A stretch of DNA of 64,000 nucleotides from the IMG/VR virus record IMGVR_UViG_3300042554_003148. One strand, given 5' to 3'. The DNA is from an uncultured virus (IMG/VR IMGVR_UViG_3300042554_003148). Taxonomy: Duplodnaviria; Heunggongvirae; Uroviricota; Caudoviricetes. This document shows positions 1 to 64,000 of the stretch, piece after piece (the stretch's first letter is position 1; each line of letters starts with the position of its first letter). The notes under the pieces were generated by a model. It was not told the DNA's origin. It saw only the letters and a program-made list of their open reading frames with translations, and did no database searches. The translations under genes and the position numbers were made by a program.

Positions 1-3000
1 GGTAACAGACGGAACAACAGCGGCCACGGTTGATGTTGGAGTGACCGTTATTTGAGGAGTTCTAGTTAATGTTATGCTTGGTGTTGGTGTGGGTGTTGGA
101 ACAACACATTCATAACCAGAACATCTTAGTGCTACTCTACCAGCATTATTGTATACAGTATCTACGACCCGTGTTCCTGCATTATTAATTTGCATAGTTT
201 GAAATATATTCGCGCTACGAATATTATCGCTTAGTTTTTCTTTATATATCCAATTATTATTTACATATTCATATATTATTATTCTTTCATTGATAATACT
301 TATAGGATCTTTATGCATAATTGCTAAAATATTATTAGTTTCAGAAATTGCTGCTCTACCATCCTCATTTGTAGCAAAAATAGATGTGATGGGAGATCCC
401 TTTAGGGTCCATTGATTATTTATTAGAGTATAAACTTCTACTCTACTTCGTCCGCTAGCCACGAATGTATCATTACTTTTTGCGTCAATATACCATAGTA
501 TATTACCAGCTGATGGAGAAAAAGATGTACTTATTGTTGCCGATTTAACCCATGCATTATTAATCCAATCATAAACTCTTACTATACCAGTAGTAATACC
601 AATAAATAATCTACTACCATCAGGACTTAATTTAATATTCGGATAATATCCTACTAAATCAGTAGAATTTTCGCCAAATATTGAGAATCCTTTTTGTGTC
701 CATGTTCCATTAATAAATTCGTATACTTTAATTTTACCAGCTGTTGCTTGTTCGGCCCCGGTGGAGCCAACATAGTCTGGACTACCAATAGCAATAGTAT
801 TACCGTCACTGCTCATACTTACAATAGAACCTAGACCCTCCCCAGTATTTATTCCTAATATATCTGAACCTTTTTTAGACCAAGATGTACCATTCCACAT
901 ATATACAGTAACTTTTCCTTTATATTGTCCAACAGTAGAATATATACTTGTTGAATGTCTTGGTGTTCCTATCGCTACTGTGGTACCAGCAGTATCTGTA
1001 TCTATAGAATCATTACCGCTAAATGCAGTAACAATCTCGGCATTATCTAATGTTATCCTACTAGCTCTTTCGATCCAGGCTGTATTGTTCCAATCATATA
1101 CTACTACCGTATTAACAAATAATCCAGCTATTGTGGATCCGTTTCTACTTAAAGAATATGTTACTAATCCACGATTACTAAGTTGTGGTTCCAATAGTTC
1201 TCCTAATTGTTTGTAAGAGCATACGGGCAACATAGTTGGTGTTGGAGTAACTCTGGGGGTAGATGTAGGAACAGGAGTTCGTGTTGGGGTAGGTGATGGC
1301 GTTGGAGACGGTACTGCTTGACCTATCGGTAATACGCACACACAATCAATCGCTGCTCCAAAGCAACCACAATTAGCGCATGTGCTTTCAAATCTGATTG
1401 TTGTTGTTGTGCTTGAAGCGGTAAAATCTATTATTTCTGCGATCCATCCCATGCTTTCGTATGATTCAAATGTTGTATTGCTAGGATCAAAAGAGAAATT
1501 ATATTCTTCAGCATAGGTGCCTGTGATAACAACCTTAAATGTTCTTATAACATTAATATTTCCATAATTATTACCAGATTTTTTAAATGATAGTCTATAA
1601 ACACCATTTACAATCGTTGGTATATTTTGTTCAATATAACCAGGACTACAAGAATTTAAATCAACCCATACTTTAATTGGTTGATTTGTCCCATAGAAGT
1701 GCAACGAATGAACATCAACATTATTGGTTACCCAATTAGCTGCTGTTCCTAAATTCATTGATGGTACACTAATCTCGAAATCACCATTAACAACCAAATT
1801 ATTAGCACAAGATGGACAATCAGGAACCACCGGTATAGTAATTGGTGGAGGACAAACAAAGTTAGTATCGATTTCTTGACCACGTCCAGATGATGTTGCA
1901 CTAGACGGATCTGGTAAATTATTGGATTTGGTGGCATATGTAAAATATGCAGCATTAGCGGATCCGCCAGAATAGTATGCCGCTTTATACCATTCATTTT
2001 CAGTAGGAATAGCATATTTTGCTGCCGGATTTCTTGTTATCGATGACTGACTCATGTCATACGCGCCATTTTCTGTGATTCCATAGTCATTAGAGTCTTT
2101 AGAATCTATTTTTCCATTACTAAGCCAATTACAATATCTAGCTAAATCAAACCATGTTATATAATTTACTGGTTTATCTCCCATATTTAATTTTGTTGTA
2201 TAATAATATAAAGAATCTTTTTCGGTGCGTAATATACCTCCTCTAGGATCGTTGCTCATAGCTTCTTTATATAGATTATATCTATCATAAACACTAGCAA
2301 CAGAATTTAAAAATTGTGCATATTCACAATTGGTTAATAGATATTTTTTGATTGCGTATCTATAAACGACAGAGCCGTATCCATTAGTATCAGCAACATT
2401 ATTAACATCATCAATTAATGCATAATTAATAAGATCTAACGATCTAGTATCTCTAACTATTATTCGTCCACCAATAGTAGCATTAGCTGATATTGGAGAC
2501 TGTGGACTTCTATAGCCTGATCCAAGTTCTAGACTATTGGATATCCATGATCCTCCTCTAACAATTCTACTACTACTAACCTGACCCTCTGTCCATTCAT
2601 TTAAATTACCAGTTTGATCATACGTTCCATAAAAACTACTACTACCATTTGTTCCGACAGTTGTTACATTACCTGTCTGATCGTTCCACACAGCAACAGA
2701 ACCATAATTAGCAGTTGATACCAAATTGAAACTTGCTGGCGAAGCTGGCTCATTAAATGATTCATTACAAGAAATACATTGTTTTGTTGGATAATGTAAT
2801 TTGTAAAAAATCTCGTATTCATGACATACTATTAAATTATTAAGCTGAATTTGCATAACATCAGTAGTTAATAATGTACAGTTTTCTCTATTAGCAGAAC
2901 TCCAACAATCTTTAATATCTTGATACGATGAAGGAGATGTTTGTATTCTATAATTAATATTTAATCTATTATTTCCTTTTTGTGGCTTTAGATAATTTTG

Positions 3001-6000
3001 CTGTATAATATTATCCGATGTTAAGGTTTTAAATGATAAATTTTGTGCAGAAGATCCTGATACTTGTAAACAGCTTTGAGCAACTTGATTTGTAGCAGCA
3101 GCGTATATCCAATCGAGCCATCTTTCTGACGAGCAATTAAATTCTACAAACTGATATTGTAAAGTTTCTACAATATATTCTATAAACTCATTAATCCCCG
3201 GTTCTATATCGGCCCTATTCATTGAACCGCTTACGTCTACAAATATTAAAATTCTAATTGGGGTCTCTTGATCTGTTTGTTCAATAATCGGTAAGAAGTG
3301 AGTTTCGAATTGTGTTAAAATATCGTTATAAGTTGTTGGTCTACTTACTTTAACCACCCTGTCTGTTCCAAAAGGAAGTTTAGGAACAGCATTAGATGGA
3401 TATATCCATTGTGTACTATCTGCTGGAGCTAATACTATAAATCTTTCAGCATCTACAGCTCCATTTTCTATTAGAGATGTAACATTATTGGTATCTTCGA
3501 CCCAGTCTTTTCCTATAGTACCTAGGAGTCCAACATAGTCCGGATTTGCTTCGTCAATAAATATCATGATAAAATCTGTTGGTAAAATAACAGCTGGTGG
3601 TATGTATATACCAGTTACTTCTGGTCCAATAAATTCGCAATGTTTAGTTAATGTTACTACTCTAAAATCATAATATTCTCCTAATTCTAATCCTGTTATA
3701 GATGTCGATGCTGTATCTAATATAAAAGCGTCTCTAATCCATGATGATGAACTAGTTTTATACTCTATAACATATCCTTCTATATCTGGATACTGTGGTA
3801 TTTGATCTTCCCAGCTCAACGATACAATATTATCACTAACCTCGTAATTAGTAATTATTGATGATGCTACAGTAGTAGCGCCACACTCAACAAAGTCCGG
3901 ACACTCCAAAATAAATGATTCGGTTCTTGATACTCCACTAGTTTTATCTTTTATGATAGTTTCCAGTATAAATTGTTTTAACTCAACATTTTTAGTAATG
4001 CCAACAAAAGCATTTTGTCTAGTATTAGATGCTTTAAAAGTAAAAAATTCTTTATCTAAATATGCTCTATTACTAAAATCTGCATCTAAGCATTTATCTG
4101 GTGACGGAGTAGGAGTTGGTGTGGGGGTGACGCTGGGCGTTGGTCCAAATACTGGTAATGTTGGTGGCGGGGTTGTGGGAGGAGAAACTAAATTGCAATC
4201 ATAGTCTGTAAATTGTACTTTTCCATCCGGCTTGCCATTACCAAAACCATCTGCTTCTACGCACTGAAATAAATTAGAGAAAGATCTATCTGGTAAATCA
4301 GATTGTGTGGGCCATCTCCAATATCCAGCATTGGTACCTCCTCCTTTATAGTATGCTGCTTTATACCATTCACTATAGCTTGGTAAAAAATATTTAGCAT
4401 TAGCGTTTCTAACAATAGGTTGGTCAAAATTTTCTGCTGTTGTTCTGCCATTAAGTGTATACGCGCCATCTTCTGTTGTTGTATTGTCTTGGCTACCATT
4501 AGGCTTTCCATTGTGTAACCAATTACAAAATCTAGCGGCAGAAAACCAGTTAACAAATACAACTGGTTTATTATTCATAGGCTGCGGTCTATTGTTTGCA
4601 GAAGTTGTTTTTGAACTATATGTATAATTACCAGACGTTCCACTTCTAACAATACCTCCTTTGGTATTGCTTATCATATTAGTATCGTATAATTTATAGA
4701 TATCTGTTTTTGCTACAGCATTAAGAAATTCTACATATTGACAATTCGTTACTTCGTACTGACCAATTTTATATTCATAAGATACAGCCCCTACAGGATC
4801 TGTGGTAAAAATTGGATTATTAGGATTACCAGCATCTCCAACAGTAACAAAATATGGTAAATTATTAGGATTAGTTAAACTCGCTATTCTAAATCCATGA
4901 CTAGCTACTTTTAGTGTCGGATCTTTAGCATGATAGGATGTTTTTGTGTAATCAAGCTCATTATCTGGACTATCAAATCCTCCACCCAGACACCATCTTC
5001 TCGTTACTTTACGACCACCCACTACCGAAACATGATGTTCTTCTGTCCATTCTTCAGCGTTCCCACCCTGATCATATGTACCATATGCGCTAGGTCCACC
5101 ATTAGAGCCAACTGTAGTAACATTACCATTGTCAATCCAAATTGGGCCTTTGGCACATAATTTTAGATTTGCACTATTAGGACCGGGAGGAAAAGTTAAA
5201 GAATATACACTATAAATACCTAAACTATTAACAGCTCGACATGTGATATATAAAATTCTTGGAGTTAATTCGTAGTAAAAAATATTAACAGGATCGACAG
5301 CATCAAAATCTATGGTGTCTTGTACAGTATCGTTGAGTAGATTGATTACAGACAAGGAATTTGAGTCTGTATTACACACATATAATTTTTTAGCAAAATT
5401 AATCAATGCCATAGACGTTGGCGATGATCCAACAGCGATTGTTTTTTCTATGGTTCTTGTTGTTAGATTAAGAACACTAATATTATTACTAAGATAATTT
5501 GTAATATATCCTTTATCATTTAATGCTACAAATGACCATGGTCTTAAACCACTAGAATTAATATTGCTAATAACACTATCGTTAACCGGATCTATGATAC
5601 TAATAGAATTAGATTCTGTATTACAAACATAAATTAAATTATTGTGAAGATACAGGGATCTCGGACCATTCTGTACTGTTATTGATGTTATAAATTGATA
5701 TGTTGTGGCATTAAAAATATTGATAGTAGAATTGGGCGAACTTACTGTGCCAGTATTAGTAACATAAATTTTATTATTTAGATATAGCAAGCTAGCAGGA
5801 CTGGTACCGACATTCAATATAGTTTGTATAACAGTGTTATTAGTAGCATTTATAATACTTATACTATTATCATCAGAATTAATAACATAAATTCTATTAT
5901 CTATAGAATTACTAATAATATCAGTTGGGTTATTGCCAACAGATACGGTGCTAAGTTGTGTTTTTGTTGCGAGATCAACAATACTAATAGTGTCGCTGTC

Positions 6001-7602
6001 ACTATTTGTAACATAAGCTCTTGTTCCAAATAGAAAAGTGGCGCTGTTAGGATTTGATTGAACTGTAACTAACTCCAAATCTTTTATTGGAGGTAATAGA
6101 GGAGGTGGCGGTGGTGGAGGCGGTGGAGGAGGTGGTGGCGGTGGAGGAGGTGGTGGCGGTGGAGGAGGAGGCGGAGGTGGCGGAGGAGGAGGTGGAGGAG
6201 GGGGTGGTGGACTAGCTATCAAAATACTAGCAGCTCCGGTAACATCTAGTCTGCCACCAGTACTAATCGGGGCAGCGCCATTGGTAGCAAAAGCTGGGGT
6301 TGGTATTGCGCTAAAAAGAATAGCGTTTTTAATTTGTGCGGCAGATACGTTTGGAAAAATACTTGCCAATAACGCAACAGCTCCGGCAACATGGGGACAG
6401 GCCATACTAGTTCCACTAATAGAAAAATAGTCACCATTCTTCCATGTGCTTAGTATGCCACCTTCTTCAGTCTGGTCTCCTCCTGGTGCTGCTATATCAA
6501 CATTAGCTAAGCCATAATTAGAAAATATACTCCTAGCCCCAGTAATAGTCATGCTTGCTACAGATATAATACCATCTGTTCCGCTTGGATCGTTCCATGT
6601 ATAAGAGGATGGATATTTTGGTAATGAATCATTATTTGTTCCATTATTAGCAGCAGCACATACGCTAATTATACCTTGAGCATAAGCGGCTTTCATAGCA
6701 TCTAATTGAGATTGAGAAAATGATCCGCCGGCATAACTATGATTAATTACAACAATATTTCTGCCTTTTGGATCATTATTTTTAAATAATTGTTTTAATG
6801 ATGTTGTATAATTTACAGCTAGTATAATTTTAGCCAAACTGCTTGTAAGTTCAAGACTACTACATGGTGGTGGTTTGTCACTTCTACAAGAGAATATTTT
6901 TCCATTCAATAGACTAACTCTTTTACAAACTCCTGTCACTCCCAAATTATTGTCACCAAAAGCTCCTATTGTACCAGCAACATGGGTTCCATGACCATTA
7001 TAATCATTATATCCTTCGTTATTGGTGCTAAAATCTCCTTCTAGATTATTATTAGAATCATATGTGAATCTAAGATTACCAGCTAAATCTGCATGAGTAA
7101 TCATATTATTTAATAATATGCCAGTATCTATAACCACAGCATAAACATCATGAGTTCCTATATGTCCTCGATTCCATAGGGGGACAACATTTATATGAAA
7201 ATTGCCTCTCGCTGGATTTAGACCCCATAATTCGAACCATCTACTATCATTACTCAAAGAATTATAACTTTTATTAATTATTGGTTCTTCGAATCTAATT
7301 ATTTCATCAGCTTCAAAAAATGCTATATTTTTATTATAATTCAATGTATTTTGTGTTTCAAAAGTATTTTGCCTAACCAAAAACATCCCAGGAAGACCCA
7401 ATCCTCTAATAACAGTATATTCAGGTCCTAAAATAGTATAAATATCATTTATAGATTCCATTCTAGATATTGCTTCTTCAGTAAGTCTAATAATAAAATT
7501 ACTAGAATACTCTGATTGAGAATTAATTAATATTGATTCTATTTTAGTATCAACAAATTGAGTAAACCATATCTCTGATACTTTATTATAATCACTATTC
7601 AT
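1..7602 (-). CDS. Giant multidomain virion-associated protein, C-terminus beyond the window (>=2534 aa): S8 subtilase, poly-Pro, YVTN propeller, permuted FGE domain, FN3, vWA-like, second permuted FGE domain, DUF642-like carbohydrate-binding domain, beta-propeller, TP linkers
   Basis: Absent from the ORF track because no stop is reached. Manual translation from ATG 7602 (MNSDYNKVSEIW...) stays open to base 1. Subtilase triad: VVIDTG (D at 7126-7128), HGTHVAG (H at 6991-6993), GTSMACPHVAG (S at 6406-6408). Other motifs: RAYVTN/KIYVTN repeats 5250-6060, DVSGS ~3230, NLVVNGDFE ~1790. Confidence 0.88.
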   Translation of the reverse strand, partial: MNSDYNKVSEIWFTQFVDTKIESILINSQSEYSSNFIIRLTEEAISRMESINDIYTILGPEYTVIRGLGLPGMFLVRQNTFETQNTLNYNKNIAFFEADEIIRFEEPIINKSYNSLSNDSRWFELWGLNPARGNFHINVVPLWNRGHIGTHDVYAVVIDTGILLNNMITHADLAGNLRFTYDSNNNLEGDFSTNNEGYNDYNGHGTHVAGTIGAFGDNNLGVTGVCKRVSLLNGKIFSCRSDKPPPCSSLELTSSLAKIILAVNYTTSLKQLFKNNDPKGRNIVVINHSYAGGSFSQSQLDAMKAAYAQGIISVCAAANNGTNNDSLPKYPSSYTWNDPSGTDGIISVASMTITGARSIFSNYGLANVDIAAPGGDQTEEGGILSTWKNGDYFSISGTSMACPHVAGAVALLASIFPNVSAAQIKNAILFSAIPTPAFATNGAAPISTGGRLDVTGAASILIASPPPPPPPPPPPPPPPPPPPPPPPPPPPPPPPPPPPPPLLPPIKDLELVTVQSNPNSATFLFGTRAYVTNSDSDTISIVDLATKTQLSTVSVGNNPTDIISNSIDNRIYVINSDDNSISIINATNNTVIQTILNVGTSPASLLYLNNKIYVTNTGTVSSPNSTINIFNATTYQFITSITVQNGPRSLYLHNNLIYVCNTESNSISIIDPVNDSVISNINSSGLRPWSFVALNDKGYITNYLSNNISVLNLTTRTIEKTIAVGSSPTSMALINFAKKLYVCNTDSNSLSVINLLNDTVQDTIDFDAVDPVNIFYYELTPRILYITCRAVNSLGIYSVYSLTFPPGPNSANLKLCAKGPIWIDNGNVTTVGSNGGPSAYGTYDQGGNAEEWTEEHHVSVVGGRKVTRRWCLGGGFDSPDNELDYTKTSYHAKDPTLKVASHGFRIASLTNPNNLPYFVTVGDAGNPNNPIFTTDPVGAVSYEYKIGQYEVTNCQYVEFLNAVAKTDIYKLYDTNMISNTKGGIVRSGTSGNYTYSSKTTSANNRPQPMNNKPVVFVNWFSAARFCNWLHNGKPNGSQDNTTTEDGAYTLNGRTTAENFDQPIVRNANAKYFLPSYSEWYKAAYYKGGGTNAGYWRWPTQSDLPDRSFSNLFQCVEADGFGNGKPDGKVQFTDYDCNLVSPPTTPPPTLPVFGPTPSVTPTPTPTPSPDKCLDADFSNRAYLDKEFFTFKASNTRQNAFVGITKNVELKQFILETIIKDKTSGVSRTESFILECPDFVECGATTVASSIITNYEVSDNIVSLSWEDQIPQYPDIEGYVIEYKTSSSSWIRDAFILDTASTSITGLELGEYYDFRVVTLTKHCEFIGPEVTGIYIPPAVILPTDFIMIFIDEANPDYVGLLGTIGKDWVEDTNNVTSLIENGAVDAERFIVLAPADSTQWIYPSNAVPKLPFGTDRVVKVSRPTTYNDILTQFETHFLPIIEQTDQETPIRILIFVDVSGSMNRADIEPGINEFIEYIVETLQYQFVEFNCSSERWLDWIYAAATNQVAQSCLQVSGSSAQNLSFKTLTSDNIIQQNYLKPQKGNNRLNINYRIQTSPSSYQDIKDCWSSANRENCTLLTTDVMQIQLNNLIVCHEYEIFYKLHYPTKQCISCNESFNEPASPASFNLVSTANYGSVAVWNDQTGNVTTVGTNGSSSFYGTYDQTGNLNEWTEGQVSSSRIVRGGSWISNSLELGSGYRSPQSPISANATIGGRIIVRDTRSLDLINYALIDDVNNVADTNGYGSVVYRYAIKKYLLTNCEYAQFLNSVASVYDRYNLYKEAMSNDPRGGILRTEKDSLYYYTTKLNMGDKPVNYITWFDLARYCNWLSNGKIDSKDSNDYGITENGAYDMSQSSITRNPAAKYAIPTENEWYKAAYYSGGSANAAYFTYATKSNNLPDPSSATSSGRGQEIDTNFVCPPPITIPVVPDCPSCANNLVVNGDFEISVPSMNLGTAANWVTNNVDVHSLHFYGTNQPIKVWVDLNSCSPGYIEQNIPTIVNGVYRLSFKKSGNNYGNINVIRTFKVVITGTYAEEYNFSFDPSNTTFESYESMGWIAEIIDFTASSTTTTIRFESTCANCGCFGAAIDCVCVLPIGQAVPSPTPSPTPTRTPVPTSTPRVTPTPTMLPVCSYKQLGELLEPQLSNRGLVTYSLSRNGSTIAGLFVNTVVVYDWNNTAWIERASRITLDNAEIVTAFSGNDSIDTDTAGTTVAIGTPRHSTSIYSTVGQYKGKVTVYMWNGTSWSKKGSDILGINTGEGLGSIVSMSSDGNTIAIGSPDYVGSTGAEQATAGKIKVYEFINGTWTQKGFSIFGENSTDLVGYYPNIKLSPDGSRLFIGITTGIVRVYDWINNAWVKSATISTSFSPSAGNILWYIDAKSNDTFVASGRSRVEVYTLINNQWTLKGSPITSIFATNEDGRAAISETNNILAIMHKDPISIINERIIIYEYVNNNWIYKEKLSDNIRSANIFQTMQINNAGTRVVDTVYNNAGRVALRCSGYECVVPTPTPTPSITLTRTPQITVTPTSTVAAVVPSVT
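6100..6210 (-). repeat. Poly-proline tract, 37 consecutive Pro codons
   Basis: 37 consecutive NGG triplets on + strand, in frame with the 7602 ORF, with mixed synonymous codons. Confidence 0.95.
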
Positions 7603-7630
7603 AATAGATATTATTTGTCCTAAATATTAA

Positions 7631-8767
7631 TTAAGATTCTGTAGCACAAACATCAAGACCACATCTTATTGCTATACTATCATATATTTTATGTTGACTT
7701 CTATCATGAGTAAGCTCTATTGTAACAAGACTTTGTTCGTATAGTGCCAAATTAGGAACCAGATAAGTATAAATATTTCCATTACCATTCTCACCAAAAT
7801 AAATATCTCCAGACGATGGAACAAAACCAACAGTTCCGATGCCCATATTAGCTGTTGTAAACTTATAAGTATATTTTTCACCAGGATTAGCATTGTAAAC
7901 TTCTACTATCATAAGTTTTGGACTACTACTAGTACAGCATTCTCCAGATAGGGATATTTGTGGAGAACCAGAAATTGTTACTAATCCATATTTAATACAT
8001 GGTAAACAATCATCGCAAATTGTCATAATTGAATTACTAAAATTCATTTCTCCATTACAAGATTGTGGAGTAACACTTAATTGTATAGTATTAAAAATTT
8101 TAGCTTCGTCAGTATTTTTAACATACATATTATGATTCATAGAGCCAGGATGATCAGATGAACATTCACCAGAATTTGCACAAAAGACCAATCTATGCTG
8201 CATATCATATGAGTCTGATGTGGGAATAAAAGTGCCTGATTTTGGCGAAGCCATTATGCATGGCCAATTTGATCCTAAGCTATATAAGCTATAATTATAC
8301 GATGCTCCTGCTTCTAATCCACTAAAAGATGATACAAAATTAAAAATGTTAGAATTGCTTAGTATATACTGGTCGCATACTTCAGAGCCACATCCACTCA
8401 ATTCTATACCAATATTTGGTAAACATCCAGTACATTGTACAAGTTGCTGGGATGAAAATATTTCTGAATTATCTGATAAACTTACAACCTTTGCTTTTAC
8501 GCTTGTAAATAATTCTTGATTAGCATATCCACATTGTAATGGTTCATACGGTAATACATTAGATAAATTCATAGCTAGACCTGTACTAGCACAAAAAGAT
8601 ACTGATGTATTTATAGAGGTTGTTTTTGCTGTTGCTTCAAAAGACCCTGTCCTAGGAATAGCAACGGATGGCCAGTTTCCACCAAGTCCTAAAATTTCAT
8701 ATCTATAATTTTCTCTCTTAATTAATCCACTAACTGGTATCGAGATATGAATATTATTGTTTTTCAT
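7631..8767 (-). CDS. Cys-rich repeat protein (NWP-repeat family), probably virion-associated
   Basis: Likely ATG at 8767 (MKNNNI). Repeats of SGL...YxY...GxNWP...P.SG.F...FC...C.(D/G)CLP. Paralogous to 8776..9987. Confidence 0.7.
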   Translation of the reverse strand: MKNNNIHISIPVSGLIKRENYRYEILGLGGNWPSVAIPRTGSFEATAKTTSINTSVSFCASTGLAMNLSNVLPYEPLQCGYANQELFTSVKAKVVSLSDNSEIFSSQQLVQCTGCLPNIGIELSGCGSEVCDQYILSNSNIFNFVSSFSGLEAGASYNYSLYSLGSNWPCIMASPKSGTFIPTSDSYDMQHRLVFCANSGECSSDHPGSMNHNMYVKNTDEAKIFNTIQLSVTPQSCNGEMNFSNSIMTICDDCLPCIKYGLVTISGSPQISLSGECCTSSSPKLMIVEVYNANPGEKYTYKFTTANMGIGTVGFVPSSGDIYFGENGNGNIYTYLVPNLALYEQSLVTIELTHDRSQHKIYDSIAIRCGLDVCATES

Positions 8768-8775
8768 AATTTTTC

Positions 8776-9987
8776 CTATAAGCAATCATTGCAATAGATT
8801 GTTAATGATGGACTATAAACACTATTACTACCCTGAAACATATAGTATGGTTCTGCGCATGTATTTGGCGTAACTTTAAGCCTTAGAGATGAATAATAAG
8901 TTTCGACAAACTTTGGGTCTAAAACATAGTCTATAACTGAGCTATCATTACTAGGACATAATGACGATGTTGGACAAAATACTATTTTAGAGGATAATTT
9001 AAATTCTCTAGAATTATATGTAGTAAATGTCCCGCTTATTGGAGTGATAAACATTGCTGGCCAGTTTGCTCCTAGGCCAACATATTCGTAGTTGTAGTTT
9101 TGTGTTGGTTCTAGTCCACTTATATGAGCAGTAATATCCACAGTACTTGTATTAGTACCTAAGTTAATAACACTAGATCCTTCTTGAAGAATAACTTTAA
9201 CTCTTGGTAAACAATCTTTGCATTCTATAGTAACAGGATTACTTTTAACAGAAGATCCGTTAAAAGACAAAGGGATAACTTCAAGTTCAAAAGTACTATA
9301 TAAATGACTTTCATTATATGTTGGACAAGTATTTGGTATTACTCCAGAAATAATGTTTCTATTTGTTACACATTCACAACAAGCTCCAGATGTTGGACAA
9401 AACGACATAATAGAACTTAGATTACCACTAGTTTCAGACGGTTTTATAGTTCCAGAAAGCGGGGCTATGGTTATAGGCCAATTACTATCAATACCTTTAT
9501 AAACATAAGAATATCTCTCATATGGCTGTAGACCACTTATTGTGGGATTAAGTATAGTTTTATAGTCATCTTCTAATAATTTATAAGACAAATTAGTAAT
9601 AACAGGTATAACACCTATTCCTCCTCCAACACTGCCACCAGGAATTGTACCCATAATAGGTACATATATGGGCAAATCAGCAGTTGTTCGTAAAATAACA
9701 TAATAAGCAGATTGTGAAGAAAGTTGTGTTAGTGTTGAATCTTCATGCGGAACATAAGCATACGAAGAATTACCAAATTCATCTGTTAATTGTGATCGTT
9801 TTGTCCAAAACACTGGTATAGAATTATCTATATTTTGACTACTATATATAGTATCTATAGATTGAATAAACTTATTATATTGTAGTTTTTTATCATTATC
9901 AGAAGATATTTCTTCTGGCATCTCCATAAGATTTAATGGTTCTGTACCAGCGTATGTAAAGATAAAAAATTGATTATTAATTATCAT
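8776..9987 (-). CDS. Cys-rich repeat protein (NWP-repeat family)
   Basis: Likely ATG at 9987. Two copies of SGL.P...Y.Y.Y.G...NWP....P.SGT...FCP...C.DCL. Preceded by a late-promoter motif. Confidence 0.7.
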   Translation of the reverse strand: MIINNQFFIFTYAGTEPLNLMEMPEEISSDNDKKLQYNKFIQSIDTIYSSQNIDNSIPVFWTKRSQLTDEFGNSSYAYVPHEDSTLTQLSSQSAYYVILRTTADLPIYVPIMGTIPGGSVGGGIGVIPVITNLSYKLLEDDYKTILNPTISGLQPYERYSYVYKGIDSNWPITIAPLSGTIKPSETSGNLSSIMSFCPTSGACCECVTNRNIISGVIPNTCPTYNESHLYSTFELEVIPLSFNGSSVKSNPVTIECKDCLPRVKVILQEGSSVINLGTNTSTVDITAHISGLEPTQNYNYEYVGLGANWPAMFITPISGTFTTYNSREFKLSSKIVFCPTSSLCPSNDSSVIDYVLDPKFVETYYSSLRLKVTPNTCAEPYYMFQGSNSVYSPSLTIYCNDCL

Positions 9988-10020
9988 AAAATATAGCAAA
10001 TAAGTTTAAAGTAAGTAATA

Positions 10021-10032
10021 TAATAATACACC
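10021..10032 (-). promoter_or_regulatory. Putative late promoter box GGTGTATTATTA
   Basis: Intergenic; one of eight RGTGTA boxes upstream of structural starts. Confidence 0.6.
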
Positions 10033-10037
10033 ATTCG

Positions 10038-10916
10038 CTAAGGTATGCTTGCTAAACAAATAGTATCGTTACTAACCCTGCCACCAAGAGTGATTTCTGC
10101 TATAGATGGAATATTATTTGGTTGATCGGCAAATAATAGTTCAAAATTTTTAATAGGTAATAAGATTTTAATTTTATTATTAATACCTAAATTATTGGGA
10201 ATAAATTTTACAATTGTTTTGTTGTTTGACGATAATGTCCAATTATTTGTTTCATCCAAAATTATGTAATTATTTTCATATTGTCTTCTCTCTAATTGAG
10301 ATGGACTAGCACAAAATGTTGCTGCTGTAAAGGTATAATTACCATCTATTTGTTCCTCAACTCCAAGATTGATTGATAATTCTATATCGGCAGATTCTGA
10401 GGACGCTATAAAATTCTTGATAGTAGCTGTTACTGTTTCTGGTATTCCTGGACCAGTAACTTTCATACCAACAAATAATGAATTAAAATTACTTCTATTA
10501 TTGAGCCTCAGAACAGAATGATTGTTTGATACTCCTTCTAGTGTATTTCCATTTAATATGGATCCTTCAAATGAGAACGACGTAGACGGAGAACATACTA
10601 CTAATAAATAATCTGTATATAATATACTATTAGAAACATCTCTAATATTAGTTTGAATAACAGTTTGAGTTTCAAAATTATGATTTGCTTTGATTGTTAA
10701 ATTAACTGTCGGTTTAAAGTTTTTATTTTTAGATATGGTATAACTAGGATTATCCGGTAAAAACTTAATAACTGGTGGAGATATTTTTGGTAAAGTTGTG
10801 GATACTTTAAAGTCTACTATATAAATATCTTTTTGTGGTAAATTAGGAGGCGTTGGAAAAGAGAGTAAAATACCTTTTTCACCGTCTTCGATAGAGTAAT
10901 TTACTGTATTAATCAT
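10038..10916 (-). CDS. Hypothetical beta-rich virion protein
   Basis: 292-aa ORF in the tail accessory cluster; contains LFVGMKVTGPGIP, a fibre/spike-like beta motif. Confidence 0.6.
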   Translation of the reverse strand: MINTVNYSIEDGEKGILLSFPTPPNLPQKDIYIVDFKVSTTLPKISPPVIKFLPDNPSYTISKNKNFKPTVNLTIKANHNFETQTVIQTNIRDVSNSILYTDYLLVVCSPSTSFSFEGSILNGNTLEGVSNNHSVLRLNNRSNFNSLFVGMKVTGPGIPETVTATIKNFIASSESADIELSINLGVEEQIDGNYTFTAATFCASPSQLERRQYENNYIILDETNNWTLSSNNKTIVKFIPNNLGINNKIKILLPIKNFELLFADQPNNIPSIAEITLGGRVSNDTICLASIP

Positions 10917-11455
10917 AGAGAAGCTTCAATACATTTAAAAGTTAAAATTTGTTCAGTTAACACACTATTATTACTATCTAGCACACTAAATTTAAAAATA
11001 CTAATATTATTATATGTTTCAGGGTTTACTGATATATTTAGTGGTATTGTTGCTTTTCTAAGAGTAATAGTATTATCATTTTGTGTTTCTTGATAATTCT
11101 CGTATTTGGGTTGGCCAATCGATACTAGATTTGTAGTAGAATTCTGTGTTAACTCTACAAAAGCATACGAATATTCAACTGCTCCACTTTTTAGATTAGT
11201 TACAACAGCTGATAGTAAATCTCCAGCACAACAAAAATTTTCTATATTAGATACTGCTTGATTTTTATAGCTAAATGCTATAACTGGCATCGGTTCAAAG
11301 CAAATTTTTTGACCGATCCACTCTATAATAGATCCATCAATAAGTTTAGAATATAATTTGCCTGTTTTGCTATTCATAACTAGTTCGCCAACCTCTAGTT
11401 GTTCTGGGCTTGGAAAACCATTACTACTTATATCTCTTTTAATTAAAAGCCTCAT
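10913..11455 (-). CDS. Hypothetical fibre-associated protein
   Basis: N-terminus IKR...P...QLEVGELVMNSKTGKLY resembles the N-terminal module of phage fibres. Start/stop overlaps with both neighbours. Confidence 0.6.
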   Translation of the reverse strand: MRLLIKRDISSNGFPSPEQLEVGELVMNSKTGKLYSKLIDGSIIEWIGQKICFEPMPVIAFSYKNQAVSNIENFCCAGDLLSAVVTNLKSGAVEYSYAFVELTQNSTTNLVSIGQPKYENYQETQNDNTITLRKATIPLNISVNPETYNNISIFKFSVLDSNNSVLTEQILTFKCIEASL

Positions 11456-13950
11456 AAGCTACAAACTCCTGTAAATAATATAACTCCGAAATCCCAATTA
11501 CTTAATACATCATTATTTTGTTCCTCTTCTTCAGGATCAACGGCATAAGCGGTTAATCCAGAAGCATAATAATATGAATATGTTCCCTGGCCACTACTAT
11601 TCCATGCGCTGATTCTATATAAATAGTCTTTAGTAGAATTCAAACCATATATTGTTTCAGAATTTATGGTTATAAAGTTATTATCTGATGGAGAATTATG
11701 ATAATACCAATTAATTCCATAGTCATCTGATTCTTCTATAATATAACCAGAAAATACACCAATCCCTAATTGAGCACTAGTATTCCAAGATAAAGAAATA
11801 GCAGAAATATCTCCATCGAAAACTCTTGTACCAGTTACTGATATAGGACTTGTTGGAACATTATTATTTGGGCTAAGTAATTGTGTAGCTTCAGAATATT
11901 CTCCAATACCAATGGAATTCTGTGCAGCTACTCTGAATAAAATATTACTGCCTGCTATTGTTTTAATTGTAGCAGAAGTCTGATCTGATAGTCCTCTGTG
12001 TAGATAAGCTGGGTTTTCATCTTCGTCATCCTGAGTATTTGTCCAAGTTTCTCCATTATTAAAAGAGAACTGAACAAGATAATTTACAATTTTGCTTCTG
12101 CCATCATCGACTGGGGCGTCCCATTGTAAAGAATATTCATTATTGCCAAGACCAGCATTATTATGACCAATTGCTCCTCTAATATTAGTTGGAGCATCTG
12201 GTTCTGTTGGATTAATTCTAGGTGTTCGAGATATAATTTTACCATTATAATCAACTGTTAATAAGGCATTTGCAATATATTTACTTGTTCCGTCTAAAGA
12301 CGGTTTCGGTCTAAGATACACATCCTCTGCTACTAATGCGGTAGAATAGGTATTCCCGCTCACAGTTAAATCGGCATATGTAGATAATAATCCTTCTCCA
12401 CTAACTATACTGGCTAATGAAAAAGCATTACTTGTATTAATACACACTTTACCAATTTCGTCGTAACTAAATCCGGATGGTATGGTTTTTTCTCTATCTA
12501 GATATCTATCAAAAAACACTCCTGTTGGAGATCCAGATACAGCATTAGGAATATGTGCATCTACTCTAAATGTTGGAATTAATCCTTGTGGAATAAAATT
12601 CTGGTTTAATTTATAGACACTATCATTATAATTATTATATGGAATATTATTTTTAGAATAAATGAGAAAATCTATATTTTCACCAAGCATATTAAAACCA
12701 GTATGTATGTCTGGTCTAATACTAATATTATTTAATGTTGATGGTTTAAAAGTTAATTCTGTTGTAACTTCTTGTCCTAAGTTATTTGTGTATGTAACAT
12801 TATCTGTGGCGAGTGGTTCCATCTGCATAGCCAAATAACCACCTTTTGTGACAGAAAAAATGAATACATTAGTATCTACAGCGGCCCCAGTGCCGTCTAA
12901 TCCTATTGGTGGATCTCCAGGATGCTCTGGAGCTATTTCTAGTTCGAAACAATCTACTGGCTCATTGTCAACATTACCATTTTCATCGGCTGCTGGAGGA
13001 TTTGGATCAGTTATCGAAACTTCTGTTCGTATACTATCTTCAAAAATATATTCTCTATCAATATCTAATTGAGCTGGTTCTTTAGCAACATAAGCCATTT
13101 TAGCATAGCCGACGATAACTTCGCCAAAAGCATTTTCTATACACAACGTATCCGAACCAGTACCTAGTTCCTTAACTATTTGTTCTAGCCCAGGCTGTCC
13201 TGGTACTATAGCAGCATAAGGCGACCACCAACGGTCTTCCGTATAAATATAAAGTCTATTATTTCTTAGTAACGCAGGGCGTTTTGGATATCTTATCCAG
13301 CTCACACCGACTCTCTCTAATCCACTCAAATGTACATCAGGATCATAATTTTCTCTTAAATATGTAGCTGGTTGCCATTTGGCTACTTCTCCTGATCCAT
13401 CATGTGTTAATATAAATCCTTTATATGAATCAAGATCATTATTAGGCCCTAAGCTTATACCCATATCGGCTTCAATGACTTTATTAATTTCTACTTTTTG
13501 ATTAGTAAAAGATATACCGGGATAAGTATTTATTTGTTTCTCTTCATTATTCATTACATACAAAGGAGATGATGGTGTGCCAGATGGAAAGCATATTGGT
13601 CCACCAGTAGCAGAAACAAAATATGAGGTAGCAGCGGCATTCGAGTCATTTAATTTGTAGATTAATCCGCTACTCTGTCCACTATACAATGGAATAGGCT
13701 GTCCACTCAAGTTAATTCTACCAAAGTTTTCGGCAACTATCGTTTGTGCTCGTAGTCCGCTAGCATCTACAAATGAGGGACTAATCAATTTGATACCACT
13801 ATTAGCAGCTAGATACATACTACCACTAGCTGCTAAACTAACTTGATTACTACTTAAAACATTAAAATATATTCCGTCTATTTTATTATTGCCGGTTTTA
13901 ATAGCAACACCCGGCCAATTGCGTGGATTTAGTATATTATACCATAACAT
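11452..13950 (-). CDS. Virion protein with two C-terminal fibronectin type III domains
   Basis: PDAPTN...LQWDAP.DDG...Y.VQ...FRVAAQNSIGIGEYS and LSWN...Y.IE...YRISAWNSSGQGTYS. Confidence 0.75.
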   Translation of the reverse strand: MLWYNILNPRNWPGVAIKTGNNKIDGIYFNVLSSNQVSLAASGSMYLAANSGIKLISPSFVDASGLRAQTIVAENFGRINLSGQPIPLYSGQSSGLIYKLNDSNAAATSYFVSATGGPICFPSGTPSSPLYVMNNEEKQINTYPGISFTNQKVEINKVIEADMGISLGPNNDLDSYKGFILTHDGSGEVAKWQPATYLRENYDPDVHLSGLERVGVSWIRYPKRPALLRNNRLYIYTEDRWWSPYAAIVPGQPGLEQIVKELGTGSDTLCIENAFGEVIVGYAKMAYVAKEPAQLDIDREYIFEDSIRTEVSITDPNPPAADENGNVDNEPVDCFELEIAPEHPGDPPIGLDGTGAAVDTNVFIFSVTKGGYLAMQMEPLATDNVTYTNNLGQEVTTELTFKPSTLNNISIRPDIHTGFNMLGENIDFLIYSKNNIPYNNYNDSVYKLNQNFIPQGLIPTFRVDAHIPNAVSGSPTGVFFDRYLDREKTIPSGFSYDEIGKVCINTSNAFSLASIVSGEGLLSTYADLTVSGNTYSTALVAEDVYLRPKPSLDGTSKYIANALLTVDYNGKIISRTPRINPTEPDAPTNIRGAIGHNNAGLGNNEYSLQWDAPVDDGRSKIVNYLVQFSFNNGETWTNTQDDEDENPAYLHRGLSDQTSATIKTIAGSNILFRVAAQNSIGIGEYSEATQLLSPNNNVPTSPISVTGTRVFDGDISAISLSWNTSAQLGIGVFSGYIIEESDDYGINWYYHNSPSDNNFITINSETIYGLNSTKDYLYRISAWNSSGQGTYSYYYASGLTAYAVDPEEEEQNNDVLSNWDFGVILFTGVCSL

Positions 13951-13962
13951 CTTGATAATTTC

Positions 13963-16900
13963 CTATGAATAAAAATATGGACCCCTTGCTCTTCCAATTT
14001 CGCCGCACCAGAATGGTAAATTATTAGTATCAATTAATTCTTCACTATCGCAGGACAAATCTATCATATCTTCTGTACCATCAGGAATTAATGGTGGAGA
14101 AGTTTCTCCGTATACGCCGTCCAATCTCGGAACAGAAGTTTTATTACCCCAAAACGTAGTATTTGCTGTTCCATCTTTTTGTCTTGGCAAAGGAGGTGGA
14201 ACATTTGGTAATGGAGCAGTCGGCCCAGTCGTCTGAGTTGTTCCAGCGTCTTCATCATCCGGATCTGGTGGTATAACAGGATCCCATCCGATATCTGTTA
14301 ATCTAGACTTAACAGTACCATCTTTTACAAATATCTTATCAACAACCAACCATCCACTGATCGTCACATCTCCATATAAAGTTCTTGGTGTCAAAGAATT
14401 TGTTCCGACATCTTCGCTTGCAATTAGATACGGCTCATCTGTATTAACAGTAACGACTGGATATCCTGTAGTAACAACATTATTAAAATTTTGAAAATAT
14501 GCTGCTTTATGCCATTGATGAATATCTGGTAAAAAGTATTTTCTAGTATTATTAGTCAGTATTCTATAACTATTACTACCTACTGGCAATATGGTATATG
14601 CTCCGTCATTCAGTATCTCAGCAGTAGATTGAGATGATGTTAGTCCTGTCGGAGCGCCATTATGAAGCCAGTTCATATATTTTAATGAATTAATATAACT
14701 AACAAAAGTTACTGGCTTATTACCCATATTTGATTTAATAGAATATGAATTATTAATACCATTGGTGCTGAATATGATACCACCTTCTGGTTGGTTTGTC
14801 ATATCAGAAATATACAGACCGCTACTAAATGGATCATTGCCGGTGGCAACAGCATTTAGAAAAATATTATATTGAGCATTTGTGACTTCATATTTACCTA
14901 TTCTATAATTTTTATTAACTTTACCCAAATTATCAATAGGTACTAACGAATATGAATTTCCATTTCTAAGATAAAGATTTCCGGTATCAGGTATATTGTC
15001 TCCATCTGTTACAATAACAAATTGAAGACCTAATATGGAACTTATAATATTATTATCTGTTTGTCCTTCGGTGCTTGCGACTCTAAATCCGATATGATCA
15101 TGTCCACTATTAGCTGTTGCATATTCTATACTTTTTAGATATACTGATGGATCGTTTCCAATTGCTGAGATTGTTTCAAAAGAGCCACCAGCGGCCATCT
15201 GGCTACTAGCGGTATATTCTTTTACTGCCGGATCTATCCATTCTGCGACGTTTCCATTTTGATCATAAGTACCGTAATAACTATCTACTCCATTAGTGCC
15301 AACAGAAGAAACTATACCACTAAATAAATTATCAGTAGCATTATAGTTAAAATTAGCAGTGCTGAATGAACTGTTTATTCCACTGCCACCTGTATTTATA
15401 AGAATAGCAGCAATATCGTTAGCATTAGTAGCATAGGGTGTATAGATACCGGAAAATCTTTCTACAGAACCTATATTGGCGTAGACTTTAAGCGCTGGGC
15501 TAGGATCATTACCATAGATAGCAAAATTAATATCTTTTCTACCAGTATTAAATTCTGTGTCAACTAATGGTCTTATACTCAAAACATTAGAGCTTGAATC
15601 AGGGATTACTCCAACAACACTCTTTTGCATTGTTAAGTAACCAGCGCGAGTGATGGATACTACAGATACGGCGTTAATCGTTGTTGTTGTAACATTTTGA
15701 TCTAATAATAATTCTATTATAAAACCATCGTCAAATACTATATCTGTAACTATTCTATAAACTGTCGCTGTTCCTGTTACTATTTCTACTTGATCTCCAA
15801 CAGCGAATTCATCAACTGGAACATCAGCATCAAATATAATTTGTTTTAAACATATGCTGCCTGTTCTGGCATTAAACTTTGTCCAAATAATATCTTGTTC
15901 GGTAAGAAAATAATCATTAATATCGTATAGGCCTTGAATATATCCATTAGATGATGTGGTAAGAATTTTATTAGAGCCAACATTACTAATATTAATACTA
16001 TTTCCACTAACAGATATTCCACTTGCGGCTAATATACGACCACTTGTTGAAACACTAAGTAAGCTGCCTGTTGCTAAATTATCTAAAAATAAATTAGTAG
16101 GATAAAGATTTGTAATAGCTAATGAGCCTTGTGAAGATATTGAGCCAGAGCCAAGTGATAATGTATTAAAACTCGCAGTAATGTTACGGTTGGCATTTGT
16201 AAATGTAAGAGATGTATTATTTTGTGTACCAATGGATAATGAGTTCAATGTTGAAGCATTAAATGATGATCCAGAGATAGTTACCGAGCCATTACTATTT
16301 AGATTTATTCTTTGTTGATTATTATATCCTATATTAATATTGTTTAATGATCCTGATATTAAACTTTGTTGATTATTACCAGAACTAACGCTAAGAACTA
16401 ATCCGCCATAACCATCTGTAGTGTTAGATGCTATACTATATAATTGAGCATAGTCTTTTTGATTATTATTAGAGTCTTTACCAGCTAAATTAACTATTGA
16501 GCAAACATCTCCATTATTCAAACCTGATGGTTTATGATATACTGTGAGTTTTGCAGGTTGGCATGTGGTCCTATTTTCTAATCTTAGTATCTCACTACAA
16601 CTATAATTAACAACATGAAAAATAGTTTGTGGTCTTGATCCTGATGGAATATTAATTCCTACTCTACCATCATAACTAAAGAATAGATTACGATAGTTTT
16701 GACCACTACCATAAATTATAAAATCGCTACTTTTTAGATCTTGATTAAATATTGTATTAGCATTACCAGATGTTGGGATAATTGAATGAGCTAATGATTC
16801 GGAACTTGATCCTAGCAATAGCTTATTGGTGTTTCCGGAACTCCAGTATAGTCGTGATCCTAGTAATCCATTTGAGCCATCATTATATTGAAAAGAATAA

Positions 16901-17553
16901 ATATCTCCTCCTGGATTGGCTTGAGCAGAAAAATTATCCTCGTATGATAGTGCTGAAGAATATTTGTCGTTCTGGTTTAAACTATACCAAGTTTGTCCAT
17001 CGCAAACCAGCCTGATTGGGTTTTGAACAGATGAGAATATTGAGCCATTATGGTCTCTAATAATAACGGAATGACCATCCGATAAGGGTTTAATATCCAC
17101 AACTAAATTTCTACATGTTTTCGGATCCGGCAAAGAGCAGTCTATATTTTGAATAGTATTATCTACTATATAAATACTAGTAACAGAGTCTATACTAAAA
17201 TGATTATTTTTTAGAACAACATTATGAAAATTAGTATTAAAATTAGAACTATTTACAAATAGATAAAACTCATTATTGGAACCAGAGAATGCTTCTTTAT
17301 TATTGTTTTTAGATGAATTAGATATTTCTATTCTTTTAATAACTATATTTCCATCTAATAATTGTACTTCTCCAACCCCTATTTCCCATTTATAGTTATC
17401 CTTAATGTTTCTAACAAGATAAGGAATATAGTATCCAATGCTACTATTATCTAATGTTTGATATCCATTAATAGATTTATTAGGTACAAAATAATCATTA
17501 TTAATTGAGCAATAAAAACCTATATTATTAAATATTTTAGTAGTTTTATTCAT
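13963..17553 (-). CDS. Large tail/fibre protein with a circularly permuted FGE-sulfatase (SUMF1-like) domain
   Basis: Follows the TMP. WEIGVG N-terminus. YGTYDQNGNVAEW...GGSF...IGFRVAS precedes YRIGKYEVTNAQY...NWLHNG...WHKAAYF. Confidence 0.75.
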   Translation of the reverse strand: MNKTTKIFNNIGFYCSINNDYFVPNKSINGYQTLDNSSIGYYIPYLVRNIKDNYKWEIGVGEVQLLDGNIVIKRIEISNSSKNNNKEAFSGSNNEFYLFVNSSNFNTNFHNVVLKNNHFSIDSVTSIYIVDNTIQNIDCSLPDPKTCRNLVVDIKPLSDGHSVIIRDHNGSIFSSVQNPIRLVCDGQTWYSLNQNDKYSSALSYEDNFSAQANPGGDIYSFQYNDGSNGLLGSRLYWSSGNTNKLLLGSSSESLAHSIIPTSGNANTIFNQDLKSSDFIIYGSGQNYRNLFFSYDGRVGINIPSGSRPQTIFHVVNYSCSEILRLENRTTCQPAKLTVYHKPSGLNNGDVCSIVNLAGKDSNNNQKDYAQLYSIASNTTDGYGGLVLSVSSGNNQQSLISGSLNNINIGYNNQQRINLNSNGSVTISGSSFNASTLNSLSIGTQNNTSLTFTNANRNITASFNTLSLGSGSISSQGSLAITNLYPTNLFLDNLATGSLLSVSTSGRILAASGISVSGNSINISNVGSNKILTTSSNGYIQGLYDINDYFLTEQDIIWTKFNARTGSICLKQIIFDADVPVDEFAVGDQVEIVTGTATVYRIVTDIVFDDGFIIELLLDQNVTTTTINAVSVVSITRAGYLTMQKSVVGVIPDSSSNVLSIRPLVDTEFNTGRKDINFAIYGNDPSPALKVYANIGSVERFSGIYTPYATNANDIAAILINTGGSGINSSFSTANFNYNATDNLFSGIVSSVGTNGVDSYYGTYDQNGNVAEWIDPAVKEYTASSQMAAGGSFETISAIGNDPSVYLKSIEYATANSGHDHIGFRVASTEGQTDNNIISSILGLQFVIVTDGDNIPDTGNLYLRNGNSYSLVPIDNLGKVNKNYRIGKYEVTNAQYNIFLNAVATGNDPFSSGLYISDMTNQPEGGIIFSTNGINNSYSIKSNMGNKPVTFVSYINSLKYMNWLHNGAPTGLTSSQSTAEILNDGAYTILPVGSNSYRILTNNTRKYFLPDIHQWHKAAYFQNFNNVVTTGYPVVTVNTDEPYLIASEDVGTNSLTPRTLYGDVTISGWLVVDKIFVKDGTVKSRLTDIGWDPVIPPDPDDEDAGTTQTTGPTAPLPNVPPPLPRQKDGTANTTFWGNKTSVPRLDGVYGETSPPLIPDGTEDMIDLSCDSEELIDTNNLPFWCGEIGRARGPYFYS

Positions 17554-17554
17554 A

Positions 17555-20500
17555 TTATGTTAATGATCTAGGATCAATATCTATATTAAAATTAATAGTA
17601 TTATTTTCTGGATTTTTGGCTTTTAGGTCTCTAAACGCCCCCTTAATTGCTGATACCACAATTCCTGCTATATCTGGTCGTAATTGATTCAAAACCGTGT
17701 CTCCGTTGATGGTTACAACAACATCATGTTTTCCGGTAATAGTAATTTGTGGAGGAATATAAATATTACTAAGTATATTAGCAATATTATTTAATCTATT
17801 AACAAAGTTATCAATACTAGCAATATCGCCGCTAGTATTAGATACACCACCAGCAGCATTGTTTGGTTGTTTTAGATTGGACAATGCTTTGTCGAATGCT
17901 TCTGTGATACTACTTGTTATGGATCCGACTAGACCATTAAGATATTTTGTAAAATCGAATGATTGAGCATTTCCCATCATACCACCTAAGAATTTATATT
18001 GTGGTATGTACCCACCTTTATTTAGATAGTTAACTATTCCACCTCTAGCATAATTTCCGCTATTTATTGCTTCTAATACTGGTTTATATTTTTGAGTTGA
18101 TTGTCTATTAATAACAAATTCGCCAGGCGTTAACATAGCCGGAACAGTATCTGTGCCTTTTGGAGCAAAATTAACAAAGGAGCCACCGCTAGCATATAAT
18201 GGAACAGGACCTCCCTTAGCAAGTTTCATAGAAATTCCTTCTGGTAATCCTGCTTGTTTTGCTTCTTCTTTAATCTCTTCTTCTTTTTCTTTGATTCTAG
18301 CTTCTAATAATGTAATCAGTCTCGACGATGTTGGCAAAGCGCCATAAATATTACCAGTTAATAATAAGTGTGCTTCTGTTGCTTTTTTCTGTAGATTATC
18401 TATATCTGTGGCTCGTACCGCATCGGTTCTTAAAGATTTTATATTATTTTCAATTTTATCTACAGATAATCCTTTATATAATAGAGAATCTTGAACATTA
18501 TACCACTCTCTTAGTTGATTCAAAGCGTCTATGAAGCTAGTATCATATAATTTTCTTCCTTTTTTATCGGTAGCTTTTGTATAATATTCTTTTAGTATAT
18601 CAATTATATTTAATCTAGTCTTGGGTCCAGAAAATAGATTTTCAGGCGTTAATGCCATTTTATGAACATCTTGCCATGTTGTGGCTCCAGCATATTCTGG
18701 TTGTTTTCCTTTTGGATTTGTTCCGCTCTTTAGGCCAGTCTTAGGATCAACATCGTGTAGTATCGCGCCTTCTGCTAGATCAGTAATTTGATCAGATACT
18801 CCAATATCCACATCTCCTCCAGCAAAAGCTTTAGATCGTATTAAGGCAATTTCTCTATTTATAGCAGTAAGTACTGTTTCTTGGGTTATTGGTGGCGTTT
18901 TACGAAAATATAATGTTTTATCAAGACCTCCTTGATTAACTGTTACTGGATCCCCATATAATTTTCTATCTACTGGGATACCTAAGTTTTTCAAATATTC
19001 AGCACTTTGTGCAGGATTAGCTGGCTTATATAAGTCTACATATAATGATCTCCATGCATCTATAATAGCTCTTCTAGGAGATGTTACGTCGTTAATGTTG
19101 GTAGCTTCTTGTGCTAATTTTCCGGCTATCATACCAACTTGACTAATTTTATCTGGTGGGGTAGCTGATATTTTTATTCCTGTTCCATCAGCTAAATTTT
19201 GTGATAATACTGGTTGAATAGCACGGGCTATTGATAATCTGATTGGTTCACTAAACTTAGCTTCATCGCTAGTTACTTTTTCTCTTTGTACTGTTGCTGC
19301 TTTAGTTTTAGCGATTAATGTCCTAGCATTCTTTATATCTTCTTCTCGCTTCTTTTTGTAATTTTCTGCAAAAAAGTTTTCGACAGGAATTATATTCTTT
19401 CTACCATTAGTAGATGTTATTACGCTAGCTTTTTCTGAATCCTGTAAGCTCATTTTATATGTATCTGGTATATCAGTAAATAAACTAGAATCAATCAAAC
19501 CTATATTTTCACCATTAAGATTATATTTAAATGGTTCTCCTGGAGGAGCAGTCTCTTGACCTGTTAATACGTCATATATTGGAGTATTATTCTTTAAATT
19601 TCCTAATAAAACATCTATAGAATCAGCATATAAAGATTTATTATTAGTTGATAATAATTCTGCTAATGGAAATTTAGATTTTGGATCTTGTGGTTTAACT
19701 ATAATATAATTTAAAGGATCTCCAACAAAAGCCTTACTAATCGTATCATATAGTTTGCCATTGATTTGATCATATGTGAAATTAAATGGAGCAGTATCAT
19801 ATACTGATGGGGTTGTGGTAATCAATTTAACAAGTCCATCTTTACCTCCAATACCAAAAGCTGTCTGAGAACCACTAAAAATTTCTTCTCTAGCCCCTTG
19901 TATAGTATTGAATGCATTAGAAATCCATGGTAATTTTCTTGGATTTTTAGCGGCACCTGTGATCCTATCTTTCTGACTAATTTCTATAAAATCATTTTCA
20001 GATAGAGCAAATTTATTAGCATCATCAATATTCTTATATGCACCATTTTTTATAATATCATTTTGTTGTAAAATATTTTTCCATTGATCTTTTGGTATAT
20101 TATATAATGTTATTGGAAATTCTATTCCTCCTTTATCGAATGGTTGACCGAGATTAAAACTAGCCCTAAAAGTATTTCTATTATATAAAGCTTCTAAATC
20201 AGCTAAATATTTTTTAATATTTAATGATGATTGTGACTCAACAAAATCTTTTTCTTTTTTCATATTATCTATAGCATTTTCGATAGCATTATAAATTGTA
20301 TCATTCTTAACAATATCCGTATTTAAATATGATAACTGAGACTCTACGTCATTGTATGGAATATGCCAATCAGATGCTGTTTGGGCATATTGCTTTAATC
20401 CTCCAGCTCCGCCACCACGAAAACTACCTATGCTTCTAAAATTATCTATACCGGCTACAACTTGTGTCATACCACTTAATGCAGATTGTCTAAAACTAAG

Positions 20501-23500
20501 TATATTTCCTAAACCAGATCCTCCAGCGGCTCCTAAAATAGAAGGATCTTTTGTTAATAATCCTGGATTTGTAGTATCTTCATATGATAATCCCTCTAAT
20601 ATATAATCATTCCCTACTGATCTTACTTTAACAGAAGACTGAAAATTAGGAGCTTTCGATTTTTGAATGTTATTTAGTATTTCTTTTATATTCTTAAATT
20701 TATATTTATCATTATAGGTTTGTAAAATATTTTGATAATTCTTTTTAACAGTATCAAAATCGAGCTGTCTTATAGGCAATAAAGAAATTTTATCTCCATC
20801 TAAAACAGTATTACTTAAGTATGATGAATCTGGAAGTCTACCTACACTTTTAACTGAAATACCGGCATTTTGAGTGGTAGATGGAATAATTTTAGGAAAA
20901 GAAAGATTCGAACCAAATACAGCGTCTGTGACACCAATATCTGCCATTTGTATACTTACACCATCATATCCGATGCCTCTTCTGGCGTTTAAAGTACCAA
21001 GCTCAAGACCTGGTTTATTGTTACTACCTCCTCGAACTCCGGCAAATTCTCCCAATGGTCCAGATTTTTCTGAAATTGCATAATATGAATTGGGAAATTC
21101 ATAGATTGGGTTGCTAGTTATTGCTGATCCAATACCAGTATTAGGTTTAACATAATCTGAAATATTCTTATCTAATGCTGGATATGTTCCACTTGTTATT
21201 AAGTCTTGTTGATTTCTTGATGCATAATCAGCTCCTAGAAAATCCATACCTCTAGCTTTCCATTTTTTATCAACAACAAGTCCACCATCAGCATAGTAAC
21301 TTACCCTACCTCCTTTATTATAATTTCCACTATTAATAGTTTTTAGTAAAGATAAATTATTTTTTGTAGCGCTCTTATTAACAACAAACTCTCCAGGAGT
21401 TAACATAGCAGGAACAGTATCTGTTCCTTTGGATTGAAAATTAATTTGTTGGCCTTCGCTGGCATAAACCACGCCGCCAAGTCTCATACCGGGTGCTGGT
21501 TTACCATTATTTGCAAGTTCTACTAATTTCCATATACCATTTCGCATTTCATCTAATACTTGGTTTTCAAAATTAAGCTTAACACCTTGGATAGAATGGG
21601 CTAATTTTTCTGCTGCTATTTCAGCAGTATTTTGTGCCATAAGTTGTTGAATTTGTCCAAGCATCATATTAGCTTGAGATTGTTGAGCAAGACTACTTTT
21701 ATAGTAGGCTATTGCTTCCTGCATTTCTGGATCTTCTTCTGGGTTTCTTAAACTATCTAATACTTGAGCAAATAACGGATTTACGCCTTGTCCGCTTTCT
21801 TTTAACATGCTTTCTAGTACATTTGCTCTTAATTCATTTTGTTTTTGTCCTTCTCCTAGTAATGGAGCTATCATATTAAATGTTTGAAGATCTTCGCCTC
21901 TTTGTTCTGATGTGCTTAAATTAGTTCTACCAGCCATATTATTACTTAATCGAGCTATAGAATTATTTAATTTAGCAACTTCTCCTGGATCGGAGGTAAC
22001 AACTTTTTCAAGCAAGTTCATGCCAGCTTGTCTTTTAGCTTGAACTTCTTGAATTTTATTCATAGCGGCCTCGGCCATTTCTGTGCTATCCGCCATCTGT
22101 TTTAATGCTTCATAATTTTCTCTTAGACTAACATTAACGTTACGCAATCTATTTTGCATTAACATAAACTCATCACGACCAGCTGGTCCTCTATTAGCAG
22201 CAGTATCGCTCATTCCTTGTATTTGTGATCTAGTATTTTCTAGATTAAGAATATTTTGACCAATAGCAGCAGGATTTGTTGGTCCTCCTGTTAATGAGCG
22301 TGTTTGTTCATTAGCTATTTGTTGTTGTTGAAATAATGAAGTTGATTTCCCAAAAGCTTCATTAAGTTTTAGTAATCCTTGCGTTTGAATATCACTGGCT
22401 CTTCTAAATCGTGAATTAGCCTCTATTTGATAATCAACCATTTGATTCATAGCATTAGAATAATCATTTAGATTTTTTTGATAAAATTCTAGTGCTTTTA
22501 TGGCTGTTTCTTCTGCTCTTCTAGCAGATCCTATAGCGTCTGCAAATGCTGGTACTTGTTCAACAATCTCGTCAAAACTTACATCTTTAGCGTCTGTTCC
22601 GCTTTTACTAATTTCAGCAAAAGCTTTATTGACTTGATTACTAAGTTTATCAGTAAGATTGCTTGGTAAACCTAAGTCTCTTAAATTTTTATCTAATGAT
22701 GAGCGAATACCAGCAGCTATTCTTTCATTAGTAGCTTCTGGATTCTTTTCTATTTCTCTATTTACAGTAGATAGTACTGTCTTTTCTAGTTTGTTACCTA
22801 AGCCAAGAAGAGGGCTAACAATATCAGATTGCGATCCAAAAAATCCAGCAGCTTGACTCACTGCTTCTTTTCCTTCTCTTGGACTATAAGCGTCTAGGTT
22901 TCTTAACACATTTAAACTTTTAATAGCTATCTCACCAGATTTTGCATTACCGCTTAATGCTGCTGCTGATAATTCTGCTGATCTGCCCATATTATCTAGT
23001 TCAAAAGATGTTTTTTCAATCGACTGATCCATATTATTAAACATACGTTCTAAACTAACAATAAATTTTTTCATCTCTCTATTAAGTTTATCAATTTCCA
23101 TGGATCGTAAAGAAGCTTCTAAGTTGATACGAGCCCTATACTCTGCCTCTTGAGCTATAACATTACGTTCCATAGCGGCTTTTTGCTGATCGCTGAGATT
23201 ATTACTTGCTCGTATTCTTAATATTTGTTCTTGAATAACTGGATTACTTTGAGCTATATTTTTAGCAAGCTGTGTGGGAGCACCGGTTGCATCTTTTAAT
23301 TCTCCCATAACGTCTTGCATACTAGTTCCTGTTCTTAATTTCTCTTCAAACAGTCTGAGGGTAGCATCAGCAACTGGTTTGTAAGCAGCAGATTGCTCTT
23401 TGGCCATATCGGGAGCCATTTTTTGCATATAGAAGTTTCTAGTTTTTTCTCCGCCACCAAAGGTATCAGTAGATGCTATATATGCTCCAATTCCTTGTTT

Positions 23501-26500
23501 TTCTAATATCATACTCCTTTGAGCAGCCTCGCTTCCTCCTCCCAAAGCATCAAAAAGATTAACCCACATAGCTTTAGGAACTTCAGCATCTATACGTATA
23601 CCTTCGGCAACATTCGTGCCGGCAATGCTTAATTCTTGTCGAATATTATCTAATAAATCTAATCTTGTTATGTCTTTACTAAAATCTTCGAATGCATTAC
23701 TTACTTTTTCCATAGCGTTTTCAACATTTTTTGCTGCTAATGCTTTATCAAATTCTCTAGCCGCATTATGAGCGTCTTTTAATGCTGCTGCTATTCCAAT
23801 AGCTGCCACTCCTATAACTGCTCCAGCAGCAACAAAAGGATTACTCATAAATTTTATTATTTGTGGACCAATACTACTTGCTAAATTACCAACACTTCCA
23901 CCCATAGAGCTTAGACTTTTTATAGTAGAGTCAACAGTGCCAGGTAATTGAGAGAGCGCAGCAAGACCAGTACCAAAAGTTGAACCGAAGCTCTCTATGC
24001 CAGCGGCGGCAACAACAGACCCTCTATCATTTTCTCCACCAAACATTTTTATAGCACTAGATAGAGCGGAAGTAAATGCTGTCACTCCTACTGCCCCCTT
24101 GGTCATATAAGAAGACATTTTATTTAGAGATTTTATATTATCGTCGTAGCCTTTACTAGCTTCTATAAGACCTGCACTAGCTAATGATTCCGCAGCTGCT
24201 GTTGTTATTCCAAGTTGTTCAGCTAATTTTTCTGATGCTATTTTTTGAGCTTCTGCACTAGTCATTGTACCATGGAATACTTGTTGTAGTTTTGTAGAAC
24301 TACTAATGATATCATTTAAATTTAAGCCTTTACTAAATCCACTAGTAATTTCTGTAGCAATACTAGCTAATTCTTTTGATGCTAACGCTGGATTTATTTC
24401 TTTTATTTGTGCAATTAGTGAGTCCTGTATAGATTGTACTTCTGTATTTGCTTTATCTTTAACGTCTGTGCCTTTCTTTTTAGATGAATCACTTAATTCT
24501 TTTAGTTTAGTCTGTTTTTCTGTTTTAGACAAAGAAGCATCGTTCAATATTTTGGCTTTTTGTGATTGGTATTCTGATTTAATAGCGTCTAGATCTGCTT
24601 TTTTTCTTTGATTAATAGTTTCTAATCTGGTTTTATTTTCTAATGCTAAAATTCTAAGAGTATTTTGTTTTTCTGCCGGATTCATAAGTTCTTTAGCACT
24701 ATCAATTAGAGCTTTTCTCATTTGAGCTACTTCTTGATCAAAACTAATACCTTTTGCTTTTGCTCTTGAGGCAACTAGATCTGTATCGTCTTGTGTTCCA
24801 CTAAAAGAACCCGCCGAAACTGGCCTTGGAGGAACCGGTGGCGGAGCTGGCCTTGGAGGAACCGGTGGCGGAATTGGTCTTGTTGGAACAGGCGGTGAAA
24901 CCGCCGAAACTGGCCTTGGAGGAACCGGTGGCGGAATTGGTCTTGTTGGAACAGGTGGTGGAGCCGCCGAAACTGAACTTGGTGGAACCGATGGTGGAAC
25001 AAACTGAGTTGGAGCCGCTGATGAAGAGCCGGGCGCAGATTGCGCTCTACTACTGCTTAATGATTTTTCTGACTCAATAGCTTGAACAGCGCCAGTTTTA
25101 CGAATCTCTATTAGTTGAGCTTCTAGTTTTCTAATTTGTTCTAGTTCAGATGCTGCTACAGCTAATTTTTCTTCATAACGTTTGGCCAACTCTTCTGGAC
25201 TACCACTACTTCGCCCAGTTAGTCTAGCATCTATGGCTCCTCCTTTTGTCTTATAATCTCCTCCGTATGCTGCTATTTCTTCTCTTTCTATTCTACCAAT
25301 CTCCTCTGGTGATGCTTTGCTGATTAATTCTTTAGCGACGCTACCAACCGGACCTTCTGTAGAATATCTTTTTAATAATTCTTCAGAACTTTGTGCGGGA
25401 TTAGCCGCATAGTAAACTTTTCGTTGACGTTCATATAATTGTCTTCCGCCACCAACATCTTTTGGACCTTCTCCTCCCAAACCTCCCTGAAAACCTAATT
25501 TAGTAGCCGCTGTTCTATATATACCAACTAATTCAGCTTCTATTTTTTCAATAGCTTTTTGTGCTTCTTTACTTAATTCTCCACCATCTTTAAATTTTCT
25601 AATTCCAATACCTCCTCCTTTATTTAGTCCCAGAGCCTTCGTTGCTTTTTCTCTTATTATAAAACTTCCTACTGGTAGATTTGTTGGTATGCTATCACTA
25701 GTACCACTTCCCGGACCATTAAATATGCTAATTCCACCATCACTAAATCGCCCCATACCATTTTTATCAGCTTGATTCATACGGCTTAGTGTTCCATAAC
25801 CAATTCGTTTAGCAAGTTTAGGAGGCACATAAGCCTCGCCGTTACTTACTAAGGCCGGAACAGAACCACCATCAGCAAAACGGTCTATGGGTCCACCATC
25901 GGCTCTTTGAAAATATGATAGGGCCATGCTTCTAGAATCAACAGGTTTTTGTGCTTTATTATTATTTCTTTTTACTTGTTCTGGATCATTAAGCAAGGTG
26001 GGACTCTTGCTATAACCGCTCTGTAGTATCCAAGCCGGATCGGTTGCTGGAGGCCATGTTTCTCTTCTTCCATAAAGCTTAGGATCTATTAGTGCTTGGT
26101 TTTTAGTCCAATTTTCTGGTTCTAATGGTGTTTTTTTAACATCTCCTCTGTTTTTAAAGTAATAAGCCCAGACCTTTTGAGCATCCGCACTTACCATACT
26201 TCTGTCAGAAGTTAGCATATCTCCTTTTTCACTAACAGCTTCCATAGCCACATCATACAATCTTGGTCCATATCCTTTAGTAGCTTTTGATAATCCAACA
26301 TACCATAGATTATCTTTATATTTCATTGCTTGTACATATCCTGATCTACTCTCATTTTTAAGATATCCAACACTAAGCATATTTCCATCTTCTGTAACGC
26401 TTATTTTTCCAAAATCTTTTTCTTTTTTATTTGTTTGTTGGCTTCTATTTCCGTATAATCCTTGCATTAATCCCGACATAGCTTCTGTAGAATCTGCTAA

Positions 26501-29500
26501 TCCTCCCAGAGCAAACTTTTGTCTACTTATTCCAGCACCTCCCAATAGGTCATCCAGAGTACTATCCAAAATTCCCCTTAAATTTTCATCTAATAATGGT
26601 AATTTTTGTACTAGTGTTGTTAAAAATTCTTCTTTGCCATTATCTTCATATTTATCTATAACATCTTGACTTATTTTACCTCTTAATAAAACATCATTAA
26701 CTCTAGGATTAAGCGGCTTAAAGGCTTTGGCATTTGTGGTGGAGTTAGTTGCTGCCCAAGTTTTTCTTAATTCTGGAATATATTCTGGATCACTATTAAC
26801 ATATTTTGCAAATGACTCTTTGGCTGATCCCATCATCAAGCTACTTAGTCCACTAAGTTTATAACTTCTTCCATAAGCAACATCAGCACTATTATATCCA
26901 GTATTTCCAACCAGAGCATCAAAAGCATCGGCCACATCATCATTATTTCCACTAAATAAACTAGCAACTTTTGCCTTGTATGCTTCAAATGATTGAGCAT
27001 TTTTAGTTCTAAGACTATTAAAAAGTTGATGAGTTAATTCATGATATAAAATACTATAATCTTGACGTTGCCTTGTATTAAAAGGATTAGTCGCTATGCC
27101 AACGCTACCACGACCACTCTGTTTTGCAGATTGTAATCTAGATTCTTTTGCAGCTTTAATGGCTGCATTATTTTTATCAATAAGAGATCTTTGTTGTTTT
27201 TGTAGATCGTTTAATTCTACTCTTAGTTTTTCTGCTAGAGCTACATCATAACCAAAACTACCATCTTCATATGTTGTAACAGAAGTTTTGATTGTTTTTA
27301 ATATTTGTTTCTTTTTTTCTTCTATTAGTTTAGTATATCCAAATAAATCTTGTTTATCTTGTTCAGTATAACCATATGGTGTTAAATCTACTCCTTGTAA
27401 TCCTCTGGTTCCTGGACCAGAAGGATCCTTGTTAAATAATGCTGTAGCAGGATAATTAACACCAAAATCTAACTGAGTTGGTATAGCAGACAAAAAGTCT
27501 GTCTGTGGTAATCCTATGACTCGTGCAAATTGTCCCATTCTTTCAAAAACTGTATTTCTACTTATTTTATCCTTAAACGAATTTATGAATAGTTCTCTAC
27601 TAAAAGGAGATTCGTATCCTTTTTGTACAGCCTCTTCGTCTACAATCATTCTTTCATTACCAGGATACGTTGAAAAAACCTTCTCCATTTGTTCTTGTTC
27701 TAATAATTTTTCCATTTCCCGAACATAAGCATTACTTATTCTTTTAGGGAATTTGAATGTTCCAGAACCAAAGGTCGCTGTTCCTCCTTTAGCAAAGGCT
27801 TGTGGATTTTCTGTAAAGTATCTACTAAATTCTTCTCTGGCTTTTGAAAAACTATCTCCGTCCAAAGTTCTTTTTACTTCTGTTTCAATATTCGGAGGTA
27901 ATCCAAAAAGTTGAGCTCCTCTGCCTAGTCCCTGTGGAAAATCTATTGCTCTATTTCTTTGTAAAGCATCAACATTTATATTATAACCCAATAATTGCGA
28001 TAGTGCCGCTTCTAACATACCTCCTTCAATATTAGATTGTCCAAATTTTTCTTCTGCTGGTCCTTTAAGTTCTGGAACTTCACCATAACGAAAAGTACTT
28101 TTACCAGCAGCCATTGTTGCTCTAATATTTTCTTCACTATCATCGATTAATTTTTCAGCTCTTGCAACATTAGCAGCTTTAGCTTTTGCTATATTTGTTC
28201 CTAATCCTTGACTAACTCCAGTAACATCTTGTTCTAAATATGGTAATCCAAATCTATTAAGAGTTGAGGCTATAATATCCGCTGTGCTTTGAGGACGAGC
28301 CGTTAAGATACGACTAAACATCCTAACGTATCCAGGATTTTTTTGTTCTATACTGGCCAATCTTTTAGCTAGTGAGGTTGGTCTAGCTTGGGCCAGACTC
28401 TCCATAACTTTTTTTCTATCCGAGTAGGCTGGTAAATCTTCTTTACCATTTTTATCTAGCATTTTTGTTCCAAGAGCTAGTGTTTCATCAAAATCTATTG
28501 CTAATGGTTGAATTGGTCCTCGAATATTTCTATTACCTAATCCGCCTAATGCTGCTGTATCCTGAATATCTTCGGCAAATTTTTGACGAGTAGCTCTATT
28601 AGCCTCTTGCATAGCTTCTATTTGTGGTAAAAAGCTAGATTGAAATCCTCTAACATAACCATAAATTTCTCTACCATCCTCCAACTTCCAGTCCGAAAAA
28701 TCTTTGTTATAATCTAATGGAAATAATCCGGCAATTGCAACTTTTCTCATGGCTGCTTCTTTTGCTTCTCTAGCAGCATCTTGTTTTCCTGTCTTAGCTA
28801 ACGCCCTATTTATAAATTTAATAGCTTGTGCTATATTTTTACCAGCTTTAATATTACCAGCATTTAGTATAGCTCCGATCTCTCTTTCTCCGGATCCTAA
28901 TCCTAGTATTTTTTTAACTCCGCTAGCATTTCCAAAACTGGATAATTGTTCTAAAATTACAGTTTCAATAGATTTTTTTTCTTTAGCAGCTATGCCCTCT
29001 ACTGTTCCGCCAACGACAAATTTTTGAATTTTTCCACCGAGATTTCGTTCTATAGCATAAACAACGGCTGTATTGTCTGGGGTGTATGTTTCATCAAAAT
29101 TTGGTTCTAGTCCAGATCTATACTTTAATTCCGCGGCCGTAATATCTTTACCAGTTTCTTTCTTTGTAAGCCCAAATTGTTTCTTTAATCTACCAGACAA
29201 CTTAGGGATATCAGGAAATTTCTGATCCGGCGCTTCGATACCATAATTTTGTCCAACATAATTCTCGAACATGTATCCTCTTATAGCTCCCTTGCCACTA
29301 TCGTTAATTTTCAAATCATCAATATTTTTATATGAAATTTGTTGTTTTGATAGCTGTTCTTCTGCTCCAGGTAGTTGCTTCTTTATATATCCTCCAGCAA
29401 CATATTTATTCATCCTTACCAAATTGCCTCTTCCATACTTATTAACAGCTCTATTACTCATTACCACTTCACCAGGTTCTAACAATGCTGGAACTTTGTC

Positions 29501-31501
29501 TCCTTTTCCACTACCGGGAACACTGCCTCCTTTAGAAAAACCCAAAATACGACCACCACCACTAGCAGTAGTTGGTCCGCCGCCTCCGAAATCTTTTCTA
29601 TCTAAAGTAGCATCTAAATTAACTAAAGCAGCATAAACATTTTCTAGAGAACTACTATTACTAGATAAAGCATTAGTATTATTTAATAACGCAGAATTAT
29701 ATGATGCTAAGGTGCTATTAATAGATACTAAGTTGGTATTCAATGCAGTTATAGCTGGTGTTAAGGCATTAATAGAAGACATTGAAGATACCAAAGAATC
29801 TATTTTACCAGAAAGCTTATCTAGAGCGGCGCTATTTTGATCCAAATCTCTACTAACTTGTTCTGTTTTAGCTCCAACTAAACTACTACCCAAATTACTG
29901 CCTATAGATCTTGCTATTCCGGGTTGTTCTTCTCCCTCTTGTCCTTTTGGTACTTTCTTTAATCCTCCTATAAAACCACCAGTAAATTGAGTAGCACTTC
30001 TTATACCGGCACCAGCTCCTAAGATTGCTAAAACCGGTAAAACTCCTTTAAGAGCACCACTAATTTTAATTAATCCACTAACTAAACCAAGAGCGCCTTT
30101 TGCTAATGTTTGAAATGTATCACTCTGTCCTAAGCTACGAATTAATGTTAAAAATTCTTCTCTTACTTTTACAATTTGATTAGCCAAACTTAATTGTGCT
30201 TTAGCAGCATCTGCTGCTAAACTTCCTTGACCAGCTTGTGCTACTTTAAGTGCTTCTTGAGCAGTGGCGAACTGTTGAATCAAAGGAATAACCTTTCCGA
30301 TCTGTCGAAATCCACCAAGCTCTTCAACAATTTGACTAAATCTTATATCTCTTGGATCAATTCTGTTGAGTCCTTCACTTAATAATTGTACAGCTTTATA
30401 TGCTCCAACAAATTTACCCTCAACATCTGTTAAGCTTACTCCATATTCTCTTAGTGCTTCGATTGTTCCTTGTCTTTGAATACGAGTAAAAATAGTTCTT
30501 AATCCAGTAGCAATAGTTTCGGCACTTTCACGAGTTGTAGCACGAACACTAGTAAATACAGCAATAAATTCATTTAAAGCGTCTGTGCCTTCGCTAACTC
30601 CTTTGCTGGCATTTGCAAACACACCACCGGTACGCTGTATAGCAGCAATAATATCGCTACTTTCCACAGCAAAAGCAGCAGCCACAGCATTAACAGACCC
30701 GAGAGCTTTTTCTAGTTCTTTAGCGCTTATACCAAACTGTCTCATTAATGCAATAGATCCTTCTACGGTTTGATTTATATCATCAAAACTAGGAGCTAAA
30801 CTACTACGAGCCAGCGCCTCTAATGCTGATCGTGTCTCAGTAGCGCTCAAACCAGCTTGTGCTAAAGTACTAGAAACCTTAATTAAACTATCAGAACTAA
30901 CACCTAATCCAATAGATAATCTACTTATTTCATCCTGCAATCCTTTTAATCCTTCGGCGCTTTTACCAGTAACTTGTTGTAATCTTACCAGCTCTCTATC
31001 AAATTCGATAAAACTTTTTAAACCGCTATTAATAGCTCTGTTGAGACTAAAAAATACTCCAGTAACAGCACTAAATGCCGCAAAACGACGAACAGCAAGA
31101 GCGCTTTGACGACCAAACTCTTCCATTTCTGTACGAGCAACGCCGACGCTTTTGGCGCTTTTTGACGCTGAAACTCCTAAATTATCTGCTCCTTTTGCTG
31201 CTTTACTAAGATTATTGGATAGTTTTGTTGAGGAATTTCCAACATTAGATACACTTTGACCAAAATTTCTAATAGCATTAGAAGCTGCTGTTGCATTAGA
31301 CGCTACATTTGCTAAATTAGTATTTAAATCTTGTAAAGACTTATTTAGTTTTGATGCATTATTAATAGCAGCTGGATCAATTTTTATATTAACATCACCA
31401 GTAATAGTTCCCAACTGTTTCTTAATATCAGAAACTATTTGTCTAACATTAGACGGTCCCCTCAAATTTAACTGAGCAGTTAAGTTAAAAGCTTGAGCCA
31501 T
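17555..31501 (-). CDS. Tail tape measure protein (4648 aa) with inserted enzyme-like cassettes
   Basis: TP901-type TMP core near the N-terminus (LAQAG...TRESAETIATGLRTIFTRIQ...GGFRQIGK), long helical regions, position after tube and chaperone genes, four GxDxVPAxLxPGExV-type motifs. Confidence 0.9.
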   Translation of the reverse strand: MAQAFNLTAQLNLRGPSNVRQIVSDIKKQLGTITGDVNIKIDPAAINNASKLNKSLQDLNTNLANVASNATAASNAIRNFGQSVSNVGNSSTKLSNNLSKAAKGADNLGVSASKSAKSVGVARTEMEEFGRQSALAVRRFAAFSAVTGVFFSLNRAINSGLKSFIEFDRELVRLQQVTGKSAEGLKGLQDEISRLSIGLGVSSDSLIKVSSTLAQAGLSATETRSALEALARSSLAPSFDDINQTVEGSIALMRQFGISAKELEKALGSVNAVAAAFAVESSDIIAAIQRTGGVFANASKGVSEGTDALNEFIAVFTSVRATTRESAETIATGLRTIFTRIQRQGTIEALREYGVSLTDVEGKFVGAYKAVQLLSEGLNRIDPRDIRFSQIVEELGGFRQIGKVIPLIQQFATAQEALKVAQAGQGSLAADAAKAQLSLANQIVKVREEFLTLIRSLGQSDTFQTLAKGALGLVSGLIKISGALKGVLPVLAILGAGAGIRSATQFTGGFIGGLKKVPKGQEGEEQPGIARSIGSNLGSSLVGAKTEQVSRDLDQNSAALDKLSGKIDSLVSSMSSINALTPAITALNTNLVSINSTLASYNSALLNNTNALSSNSSSLENVYAALVNLDATLDRKDFGGGGPTTASGGGRILGFSKGGSVPGSGKGDKVPALLEPGEVVMSNRAVNKYGRGNLVRMNKYVAGGYIKKQLPGAEEQLSKQQISYKNIDDLKINDSGKGAIRGYMFENYVGQNYGIEAPDQKFPDIPKLSGRLKKQFGLTKKETGKDITAAELKYRSGLEPNFDETYTPDNTAVVYAIERNLGGKIQKFVVGGTVEGIAAKEKKSIETVILEQLSSFGNASGVKKILGLGSGEREIGAILNAGNIKAGKNIAQAIKFINRALAKTGKQDAAREAKEAAMRKVAIAGLFPLDYNKDFSDWKLEDGREIYGYVRGFQSSFLPQIEAMQEANRATRQKFAEDIQDTAALGGLGNRNIRGPIQPLAIDFDETLALGTKMLDKNGKEDLPAYSDRKKVMESLAQARPTSLAKRLASIEQKNPGYVRMFSRILTARPQSTADIIASTLNRFGLPYLEQDVTGVSQGLGTNIAKAKAANVARAEKLIDDSEENIRATMAAGKSTFRYGEVPELKGPAEEKFGQSNIEGGMLEAALSQLLGYNINVDALQRNRAIDFPQGLGRGAQLFGLPPNIETEVKRTLDGDSFSKAREEFSRYFTENPQAFAKGGTATFGSGTFKFPKRISNAYVREMEKLLEQEQMEKVFSTYPGNERMIVDEEAVQKGYESPFSRELFINSFKDKISRNTVFERMGQFARVIGLPQTDFLSAIPTQLDFGVNYPATALFNKDPSGPGTRGLQGVDLTPYGYTEQDKQDLFGYTKLIEEKKKQILKTIKTSVTTYEDGSFGYDVALAEKLRVELNDLQKQQRSLIDKNNAAIKAAKESRLQSAKQSGRGSVGIATNPFNTRQRQDYSILYHELTHQLFNSLRTKNAQSFEAYKAKVASLFSGNNDDVADAFDALVGNTGYNSADVAYGRSYKLSGLSSLMMGSAKESFAKYVNSDPEYIPELRKTWAATNSTTNAKAFKPLNPRVNDVLLRGKISQDVIDKYEDNGKEEFLTTLVQKLPLLDENLRGILDSTLDDLLGGAGISRQKFALGGLADSTEAMSGLMQGLYGNRSQQTNKKEKDFGKISVTEDGNMLSVGYLKNESRSGYVQAMKYKDNLWYVGLSKATKGYGPRLYDVAMEAVSEKGDMLTSDRSMVSADAQKVWAYYFKNRGDVKKTPLEPENWTKNQALIDPKLYGRRETWPPATDPAWILQSGYSKSPTLLNDPEQVKRNNNKAQKPVDSRSMALSYFQRADGGPIDRFADGGSVPALVSNGEAYVPPKLAKRIGYGTLSRMNQADKNGMGRFSDGGISIFNGPGSGTSDSIPTNLPVGSFIIREKATKALGLNKGGGIGIRKFKDGGELSKEAQKAIEKIEAELVGIYRTAATKLGFQGGLGGEGPKDVGGGRQLYERQRKVYYAANPAQSSEELLKRYSTEGPVGSVAKELISKASPEEIGRIEREEIAAYGGDYKTKGGAIDARLTGRSSGSPEELAKRYEEKLAVAASELEQIRKLEAQLIEIRKTGAVQAIESEKSLSSSRAQSAPGSSSAAPTQFVPPSVPPSSVSAAPPPVPTRPIPPPVPPRPVSAVSPPVPTRPIPPPVPPRPAPPPVPPRPVSAGSFSGTQDDTDLVASRAKAKGISFDQEVAQMRKALIDSAKELMNPAEKQNTLRILALENKTRLETINQRKKADLDAIKSEYQSQKAKILNDASLSKTEKQTKLKELSDSSKKKGTDVKDKANTEVQSIQDSLIAQIKEINPALASKELASIATEITSGFSKGLNLNDIISSSTKLQQVFHGTMTSAEAQKIASEKLAEQLGITTAAAESLASAGLIEASKGYDDNIKSLNKMSSYMTKGAVGVTAFTSALSSAIKMFGGENDRGSVVAAAGIESFGSTFGTGLAALSQLPGTVDSTIKSLSSMGGSVGNLASSIGPQIIKFMSNPFVAAGAVIGVAAIGIAAALKDAHNAAREFDKALAAKNVENAMEKVSNAFEDFSKDITRLDLLDNIRQELSIAGTNVAEGIRIDAEVPKAMWVNLFDALGGGSEAAQRSMILEKQGIGAYIASTDTFGGGEKTRNFYMQKMAPDMAKEQSAAYKPVADATLRLFEEKLRTGTSMQDVMGELKDATGAPTQLAKNIAQSNPVIQEQILRIRASNNLSDQQKAAMERNVIAQEAEYRARINLEASLRSMEIDKLNREMKKFIVSLERMFNNMDQSIEKTSFELDNMGRSAELSAAALSGNAKSGEIAIKSLNVLRNLDAYSPREGKEAVSQAAGFFGSQSDIVSPLLGLGNKLEKTVLSTVNREIEKNPEATNERIAAGIRSSLDKNLRDLGLPSNLTDKLSNQVNKAFAEISKSGTDAKDVSFDEIVEQVPAFADAIGSARRAEETAIKALEFYQKNLNDYSNAMNQMVDYQIEANSRFRRASDIQTQGLLKLNEAFGKSTSLFQQQQIANEQTRSLTGGPTNPAAIGQNILNLENTRSQIQGMSDTAANRGPAGRDEFMLMQNRLRNVNVSLRENYEALKQMADSTEMAEAAMNKIQEVQAKRQAGMNLLEKVVTSDPGEVAKLNNSIARLSNNMAGRTNLSTSEQRGEDLQTFNMIAPLLGEGQKQNELRANVLESMLKESGQGVNPLFAQVLDSLRNPEEDPEMQEAIAYYKSSLAQQSQANMMLGQIQQLMAQNTAEIAAEKLAHSIQGVKLNFENQVLDEMRNGIWKLVELANNGKPAPGMRLGGVVYASEGQQINFQSKGTDTVPAMLTPGEFVVNKSATKNNLSLLKTINSGNYNKGGRVSYYADGGLVVDKKWKARGMDFLGADYASRNQQDLITSGTYPALDKNISDYVKPNTGIGSAITSNPIYEFPNSYYAISEKSGPLGEFAGVRGGSNNKPGLELGTLNARRGIGYDGVSIQMADIGVTDAVFGSNLSFPKIIPSTTQNAGISVKSVGRLPDSSYLSNTVLDGDKISLLPIRQLDFDTVKKNYQNILQTYNDKYKFKNIKEILNNIQKSKAPNFQSSVKVRSVGNDYILEGLSYEDTTNPGLLTKDPSILGAAGGSGLGNILSFRQSALSGMTQVVAGIDNFRSIGSFRGGGAGGLKQYAQTASDWHIPYNDVESQLSYLNTDIVKNDTIYNAIENAIDNMKKEKDFVESQSSLNIKKYLADLEALYNRNTFRASFNLGQPFDKGGIEFPITLYNIPKDQWKNILQQNDIIKNGAYKNIDDANKFALSENDFIEISQKDRITGAAKNPRKLPWISNAFNTIQGAREEIFSGSQTAFGIGGKDGLVKLITTTPSVYDTAPFNFTYDQINGKLYDTISKAFVGDPLNYIIVKPQDPKSKFPLAELLSTNNKSLYADSIDVLLGNLKNNTPIYDVLTGQETAPPGEPFKYNLNGENIGLIDSSLFTDIPDTYKMSLQDSEKASVITSTNGRKNIIPVENFFAENYKKKREEDIKNARTLIAKTKAATVQREKVTSDEAKFSEPIRLSIARAIQPVLSQNLADGTGIKISATPPDKISQVGMIAGKLAQEATNINDVTSPRRAIIDAWRSLYVDLYKPANPAQSAEYLKNLGIPVDRKLYGDPVTVNQGGLDKTLYFRKTPPITQETVLTAINREIALIRSKAFAGGDVDIGVSDQITDLAEGAILHDVDPKTGLKSGTNPKGKQPEYAGATTWQDVHKMALTPENLFSGPKTRLNIIDILKEYYTKATDKKGRKLYDTSFIDALNQLREWYNVQDSLLYKGLSVDKIENNIKSLRTDAVRATDIDNLQKKATEAHLLLTGNIYGALPTSSRLITLLEARIKEKEEEIKEEAKQAGLPEGISMKLAKGGPVPLYASGGSFVNFAPKGTDTVPAMLTPGEFVINRQSTQKYKPVLEAINSGNYARGGIVNYLNKGGYIPQYKFLGGMMGNAQSFDFTKYLNGLVGSITSSITEAFDKALSNLKQPNNAAGGVSNTSGDIASIDNFVNRLNNIANILSNIYIPPQITITGKHDVVVTINGDTVLNQLRPDIAGIVVSAIKGAFRDLKAKNPENNTINFNIDIDPRSLT
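24811..25000 (-). repeat. Tandem Pro-rich repeat in the TMP (63-bp unit; PPPVPTRPIPPPVPPRP)
   Basis: Near-exact nucleotide repeats such as ggaaccggtggcggaattggtcttgttggaacagg, present twice. Confidence 0.9.
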
Positions 31502-31520
31502 AAGCTAATTTCCTGAATAA

Positions 31521-31561
31521 TAAAAATATTCCCCGCTTAGAGTATGATCTAAACGGGGAAT
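31521..31561 (-). terminator. Probable intrinsic terminator between the chaperone gene and the TMP
   Basis: Inverted repeat attccccg...cggggaat followed by a T-rich run on the minus strand. Confidence 0.5.
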
Positions 31562-31574
31562 AATATAACCCAAT

Positions 31575-31586
31575 ATTATATACACT
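31575..31586 (-). promoter_or_regulatory. Putative late promoter box AGTGTATATAAT upstream of the TMP
   Basis: Matches the RGTGTA motif; intergenic. Confidence 0.45.
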
Positions 31587-31592
31587 ATTTTA

Positions 31593-32501
31593 CTAAGTTG
31601 TTGACACTGTTTGTTCAGTTGAGGCGGAAAGTTGGGGTTGTTCTTGTTCAACAGCCTCTTCTGCTTTAACTGATGGTTCAACTTTGTCATTTTTGGGTTG
31701 TTCCTCATCTAATACTATTGGATTTCCATTTTCATCTAGGAAGGGTTGACTATCAACAAGGTATTCTCCATCTTTGTCTACTTTATTACCAAATTTATCA
31801 ACAAAGTTACCTTCTTCGTCAATAAATCGGCCACTCTCGTCTATTAGCCTGCCTTCTCTATCTATTAATCTGCCCTTTTTATCTACTAATCTTAGTTTAT
31901 CATCAATAAATTTAAATTTCTTTAAAAATTTATTTTCTGGTAAATTACTTTCATAATCATTATCTAATCCATACAGCATATTAGCCAAATTTTGAGCACC
32001 CATAATAGCAACCTTTTCGGTTGAACTATTTAGGTACTCTTCCATATTTTTATATACTGGTTGTTTAGTATCATTATACACCAAACAAACACTTACTAAA
32101 TAATTAAATCTACTATTGTCAGCTTGGCCTTCGGCGCTATGATTATCCAAACTTGTTCGTACACTAATAAGATCTCTTATTTCATCACGAATACTTTTCA
32201 TCTTAATAGCTAAATCCTTAGCCTCGTTCAAACTAAAACCGCCTTTTGCTAATCTTTTTTCTCCTTCTAATAATTCTCTTTGAAGTTCTGTAAACTTAGC
32301 TTGCTTTTCGTCATTCCATAAGCCCTGATCCTCTAGTAAATCATCAAGCTTGGCTCGTACCACACTTTTGCTTTTAATAGCATCGGTAAAAGCTTGGTTA
32401 TAAACCTTTTGTGCTTCTCTTTGATTATCTAGTGTGGGGCTACGAACCAAATATTCTTTTTCGACACCGTCAACTTCTACTTTAAAGGTTTTGGTCTTCA
32501 T
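31593..32501 (-). CDS. Probable tail assembly chaperone with C-terminal DxxG repeats
   Basis: Immediately upstream of the TMP; helical N-terminus; VDKKGRLIDREGRLIDESGRFIDEEGNFVDKFGNKVDKDG repeats. Confidence 0.6.
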   Translation of the reverse strand: MKTKTFKVEVDGVEKEYLVRSPTLDNQREAQKVYNQAFTDAIKSKSVVRAKLDDLLEDQGLWNDEKQAKFTELQRELLEGEKRLAKGGFSLNEAKDLAIKMKSIRDEIRDLISVRTSLDNHSAEGQADNSRFNYLVSVCLVYNDTKQPVYKNMEEYLNSSTEKVAIMGAQNLANMLYGLDNDYESNLPENKFLKKFKFIDDKLRLVDKKGRLIDREGRLIDESGRFIDEEGNFVDKFGNKVDKDGEYLVDSQPFLDENGNPIVLDEEQPKNDKVEPSVKAEEAVEQEQPQLSASTEQTVSTT

Positions 32502-32779
32502 GCATCCTTCTCCTGTCTAAGGTTAAATTTATAGGTATATTTATTATTTACTTTATTTTGTGATAAGAATTTTTTTATATCATCTATTGCGGATCTTGCT
32601 TGTTTATTACCATTATTTAATATACTATTTCTAGTATATTCCCAAGTATCCCAAACAGGATTATTATCTGGTTCATTTTCCCAAATATGTCCGAAGCTAT
32701 CTTCGAATCGTGCTAACGCACCAATCATTGTTGTTTGAAATCTTTTATATATATTATCTAGTAATTCTTGTTCGCTCAT
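32498..32779 (-). CDS. Hypothetical protein
   Basis: 93-aa ORF overlapping the next gene's start. Confidence 0.65.
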   Translation of the reverse strand: MSEQELLDNIYKRFQTTMIGALARFEDSFGHIWENEPDNNPVWDTWEYTRNSILNNGNKQARSAIDDIKKFLSQNKVNNKYTYKFNLRQEKDA

Positions 32780-32782
32780 ATA

Positions 32783-33817
32783 TTATTTCCTATTTTTCAT
32801 TTGTTGATTAAGTTGACTTCTAAGATCAACCTGAACATCTGGTAATTGACTTTCTTCTGTTAGTCCAAATTTATTAACATGCGCTATTTTACTTTTCATT
32901 CTATTTAATCCTTCTATATTATTTAATCCAACTATTTCTTGAGCTTCGTCATTGTTGTTTGCAAATAAGAAAACCTCTTGAGCATTTTTAAGTTTAGGAT
33001 TAAGATTATCTACTTGTTGTTGCTTTTTATCTTTTTCTATTTTACGTTTTTGAACTATCATCCATCCATCCAAAGCATCGTCATCCTCAATAATTTCATC
33101 CGCTGGACATTCTGGATGCTCATAAACCCTATCATACATTTGACTAATACCAATTATTGTACGTTGATCATCTGTAATATTATTTCCTTGCTGACTAAAT
33201 ATAGAATTCTTACTAACATTCCAATACGATCTCCATATATGGCTACGAGCTAATTTTTTAAAATCGGATAATCCTATGCTATGCTTATTAAGCTCATTAA
33301 CAACATTATTAAATAACATGTAGTTATTAGTATTATTTTGGTTATTAAAAATTAAGCTATTATTTTTATAAAGAGTATGCGTAATAATAAATTCATTTTT
33401 TATACTATTTGCATACCCTTCCAAAGTATTAGAATATAGTTCATCCTTTTTACCTAGTATAGTGCTAAGTTGTTTTTTATAATTGTCTAAATTCTTTTTA
33501 ATAGTATTTTTTTTATCTGTAAATTTAAAATTACTATAATAATCTGCTTTACTATTTTCTATCTTTTTGTCTAAATCCTTAATAATCATATTTGTATCTT
33601 TAGTCCATAAATTTAAGTAAATTAATAAATTATCTAGATTATCCTCTCTAAGCCAATCATTGTATTTTTCATCATTAATAATAGTGTTATAAAGAAGTTG
33701 TGCCTCATATTTAATATCGATAGTAGCAGATTTTAGTGTGTATCTTTCGTTATTATAAGTAAAAACTAAGTATCCACAAAAAATTCTATAGAATAATAAT
33801 TCCAGATCCTCATTCAT
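32783..33817 (-). CDS. Probable tail assembly chaperone, paralogue of 31593..32501
   Basis: Lies between tube and TMP; N-terminal half aligns by eye with the 302-aa protein. Confidence 0.55.
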   Translation of the reverse strand: MNEDLELLFYRIFCGYLVFTYNNERYTLKSATIDIKYEAQLLYNTIINDEKYNDWLREDNLDNLLIYLNLWTKDTNMIIKDLDKKIENSKADYYSNFKFTDKKNTIKKNLDNYKKQLSTILGKKDELYSNTLEGYANSIKNEFIITHTLYKNNSLIFNNQNNTNNYMLFNNVVNELNKHSIGLSDFKKLARSHIWRSYWNVSKNSIFSQQGNNITDDQRTIIGISQMYDRVYEHPECPADEIIEDDDALDGWMIVQKRKIEKDKKQQQVDNLNPKLKNAQEVFLFANNNDEAQEIVGLNNIEGLNRMKSKIAHVNKFGLTEESQLPDVQVDLRSQLNQQMKNRK

Positions 33818-33959
33818 CTAGACCTTCTGGTAAAGCTTTTTTAAGTTTTTGTAACTCGTTGTCCTTATCCTGAAGTTGTTGTCTCATAATTTCTAATACT
33901 TTTTGAGTATTATAAATATCAACATACAACTTACCTATTATATTAAATAACTCATCCAT
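33810..33959 (-). CDS. Small coiled-coil protein (49 aa), not in the ORF track
   Basis: MDELFNIIGKLYVDIYNTQKVLEIMRQQLQDKDNELQKLKKALPEGLDE*; fills the gap and overlaps the next start. Confidence 0.6.
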   Translation of the reverse strand: MDELFNIIGKLYVDIYNTQKVLEIMRQQLQDKDNELQKLKKALPEGLDE

Positions 33960-33990
33960 AATCCATTTTCCGAACAATTATTAAAAACTA

Positions 33991-35109
33991 TCAGTCACCA
34001 GTAATCTCAGCATCATTTACAATATCGACCCATTTACCTTCGGCAAAAGTACCGCTAGCGTCAACAACAAACTTATTAAATGTTTGATAACTATAAGTAA
34101 TTGTTGCATTATCTCCACCAGCTTCACCACCAGTATAGTTAACACTAGTAAGTTTATTCTTACTGCCAAGATCCAAAATAAGTTGATCGCTTGTGCCACT
34201 ACCACAGACTACAACCTTAACAGTTTTGTCCTGTAGATTTTTGTAAACAACATTACAACCAACTTGACCATCAAAATCTTTAGCTTCAACATAGTCACCA
34301 CTAGAAGCAATAATTTCAAATTCGCTTGTTACCTCTACTGGGAATGTTACATAACGATAGTATGGGGCCATAGCTCCAAGTTCGTTGATAGCTTCACGAC
34401 CCAAATCTGTGCTAACAGTAACGCTCTGTAAGAATGGCATTGTGCGACCTTCTGGAATCGGAATACCACCACCATTACCGGTTGGAATTGTACTTAGCGA
34501 ACTGTTAAACTTGTATCGACGACCAATAGCTGGAGCTGTCATTGTGCCAGCATCGCTATTACTGCTAAAGAAACCACTAGCAGCACTAGAATTAGCAGCA
34601 TATAATGAACCACTATTCCAGTATTTATTATTTCCGACTAGTGTCACATCTTCTGTAGCATTACCATCAACAGGAATTGTGAAACTAACACTACTAAGAT
34701 ACATACCAGAGCAATCAACAAATACGCTTGGAGTTCCAGTTGCTGCGCTATTAGTATCGGGATAAATACCTAATCTAAAATTAACACGATTATTTGCTAC
34801 TGCTGGTAGTTCTTTCTTAACAGCGCCAGTGATGCCTGTGGATCCACCCATGCACATTAGATATAATGGAGGAGTACCATCAATAACTTTATTAAGACTA
34901 ACCTCTACTTCTGGTACATCTTCAACGTTTTCATACAATTCGATTTGACCTAGTTGAAAAACTTGTTCTAGAGTAAAGTTTGTTGTTATACCAGCGCTTT
35001 GTACGCCGCGAGGATAGTACCATGTTGTGTATTGATTACTACCTGTGTCATTTTGTGGTTTGAGAGCGATAGCTTGTGTTGCATAAAAAATTCTATTATT
35101 TCGTGCCAT
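33991..35109 (-). CDS. Major tail (tube) protein
   Basis: Beta-rich, with internal duplication (RGVQS.GITTNF..EQVFQLG / LQSVTVSTDLGREAINELG). GGAG RBS, own promoter box, canonical position. Confidence 0.75.
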   Translation of the reverse strand: MARNNRIFYATQAIALKPQNDTGSNQYTTWYYPRGVQSAGITTNFTLEQVFQLGQIELYENVEDVPEVEVSLNKVIDGTPPLYLMCMGGSTGITGAVKKELPAVANNRVNFRLGIYPDTNSAATGTPSVFVDCSGMYLSSVSFTIPVDGNATEDVTLVGNNKYWNSGSLYAANSSAASGFFSSNSDAGTMTAPAIGRRYKFNSSLSTIPTGNGGGIPIPEGRTMPFLQSVTVSTDLGREAINELGAMAPYYRYVTFPVEVTSEFEIIASSGDYVEAKDFDGQVGCNVVYKNLQDKTVKVVVCGSGTSDQLILDLGSKNKLTSVNYTGGEAGGDNATITYSYQTFNKFVVDASGTFAEGKWVDIVNDAEITGD

Positions 35110-35143
35110 TGAAGATCTCCATTATATGGGATATTGTGTTATA

Positions 35144-35155
35144 CTTTAGTACACC
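35144..35155 (-). promoter_or_regulatory. Putative late promoter box GGTGTACTAAAG
   Basis: Intergenic, upstream of the tail tube gene. Confidence 0.55.
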
Positions 35156-35167
35156 TTTTTGAACAAA

Positions 35168-36094
35168 TTACGGGAAAATTTCTATTGACCATCGTACAAT
35201 ACCGTTGTATAGTGAACTACTCAAAGAATTTAATTCTCCAATGGTACTATCTTTAATAGTACACCAATAACTAGGAAAATTTTGAACAATATTTGGATAA
35301 TTATACCCACTAGGATTAATATTTCCAAATTTATTAAGAGAATATCTATTATTTTTAATAACATCATTTACATCGTATAAATATACTGTTTTATCTTTTT
35401 GATGCAATAATATGTCTATTATGGTGTTCCTTTGGTTTGCATTTTCGGTATAAATATGTAAAAATACATCTTGTATAATAATATTATCAACTGTTCCTAA
35501 TTGGTGAGGAATTTGAGTAGTTCTTGGTATTAGTTCCACAATAATTGCTGGTAATTGAACCCTATGAACACTGGTTATGCTATAATCTTGTTTGTTAAAA
35601 GTAGATGGATTATATGTTTCTTTTTGAACCTCTTTCCACCAAAAATTATCGCTACTTTTATATACTTGTATATATCTATAGGAATAATTAGCAGTCACCG
35701 TACTCTTGGCTGAAACAGAATTATTAAATACTATTTGACCGAGAGGATAATTAACATTATATCCATAATTTCCGCTACCTGTTGGGGCTGGTAAAAAGGT
35801 ATTATTAAGATATAATCCCGAAAAAGTAATTGGACTACCACTCTCATAAACTATACCGCTCTCATAAACCCAATCCTTGCGCGGAGACTGCCATACTTTA
35901 TCTTTTAGGATAGGATCGTCGGCACTTTTTAAAATATGGTATGAGCCACCGCCTACGCCACTAGTGGGAATATTAACATTAACAAATCCTCCAATATGTA
36001 AAAATGACCAATCTAGAAAACTTTTAACATTATCTTCTAATAATGATATGCGATTTTTATTTGTAATAGAAGATACGTTATGAAAAGTAGTCAT
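35168..36094 (-). CDS. Probable tail completion/terminator protein
   Basis: Directly before the tube gene; VQLPAIIVE...QDVFLHIYTEN pattern. Confidence 0.5.
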   Translation of the reverse strand: MTTFHNVSSITNKNRISLLEDNVKSFLDWSFLHIGGFVNVNIPTSGVGGGSYHILKSADDPILKDKVWQSPRKDWVYESGIVYESGSPITFSGLYLNNTFLPAPTGSGNYGYNVNYPLGQIVFNNSVSAKSTVTANYSYRYIQVYKSSDNFWWKEVQKETYNPSTFNKQDYSITSVHRVQLPAIIVELIPRTTQIPHQLGTVDNIIIQDVFLHIYTENANQRNTIIDILLHQKDKTVYLYDVNDVIKNNRYSLNKFGNINPSGYNYPNIVQNFPSYWCTIKDSTIGELNSLSSSLYNGIVRWSIEIFP

Positions 36095-36735
36095 AAAAGA
36101 TCCTCTATATTAGTTTGAATAACTTTTGAAATTTTATCACTAATTTTATTTATTGCTCTTGTTGTCCAATTGTTATCTTCTGTTCCAGCAAAATTGACAG
36201 GTACTCTCCAGCCATTAGGATTACTTACCATAATAGCAGATCCTGTGCGTGATCGATAGCTATTATTAATATAGGTTATACTATAATCTTGTATGATTTT
36301 ATCATTTCCTTTTAATAATAACCATTCTAACCAAGGTAAAGATTCTCCTTTTTCGGTTTTTGTCATAGCAATATCCATACCTATAATACCATTAATATCG
36401 GAACTACGAATCATAGATAGTGTAAAACCTCCACTTAATCCCCTGCCTGATACTTTAATAGGATTATTAAATATCTCTAATGTATTAACCATAGCGTCTA
36501 CAACACCATCAACTTCTCCGGTATTTAGTATTCCAAATTCAGCCCGTAAAGTCCCTGCTTTTAATGAAGAATATTCTGGTTCTGATATTAGAGCTTCTTT
36601 TACTAAATTTTTTATTTCAATAGTAATTTTTGATAAAGCCTTATTCATAACATTATCCATTTGATTTTTTAAATTTTCTAGGATAAGTTTTATTATATCA
36701 CTATCATTTTCTAATAAATCCAATGAAAATTTCAT
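36091..36735 (-). CDS. Probable neck/tail completion protein
   Basis: Position in the neck cluster; likely start MKFSL at 36735 overlapping the upstream stop. Confidence 0.5.
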   Translation of the reverse strand: MKFSLDLLENDSDIIKLILENLKNQMDNVMNKALSKITIEIKNLVKEALISEPEYSSLKAGTLRAEFGILNTGEVDGVVDAMVNTLEIFNNPIKVSGRGLSGGFTLSMIRSSDINGIIGMDIAMTKTEKGESLPWLEWLLLKGNDKIIQDYSITYINNSYRSRTGSAIMVSNPNGWRVPVNFAGTEDNNWTTRAINKISDKISKVIQTNIEDLL

Positions 36736-37265
36736 TTTTTCTTCCATAAAGTAAAAATATACCTATTATCACCGAATCCTGCTGGTTCAGGATCTCCAGC
36801 TCTTTCATATTTAAAATGAGACAAGTTTGTTAAACTATTATCAAAGATAATTTCACTAGCATTCTTAACTTTATTAAGCAGATTAATGTTGCATATACTT
36901 TGAACTGATCCATCGGGAATATTAATAACCTTGTTGTTGGTATTCAAAAAGTATTTACTATCAAAAATAAAAGCTAGATAAATTGTTTCACTAGAGCTAC
37001 TATTCTTAATTTGTCCTAATCCTAAACAAACAGGACAAACTCCTCCCTCTGGAAAAGGATTCGGTCCCGATCCATTATATATATTACTAGATAACAAAGA
37101 TATATTATCAAAAATACAATTATTACAATAAGTATTATTTATACTATTATCATATATTATCTTACAAGGTAAGCTTAGAGCATTGTTCTCTAATAAACTA
37201 TCAATAGCATTATTAAAGATACTTTTTAATTCACTCGAAATAAGACCACTAAAAGGATTGCTCAT
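36732..37265 (-). CDS. Probable head-closure protein with Zn-ribbon cysteines
   Basis: YCNNC...CPVCLGLG; neck-cluster position. Confidence 0.5.
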   Translation of the reverse strand: MSNPFSGLISSELKSIFNNAIDSLLENNALSLPCKIIYDNSINNTYCNNCIFDNISLLSSNIYNGSGPNPFPEGGVCPVCLGLGQIKNSSSSETIYLAFIFDSKYFLNTNNKVINIPDGSVQSICNINLLNKVKNASEIIFDNSLTNLSHFKYERAGDPEPAGFGDNRYIFTLWKKK

Positions 37266-37459
37266 TGTTTAATACTGATAGATAAAATAGGAGAATTTTT
37301 AAGACTAATGCTAGTGTCTGCAATTTGTGTAGAACCAGAAACAACTTGTTTTCTAATTGCTATAGTATTGGTAATAGAATTTATATTAATCAAATTTAAT
37401 ATTTGAACAGATGCTGAGACATTTTTTGTATTGGTATAAGAAGTAGAATTAATTATCAT
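37262..37459 (-). CDS. Hypothetical protein
   Basis: 65-aa ORF overlapping both neighbours. Confidence 0.5.
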   Translation of the reverse strand: MIINSTSYTNTKNVSASVQILNLININSITNTIAIRKQVVSGSTQIADTSISLKNSPILSISIKQ

Positions 37460-37683
37460 ATAGTTTTAGGTTCTCCAATAAGTCCTGGGCCAGCAGGAGC
37501 ATAAGGGGCTTCAGGATCATTTATAGAGAGTATGCATAATTGTGCCCAGTTATCTGCTTCATTATAATTATTCCAAGGATCACCATTTGGCCAGTTTGGT
37601 TGATATATTACCGGAACATTATTGCCGGATACGAATATATTAACAGCAAAAGTTGAATTATCGATACTGTATATTAAATTCAT
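37456..37683 (-). CDS. Small hypothetical protein (possible fibre accessory)
   Basis: QPNWPNGDPW...EA..WA motif; follows the propeller gene. Confidence 0.55.
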   Translation of the reverse strand: MNLIYSIDNSTFAVNIFVSGNNVPVIYQPNWPNGDPWNNYNEADNWAQLCILSINDPEAPYAPAGPGLIGEPKTI

Positions 37684-37696
37684 AATTTTACCTTTA

Positions 37697-39238
37697 TTAA
37701 GAATTAAAAACTATATTTTTCCAGTTATTGTTACTTATAGATCTTTGTGTCCAAGTAATTCCATTTGACGAAGTAAATGATACTGATCCTATGCCGACAG
37801 CAACGAATGTATTATTTCCATATGTAATATCTCTCCATCTAAATCCAAGTCCTGTTCCTTGTGTCCATGAAATACCGTCACTAGAGTATGCTGTTATAGA
37901 ACTATTATCGATAAGAGTTACATAGGTATTATTCCCATATGCTAAACATTGCCATAGTTGTGCTGATGGCAGAGTAGATGAACTCCACGAGATTCCATCA
38001 CTACTATAAAGAACAGTATCGGTATTATAACCTATTAGTACAAACTTATTATTACTATATACAATATCTGTCCAGTCTCCGGATACTGGTAGTGCTCTTT
38101 GAGTCCATGTAATACCATCAGACGATGTGGCTATTACAGAAGAACTACTGGCTACAGCGACATAAGTACTATTGCCATATGCTGCTGCAACCCAATTAGC
38201 ATTTGGTAATATAAAAGAATTCCATGTTACTAAATCTGTGGAATATAAGCCCGTAGAACTATTAGCAAATACTAAATATTTATTATTACCATAGATGGTT
38301 TTTGTAAATAAATTATTAGGATGACCTATACTATAGGTATTATCTGACCACGATATCCCATTTGTTGATTTATCAAAATTGCTACTGTTATACGCTATAG
38401 CTAAATAACCATATGGTCCATATGATAGTCCATTCCAGATTCTATTATTAGAAAAATTACCATTTGTCCATGTTTCTCCATTGCTAGATCTTGCATTAAC
38501 GGAATTATCTGTTGCTGCAATAAATAGAGGACTAATCGATTGTGTTGCTGTTGGAGAGGGAGTAACTGTAGTAGTAGCTGTTGGCGTAGCTGTTGAGGTT
38601 AATGATGGGGTTGGCGTTAGAGTAGACGCAGGAGTTGCTGTTGGCGTAGGAGTATTTGTTGATGTTATTGTGGGCGTTGATGTTTGAGTATATGATGGTG
38701 TTGGCGTAACAGAAGAAGTGTTGGTTGGTGTTGATGTTTGTGTTACGGTTGGAGTTGTGGTTAATGTTGGTGTTGATGTTTGTGTTACGGTTGGAGTTGT
38801 GGTTAATGTTGGTGTTTGTGTTTGTGTAGATGTTGTGGTTGGCGTAGTGGTATTGGTCGGTGTTGCTGTTAGCGTCGCAGTATTGGTTGGTGTTACTGTT
38901 GGTGTCGCAGTATTGGTTGGTGTTGCTGTTGGTGTTTGACCGACAGAAGCGGTTGGTGTCGGCGTTTGAGAACTTGTAGTTGTAACTGTTGGAGTAACTG
39001 TTGGAGTATTGGTGGGCGATGGCGTTGGAGTGATATTGGATGGGCTTAGATTTCCATTATTACAACATAACCAGTAATAATTAGGATCGTTAAAATTAAG
39101 AGAATATAAATTTTGTATAGTATTTATAGAAGGATCAACATCTTTACTGGTATCCAAAGTCTGAAAAGATGTTCCAGTTTTAACTATACTACGACCATTA
39201 TTGATATTATTCGCACTAATAGACTTATCTATAGTCAT
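37697..39238 (-). CDS. Thr/Pro-rich stalk plus BNR/Asp-box-like beta-propeller (adhesin-like virion protein)
   Basis: Long TP-rich linker, then repeats of YGNNT(Y/F)VAV...SSDGI(T/S)WT. Confidence 0.8.
38540..39030 (-). repeat. Mucin-like TP(T/S) low-complexity repeat
   Basis: [15 protein letters not shown]...; includes an exact duplicated [14 protein letters not shown] unit. Confidence 0.9.
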
Positions 39239-39256
39239 AATAATAAATTTCTATTG

Positions 39257-40255
39257 TTAAAGGTCGCTGTTATAAGTGATAATAAGCTTCCATGAATCAA
39301 TGCTACCACTTCCGGATGGATCAGTGTCTTTAACTATTAATTGCCATACTCCGGTAACAGCATAATTAAATAAATGATCAAAAGAGTTATTTAGGGTCTC
39401 GCTATTATAATTTATTAATGAAGTCTTATCATATATTCTACAAGTTTGACCATTACTAATATTATGTAAATATTGATTACTATCAGATTTATTACTAAAC
39501 ATAAAACTAAAATTATTATTGAAATTTGGTATTTTTTGATTAGCAGAAAGTAAGATTTTGTTTCCACTGGGTGGGGCTAATAGCATAACCAAATCGGTTG
39601 GATTTGAATGACTAAGTTTATTAACTGCTAGTTCAATATTAGATATTAGTCCGGTATTGGTAACGGTTACCGATCCTGTAACAGTTGATAAGTCGTTGAT
39701 AATTAAACCGCTACCATTATATACTGTCGAAAATAAATCTAATGGTCCACAATCATATGGTAAGCAAAAATCTGTGATTTCGGTAGTTGTTGGCGTTGGT
39801 GTTAATGTACCTTGTGTTGGTGTCGGTGTCGGTGTTTGTGTAATTACTTCGCACGGTTCCACATTAAGATTACATTGAATATCAATAGGAGTATTTCTAT
39901 CAATGATAGTAATAATACCCTGAGAAAGCCTAATATTATTAAGTAGTGTTGTTTGATCCTTAATATCTAAATCATATGATGCAGAATCAAAATCAAAAGT
40001 ATTGGTAATTTCAGCACTTAGCTTTATATTAATTTGTCCCAAATTATTAGCATTTAAGCTCCATCCATGAGCTTCGTATATCGCTGGAGCCAAGCTAGAA
40101 TATCTACACACTCTAGTTTCATCGCCAGAAAGAAGCGAAAACTGTACACATTTATCTGTTAAATTAATAGGATTATTATTTTCATCAGTATATAAAAAAT
40201 TAATCTCAAAATCAGATCCTTTTTCAATATTAAAATTATAAATTGCTGCTACCAT
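39257..40255 (-). CDS. BppU-like N-terminal domain, TP linker, and proprotein-convertase P-domain
   Basis: N-terminus IEKGSDF.I.F.Y.D...NPINLT resembles 48938..49342. C-terminus LSHSNPTDLVMLLAPPSG...GVWQLIVKD...SGSIDSWKLII fits a P-domain. Confidence 0.75.
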   Translation of the reverse strand: MVAAIYNFNIEKGSDFEINFLYTDENNNPINLTDKCVQFSLLSGDETRVCRYSSLAPAIYEAHGWSLNANNLGQINIKLSAEITNTFDFDSASYDLDIKDQTTLLNNIRLSQGIITIIDRNTPIDIQCNLNVEPCEVITQTPTPTPTQGTLTPTPTTTEITDFCLPYDCGPLDLFSTVYNGSGLIINDLSTVTGSVTVTNTGLISNIELAVNKLSHSNPTDLVMLLAPPSGNKILLSANQKIPNFNNNFSFMFSNKSDSNQYLHNISNGQTCRIYDKTSLINYNSETLNNSFDHLFNYAVTGVWQLIVKDTDPSGSGSIDSWKLIITYNSDL

Positions 40256-40266
40256 AAAATTTCCTA

Positions 40267-40785
40267 TTAGCTATAAAGGTCTCTAGCGTGATCACCAGGA
40301 TATCGTAAATAACTCGGATCAAAATTATTACCAACAAACGGACTAAGAATACCCCGTAGTAAGCTAGTATTACCTATTTCATAATCAAGTTTTAGATCCT
40401 CATACATTTTACAAGGACCATTAACTAAAAGAAATTGATAAGAGCTATTTCCACCAACACTAATATTAGCTGGTCCTAAAGCGGCTCTGATACCCTCTGT
40501 AGCGGCCCGTGTGCGTAAACTACTTTGATCTAAAAAGCAAGACGATTTTAATGCTATAAAACTAATAAAATCTACATCTTTATTTTCTAAAAGAGTAGGA
40601 TCAGGAATTATATCAGGATTGATAATATTAATACTATATTCGTTATTTAAATTAACTTCTCTTGTAACGTATTGAGCCGCTACAACTATTAGTTGCTGGA
40701 TTCTTTCGTCACTATATGTTGGATTATCACTAAGATCATTAATTAAACTACGAACTATAATTGGTATTTCTAGCTGCCAGCTCAT
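40267..40785 (-). CDS. Probable head-tail adaptor
   Basis: IVRSLINDL....YSDERI pattern typical of gp6/gp15-like adaptors; preceded by a promoter box. Confidence 0.6.
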   Translation of the reverse strand: MSWQLEIPIIVRSLINDLSDNPTYSDERIQQLIVVAAQYVTREVNLNNEYSINIINPDIIPDPTLLENKDVDFISFIALKSSCFLDQSSLRTRAATEGIRAALGPANISVGGNSSYQFLLVNGPCKMYEDLKLDYEIGNTSLLRGILSPFVGNNFDPSYLRYPGDHARDLYS

Positions 40786-40811
40786 AGGGTATCCCCTGAA
40801 GGTTAGTATTT

Positions 40812-40823
40812 AACTTATACACC
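40812..40823 (-). promoter_or_regulatory. Putative late promoter box GGTGTATAAGTT
   Basis: Intergenic, upstream of 40785. Confidence 0.55.
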
Positions 40824-40855
40824 ATTTTATAAAGTAGCAACTAGCTTAATACGCT

Positions 40856-41041
40856 TCAGGTCGGAGCTGGTGAATTTGATCCAACTTTATTATTTTGTTC
40901 AGTTAAATTCTTGCTTATAGAACTTAGTTTCTCATAAAGCTGACCAATAGCGACCAAATCACTGGCCTTAAAAACCCCCCTTTGAGTAGCAAGATCAATA
41001 ACCACCATTAGATTCTGAATATCGCCTTGATTTAATTCCAT
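40856..41041 (-). CDS. Small hypothetical protein
   Basis: 61 aa; IDLATQRGVFKASDL..IG.LY motif, co-oriented with neighbours. Confidence 0.6.
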   Translation of the reverse strand: MELNQGDIQNLMVVIDLATQRGVFKASDLVAIGQLYEKLSSISKNLTEQNNKVGSNSPAPT

Positions 41042-41052
41042 AGTTTTTCCCT

Positions 41053-41376
41053 TTATTCTGGACTATTAATTGGAGCAATAACACCCTGTTCTGCTCCTGC
41101 TTTTCCTATATATAATAGTAATGATTGCACTATATTTGCAAGGTCACTATCTTCTGCGCTTTTGCTTAATAAATTATCAATAACTAACCAAGTTCCATTA
41201 TCGCCGGGCATATATTCTGCCACACCATCAAATACTCCAAATTTTTTCAAACGAACTCTAGCGGTAGCCTCACCGCCCAAAGTTCCCGCACTAATAATTA
41301 TTTCTTCAACCCATAATTTATCATATGTTTTTGCTGGAACTGTGGATACTATTGCTGGACTTAAAACTGGTAACAT
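41053..41376 (-). CDS. Hypothetical protein (possible fibre chaperone)
   Basis: 107 aa, directly after the S74 fibre gene. Confidence 0.6.
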   Translation of the reverse strand: MLPVLSPAIVSTVPAKTYDKLWVEEIIISAGTLGGEATARVRLKKFGVFDGVAEYMPGDNGTWLVIDNLLSKSAEDSDLANIVQSLLLYIGKAGAEQGVIAPINSPE

Positions 41377-41377
41377 A

Positions 41378-44245
41378 TTAATTTCCTTCTAGAATGGATA
41401 AACGGTCTTTTAAGTTATTGATCATAATTTGTTGTTCTTGTATAGCTTTAATCAAAAGTGAAACCATATTGCTATAATGTATAGCATCTGGCCTATTTTG
41501 ATTATCATATTGTACAAATTCTGTTAATCCTATTTCATCTACTTCTTCGGCAATTAAACCACCAAATATTTTGTCTCCATCGTTATGGCTTTTAAATGTT
41601 ACACTTCTTAATTGTAAAACTTCATTTAGTCCATGAGTGGCATCATTTATGTTGGTTTTATATCTTAGTGATGATGTTGATCTATATAAAAATCCATCAC
41701 TACCAACTACCACATTAGCAGCAGTAGATGTTAGATTATTATATGGAGAAACTGATGCTGTTCCAGTATTTATGGCTCCGTCATCTCTTGTATATAAAAG
41801 AGCTGCTCCACTACTATTCGAAACATAAAAAGAAACTGTTGAACTAGTAGCTCCAGATCCTCTTACCTCAAAACGATATGTTGGCGATACACCAATGCCA
41901 GTATTACCACCAAAATAATTTTTACCAGTATGTTCTACATATATACCCCATCTGTTAGTAACTGTAGCACCAGAACTAGCATCACTACAATAAATATCGA
42001 AAGCATTTGTTATTGTTCCGGTAGCTCTCCATAGTAAATGTTGTATTCCAATTGCTGTTGTAGTTACTGGTGAAACAGCAGAGGTATTATAATGACCATA
42101 TTGATTATATATACCATATAATGCACTTAATGTGCCAATATCATTAGTTAATGCATAATTACGTAGATTATTATTAGCTATACCAATACTACTACCACTA
42201 TTTGTTATTCCAGAATTAATCTTAAAATATGTATTTATAGCTACATTTCTGATAGCATAATTACCATTAGTTGTAGCATAACTATATGTGGCGCTTGATA
42301 GATTATCTCCAGTATTGGTATTGGTAAAATCTTTTATAGCTACTAAAGATGGATTTGTAGTATACGAATCTGTTCTTGTTCCACCTCCAATAACTAATTT
42401 ATAATCATTAGAAGGAGATGCTCCTAGTCCAGTATTACCGCCACTTTGTACTGTTAGTAATGTGCTGTCACCAGCTCCATAACCACTATTTTCTATTAAT
42501 TTTAGAGATCTTGTCCCACTTGAAGCATCGTTTTGCCATGCGAAACCACCTTTTCCATTAACATCAATTTGAATAGCAGCTTTGCCAGTACCACCACTTG
42601 TTGTTTGTAAACCTTGGGTTGTTATCAGTCCATCGCTAGCTGTTGTATAGGATAATATACGACCCCTAATATCAACTTTAAATCCACTACTGACTGAACT
42701 TGTTCCTATTCCAACATCTCCAGTTTGATTAATTCTTAATCTTTCTGACCACGTTGCAGAATTAGCTCTATTGCCAATAATGAGAGATCCATCATCCGCA
42801 CCTAGAATTTTAACGCCATATCCGCTACCAAAAACGCTAGCCTTAAATTCTATACCACCAGTTGCAGCAAGTGTAGTTACACTACTTTCATTAATCTGTA
42901 ATGTACCCTCATAAGTGGCTCTAGCTGCTGAAATATTTGATGATCCACCCGCAATCATTAAACGAGTATTTGCAGAATTAGCTTCGCCTATTGTTACATT
43001 TCCATTAGCGGCTATTCTCATAGCCTCAGAAAAACCAGCCCTCATAAACTTAAAGACACCGGTAGTATTGTTACCACCAAGACCCACCACCATATTACTA
43101 CCATCAATTAACTCAAGAACTCTAGTTTCATTATTACATTGATCAATTAAAGTGGCATTGTTTTGAGCGTCATCATGAAGTATTATTTCTCCACCATTTT
43201 CGTTATAGTTAAATCTATGAGAAATTGACCCACTGTTTAGTTTAAAATCAATATTATTACTTGCTGTGATTCTAATCTTTTCTGTAGCAGCACTATTAGA
43301 TCCGCTAGTAACAAATATTGTCATTCCATCAAAATAATCAGCATTAATACGCCCCATTTCTACATTAGATCTTCTAAAACTGATTCCAGCACCATTAGAA
43401 AATCCACCACTAACTTCAGCAATAATGACCTGTTCTTCTGATGTTGTTGAATTATAAACATGCAAATGAGATGAAGGGCTACTTGTTCCTATTCCAACAT
43501 TTCCAGAACTATCAATAACAAACGGAGAAGTATCACCAGTAACATCATTAACAACAAAACAGTTTCCAGTACCATCATGAGTAATAGTAAGGGGTACATT
43601 TGTACCGCTAGAACTAATTGTAATTCCAGTTGAGAAAACCGTAGCAGCGGTAAATGTTTTAGCACCACTAATAGTTTGAGTTCCAGTAGTTCGTACAACC
43701 GTACTATCAACAGCTATACTATCCGCACTAACACTTATTCCATCGCCCTGACCAATATCTATTGTTCTATTTGCCGCAAGACTTCCACCACCAGCCAATC
43801 CGCTTCCTGCGGTAATAGTGGTACTAGTATCTGCCTTAGTACCTATTTGAGTTTGTATTGCACTTGTTACACCCTTAACATAACTTAATTCTGTAAGTGA
43901 AGGATAAGTACTAGTACTAAGAGAAACAACATTCTTATTAGCATCAAAACTTGCTACTGTACTAGCCGTTTGATTAGATATAACTAATCCACTAGCAAAA
44001 TTTCCGCTACCAGTTACATTTAATAAGCTTCCATCAAAAGATAAATTACTTTCAGCATTAATTCCAACGGTTGATCCGGTGCTAGTTAGAATTCTATTAT
44101 CACCACTGTTACTTATAGTTGGAAGTAATCCACTAACACTACTATTAAAATTACTATTATTAATATTTAAAGTAGTAAAATATCCACTAACTGCTGTTAT
44201 TGTTCCACTAGTAGTTAAATCATGATCATTAAAATTAATACTCAT
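41378..44245 (-). CDS. Fibre/spike protein with C-terminal intramolecular chaperone (peptidase S74)
   Basis: GNVGIGTSSP repeats; SSLRYKTNI...GLIAEEV...Y..MVSLLIKAIQE coiled-coil end. Confidence 0.85.
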   Translation of the reverse strand: MSINFNDHDLTTSGTITAVSGYFTTLNINNSNFNSSVSGLLPTISNSGDNRILTSTGSTVGINAESNLSFDGSLLNVTGSGNFASGLVISNQTASTVASFDANKNVVSLSTSTYPSLTELSYVKGVTSAIQTQIGTKADTSTTITAGSGLAGGGSLAANRTIDIGQGDGISVSADSIAVDSTVVRTTGTQTISGAKTFTAATVFSTGITISSSGTNVPLTITHDGTGNCFVVNDVTGDTSPFVIDSSGNVGIGTSSPSSHLHVYNSTTSEEQVIIAEVSGGFSNGAGISFRRSNVEMGRINADYFDGMTIFVTSGSNSAATEKIRITASNNIDFKLNSGSISHRFNYNENGGEIILHDDAQNNATLIDQCNNETRVLELIDGSNMVVGLGGNNTTGVFKFMRAGFSEAMRIAANGNVTIGEANSANTRLMIAGGSSNISAARATYEGTLQINESSVTTLAATGGIEFKASVFGSGYGVKILGADDGSLIIGNRANSATWSERLRINQTGDVGIGTSSVSSGFKVDIRGRILSYTTASDGLITTQGLQTTSGGTGKAAIQIDVNGKGGFAWQNDASSGTRSLKLIENSGYGAGDSTLLTVQSGGNTGLGASPSNDYKLVIGGGTRTDSYTTNPSLVAIKDFTNTNTGDNLSSATYSYATTNGNYAIRNVAINTYFKINSGITNSGSSIGIANNNLRNYALTNDIGTLSALYGIYNQYGHYNTSAVSPVTTTAIGIQHLLWRATGTITNAFDIYCSDASSGATVTNRWGIYVEHTGKNYFGGNTGIGVSPTYRFEVRGSGATSSTVSFYVSNSSGAALLYTRDDGAINTGTASVSPYNNLTSTAANVVVGSDGFLYRSTSSLRYKTNINDATHGLNEVLQLRSVTFKSHNDGDKIFGGLIAEEVDEIGLTEFVQYDNQNRPDAIHYSNMVSLLIKAIQEQQIMINNLKDRLSILEGN

Positions 44246-44256
44246 AGATCTCTCTT

Positions 44257-47031
44257 TTATGGAATAAAGTTATATTTTTGTCCACCCATATAAGGTGGAG
44301 TAACTGTTGGTGTGGGCGTTGGTGTTTTTGTTACAGTATTTGTGACCGTTGGTGTTATCGTAGGAGTTGTTGTTGGTGTGGTTGTTGCGGAAGGAGTTGG
44401 GGTTGGACTAGAAGCCACTCCACTATAAATTGTTTGAACCAAATCTACTCCTGCTGTCCAAAGAATATTATTACTATTTAATCCATTAACATTAATATCT
44501 AAGCTATATGTTCCGGTATTGGCCACAACAGTTGCTGTTACTCCATTAAGACTGCTATCAATAAAGTTTTCTTCTATAAGTGATCCAACCAATGATGTTG
44601 TTGAGCTATTTCTTTTAATACACCCTCTAAAATTCCAACTAGCAGCACCCTCATTGGTACTACTAAAACAATTTAAATTAATACTAAAATTCCATACGCT
44701 ATTTGATGATAATACTAATTTAGAACTTACTCCATCGGTATATAGAGTTGTTGAACTATTATCTGATGTACTATTTCTAACAGTAAGCGAGCTTTTTTGA
44801 GAATCACCAGTAATATTAAAATAGCCATTACTCAATCCTAAGTTTCCGTACGGATCGGTTGTGCCAATTCCTAATTTATTTCCACTAGATAAAAATATTA
44901 ATCCGCTTTCGGCATCTATTCCTGTGCTACTTCCATCACTAGTTAATAATCTATTATCAGAGTAATTATTTATTGATACTCCACCAGCCGATCCAGTATA
45001 TGCTATATTGATTATATTACTACTATCATTATAACTAATATTAATTCCACTAATTCCAACTAGTAAATCATTTACTCTATCATCAACAGCCTCATCCCAG
45101 TTGGTAATATCGCTATTTGTATGAGTGTGACCACTTAAACTTACGCCAGTACCATTAACTTGTAAACTTTGAGTAAAATTACCGCTAGGAGCGCTAATAC
45201 TTCCAGTAAAAGTTGCTCCGCTAAGATTTGCTTTACCAGCTAAAGTATTTGTAATCGTTGTGCTAAAATTAGCATCGTTTCCTAGCGCTGCTGCTAACTC
45301 ATTCAAAGTATCCAGGGTAGATGGCGCAGAATTTACAAGATTACTAATTTCTGTTCTTACAAATGAGGTACTAGCTATTTGATTAGTATTTGTACCACTA
45401 GTTGCTGTTGGAACTAATGGAACTCCTGTAAAAGTTGGACTATTGTTAAATACTAATAATCCAGAACCAGTCTCATCGGATATTACTGAACTTAATTGAG
45501 ACGATGTAGTATTTGCAAATTGATTTAATGTTCCTGTTAATGGAGCATATATACCATTAACCAAACCACTAACAGATGAGTTAAAATTAGTTATATCACT
45601 AGAACTATGAGTATGACCACTAAGACTAACTCCAATATTATTAACGGCTAGATTTGTAAAATTTCCACTAGTAGAATTTATTAGCCCATTAGACGTAAGT
45701 CCATTAACGAAATTATGAATTGCATTAACTGTTCGATTATTATCCACATGTAAATATTGAGAGTGATCATCATCACCTAACCCGAACAAATTTCCGTGAT
45801 CATTCTGAGTAACTCCAGCAATAGTGCTAATTACGGCTACTCGTATATCAAGAATACTAAGTAACGTACATTTAGGAACATTTGTATAATCGCTATCGCC
45901 AGCAAATATTAATCGATAAAGAGGTTTAACTTCGCTTAATGGAAGATTAGTAAGATTAACATCACCCCAAGAGTTATTGCTCTCAGCCGATCCTTGATTG
46001 CTATCAATTCTTTGACCCATAATACTAATAATAGGATCGTCTATTTGATTTGTAGCAAGAATCCATACTGCGAAGTATCTTGTTTGTCCACCGGGACTAA
46101 CATCAGGGATTGTCCAATTGCCACCAGTTAATAAGTTATATTGTGGTCCATTAGCGCCATATTTAACAGGATAGTCTGTTGCGGTATTCTTAACCCACTG
46201 ACCAGTAGTTCCCTCGTGATAATAAACCGGAATTTGAGCAATCGGACTTAACTCTTGACAGAACGGATCAGTACTAGAACTATCAGTAATATTTATCACA
46301 ATATCTTCTTGAAAAAGAGTACCATTACCAATTGATATGGTTGCATGACTATTACTAGACCCATTTCCACCTAAAACATAATTACCAATACTTAAACCGT
46401 CAACATATTGTGCGCCAAAAGTATAATGAATCCACTTGTGGGTGCTAGTGTCCATCACGATGCCGTGACGCTCTTCAGCAAAGAAAGTCATTTGTCCACT
46501 AGGATTAACTCCACTGTTCCAAGCTACATATGCGATAGGAATATCAGTAGAAAAATCAAAACCTGTAGTTTTATTTGATATTTGATTATTAATAGTATCA
46601 AAATGAATATAATTAATTTGAGTAAGATTTGGTATAGTTAAACTATCGCCACTAGTTTTAACAACTTTGATACCTTTATTGTAATAACTATATGAACTTC
46701 CTGTGGGTTCTATTCTAAATATGTTTCCACTAACACTAATTCTACTATCAGTTCTATTTACAAATCCTTGAGGCTGTTGACTATCAACATGGACTAAGTT
46801 TGTAGAAGCAATGGTATAAATACCACTATTATTAGTTATAGATATATCATATCCAGCCGCTATATTCTGATTGACTCCACTAAGCTGTGTCCAAACCGAA
46901 ATACCATCACCTATCTTAAAGATTTTATTAGTTAAATCATATCCTGGTTCACCGCTAGCTAATACTGGATTAGCACTACTCCATTCTGTACTGGAGCCTT
47001 TTCTGAATAGAATATAATCATTTACTGGCAT
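44257..47031 (-). CDS. Fibre protein with Mtd-N-like N-terminus, HTH(S/T)xSDIT repeats and TP tail
   Basis: FRKGSSTEWSSANPVLASGEPGYD....KIGDG; APSTLDTLNELAAALGNDANF fibre motif. Confidence 0.8.
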   Translation of the reverse strand: MPVNDYILFRKGSSTEWSSANPVLASGEPGYDLTNKIFKIGDGISVWTQLSGVNQNIAAGYDISITNNSGIYTIASTNLVHVDSQQPQGFVNRTDSRISVSGNIFRIEPTGSSYSYYNKGIKVVKTSGDSLTIPNLTQINYIHFDTINNQISNKTTGFDFSTDIPIAYVAWNSGVNPSGQMTFFAEERHGIVMDTSTHKWIHYTFGAQYVDGLSIGNYVLGGNGSSNSHATISIGNGTLFQEDIVINITDSSSTDPFCQELSPIAQIPVYYHEGTTGQWVKNTATDYPVKYGANGPQYNLLTGGNWTIPDVSPGGQTRYFAVWILATNQIDDPIISIMGQRIDSNQGSAESNNSWGDVNLTNLPLSEVKPLYRLIFAGDSDYTNVPKCTLLSILDIRVAVISTIAGVTQNDHGNLFGLGDDDHSQYLHVDNNRTVNAIHNFVNGLTSNGLINSTSGNFTNLAVNNIGVSLSGHTHSSSDITNFNSSVSGLVNGIYAPLTGTLNQFANTTSSQLSSVISDETGSGLLVFNNSPTFTGVPLVPTATSGTNTNQIASTSFVRTEISNLVNSAPSTLDTLNELAAALGNDANFSTTITNTLAGKANLSGATFTGSISAPSGNFTQSLQVNGTGVSLSGHTHTNSDITNWDEAVDDRVNDLLVGISGINISYNDSSNIINIAYTGSAGGVSINNYSDNRLLTSDGSSTGIDAESGLIFLSSGNKLGIGTTDPYGNLGLSNGYFNITGDSQKSSLTVRNSTSDNSSTTLYTDGVSSKLVLSSNSVWNFSINLNCFSSTNEGAASWNFRGCIKRNSSTTSLVGSLIEENFIDSSLNGVTATVVANTGTYSLDINVNGLNSNNILWTAGVDLVQTIYSGVASSPTPTPSATTTPTTTPTITPTVTNTVTKTPTPTPTVTPPYMGGQKYNFIP

Positions 47032-47063
47032 AAAATATCCTCAAAATCTACCAGTATTATAAA

Positions 47064-48695
47064 TTATGGAGAGCCACCATCAATTATAGCATAGTATATA
47101 TAAGTTGGATTAAGAGCACTAACACCACTAATTCTTGTTAAACCATCAATAACAGTACTAGTTTGTCCAAGATTTATTGTTGTACTACCTAAAGTTATAC
47201 CACTACTAGCTAATTTAGTCACAGCAATAGCCGCACTAGCATTAATATCTTCATTTACTATTGTACCATTAACAATTTTAGCACTAGTAACAGTATTATC
47301 AGATAGTGTTGTACTAATACTTAGTGTTCCATTACCAAGATCTGTTAATGTTACACTACTACTTCCGGTAACATCTCCAGTTAATGTTCCAGTAATAATT
47401 GGGTCGGGTAATCCTGTTAAGCTAGCAAAATTTCGATAATAACTACCATGCTGTCCATCTAATAAATCAGCATTTAGATTAGTAATCAAGCCCGTAGACG
47501 CTACTTGTAAACTATTACTAATAAAATCGCCAGACGTATAAACATTGCCGCCAGTAAATTCCCATCTTGTATCGTTAATATCCCATACTATGCTACGAGC
47601 AATAGTGTTATCATGATCATAAACTTGCAAACCGCCTTGAGTTTCAGCACCAGATACATTAACTTGAATTATATTATCTCCAATATCAACAGTGGTACTA
47701 TTTACTGTTGTGGTTGTACCTTGAACAGTAAGATCTCCACCAACAATAACATTACCAGTTGTAGTTATACTACCAATTCCATTAATATTTTTATTACCAT
47801 CTAATACAACAGCTCGATTAGAGCTAGCGGTACCAGCAACAACACCAGAAAGATATGCTAATTCACCAGTAGTAACAATGCTACTAGCATCGGTTATATT
47901 GCTCCATACATGAGTATGATTTAATAATGAATATCCACTAGTATGAATTGTTAAAGTATCTGTTCCACTATCATAATTTAGTACAACTCCAGTACCAGCA
48001 GCAAGAGTCGTATCTACTTGATCGCTTACTGCACTAGCAAAATCTGTAACTAAAGACGCTGGAATACCAGTAACACCTAGTGTTAGTGTATTACCAGCAT
48101 CATTATAAGTCCAGGCTACTCCACTACCATTTCTTAAAAATCCGCTTGATCCAGCATTAGTTCCAACAGCATCTTGAGTGGCTTCACCAAAATCTGTTAT
48201 ATCAGAGCTAGAGTGGGTATGGTTGAGTAATGAATATCCACTAACATTAATGCTAACAAAATTACTAGCATCGTCATAATTTATAACTACCCCGGTGCCA
48301 TTTCTTAAAAATCCTGTAGTTAAATGGTCACCACTAGCAACAATATCTTGAACTTGTTCTTCACTAACAGAACCAGCGGTAACTCTAGCATCAACAGCAG
48401 CATTAAAATCATTAATTTGTGAAGATAATATTCCGGTAACACTAACTGTTACGGGTGTTCCTGTTGTGGCAGAAAAGTTAATACCGATACCGCTAGTTCC
48501 TACAAGATCACTACTATTAGGTAATATGCTAGCATAAGGTAGACTATTCCATGCTGTTAATCCATCTCCTATTTTATACTTTCTAAGTGATGTGTCTAAG
48601 CCCCATTCGCCAGCACTTAGTGTTGGATTAGCGCTGATCCATTCGCTTGTTGTTCCTCTACGAACTTGAAGTAATGTTTGAACTGCCATAGTCAT
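47064..48695 (-). CDS. Fibre protein with Mtd-N-like N-terminus
   Basis: QVRRGTTSEWISANPTLSAGEWGLD....KIGDG; NLNADLLDGQHG; C-terminal IDGGSP. Confidence 0.8.
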   Translation of the reverse strand: MTMAVQTLLQVRRGTTSEWISANPTLSAGEWGLDTSLRKYKIGDGLTAWNSLPYASILPNSSDLVGTSGIGINFSATTGTPVTVSVTGILSSQINDFNAAVDARVTAGSVSEEQVQDIVASGDHLTTGFLRNGTGVVINYDDASNFVSINVSGYSLLNHTHSSSDITDFGEATQDAVGTNAGSSGFLRNGSGVAWTYNDAGNTLTLGVTGIPASLVTDFASAVSDQVDTTLAAGTGVVLNYDSGTDTLTIHTSGYSLLNHTHVWSNITDASSIVTTGELAYLSGVVAGTASSNRAVVLDGNKNINGIGSITTTGNVIVGGDLTVQGTTTTVNSTTVDIGDNIIQVNVSGAETQGGLQVYDHDNTIARSIVWDINDTRWEFTGGNVYTSGDFISNSLQVASTGLITNLNADLLDGQHGSYYRNFASLTGLPDPIITGTLTGDVTGSSSVTLTDLGNGTLSISTTLSDNTVTSAKIVNGTIVNEDINASAAIAVTKLASSGITLGSTTINLGQTSTVIDGLTRISGVSALNPTYIYYAIIDGGSP

Positions 48696-48713
48696 TAACC
48701 CTTTATGTTATAA

Positions 48714-48941
48714 TTATGGTGAGCCGCAATCTATTTCATAGCTATCTATAAAATTTGCTAAATAATTATCTAATCCAATAACATCACTAGCATAAACTAT
48801 TGTTGCTGAATATCCAGAAACTATTTCAACGCTTCTGTCGCTACTAGTTTCAATTTCTAAATTATTTAATATGTTCCCAACAGTGGTTTCAATTTCCACT
48901 ATATTTTTAGTGTCAAAAATTTCTATAGTAAAATCGCTCAA
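48714..48941 (-). CDS. Small virion-associated protein
   Basis: 75 aa ending IDCGSP, similar to the neighbour's IDGGSP. Confidence 0.6.
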   Translation of the reverse strand: MSDFTIEIFDTKNIVEIETTVGNILNNLEIETSSDRSVEIVSGYSATIVYASDVIGLDNYLANFIDSYEIDCGSP

Positions 48942-49342
48942 GTGTCACACTCCAATAACGAAGATGATTGACTAAATCGTTTAACAATATTAATTGTGCC
49001 ATATATTAATCGTATAATGTATTTACCGCCGCCAATGTATAAGTTATCATCACTTTGTAATTCCAAATCATATTTTGCAGCATTAAACGTAAAACTATTG
49101 GTGGTGCTAGCCGGTATCATAAGAGTTATTTTACCAATTAACGGCTCTATACTAAATTTATATACACTATAATCTATATTCTCTGTGCTAAAAGTTTGAG
49201 TAAGATTAGTGTTAGTTTTCCATGTTAATCTAGCACACCAATTTGTAAGATCAATAGGGTTCCCATTATCGTCTTTATAAACCAAACTTAATTTAAAAGA
49301 GGAGCCTTGTTCTATACTAAAATCGTATTTGGATGCTGCCAT
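48938..49342 (-). CDS. BppU-like (baseplate-upper-type) small virion protein
   Basis: IEQGSSF.L.L.YKD.NGNPIDLT...AKYDLEL...RLIYG. Confidence 0.65.
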   Translation of the reverse strand: MAASKYDFSIEQGSSFKLSLVYKDDNGNPIDLTNWCARLTWKTNTNLTQTFSTENIDYSVYKFSIEPLIGKITLMIPASTTNSFTFNAAKYDLELQSDDNLYIGGGKYIIRLIYGTINIVKRFSQSSSLLECDT

Positions 49343-49364
49343 AACATATCACCTCTGTTTATTA

Positions 49365-49376
49365 TAGTTATACACC
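49365..49376 (-). promoter_or_regulatory. Putative late promoter box GGTGTATAACTA
   Basis: Lies just downstream of the capsid terminator and upstream of 49342. Confidence 0.6.
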
Positions 49377-49388
49377 TTAATCATGATA

Positions 49389-49420
49389 AGAAAAAAGCCG
49401 CCCAAAATTGAGCGGCTCTT
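49389..49420 (-). terminator. Rho-independent terminator after the major capsid gene
   Basis: Minus strand reads AGCCGCTCAATTTTGGGCGGCT followed by a T run. Confidence 0.8.
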
Positions 49421-49449
49421 CTCTGTGATAAAACTATTAAGATAATATA

Positions 49450-50460
49450 TTATAGAGAACCAAGAAGTACTCTACGATTATCTAGAACAGCAAAGCCTAG
49501 TTCGGCCCAGCCGTAGAAACCAGCTCGTTTCTGACGATGAAGTGTTTCATCTTCAAAAATTTGAACTTCTTGACGAATTGGCATAACAAAACTATCGTTC
49601 TTGCGAAGATCAAGACCAACAACAATTTCTGTATCGCTTCCTGGCATTGTGCCACCAAGAGTTGATGTATAGAATAGTTGATATTGTTGACCAACACCAA
49701 GTTCGTCACGATCATGAAGATTAACGCCGAAAACTCTGTTAAGAGCGCCGTCAGCAGCGGTATAGATTTCGCGACGAGTAATTTCGTCAACTTGATCAAC
49801 ACCCCAGTTACGGATGTCTTCCATAGCTTCTGGAGAAACGTAAAGGTCTGTTAACATACCTCTGTTATTAGAAGCAGAGTTACCTCCGCCATTACGTCTC
49901 ATAACAGTTTTCATTAAACTAACAAGACGCTTGGTAAACTGGCTAGCATTAGCATCGCTGTCATAAACAACAATGTTACGATCAACACCAGCGGCCAATA
50001 GTGTGTGCCAGCCATCATCATTCATCTTCTTAACGAACGAGGCTTCTAGCACTTCCATAGCACGACCAACAACGTCCCAACGAGCATCACGAGCATACTT
50101 TAAGAGATAATCGATGCTGGCACCAACATCATATGTTGGAACCATAACATAATCACCCTCAACATGACGCTCTGGAATATAACCGTGGTTAGGAATTGTG
50201 TAGGCCACAAAGTCCTTCTCGGTACCAGGAGCTAAGAAATCAAGAGGAAACTCTGGTGTGGCACTTTGATCAAGACGAATTGGTTCAAAGATACCATCAA
50301 GAACATCACCATTAAGAACGCCCTGACGAAGAGGTAGTTCTAGGGCTTTTGCAAATTCGGCATTAGCTGCTAAAGCAACCTCTCTTTGAGCTGAACCAGA
50401 ACGCTTTAGTAGATCACTAAGTTCTGGAGTTGGTTGAAATTTTTCAGTTTTAGCTGACAT
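49450..50460 (-). CDS. Major capsid protein (HK97-like fold)
   Basis: 336 aa after the protease and decoration genes; GGAG RBS, biased codons, downstream terminator, C-terminal GFYGWAELGFAVLD. Confidence 0.85.
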   Translation of the reverse strand: MSAKTEKFQPTPELSDLLKRSGSAQREVALAANAEFAKALELPLRQGVLNGDVLDGIFEPIRLDQSATPEFPLDFLAPGTEKDFVAYTIPNHGYIPERHVEGDYVMVPTYDVGASIDYLLKYARDARWDVVGRAMEVLEASFVKKMNDDGWHTLLAAGVDRNIVVYDSDANASQFTKRLVSLMKTVMRRNGGGNSASNNRGMLTDLYVSPEAMEDIRNWGVDQVDEITRREIYTAADGALNRVFGVNLHDRDELGVGQQYQLFYTSTLGGTMPGSDTEIVVGLDLRKNDSFVMPIRQEVQIFEDETLHRQKRAGFYGWAELGFAVLDNRRVLLGSL

Positions 50461-50483
50461 ATTTATTTCTCCGTGTATGAAAA

Positions 50484-50942
50484 TTATAGGTTTACTGATA
50501 CTTTAGCATAGCCGTCAGTGTCTTTGCCGCTTAAGAACTGACCAACTTTAACAGCATTAGAACTACTTGTGCCAATCAAGCCACTAGCACCAACATAAGC
50601 ATCTGTTCCAGCGGATGGAGTGATGCTGGCAACTAACATATTTGTTGTAACTTGGCCGTTACGTAATAGTGTTACTTTGCCACCGACCTGAACCTCATCT
50701 TTGTGCCAATTAATGTGTTGGCGAGTAAGATCAAGATTCACAACATCATTAAGTAGAACGCCTACTGGCTTCGCACCAGATGCTACAGCGGCGTAAGCAA
50801 CAACAGCATTGGCATCGTCCATAGACACGCCAACACCAGTTGTTGAAGTTACAGCGCTAACAACACCACCGCGCTCTGCTATAGTAGTCATGAAAAAAGA
50901 GATATCTGTTAATAGTTCGATACGATCAGGTTTTAGAGCCAT
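50484..50942 (-). CDS. Head decoration/cement protein
   Basis: 152 aa between scaffold and capsid; P.GVLLND...GGKVTL...AYVGASG pattern. Confidence 0.7.
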   Translation of the reverse strand: MALKPDRIELLTDISFFMTTIAERGGVVSAVTSTTGVGVSMDDANAVVAYAAVASGAKPVGVLLNDVVNLDLTRQHINWHKDEVQVGGKVTLLRNGQVTTNMLVASITPSAGTDAYVGASGLIGTSSSNAVKVGQFLSGKDTDGYAKVSVNL

Positions 50943-50967
50943 TGTATGTTCTCCGTATAAAGATTAC

Positions 50968-51729
50968 TTAGTTTTTTTTGCCTAATTTACTGTAAACAAA
51001 CTCAACAAGAGCTGCACGAGTGGTATTTTCTTCTTCTTCAGAAGAATCAGAGCCAACTGTTAATTCAATATTTGTTTCTGTTTCAACATTTTCTAGATCA
51101 GAAGCACTTACTTTGGGTTCAACAATCTCTTCTGCTTCTGCAACTTCTTCTGCTTTCATTTTCATTTTCATAGCATCTTCTTTTTTCATTTTCATAGCAG
51201 CAAAAAGAGTTGCCATAGCGTCAAATGCTTCGTCTTCGATATTCTCATATTTTTCAACAAAAGCCAAAGCAGCATCTTCTTCGACGCCATTATCTACAAG
51301 GGCAGCTTTTCTTTTGGTCATTTTTTCTTTCTTGACCATTTCTGCTTCTTTTGTTTTATAAGCAGCGACTGTTTCGTTGGCGCTATCAAGTTCTGCTTTC
51401 ATTTTCTTCATTTCTTCTTCTTTTTTCTTCATCTCTTCATTTTTCATTGCAATAGCTTCTGAAAGTTCTGAGATTTGTGCTTCTAATGAAGTTTTGAGTG
51501 CTAAAAGCTCTTCTGAAGCAGAAGCTTTGACTTCTTCGATTTCTTTTTTCATAGCAGTTTCTCTTTCTGTGAATTCGTTAGTTTGGGTTTGTAATTGAGA
51601 TTCTAGTGCAATATTTTTTTCGGTTAATGAATTAACAGATGCGTTAGCTTCAGCTACAGCCTCTTGACAAGAAGTTTCCATAGCCACCAATTTGTTTTTG
51701 ATTTCAGTTACATCTTGTTCTACACTCAT
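50968..51729 (-). CDS. Putative nested in-frame scaffold protein (253 aa)
   Basis: In-frame ATG 51729 (MSVEQDV) with GGAG at 51739-51742 and a GGTGTAATAAGT box at 51763-51774. Confidence 0.6.
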   Translation of the reverse strand: MSVEQDVTEIKNKLVAMETSCQEAVAEANASVNSLTEKNIALESQLQTQTNEFTERETAMKKEIEEVKASASEELLALKTSLEAQISELSEAIAMKNEEMKKKEEEMKKMKAELDSANETVAAYKTKEAEMVKKEKMTKRKAALVDNGVEEDAALAFVEKYENIEDEAFDAMATLFAAMKMKKEDAMKMKMKAEEVAEAEEIVEPKVSASDLENVETETNIELTVGSDSSEEEENTTRAALVEFVYSKLGKKN

Positions 51730-52560
51730 TGTATTATTCTCCATTTGATTATTCAATCGAATACTTATTACACCTAAATTTTCATTTTCGTTATTTTTTT
51801 CTTGAGGATTATCAATTTTTTTATTTTCTTCAAAAAGATTCTTATTAAAAACTATACTATCTTCATTTGCAGGTTTGTCAACAAATCCTTTACCAGTAAA
51901 GGTAATATTTCTTAAAACTCTACCAATTTTATAATCATTATTTTCTCCTTTACCGCCGTATGCTCTAAGATATTTTGTTAAATAAGCTGTTTCATCACTT
52001 CTACTCAGCACTTTATATTCATTGGTTTGTTTATTAATTACTCCATAATCAAAACCTTTAAAAAAGCATTCCATACTAACAAACTTAGTACCATTTTGAA
52101 TTTCACTAATTAATTTTTCTGATCTTTCTCTAAGTTCGGAAGTGCTAAATCCTTTATATATAACAGAACCTGTGAGAATATGGAATTTGTTTGGTAGATT
52201 TTCTACGGGAGTTTCTGGATCTATTAATAGCCCATCCTCGGTAATAGGCCAATTTGATATTATATGACCAACAATTAAACTTTCGTTATGTTCTAGATTT
52301 GTGGGTTTATGTTCTGGAGTGTGTTTAGCATTCCATACCTCGTACTTATCAAATACATCATCATTTTTATTCCATGATGAGGTTACTAGAATAGATTGAA
52401 CATAAAATAGATCACTATCGTCATAAGATGCTAAACTTTTAAATGATTTAGATGATAATCTGAGAGAGCATGGCTCTGCAACACTAGCATAAGCAATAGA
52501 AGACGAGGCTAATATTTTTGATGTTAAGCCATCTTCTTGTTCGTGTGGATATATTATCAT
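50968..52560 (-). CDS. Prohead protease with C-terminal scaffold
   Basis: NKNDD.F...KPTNLEH...IVGHI...FVSMEC...F.G.GFVDKPAN, then a coiled-coil E/K/A-rich half. Confidence 0.8.
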   Translation of the reverse strand: MIIYPHEQEDGLTSKILASSSIAYASVAEPCSLRLSSKSFKSLASYDDSDLFYVQSILVTSSWNKNDDVFDKYEVWNAKHTPEHKPTNLEHNESLIVGHIISNWPITEDGLLIDPETPVENLPNKFHILTGSVIYKGFSTSELRERSEKLISEIQNGTKFVSMECFFKGFDYGVINKQTNEYKVLSRSDETAYLTKYLRAYGGKGENNDYKIGRVLRNITFTGKGFVDKPANEDSIVFNKNLFEENKKIDNPQEKNNENENLGVISIRLNNQMENNTMSVEQDVTEIKNKLVAMETSCQEAVAEANASVNSLTEKNIALESQLQTQTNEFTERETAMKKEIEEVKASASEELLALKTSLEAQISELSEAIAMKNEEMKKKEEEMKKMKAELDSANETVAAYKTKEAEMVKKEKMTKRKAALVDNGVEEDAALAFVEKYENIEDEAFDAMATLFAAMKMKKEDAMKMKMKAEEVAEAEEIVEPKVSASDLENVETETNIELTVGSDSSEEEENTTRAALVEFVYSKLGKKN

Positions 52561-52587
52561 TATAAACCTTTCAAAAAGATTTGATTA

Positions 52588-54789
52588 TTATTTTGTACTA
52601 TACACCATTGTATAAAAAGATGATTTAGCTTGTTTAATTTCATCAACTGTTAATTCTCTAGAGAGTTCTAATTTAACCAAATTTAACCAATTATAAAAAG
52701 TTTTAGTATCATTACTAGTTGATGCTGATAAATATTCTGTTATATTTTCTTCATTTAGTTTAGCAAAAGGTTTGGTCTGAAAAAGAATATTTGTTTTAAT
52801 TTTTTCTAATTCTTCATTTTCAGCATTGGATAAACTCCTTAAATTTTTCTTATCAAAATATTCTAAAATTAATGGATTGATTATAGAACTAATTTTGTCT
52901 TGTGCAGAAGATGACCATATTAAGAGTTTGGCGCCAGTTTGGGGCGAAAATGTTCTGTCCTTTCTTTTTTCGGTATCTTTGGATAATTTGGGTCTGCCTT
53001 CGCCTGCTTCTTTCGGCAACGATTCCGAGGACGGATCGTTAGCCACCTTGGGTGCCCCAAAAGGAGATTTTACTTGTTCTGCTTTTTGTTCTAATGCTGT
53101 TTTTTCGCTTGGTTTTTTCTTTGGTAAATCTAATCCTACTTGACTTGGTGTTACAATTCCTAATTGTAAAGATATTTTCTTAAGAGCATTTTCAAATTGA
53201 GGATCGTGCCACGGACCAGCTTTTTGTACCATTCTTTCGGAATCTCTTTCTTTTCTTTCTCTATTAAGTCTTGATTTTTCCATATCTGGATCAAAGCCAA
53301 ATTTGGTCTGTAATAACTCATCACTAATAAGACTTCTATCTGCTAATTGTATTAGTAGTGCCTTCTCTGCGTCTTCATTACTTAGGTCCATTCTATCAAA
53401 TTCTATTTTAGCTGGATATCTAAAACCCATAGCTTTTTGCACAATTTCTATTTCACCTTCCCAAAATTTAACCAACATATCTCTACCATATTGTAGTCTT
53501 TGTGTTAAGGTTTTTAGACTAATAAAATTATTAGTAGTTCCTGCTGCTCCGAATGTGCCAGTAAGTGTTGGAGGAATTCCCAAACCAGCATAGATAGCAT
53601 TTAAATGAGGAGTATATTTACCTTCTCCAAGAAAATTATGAACATTAGTATTACTTTCTAACAATTCAATATCTGGGCCCCATACCAAATCCATTGTACC
53701 GCCACCAACATTGTTTCCTAAAATTTGTGCTAGTTTGGCTGTTGCTGCTTTTGTTGGAGCAATTTTATGTTCTAAATTACCTAATTTGAAAATTCTAATA
53801 TTACTTATAGCTCCATCTAGAGCCGCCATGTCTGCTAATTTTAGTTTTTCGATAACAGTAATATCGTCCATAATAGCATATATCATAGGATATGCCCATG
53901 CTTGCCAATCATCTTTTTTATAATGAAAAACTAGTGTCTTTTCCGGATCTAATGGATATGGTCTTTTAGTTTTAGCTGCTAATACTATTGCTTCTGGAAG
54001 AAGAGATACTATCTGTTTTTCTGCTTCTGTTTTTGGACTATTAATATTTTTTCTAAAAGTAGCCGGTAAAATTAATTCATATCTTTTTTCACTAACAAAT
54101 GATGATAAGGATCCGGCTGCGCTTTCAACATAAACTGGATCTATAAAAGTATATCTCCAAGGAATTTCTTTTTTTTCTATCTTAAATTGATCCATCTGTT
54201 TAACATTGAGATCAGGAGATCCAATAGTTTTGTATAGATTATCAGTAACTTTTAATGATATTTTGGCTGTTTGTTTATGAATAACAATATTGCCTGTTTT
54301 ATATAGATTATTTAAAAATCTTTCGCTACGATCTTTACCATTAATTTTTTTGAACCACTGTCTATAAAATCTTTCTATTCTTTTATTTTTATGAACTAAT
54401 TTAATACCATGTACAGCAAAATCACCCATAAGATCGATAACATTTTTTACCAAACCAACACGATGATAAATATCTTCTGCTCTTCGGATAACTAGTTTAA
54501 TCTTTTTAGGAACAGCTTCGTCTGGTCTAAAAGCATAGTAGTCATTACGAGTTAATCCAGGACGACCACCAGTATCACCGTCTAGATTAGAAAAATCTAT
54601 ACTATACCTTCTACCGCCGCCAAAAGCTGCTGTAGAATTTTGAATTCCTGTAAATTCATCTAGAGATTCGGATGATCTTTTAAGAGCATCTTGTTTACTA
54701 GATAAATCCTCTCCCCATGTGACATAAGCATCCTCTCCTATAGATGATGCGTTTTTAATAACGTCTTCTTTGTTTGGTTTTCTGGGCAT
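52588..54789 (-). CDS. Portal protein
   Basis: 733 aa between terminase and protease; GLVKNVIDLMGDF, HYKKDDWQAWAYP, IYAGLGIP. Confidence 0.85.
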   Translation of the reverse strand: MPRKPNKEDVIKNASSIGEDAYVTWGEDLSSKQDALKRSSESLDEFTGIQNSTAAFGGGRRYSIDFSNLDGDTGGRPGLTRNDYYAFRPDEAVPKKIKLVIRRAEDIYHRVGLVKNVIDLMGDFAVHGIKLVHKNKRIERFYRQWFKKINGKDRSERFLNNLYKTGNIVIHKQTAKISLKVTDNLYKTIGSPDLNVKQMDQFKIEKKEIPWRYTFIDPVYVESAAGSLSSFVSEKRYELILPATFRKNINSPKTEAEKQIVSLLPEAIVLAAKTKRPYPLDPEKTLVFHYKKDDWQAWAYPMIYAIMDDITVIEKLKLADMAALDGAISNIRIFKLGNLEHKIAPTKAATAKLAQILGNNVGGGTMDLVWGPDIELLESNTNVHNFLGEGKYTPHLNAIYAGLGIPPTLTGTFGAAGTTNNFISLKTLTQRLQYGRDMLVKFWEGEIEIVQKAMGFRYPAKIEFDRMDLSNEDAEKALLIQLADRSLISDELLQTKFGFDPDMEKSRLNRERKERDSERMVQKAGPWHDPQFENALKKISLQLGIVTPSQVGLDLPKKKPSEKTALEQKAEQVKSPFGAPKVANDPSSESLPKEAGEGRPKLSKDTEKRKDRTFSPQTGAKLLIWSSSAQDKISSIINPLILEYFDKKNLRSLSNAENEELEKIKTNILFQTKPFAKLNEENITEYLSASTSNDTKTFYNWLNLVKLELSRELTVDEIKQAKSSFYTMVYSTK
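52595..52606 (-). promoter_or_regulatory. Putative late promoter box GGTGTATAGTAC (in the last codons of portal)
   Basis: Upstream of the protease start at 52560. Confidence 0.5.
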
Positions 54790-54830
54790 ATATTTATTTC
54801 TAATGTAATAGTAATGCTATTTGATTACTT

Positions 54831-54842
54831 TAATAATACACT
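54831..54842 (-). promoter_or_regulatory. Putative late promoter box AGTGTATTATTA
   Basis: Intergenic, upstream of portal; 11/12 identical to the 10021 box. Confidence 0.6.
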
Positions 54843-54843
54843 T

Positions 54844-56871
54844 TTATCTGTAAATTCCTTGATAAATATCGTCATCATTAACATTCGATGTGAACCATTC
54901 GGGACCTTTATATAGTTTATTACTTTGTTGATTAACTAAATCTCTACTATCTCCACCAACAATATCATAATTTGGAGACTGTAAGGTTCTATTTAATTGT
55001 CTAGCTATCATATTAGCTATCAATAATGAACTATATCGGTCTTTTCGTAATCTTCCTTTTTTACCATTTGGTAATTTTACTTCCGGAGTATCCCATCTGT
55101 CTCTTGCTTGTGGACCAGTGCTAGTTTGGGTCATAACTATAGTTGTTAATTCGTTTTTAAGTTCTTCTATTTCTAGTATGCATTCACTAACGCTATCATA
55201 TAATGGATTTAAATCGTCGTCTAAGATATTTTTTCCTTCTTTTTCCATAGCAAGACCAAGTGTAAGATTATCAAAACGTGGAAATAGTAATATTTTATCT
55301 TCTAGATCTTTTCTTAATCCATGATTAGCTTGACTTGTCCAATCTGCCTTTGCAAATTGTACTAGTTCCAGAATGTGTAAACCTTGTTGAGAATCAGTAT
55401 CTTTTGCTTTGTCATAATCAATAATTGGCCATATTAGTTGTTCATTATCTTGAAGCTTGCCAGGATCGTGCAAAGCTTCTTCTATTGCAACGCCACCCCC
55501 TTGAGCATCCATTCCTATTCTAATAGGAGGAAAGGTTTTCATAAGATCTCTAATTTTTCTAGAACAAAAACTATAAAAGTCATATTCTTGTGCTAGTCCA
55601 ACCTTTTGTCTTTCTTTAAAATTATTTCTATTTGTTGCCCAACAATATACTATTCTAGAATGATCCGGATGAACTTCTAATATTACTATACTAAAATTAT
55701 CTTGTTCACTAGCAGGATCGATACCGTAAACATAATGTAAATTAGGATTACCTTGAGTTATAGCATCAAAAACTACTGGTTTGTTACCAATTGTTATTGC
55801 CGGATAATCTTTTGTAACACAACTTTCTATTAAACTTCTTCTAAAAAATCCCTGACTATCATTAACGAAACATGCAGCATATTCCATATTATATATACCA
55901 ACATGAATAGTAGCTTTTGCTCTACTTACTTGTTTATCATCCATAAATCCTTTAGGTATTAATTCATAGGGTATACGAATAATACTATAATCTTTCCAAT
56001 TAAAATTTGGTGGAATTTCTCCATTAAAGATTTCTCGTAGTTTTCTTTCTTCGCCTTTACTTTCTATAATACTTTTATATCTTTTCCAGTACTGAGCAAA
56101 ATGCTTGAAACCGTAGTCTGCTGTTCCACTTATCACTGCTTGATTATTAATTCTTCTAGAAATAGTATCTAATTCTTCGCTCCATACTCCTGCTAATTTC
56201 ATAGCTGCTTTTTTAGCTTCTTCTTTAACGTTCTGAATTGGACTGGCACTAACAGCAGCGAAACCAGAAACTACCGTCTCATAAATATCTGGAGATATAC
56301 TACTAAACTCATCTGCTAAAATAATATGAGCGCGTAAACCTCTAATCTTATCTCCATTACCTAAAGGAATAGCTATGGCCCAACTATCTCCCAGTCTTAT
56401 AGTACATCTATCAACATCTCGTCGTGGACCATCTTCGTTGCCATTGAATATGCTTCTTAAAATAGGACTATTTTTCCACATATTTTCCATATATTCAAAG
56501 ATAATTTTACTTTGTCTAAAAGCAGCACCAACTATAACCACCTTGGTCCCTGGATAGAAAGCACACTTTAGTACCGCATACAGAGCTAACAGAAAGCTTT
56601 TACTAAAACCACGACTACCAATAAGCATAGGGAAAGGACGATTCCACATTTCTTGTAGAACCATAGTCTGCATAGGATGTAATTCTATGTTAAAAATAAG
56701 TTTACAGGTTGATCCTATATAATATGGATTTCTTAAAATTCTTAATAGATGCAAGTCTGGATTTTCTATATCTTCCTTTGTCCTATGAATCATAGGATTA
56801 TTAGGAATACTAAGAGCACTTATATCTCCTAGTCCAAGCCAAGCATTATCAAAACTTTTAAAATCAACCAT
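54844..56871 (-). CDS. terL: Terminase large subunit
   Basis: Walker A GSRGFSKS, RGLRAHIILADE Walker B, ISGTA coupling motif, YGIDPA and KDRYSS nuclease motifs. Confidence 0.92.
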   Translation of the reverse strand: MVDFKSFDNAWLGLGDISALSIPNNPMIHRTKEDIENPDLHLLRILRNPYYIGSTCKLIFNIELHPMQTMVLQEMWNRPFPMLIGSRGFSKSFLLALYAVLKCAFYPGTKVVIVGAAFRQSKIIFEYMENMWKNSPILRSIFNGNEDGPRRDVDRCTIRLGDSWAIAIPLGNGDKIRGLRAHIILADEFSSISPDIYETVVSGFAAVSASPIQNVKEEAKKAAMKLAGVWSEELDTISRRINNQAVISGTADYGFKHFAQYWKRYKSIIESKGEERKLREIFNGEIPPNFNWKDYSIIRIPYELIPKGFMDDKQVSRAKATIHVGIYNMEYAACFVNDSQGFFRRSLIESCVTKDYPAITIGNKPVVFDAITQGNPNLHYVYGIDPASEQDNFSIVILEVHPDHSRIVYCWATNRNNFKERQKVGLAQEYDFYSFCSRKIRDLMKTFPPIRIGMDAQGGGVAIEEALHDPGKLQDNEQLIWPIIDYDKAKDTDSQQGLHILELVQFAKADWTSQANHGLRKDLEDKILLFPRFDNLTLGLAMEKEGKNILDDDLNPLYDSVSECILEIEELKNELTTIVMTQTSTGPQARDRWDTPEVKLPNGKKGRLRKDRYSSLLIANMIARQLNRTLQSPNYDIVGGDSRDLVNQQSNKLYKGPEWFTSNVNDDDIYQGIYR

Positions 56872-57433
56872 TAGATTGCTTTATTAATCTTCTAGAAGTT
56901 TTTATCGCTCTTTTAACTATCATAGATGCTACAGACTCAATGTATGGTAAGCTTCTTTTTGCGCTTTCTTCTTTTAGCCAACCTAGGATAGTTGGTAAAT
57001 TTTGTTCGCACCAGTCATTACCTTTTTCATTCATTTCTATAGCATGGCGTCTGCAAGAACAATTTGGGGTACTTTTAATTCCCATTGTGCTAATCATATT
57101 TGTTAATATGGTTCCTGGACCATTAGGAAATTCTTCTAAGGTTTTGGGAAATTTGCTTCTAAGCTTGGTTGCGGTATCATCTTTAATGCTATCATATAGT
57201 AGTTGTTCTAGTGTGGATCTATTAACATCCCCAAGCTTCTCATAATCGATACCATTTGCAATAACAAATGAACCAGGAATATTTCTAACAGTTGCAGAAA
57301 CTATCTTGTTGGTTGGATTGTCGTGATAGGTAACATCTAAATAATCCATAACTAATGGTGGTGGATTAACTAATTGATTATTTTGATCAGTATATGGTGG
57401 CGGATAGATGGTGACTGAATTTTCAAGTTTCAT
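56864..57433 (-). CDS. Hypothetical protein with a CSC...MN..G..WC motif
   Basis: 189 aa, overlapping both neighbours. Confidence 0.65.
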   Translation of the reverse strand: MKLENSVTIYPPPYTDQNNQLVNPPPLVMDYLDVTYHDNPTNKIVSATVRNIPGSFVIANGIDYEKLGDVNRSTLEQLLYDSIKDDTATKLRSKFPKTLEEFPNGPGTILTNMISTMGIKSTPNCSCRRHAIEMNEKGNDWCEQNLPTILGWLKEESAKRSLPYIESVASMIVKRAIKTSRRLIKQSNG

Positions 57434-57911
57434 TTTGGTTCTCCTTTGGTTTATTGTTTATGAGGTAAATCCTTTTAATAATATATTCTGCTACTTTTTC
57501 TGCATTAGATGCATTATTACAAAATAATACTTTAATATCGTATTTAAGCTGCCAATCTAATATATTCTTCATTATAAATGCTGGAGTAATTCTAACTTTA
57601 TCCCACATTCTTTTTGGTAGATTTGATCCTATAGGATAGTTTAACACATCATTCATGCTAAATTCTAATAGGAAAAATGAATATTTAAGTTGGCTCATTC
57701 TATGTACAACATCTTTGAACCGTGGTTCAATAATATTATTAGCAATTTCATTTATACTCTTTTTACGTTCTATAGCAAAAACGTCCTGAAGACCTTCTAT
57801 ACTATAATCGCCAGTATCTAATTTTTTATTAGCAACTACATAATCCTCAAAAGACCACGGTTGTTGCTCTCTGGTATCTATTATGATCGTAAAGTCTTCA
57901 TTATTTATCAT
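57423..57911 (-). CDS. ERCC4/XPF-family nuclease
   Basis: IIIDTREQ...LDTGDYS...IERK signature. Confidence 0.88.
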   Translation of the reverse strand: MINNEDFTIIIDTREQQPWSFEDYVVANKKLDTGDYSIEGLQDVFAIERKKSINEIANNIIEPRFKDVVHRMSQLKYSFFLLEFSMNDVLNYPIGSNLPKRMWDKVRITPAFIMKNILDWQLKYDIKVLFCNNASNAEKVAEYIIKRIYLINNKPKENQNET

Positions 57912-58179
57912 TTGATTTTTTATTATCAGATATTAATTTGCTAAAAACTGCTTCGTATGCGTTTTCGTTTCCTTCTATAAGAGAGTGATGAAATTTACAC
58001 AAAGTGATTCCGTTATTTATATTATATCTCAAATCAACGCTATCAACCCATCTTTTGATATGGTGAACATGTAATTTTTTAGATGCTAAACATCCTGGCC
58101 ATTGACATTTGTATTGATCTCGTTTTTTAACCTCTTGTCTAAAATTTTTGTATAATGGATCGTTATAATTTCTAAACAT
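57901..58179 (-). CDS. HNH endonuclease
   Basis: RDQYKCQWPGC...HVHHI...NGITLCKFHH. Confidence 0.9.
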   Translation of the reverse strand: MFRNYNDPLYKNFRQEVKKRDQYKCQWPGCLASKKLHVHHIKRWVDSVDLRYNINNGITLCKFHHSLIEGNENAYEAVFSKLISDNKKSNDK

Positions 58180-59164
58180 TAGCGTAAACTTTAATGTCGC
58201 TTTGTATCATTTCGCTAACTAAATCATCAAAAGAAGTTGATGGAATCCATCCTAGTACTTTTTGAGCTTTAAGAGATCGGCCACATAAATAGTCAACTTC
58301 TGCTGGTCGATATAATGACGGATCAATTTCCACATATTGTTTGTAGTCTAGATCCACACTCTCAAAAGATTTGATAACAAAATTTAATACGCTATGAGTT
58401 TGACCGGTACAAATAACAAAGTCGTCAGGAACATCTTGCTGTAGCATCAAATACATAGCATATACATAATCTTTAGCGTGACCCCAATCTCTGTAAGCTT
58501 GAAGATTACCAAGTTTTAAACTGTCTGATGTTTTCTTGTTAACTAATTGGCCAATATATTTGGTAACTTTTCGCGTTAGAAAATTTTCGCCACGTCGCGG
58601 ACTTTCATGATTAAATAGTATGCCGCTAGTAGCAAAGATATTATAAGCATCACGATATATTCGTACCAAATTGTGACTAGCAACTTTGCTAACAGCATAC
58701 GGACTTTGTGGAATTAGTGGAGTATTTTCATCTTGATATTTATTATTATCTTTATCCACACTATAATTTTTACCAAACATTTCGCTAGTGCTAGCTTGAT
58801 AATATTTTGTAGCAGATGATGTGGTTCTTATGCCCTCTAAAATATGTAAAACTCCCATGGTATTAATATCAAACGTTGTGGAGGGCTGGTGAAAACTGGT
58901 TCCCACATGACTCATAGCGGCTAAGTTATAGAATTCGTCTGGTTCGTATTGTTTTAATATGGATAGTATTACTGAAGGATCTGTAAGATCAAATTCCAAA
59001 AGAGTTAAATTAGGATGATCTACTATACTGGATATTCTTTCAAAATGATACGAACTACTACGTCTATATAATCCAATAACTTTGTAGTCTTTTTCTAATA
59101 ATAGTTCGGCTAGATAGCTGCCATCTTGACCAGTAATGCCTGTTATTATAGCTGTTTTATTCAT
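58172..59164 (-). CDS. gmd: GDP-mannose 4,6-dehydratase
   Basis: ITGITGQDGSYLAE, YNLAAMSHV, QASTSE, SPYAVSK, LFNHESPRRG, RDWGHAKDY. Confidence 0.96.
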   Translation of the reverse strand: MNKTAIITGITGQDGSYLAELLLEKDYKVIGLYRRSSSYHFERISSIVDHPNLTLLEFDLTDPSVILSILKQYEPDEFYNLAAMSHVGTSFHQPSTTFDINTMGVLHILEGIRTTSSATKYYQASTSEMFGKNYSVDKDNNKYQDENTPLIPQSPYAVSKVASHNLVRIYRDAYNIFATSGILFNHESPRRGENFLTRKVTKYIGQLVNKKTSDSLKLGNLQAYRDWGHAKDYVYAMYLMLQQDVPDDFVICTGQTHSVLNFVIKSFESVDLDYKQYVEIDPSLYRPAEVDYLCGRSLKAQKVLGWIPSTSFDDLVSEMIQSDIKVYANV

Positions 59165-59987
59165 TGTGATTTTCCATAAATTCTGGTGTTAGTAATGGTA
59201 CGTCCACAGTATTGTCTTGATAAGTATGATATTGTTGCATTCTTTCTTTGGCTCCGTTTGCTGCCATTCCAAGAATTTCCATTTCTTTGCCTTCTTTTTC
59301 TCTGACTATTTCATCTTCTAGCATTCGTATTAAACCAACCCAACTACTTTTGCCATCTTCTATTCTTTTTATTCTTTGTTCCCTAGTAGCTTTAAGATCC
59401 TTGCTAATTTTTTGCTGTTCGTTAAGAAGTTTGGTATATTCATTAGTGTAATTAGCGATACTGTTGCGGGCAAACGACAATTGAGTTTCGAGATTAGCCA
59501 GTTTCGGTATATCTCTTTGATCCTCACTTTTTTCATATTCTTTATCCACAAGCTTTTGTAATTTTTCAGTTTCGCTAATGTGTCTTTTTCGTTCCTTCAT
59601 GCTACGGTTAATTAATATATCAATAGTGATAAATTGTTTAATTTGCAACTCTTCTGCTGGTAAAACGTCTTCTCTAAACTGTTTTATTAGTCCAACCCAA
59701 GTATCTTCAAAGTATTGGAGTTCGCCGCTGTCCGCATCAAATTGACGTGTAATTTCTACCCAAAAGGTTTTACTATGTAATTTATCTTTTAGGGTTTCAT
59801 AAGCCGCTTTGTCTTCTGGATCAATTAGTAAATTATTTTCATTAATATATCGCTTAATTGGTCCTTCATGACGATTAAGATTAGATGATATAGTATCTAT
59901 GCTTAATAAATTAACATTCTCACGAATATAAGCTTCTTCATCTAAACTTAGTTGTCCTCGTTTTTTGGGAATTCTGTTGGCTTCCAC
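59157..59987 (-). CDS. HTH plus coiled-coil protein (small-terminase candidate, unproven)
   Basis: N-terminal EEAYIRENV..LSIDTI...LNR helix-turn-helix-like segment, long coiled coil, same operon as terL. Confidence 0.5.
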   Translation of the reverse strand: MEANRIPKKRGQLSLDEEAYIRENVNLLSIDTISSNLNRHEGPIKRYINENNLLIDPEDKAAYETLKDKLHSKTFWVEITRQFDADSGELQYFEDTWVGLIKQFREDVLPAEELQIKQFITIDILINRSMKERKRHISETEKLQKLVDKEYEKSEDQRDIPKLANLETQLSFARNSIANYTNEYTKLLNEQQKISKDLKATREQRIKRIEDGKSSWVGLIRMLEDEIVREKEGKEMEILGMAANGAKERMQQYHTYQDNTVDVPLLTPEFMENHNE

Positions 59988-60589
59988 TGGTGCTCCTTCA
60001 TTATTTCAGCGATGTGTTTTTTAAGTTTAGTTAATTCTGACTTATTAATTTTTTGATTGTGTTTTAATTTTAAATAGCTTTCTCTATATTCTGATCTTAT
60101 ATTAGAATCTAAAAAAGATACTATTTCTGAGCTTTCATGAGAAGTACTAGATGCTGACAATAACGATAAATCTTCAACATAAGATGGCTTGGCTATGTTC
60201 TTTTTAGCATCGTTTCGCTTGGCCCATGAAGCATATGGTTCGCATTCCTTTTTGTCAATAAATTTAGAGCACTGATTGTTAGAAACTTTATAAGCAGCAT
60301 CGTATAGTGGACACGTTAAACAAGGCTTGTCTGGTCTTTGATAGTTATTTCTTTTGTAATTAAATAACCGATTTCGCACATGAGTCCATAAAAAGTTTTC
60401 TAATGGCCTTTTATAATCATAATTTTTTAATCCTTCTAACGCAAATATGGCCGCTTGTTGTTTCATGTCCTCGGCACTGTGATAGCCGAATTTAAATTTG
60501 TGAGCTAATTTTTTAGTAATTTTATCTAATACTTGTAAAAATTCAGCATCTGAAACTTGATTTTTATTTTCCAGAATTTTTTTCTTCAT
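59948..60589 (-). CDS. Phage sigma70-family factor (region-2-like) with a Cys4 insertion
   Basis: EDMKQQA.IFALEGLKNYD..RPLENFLWTHVRNRLFNYKR; CLTC...C...C insert; degenerate C-terminus. Confidence 0.7.
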   Translation of the reverse strand: MKKKILENKNQVSDAEFLQVLDKITKKLAHKFKFGYHSAEDMKQQAAIFALEGLKNYDYKRPLENFLWTHVRNRLFNYKRNNYQRPDKPCLTCPLYDAAYKVSNNQCSKFIDKKECEPYASWAKRNDAKKNIAKPSYVEDLSLLSASSTSHESSEIVSFLDSNIRSEYRESYLKLKHNQKINKSELTKLKKHIAEIMKEHQWKPTEFPKNEDN

Positions 60590-60815
60590 TATCTAGTAGA
60601 ATTGATATATCCTCTCCGTCTGGTAGTTGCAGATCGCTTTGAGCCTGGTCCACAATACATCCTGATGCTTTGACCGATAAGATCGAAGATGTAAGATTGG
60701 TAATATTAGAATCAAAATTAATCATATTGAGCCCCTTGCTTAAAAGAACCAAAACTATAATATAATAGAGTTGATCATCACATTGTCAATATTTACACTA
60801 TATGGAGAGAATAAA

Positions 60816-61052
60816 ATGAGCTACAGAAAATGGGGTCAGGTTGAATTGGATTTTATCCGCGATAATTTTAATGTTATTTCTGATGATGAAATTGCTGTAC
60901 GATTGAGTCAAATAACAAATAGTAGTATTACTACTCCTATGGTGCGACGACAAAGGCGCAAACTTGGTATTCAAAAGCCACGAGGTCGTCAACCAAAGAA
61001 CAAAAATGCCTCAATGCCAGCATCGTTTGCATCATCAAATGATAATGGTTGA
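60816..61052 (+). CDS. Small HTH DNA-binding protein
   Basis: GGAG RBS and ATG at 60816; WGQVELDFIR...SDDEIA..L...VRRQRRKLGI, followed by a PRGR AT-hook-like motif. Confidence 0.7.
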   Translation: MSYRKWGQVELDFIRDNFNVISDDEIAVRLSQITNSSITTPMVRRQRRKLGIQKPRGRQPKNKNASMPASFASSNDNG

Positions 61053-61085
61053 ACATAAAATTTTAAATTAGATTATGATAAAATT

Positions 61086-61110
61086 GGGGCATTAAGTTGC
61101 CCCTTTTTTA
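61086..61110 (+). terminator. Rho-independent terminator
   Basis: GGGGCA-ttaagt-TGCCCC followed by TTTTTT. Confidence 0.75.
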
Positions 61111-61138
61111 TTTAACCATATAGCATAAGGAAAATAAT

Positions 61139-62056
61139 ATGAAAGTTTTAGTTACTGGTGGTAATGGATTTTTAGGGTCTAGAATTATGAAAGTTCTAAA
61201 AGATCAAGGTTATGATGCTTCAACATTTAGATCAAGAAATTTTGATTTGTGCAATCCTAAGCAAACTAAGGATGCTTTTGATAGATATCGGCCAGATGCT
61301 GTGATACACTGTGCTGCTGTGGTTGGTGGAATAGGGGCAAATAGAGTTAATCCAGGATCATTTTTTTATCAAAACATGATGATGGGATTAAATGTTATTG
61401 AAAATTGTAGAGTTTTTGATGTGAGTAAAGTTGTGCAGATAGGAACGGTTTGTAGTTATCCTAAATATACTCCGGTTCCTTTTAGTGAGGATAGTTTGTG
61501 GGACGGCTATCCGGAAGAAACTAATGCTCCGTACGGAATAGCTAAAAAAGCTCTTTATGTTATGGTAGAAGCTTATAAAAATCAATATGATCTAAATGGT
61601 TGCGTATTGGTGCCTTGTAATTTATATGGGCCAAATGATAATTTTGATCCTGGTAGTAGTCATGTTATTCCGGCTTTGATTAAAAAGTTTATTGATGCAA
61701 AACAAAATAACAATACCGAGGTAGAATGTTGGGGAAGCGGAAGTGCCACACGAGAATTTTTATATGTGGATGATGCTGCTGAGGCTATAGTAAAAAGCTT
61801 GAGCGTGGATACTGATTCTAAGCCTATTAATCTGGGCGGTGGTGTTGAAATAACAATAAAAGATTTAGCAGAAAAAATAAAACTATTTGTTGGATACGAT
61901 GGAAATATAGCTTGGAATAGCGATCAGCCAGATGGTCAGCCACGAAGATTTCTTGATGTATCACGAGCCAAAAAGGTACTGAGCTGGGAACCAAAGGTAA
62001 GTTTTGATGCTGGATTAAAAGAGACTATAGAGTGGTACGGGGCTAATAAAAAATGA
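61139..62056 (+). CDS. fcl: GDP-L-fucose synthase
   Basis: VTGGNGFLG, HCAAVVGGIGAN, GTVCSYPK, YGIAK, NLYGPNDNF...SHVIPALI, WGSGSATREFLYVDD. Confidence 0.95.
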   Translation: MKVLVTGGNGFLGSRIMKVLKDQGYDASTFRSRNFDLCNPKQTKDAFDRYRPDAVIHCAAVVGGIGANRVNPGSFFYQNMMMGLNVIENCRVFDVSKVVQIGTVCSYPKYTPVPFSEDSLWDGYPEETNAPYGIAKKALYVMVEAYKNQYDLNGCVLVPCNLYGPNDNFDPGSSHVIPALIKKFIDAKQNNNTEVECWGSGSATREFLYVDDAAEAIVKSLSVDTDSKPINLGGGVEITIKDLAEKIKLFVGYDGNIAWNSDQPDGQPRRFLDVSRAKKVLSWEPKVSFDAGLKETIEWYGANKK

Positions 62057-62478
62057 ATATTAAACTTTTAGAAGCTACGGATAATATACAAGATTATATA
62101 GATTGCGTGAAGGATCTAAATAGTCATTATACTAATTTGAGTTCAATAGAAGATATTAAATATGTGCTAGAGCACAGACCGTCAAATATATTAACTTTTG
62201 TGATGGTGAACGATAGTGATAGGATAGTATCAACAGCAACGGTGATTATGGAAAAAAAATTAAGATATCAAAATTTATGTATGCATATAGAGGATGTTGG
62301 CACTCATCCACATTTTCGTAATCTTGGATACGGTTCGGAACTAATTCGATACTGCGTAAAAATAGCAGAAGAGAACAAATGCTACAAAGTTAAATTGAAT
62401 TGTGAAAAAGATTTAGTAAGCTTCTATGAGAAACTAGATTTTAAGGTTGGCGGAAACCACATGGGGCGATCATTATAG
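62053..62478 (+). CDS. GNAT acetyltransferase, GNA1 (glucosamine-6-phosphate N-acetyltransferase)-like
   Basis: TATVIMEKK...HIEDV....FRNLGYG..LI...CYKVKLNC.....FYEK. Confidence 0.75.
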   Translation: MNIKLLEATDNIQDYIDCVKDLNSHYTNLSSIEDIKYVLEHRPSNILTFVMVNDSDRIVSTATVIMEKKLRYQNLCMHIEDVGTHPHFRNLGYGSELIRYCVKIAEENKCYKVKLNCEKDLVSFYEKLDFKVGGNHMGRSL

Positions 62479-62591
62479 TTTAGGTAAGACATTTGTTTTA
62501 GTTTTGGCTTACTATGTTTAGACCACCGCCGGTTTTTTGAGACTGATTCTCAATATCAAACCAAAATGAAAAAACCCCCCTACTAAGCGGG

Positions 62592-62745
62592 TGACGCAAA
62601 ATGCTGTGCAAAATGCTACAGTATGACGCAAAATGCTACAGTGATCCTTACCCCCGTCTCAAAATGAGAATGCTGTAACCCTATATTTTTCAAGGGGTTA
62701 CGAAAAATCCTATTTTTTTTCTCGAATGGCACGACATTCGCATAT
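62592..62745 (+). promoter_or_regulatory. Sigma54-type promoter cassette 1 (UAS-like repeats, 21-bp box, 29-bp palindrome, -24/-12)
   Basis: TGGCACGACATTCGCA at 62727-62742 (GG-N10-GC); GCAAAATGC at 62596, 62608 and 62628. Confidence 0.7.
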
Positions 62746-62800
62746 ATATCTGGTATCGAAACAAGGGGTTTCGGAAACAAGTAGAAAAAGGATAGATAAG

Positions 62801-63031
62801 ATGGAAAACATGATTGTGCTCAATACGGTTCGTGAGTTGTGCGAGTTGATCAACAATACGACCATGACCACGTTTGTTGGTCGTGTTGCTTTTGCAATGG
62901 ACCTTCTGGAAAGGGTTCGCCATAATGATAACATGATCGAAATCAATCATGAGTTGGGATTCTGCGATGATGGTGGATTCATCCAGATTGATGAGATGGG
63001 TTATGTGGTCGATGATTATGCGATCCAGTGA
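62801..63031 (+). CDS. Small hypothetical protein (76 aa)
   Basis: ATG at 62801 after a purine-rich leader (AAGGA), downstream of cassette 1. Confidence 0.65.
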   Translation: MENMIVLNTVRELCELINNTTMTTFVGRVAFAMDLLERVRHNDNMIEINHELGFCDDGGFIQIDEMGYVVDDYAIQ

Positions 63032-63041
63032 TTCCCTATAA

Positions 63042-63076
63042 GGGGGGTTGTGGCAGCGAAAAAGTTTGGTAGGATC
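63042..63076 (+). promoter_or_regulatory. Sigma70-like promoter repeat 1
   Basis: TTGTGG-N16-TAGGAT with extended -10 TG; near-identical copy at 63966-64000. Confidence 0.55.
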
Positions 63077-63099
63077 ATAGAAAAGAAAGAGAGAAAAAG

Positions 63100-63285
63100 A
63101 TGGTTTACAATGTTGGCGATAGGTTGAGTGTGGTCTATAGTACTGGCGAATCGTTCACCGGTGAACTGGTTAGCGTTCGTGAGATTCCGAACAAGGGAAC
63201 GCTTATTCTGGTGAACGACGAAACGGTAGGCTATCGGTCCATGTATGCCGACAAGGTTGTGAGCGTAATCGTGGAGAATGCTTGA
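63100..63285 (+). CDS. Small beta-rich hypothetical protein
   Basis: 61 aa with a purine-rich leader. Confidence 0.65.
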   Translation: MVYNVGDRLSVVYSTGESFTGELVSVREIPNKGTLILVNDETVGYRSMYADKVVSVIVENA

Positions 63286-63492
63286 ATGGATACTAACTAC
63301 TTTCAATCATCGTTCGAGAGTATGGAAACGAGTACCATACGATTGTGGCTCCACGAAGCACAAGTACGACTGCCCCATGAGAGGGGTAGCGTTCGTGAGA
63401 TACTGAAAGAAGGTATACGCGCGTCTGCTCGTGAACTGTTGTTCAGGTATCGAGAGGATATGAAAAGAATCTTTTCAAAAAACTCGACGTAA
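63286..63492 (+). CDS. Small hypothetical protein
   Basis: 68 aa abutting the previous gene, with GGAG upstream. Confidence 0.55.
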   Translation: MDTNYFQSSFESMETSTIRLWLHEAQVRLPHERGSVREILKEGIRASARELLFRYREDMKRIFSKNST

Positions 63493-63569
63493 ACCCTTGA
63501 TACGTAAGGACTTACGGCGAAATTGGGCCGCCATTTTTGACGTAACTCCTTATGGTTCAAGCACTTACG
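63488..63569. repeat. Two 29-bp quasi-palindromes CGTAA-N19-TTACG
   Basis: 63488-63516 and 63541-63569; related copies at 62674-62702 and 63668-63696. Confidence 0.75.
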
Positions 63570-63585
63570 GCGACCCCAAAGGTGG

Positions 63586-63739
63586 TGTAGCAAAACGCTG
63601 TAGCAAAATGCAACACCTGTAGCAAAATGCTTCACCTTGGCACACCCCCGTCTCAAAATGAGAAAGTTGTAAAGTGTTGTCCCATAAGGACTTAGAAAGA
63701 AAAAAATATTTTTCAGACTTTGGCACGGGAAGTGCATTA
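63586..63739 (+). promoter_or_regulatory. Sigma54-type promoter cassette 2
   Basis: TGGCACGGGAAGTGCA at 63721-63736; TGTAGCAAAA(T/C)GC three times; 21-mer identical to cassette 1. Confidence 0.7.
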
Positions 63740-63767
63740 TATAGAGGCATAAGAAAGAGAGTGAAAG

Positions 63768-63953
63768 ATGGATAAGACGATTTATTTGGTTTCCGATTGC
63801 TGCTATGTTGAAAGCAACCCAGATTACCAAGTCTGCTCATGTTGTGGTGAGCATTGCGAAATGGTTGTGGATGATTCGATCCATACTGCTATGATGGATG
63901 ATTTCATCGAGTCAGACTATATCCCCGGTTATGATGATGGTGAGGCTATCTAG
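63768..63953 (+). CDS. Small Cys-rich (Zn-ribbon-like) acidic protein
   Basis: SDCC...CSCCGEHC; downstream of cassette 2. Confidence 0.65.
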   Translation: MDKTIYLVSDCCYVESNPDYQVCSCCGEHCEMVVDDSIHTAMMDDFIESDYIPGYDDGEAI

Positions 63954-63965
63954 TCTCACCTAATC

Positions 63966-64000
63966 GGGGGGTTGCGGCGGCGAAAAAGTTTGGTAGAATC
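63966..64000 (+). promoter_or_regulatory. Sigma70-like promoter repeat 2
   Basis: TTGCGG-N16-TAGAAT with extended -10 TG. Confidence 0.55.

Follow-up and report, generated by a model that had tools for sequence, protein, structure and literature searches.

The 4,648-aa protein encoded in the window (the whole 64,000-nucleotide stretch of an uncultured Caudoviricetes virus, IMG/VR record IMGVR_UViG_3300042554_003148, that was analysed) is the tape measure protein (TMP) of an uncultured phage, and it is probably built as a TMP scaffold with cassettes swapped at short conserved joints, several of them enzymes which would be delivered to the host at entry. The original prediction of a TMP doubling as a magazine of effectors stood with regard to the TMP itself, the swapping of GG-bounded blocks and the presence of HAD, GNAT-like and HExxH blocks, while no support was found for its nuclease-like blocks.

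The frame of the ORF at 17555..31501 (-) is open over 13,944 bases and encodes 4,648 aa followed by a stop codon. The identification as a TMP is borne out by a match to PF10145 (PhageMin_Tail; E 5.8e-23, 82.3 bits versus a cut-off of 33.2) and by matches to five PHROG TMP families (3e-21 to 2e-6). Head and terminase genes lie on one side of the gene and large distal tail proteins on the other, with the terminase, the tail-fibre-like and the large downstream proteins encoded on the same strand; no tail tube or chaperone genes were identified around it. The phage DNA seen amounts to about 124 kb, and a related 101-kb contig is 70% complete according to CheckV. Among the cultured phages of INPHARED there was no near match to the window, and relatives of the TMP were collected as 307 proteins of 2,556–8,134 aa (E <= 0.001). 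The layout of the chain is given in Table 1. The position of the C-terminal domain would fit the hub-binding end of other TMPs, by the parallel with lambda as described in the available part of PMC12617516.

Table 1. Features along the tape measure protein, in residues and in window positions; for the single xxGG motifs the position is that of the first codon base.
Feature	Residues (aa)	Window position (strand)	Remarks
N-terminal TMP unit	1-642	29576..31501 (-)	kept in 118/121 relatives
PhageMin_Tail (PF10145)	190-384	30350-30934	in N-terminal unit
Hydrophobic segment	470-501	29999-30094	in N-terminal unit
Joint module copy 1	655-704	29390..29539 (-)	FSKGG ... GDKVPALLEPGEVV ... YVAGG; module extent about aa 640-712
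FSKGG	655	29539 (-)
YVAGG	700	29404 (-)
Cassette A	705-827	29021..29389 (-)	'nuclease-like' block of the original prediction
Cassette B	828-1240	27782..29020 (-)	with flanking FVVGG, FAKGG; HAD model
FVVGG	828	29020 (-)
HAD core of cassette B	995-1141	28079-28519
Cassette B motif I, DFDET	1003-1007
Cassette B motif II, TARP	1067-1070
Cassette B motif IV, LIDD	1118-1121
FAKGG	1236	27796 (-)
Cassette C	1241-1667	26501..27781 (-)	HExxH, from alignments
Cassette C motif HELTH	1487-1491	27029-27043
Cassette C motif EDNGKEE	1619-1625
FALGG	1663	26515 (-)
Cassette D	1668-1865	25907..26500 (-)	GNAT-like model
GNAT-like core of cassette D	1695-1847	25961-26419	GYGPRLYD at aa 1743-1750
Joint module copies 2a and 2b	1866-1974	25580..25906 (-)	RADGG, FADGG, FSDGG, FKDGG; modules about aa 1869-1910 and 1914-1979
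RADGG	1866	25906 (-)
FADGG	1875	25879 (-)
FKDGG	1970	25594 (-)
Block E and proline-rich repeat	1975-2140; 2150-2225	24827..25579 (-)	covered by 4/120 and 0/120 relatives, respectively; both near-unique to this phage
63-nt tandem repeat		24847-24999
Second TMP-like core unit	2230-3332	21506..24814 (-)	helical by assumption; from aa 2500 on covered by 104-114/120 relatives
Hydrophobic segment	2548-2578	23768-23860	in second core unit
Joint module copy 3	3333-3407	21281..21505 (-)	GTDTVPAMLTPGEFVVN ... YNKGG ... YADGG; module about aa 3333-3409
YADGG	3403	21295 (-)
Block F	3408-4426	18224..21280 (-)	three [FY]xxGG motifs inside; covered by 35-55/120 relatives
Joint module copy 4	4427-4497	18011..18223 (-)	module about aa 4430-4499
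LAKGG	4427	18223 (-)
YASGG	4436	18196 (-)
YARGG	4484	18052 (-)
C-terminal domain	4498-4648	17558..18010 (-)	conserved in 57/121 and 78/120 relatives

All GG motifs listed in the original prediction were found, within a few bases of where they had been placed. The strict form [FY]xxGG occurs 16 times in the TMP versus 2.26 ± 1.49 times (maximum 9) in 1,000 shuffles, and 121 giant TMPs have a median of 14 copies each versus about 2.5 after shuffling, with 121/121 exceeding three times expectation. A logo of 1,806 instances extends the joint to GG-x-[VI]-Q-[KR]-[FY]-A-x-G-G-x-V, longer than the motif originally described, and doublets spaced by 9 residues are common. The joint GG-x-V-x-x-[FY]-A-x-GG caps the end of a ~65–80-aa module (..G-T-D-T-V-P-A-M-L-T-P-G-E-F-V..). 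The GxDxVPAxLxPGExV-type module that had been predicted is real, but it is present in five copies and not in four with one split, since the 'split' copy is a tandem pair. In self-comparison of the five modules, the pair mod3/mod4 is 57% identical (E 7e-23), and mod1 matches the others at E 4e-7 to 1e-5. The module also matches at least 10 PHROG TMP families, mostly at 75–96% of family length (near the C-terminal ends), as well as the TMPs of Clavibacter and Ralstonia phages, and ordinary TMPs carry it once, near the C-terminus. No match was found at E <= 5 when the modules were searched against the lambda-type models of Pfam and NCBIfam, the lambda-type C-terminal TMP module being named tape_meas_lam_C. 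Copies 2a and 2b had a pLDDT of 30–63 when modelled as a monomer, and a three-copy complex prediction scored 0.00, which carries no weight either way. DNA microhomology was rejected as the basis of the joints: the motifs and the gene as a whole do not differ in their glycine codons, and the conservation thus acts at the protein level. An S24/S26-like self-cleaving module, considered on account of a motif resemblance, was dropped as the family searches lent it no support.

In-frame gain, loss, replacement and reordering of cassettes at the joints is strongly supported by sequence comparison with more than 200 metagenomic relatives. This matches the prediction of blocks bordered by GG motifs and exchanged exactly there, as the homology break points in relatives fall at xxGG. 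Internal BLASTP endpoints lay within 10 aa of a motif in 967/2,561 cases (38%, versus 6.9% expected), and homology stops exactly at xxGG in relatives that are about 94% identical across the flanking blocks B–D. Compared with 6% in random windows, a strict motif bordered the homologs of cassette C in 48/55 cases upstream and 50/55 downstream, those of cassette B in 31/69 and 55/69, and those of cassette D in 14/72 and 50/72, respectively; given the low upstream figures for D and B, the joint rule is not absolute. Homologs of cassette C start anywhere from aa 1 to aa 2,783 of the relatives, and 14–18 different left and 18–20 different right neighbours were counted for each of cassettes B, C and D. 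Four relatives (P0002, P0003, P0004 and P0015) have an unrelated insert, about 370 aa long, in the slot of cassette A. An ADP-ribosyltransferase cassette lies between LKAGG and LGIGG in one relative, and a precomputed domain list of the relatives includes staphylococcal-nuclease (SNase) and EF-hand domains. The 1,243 inter-motif segments of the 121 giant TMPs fell into 319 families, 211 of these being singletons, and were arranged in 118 architectures; length varies by as much as 1,070 aa (4,648 versus 5,718) between relatives with about 94% identity in common blocks.

With regard to the individual cassettes, structure models were made for cassette B and for cassette D with its module, from single-block alignments. 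Cassette B is confirmed by its predicted structure (pLDDT 87.3) as a HAD phosphatase fold, as had been proposed, and is closest to the T4 Pnkp 3'-phosphatase (5uj0_B; Z 11.1, rmsd 3.3, 125 aligned residues), followed by further Pnkp-type phosphatases (4xrp_A, Z 10.0; 1ltq_A, Z 9.7). Nearly all of its best 50 structure matches are HADs, the matches spanning model residues 155–317, and the top Foldseek matches are likewise HADs (probability about 1.0). The HAD motifs I (DxDxT), II (S/T), III (K) and IV (DD) are present in order: 20 sequences share D176, D178, T180, R242, K281, D293 and D294 without exception and T240 nearly so (>=90%), DFDxT is found in 68/69 homologs, and 57/69 have motifs I, II and IV in the expected order. 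None of the curated HAD family models matched the 20 cassette B members even at E <= 10, which places this putative phosphatase outside every catalogued family.

For cassette D the predicted GNAT assignment is backed moderately at the level of the modelled fold. The core has a pLDDT of 87–97, and 50/50 of its best 50 structure matches are GNAT or GNAT-like, with Z-scores of 5.8–7.2 that are 'middling' on the scale of the tool; Foldseek gave GCN5 (E 0.03, probability 0.97), the ESM Atlas only a weak Acetyltransf_1 lead, and Pfam no GNAT family match. All 74/74 homologs contain G[YF]GPx[LIM]Y at a strand-helix turn, which differs from the canonical acetyl-CoA binding motif A of GNATs (R/Q-x-x-G-x-G/A). 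In cassette C the HExxH motif, which is typical of zincin metallopeptidases, is invariant in the alignments (58/58 homologs, 56/58 with YHE[LM]THQ); 3/19 members weakly match M91, SprT and M78 in Pfam (E 0.02–0.21), and the ESM Atlas gave no match. For cassette A the nuclease-like designation found no support: it has 3 weak matches among 238 relatives and no family match, and hhalign did not relate its profile to that of the C-terminal part of cassette B (probability 1.4%). No PD-(D/E)xK nuclease family matched cassette A or this part of cassette B. More generally, Pfam, NCBIfam and PHROGs recognised none of cassettes A–D and F even at E up to 1–10, a profile search of the sequences of solved structures (PDB) with cassettes B and C yielded nothing, and among 34 short proteins homologous to C and D the only Pfam match was an ADP-ribosyltransferase, in 2. 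Cassettes B–D had no match in INPHARED either, where only the joint module matched other TMPs and where the Thermus phages of the P23-45 type should be included.

Taken together, a conserved TMP scaffold (the N-terminal PF10145 unit, the second TMP-like unit, which is assumed to be helical, the two hydrophobic segments and the C-terminal domain) carries a row of exchangeable globular cassettes, including the HAD phosphatase, the HExxH domain and the GNAT-like domain, with each cassette fenced by the short joint. This joint would be a protein-level junction tolerating any neighbour, so that recombinants which break there would stay functional. As TMPs exit the tail ahead of the DNA, and as the catalytic motifs have been kept despite the shuffling, we infer from TMP biology that the cassettes are most likely enzymes that reach the host ready-made, where they may act at the start of infection in host takeover or counter-defence. 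Such delivery has been proposed for the polyvalent proteins and shown for the fusion of TMP and RNA polymerase in P23-45. The lumen of a tail tube is about 4 nm wide, which three or six folded domains of 150–400 aa would exceed, and the cassettes must thus travel unfolded or lie elsewhere.

A different possibility is that the TMP is a true polyprotein, in which cleavage at the GG joints or next to them, in the manner of lambda gpH (to gpH* and gpHC), would free the cassettes in the virion or in the host. Lambda gpH contains FATGG (aa 733), GEFV and YATGG (aa 778) in a module-like stretch of aa 733–782, and hhalign aligned joint module copy 3 with its residues 738–784 (E 1.9e-4, probability 47%, 38% identity over 45 columns). 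The cut in gpH lies in a glycine-rich region, with the exact site and the catalyst given as unmapped in the available part of PMC12617516, and the 14-kDa C-terminal piece would by calculation start near aa 710–727, just upstream of FATGG. Since the module-like stretch adjoins this region, cutting at or near the joint module is plausible for the phage TMP. Processing by an embedded HExxH peptidase has been proposed for polyvalent proteins (PMC5512222, in the part available), and cassette C has retained its HExxH, but this cassette is present in just 47/120 relatives and hence cannot be the general processing enzyme. A GG-type cysteine protease was not recognised either: among 28 + 52 ORFs (about 124 kb) the sole protease matches in Pfam were an S8 subtilase domain and, below threshold, C57 inside the DNA polymerase, with many ORFs lacking a Pfam match so that such a protease could be missed, and a search of the related contig for Peptidase_C48 gave no match. 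Furthermore, some relatives have D, S or N in place of the second glycine (GD, GS, GN) at these same joints, and the conserved Val at +2 and the 9-residue doublets have a structural look rather than that of a scissile site. On balance, processing into separate proteins is rather unlikely. Broader, and unlikely, is the proposal that the [FY]AxGG/GEFV joint is a portable processing-and-docking signal common with lambda gpH, at which giant TMPs would each be cut at every joint after tail assembly, one tail then firing a combinatorial set of free enzymes ahead of the DNA. If true, the enzymes released would be a phosphatase, an acetyltransferase, a peptidase, an ADP-ribosyltransferase and others, and the same signal would account for the unmapped cleavage of lambda gpH.

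The TMP could also be a plain ruler, with all 4,648 residues setting a tail of ~700 nm (the predicted length of about 700 nm at 0.15 nm per residue is arithmetically correct) and the blocks being filler or relics without a role after ejection. In TM4 the motif embedded in the TMP reportedly counts toward tail length, which would fit such a ruler, as would P23-45 and P74-26, which according to the available parts of PMC10770324 and PMC10034513 combine 5,002-aa TMPs with tails near 1 µm. Catalytic motifs are however retained across divergent homologs, cassettes B and D gave high-confidence globular models, and the length differences of up to 1,070 aa occur between relatives ~94% identical in common blocks, making this reading very unlikely. 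Tail length itself does not discriminate, as P23-45 combines an extremely long tail with a TMP of 5,002 aa that bears an enzyme (PMC10770324, in the part available), so that enzyme delivery is compatible with a long tail. Finally, a chimeric assembly, or separate genes read through as one giant ORF, can be set aside as extremely improbable given the 13,944-base open frame, its 100% identity on two IMG/VR contigs and the size range of the 307 relatives.

The scaffold with cassettes swapped at joints is the preferred reading, and under it the tail ruler appears as an evolvable delivery platform. Its cassette types number in the hundreds, are mostly absent from Pfam, and would represent a reservoir of candidate enzymes for host takeover or anti-defence. 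A survey of mosaicism in phage proteins described a mosaic signal in TMPs, yet no genuine recent case was confirmed in the available part of that report (PMC10684548); the flanks of about 94% identity and the exact breakpoints seen here indicate clear recent TMP mosaicism. The joint also singles out FATGG/YATGG (aa 733–782) of gpH as a candidate region for the lambda cleavage that has gone unmapped for 50 years. Searches of the main texts of openly accessible papers returned no account of TMPs with arrays of cassettes bounded by GG motifs.

Among known systems, lambda gpH shares the arrangement of [FY]AxGG, GEFV, a helix and [FY]AxGG, and has a hydrophobic stretch and a glycine-rich run just upstream (compare aa 470–659 here), but it lacks an enzyme and contains a single module, close to its C-terminus, whereas the TMP studied here has five modules with cassettes in between. 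Polymorphic toxins similarly use a short conserved peptide to mark cassette exchange (VENN in CdiA and DPxGL in Rhs demarcate the variable cassettes, and are also the release site there), although sequence and machinery are unrelated and the likeness is one of analogy only. By description, the Sle1-type effectors of actinobacterial contractile injection systems are also TMP-derived modular carriers with interchangeable domains that are loaded into a tube, but they are the cargo of a tail-like particle and not a phage ruler, and have one C-terminal functional domain (PMC13277306, in the part available). The polyvalent proteins of Iyer et al. (2017) combine an array of conflict-type enzymes (ART, GNAT, metallopeptidase) in one chain, for which injection together with the DNA and subsequent processing have been proposed, but they are associated with the head or with MuF, and the word 'tape' occurs 0 times in the available text of PMC5512222; the Pfam polyvalent-protein domains, including those named in that text, did not match this TMP. 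A precedent is gp96 of Thermus phage P23-45 (also P74-26, G20c and TSP4), in which a virion RNA polymerase is fused to a TMP, the whole measuring 5,002 aa. As described in the available part of PMC10770324, it is a giant tail-delivered TMP with an enzyme acting in the cytoplasm, a metallopeptidase and membrane segments, but with a single fixed N-terminal enzyme instead of a swappable array, and with the GG joint undescribed in that account. Functional domains within the TMP which act on the host at entry are also found in TM4 gp17, T5 pb2 and SPbeta YomI, where the TM4 TMP carries an embedded cell-wall hydrolase motif (PMC1796659) and T5 has pb2C (PMC12617516), each as given in the available part of the source. 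These act on the peptidoglycan of the envelope and are without combinatorial cassette exchange, whereas the modelled Pnkp-like HAD and GNAT folds point to cytoplasmic targets.

The TMP gene is an open frame of 4,648 codons, found with 100% identity in two IMG/VR contigs. Its product has the phage minor tail/TMP domain PF10145 at aa 190-384 (82.3 bits, cut-off 33.2), and five PHROG tape-measure families have matches over its first 500-600 residues. The [FY]xxGG-type joints were all present at the positions originally predicted, and the strict form occurs 16 times in the TMP, where 1,000 shuffles gave 2.26 +/- 1.49 and at most 9. Across 121 giant TMPs the median is 14 per protein vs ~2.5, with 121/121 at more than three times the expectation. 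The logo of 1,806 joints, GG-x-[VI]-Q-[KR]-[FY]-A-x-G-G-x-V, has Val at +2 enriched 10.5-fold and a second GG 9 residues away, which makes the joint a short repeat, often a doublet. Codon use at the glycine motif is that of the whole gene, and therefore the conservation is at the protein level. The GxDxVPAxLxPGExV module is also real, but there are five copies rather than the four (one split) first counted, each capped at both ends by a GG motif. D, P-A-M-L, G-E, one Asn and one Gly are invariant in an alignment of 44 copies, and a low-confidence monomer model of the module region (pLDDT 30-63) has a hairpin and helix. Ten or more PHROG tape-measure families match the modules, most of them 75-96% of the way along the profile, as do the TMPs of Clavibacter and Ralstonia phages, so the module is an ordinary near-C-terminal TMP element, multiplied in the giant TMP. 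Elsewhere in the gene, 2.4 copies of a 63-nt tandem repeat, with 91% matches, underlie a proline-rich PPPVPPRP stretch at aa ~2150-2225, a stretch covered by 0/120 relatives.

Features of the TMP, the window and the related 101,115-base contig, of which L139, L140 and L141 are pieces
Feature	Location	Strand	Remarks
TMP open frame	window 17555-31501	-	
Cassette A	TMP aa 705-827		
Cassette B	TMP aa 828-1240		
Cassette C	TMP aa 1241-1667		
Cassette D	TMP aa 1668-1865		
Module copy	TMP aa 640-712	-	
Module copy	TMP aa 1869-1910	-	
Module copy	TMP aa 1914-1979	-	
Module copy	TMP aa 3333-3409	-	
Module copy	TMP aa 4430-4499	-	
63-nt tandem repeat	window 24847-24999		
Tail-region protein, ~3,139 aa	window 1-7602, on to base 57,911 of related contig (L141)	-	Peptidase_S8 subtilase aa 157-432; FGE-sulfatase-like domains, fn3, beta-propeller matches
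Four large ORFs	L140:5138-19901 and L141:1916-3892	-	2,726, 1,089, 1,104 and 659 aa; downstream of window's left end
Tail-fibre-like proteins	window 44260-47031 and 47067-48695	-	N-terminal Mtd_N, E ~6e-10
Terminase large subunit	window 54847-56871		
Nucleotide-sugar epimerase paralog	window 58175-59164	-	
Nucleotide-sugar epimerase paralog	window 61139-62053	+	
Acetyltransferase	window 62053-62475	+	
DNA polymerase III alpha, two ORFs	L139:7713-14055		PHP + NTPase; finger + HhH

The gain, loss and swapping of blocks at GG motifs, which the original prediction had treated as decisive, was found in alignment endpoints, junctions and architectures of the relatives. A word-indexed search confined to the 2,556-8,134 aa length band (1,376 candidates scored) returned 307 relatives, and HMMER, run as a full scan from aa 700-1875, reached 977 proteins with E <= 0.001. 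On the TMP, 967/2,561 internal BLASTP endpoints (38%, vs 6.9% for a uniform spread) lay <=10 residues from a motif; many of these endpoints are module cross-matches, so junctions were inspected as well. In relatives ~94% identical in B-D, identity begins at ..F[AV]VGG|TVEGIAAKEKK, with an unrelated ~370-aa stretch in place of block A, and all diverge past ..FKDG[GD]. Block D is missing with a clean break from one relative (P0003), and two others (P0004 and P0015) have different sequences after ..ISRQKFA.GG. Homologs of cassette C start at positions ranging from residue 1 to 2,783 of the protein that carries them, and have the strict motif at the upstream border in 48/55 and at the downstream border in 50/55, the corresponding numbers being 31/69 and 55/69 for B and 14/72 and 50/72 for D, against 6% in random windows; borders without it often carry degenerate forms, e.g. 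FMAGS or YAEGD. When the 121 giant TMPs were cut at the strict motif (segments >=80 aa, 70% mutual coverage), 1,243 segments fell into 319 families, including 211 singletons, and there were 118 distinct architectures, B, C and D each having 14-18 different left and 18-20 different right neighbours. The shared core consists of an N-terminal unit (118/121 giant TMPs), a second unit at aa 2500-3335 (104-114/120 relatives) and, in most relatives, the modules and C-terminus.

Searches of Pfam, NCBIfam and PHROGs gave no recognised family for any cassette of the TMP. The HAD block of the original prediction is cassette B, where the model (20-row alignment, mean pLDDT 87.3) matches HAD phosphatases over its residues 168-314. 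At the top of the 50 matches listed stood the 3'-phosphatase T4 Pnkp (Z 11.1, rmsd 3.3, 125 aligned), with Pnkp1 at Z 10.0, T4 PNK at Z 9.7 and nearly all others listed being HAD proteins, and Foldseek agrees. In the 20-row alignment all four HAD motifs are unchanged or nearly so, and motifs I, II and IV occur in order in 57/69 homologs; curated HAD models did not match B even at E <= 10. The C-terminal 90 residues of B stand alone in many relatives. The HExxH block of the original prediction is cassette C, in which the motif is present in 58/58 homologs and 3/19 members have weak matches to three different zincin families. Cassette D, the GNAT-like block, has a confident core (pLDDT 87-97), and its best 50/50 matches in VIA are GNAT or GNAT-like, including the anti-CRISPR acetyltransferase AcrVA5, but with Z only 5.8-7.2; G[YF]GPx[LIM]Y is present in 74/74 homologs. 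Small stand-alone phage homologs of D exist, and two short phage proteins (P0239 and P0212) combine an ADP-ribosyltransferase domain with a D-type domain, thus the D cassette circulates outside TMPs. The supposed nuclease-like block, cassette A, received no nuclease support and has three weak relatives. An ADP-ribosyltransferase cassette is flanked by LKAGG and LGIGG in one relative, and by precomputed Pfam lists 15 of 120 listed relatives have further domains, among them SNase (staphylococcal nuclease) and EF-hand. When 17 variable regions, each 2,299-2,850 aa long, were scanned, Pfam named only three domains, so that most of the cassette repertoire has no Pfam name.

The window is phage DNA: it encodes a terminase large subunit and tail-fibre-like proteins, and the TMP gene is followed downstream by a string of genes for very large proteins; INPHARED contained no close cultured phage. 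Base 1 of the window is base 59,726 of the 101,115-base contig (CheckV 70% complete), and window 41389-64000 extends ~22.6 kb past the end of this 100%-identical contig, so that ~124 kb of phage was open to inspection and the record from which the window comes must be longer than the contig. The subtilase of the ~3,139-aa tail-region protein is the sole Pfam-recognised protease near the TMP, and the four large L140/L141 ORFs had zero Pfam matches. Mtd_N is the N-terminus of the major tropism determinant, known from the BPP-1 diversity-generating system. The epimerase paralogs, on opposite strands, and the acetyltransferase after them may form a sugar-modification module. An RNase T-like exonuclease ORF lies between the two polymerase ORFs, and upstream of this split polymerase one ORF has PD-(D/E)xK and LAGLIDADG domains.

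Lambda gpH has a single module-like stretch at aa 733-782 (KFHFATGG..GEFVFTKEATSRIGVGNLYRLMRGYATGG; E 1.9e-4, probability 47% against the module profile), whereas the giant TMP has five. According to the Ur-lambda paper (PMC12617516), lambda and T5 are the only TMPs known to be cut, the exact site and catalyst in gpH are not known, and the cleaved-off fragment is unresolved over its N-terminal portion (about aa 690-817). A 14-kDa gpH piece would start at ~aa 710-727, just ahead of FATGG, which makes comparable cutting beside the joints of the giant TMP plausible. A simple GG cleavage code is argued against by the occurrence of GD, GS or GN in place of GG at the corresponding joints of some relatives, by the structural look of the Val conserved behind GG and of the doublets spaced by 9 residues, by the presence of cassette C in only 47/120 relatives, and by the lack of a recognised GG-type protease in the ~124 kb inspected.

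The ~700-nm tail originally calculated from the TMP length is not decisive. Phage P23-45, whose tail is extremely long, has in gp96 a TMP of 5,002 aa that carries an active virion RNA polymerase (residues 327-1124), for which the authors propose transit through the tail channel (PMC10770324). A tail of ~700 nm and the delivery of enzymes are compatible with each other. Three relatives of 7,733-7,872 aa (P0070, P0068 and P0045), on contigs of up to ~250 kb, would have tails >1.1 um if every residue counted. A literature search found no description of such a family, in which hundreds of giant TMPs are combinatorial arrays of cassettes bounded by the lambda-type joint. Enzyme-bearing TMPs are already published for TM4, T5 and P23-45, as are polyvalent proteins (PMC5512222, in whose text the word 'tape' is absent) and TMP-derived modular effectors of injection systems (PMC13277306).
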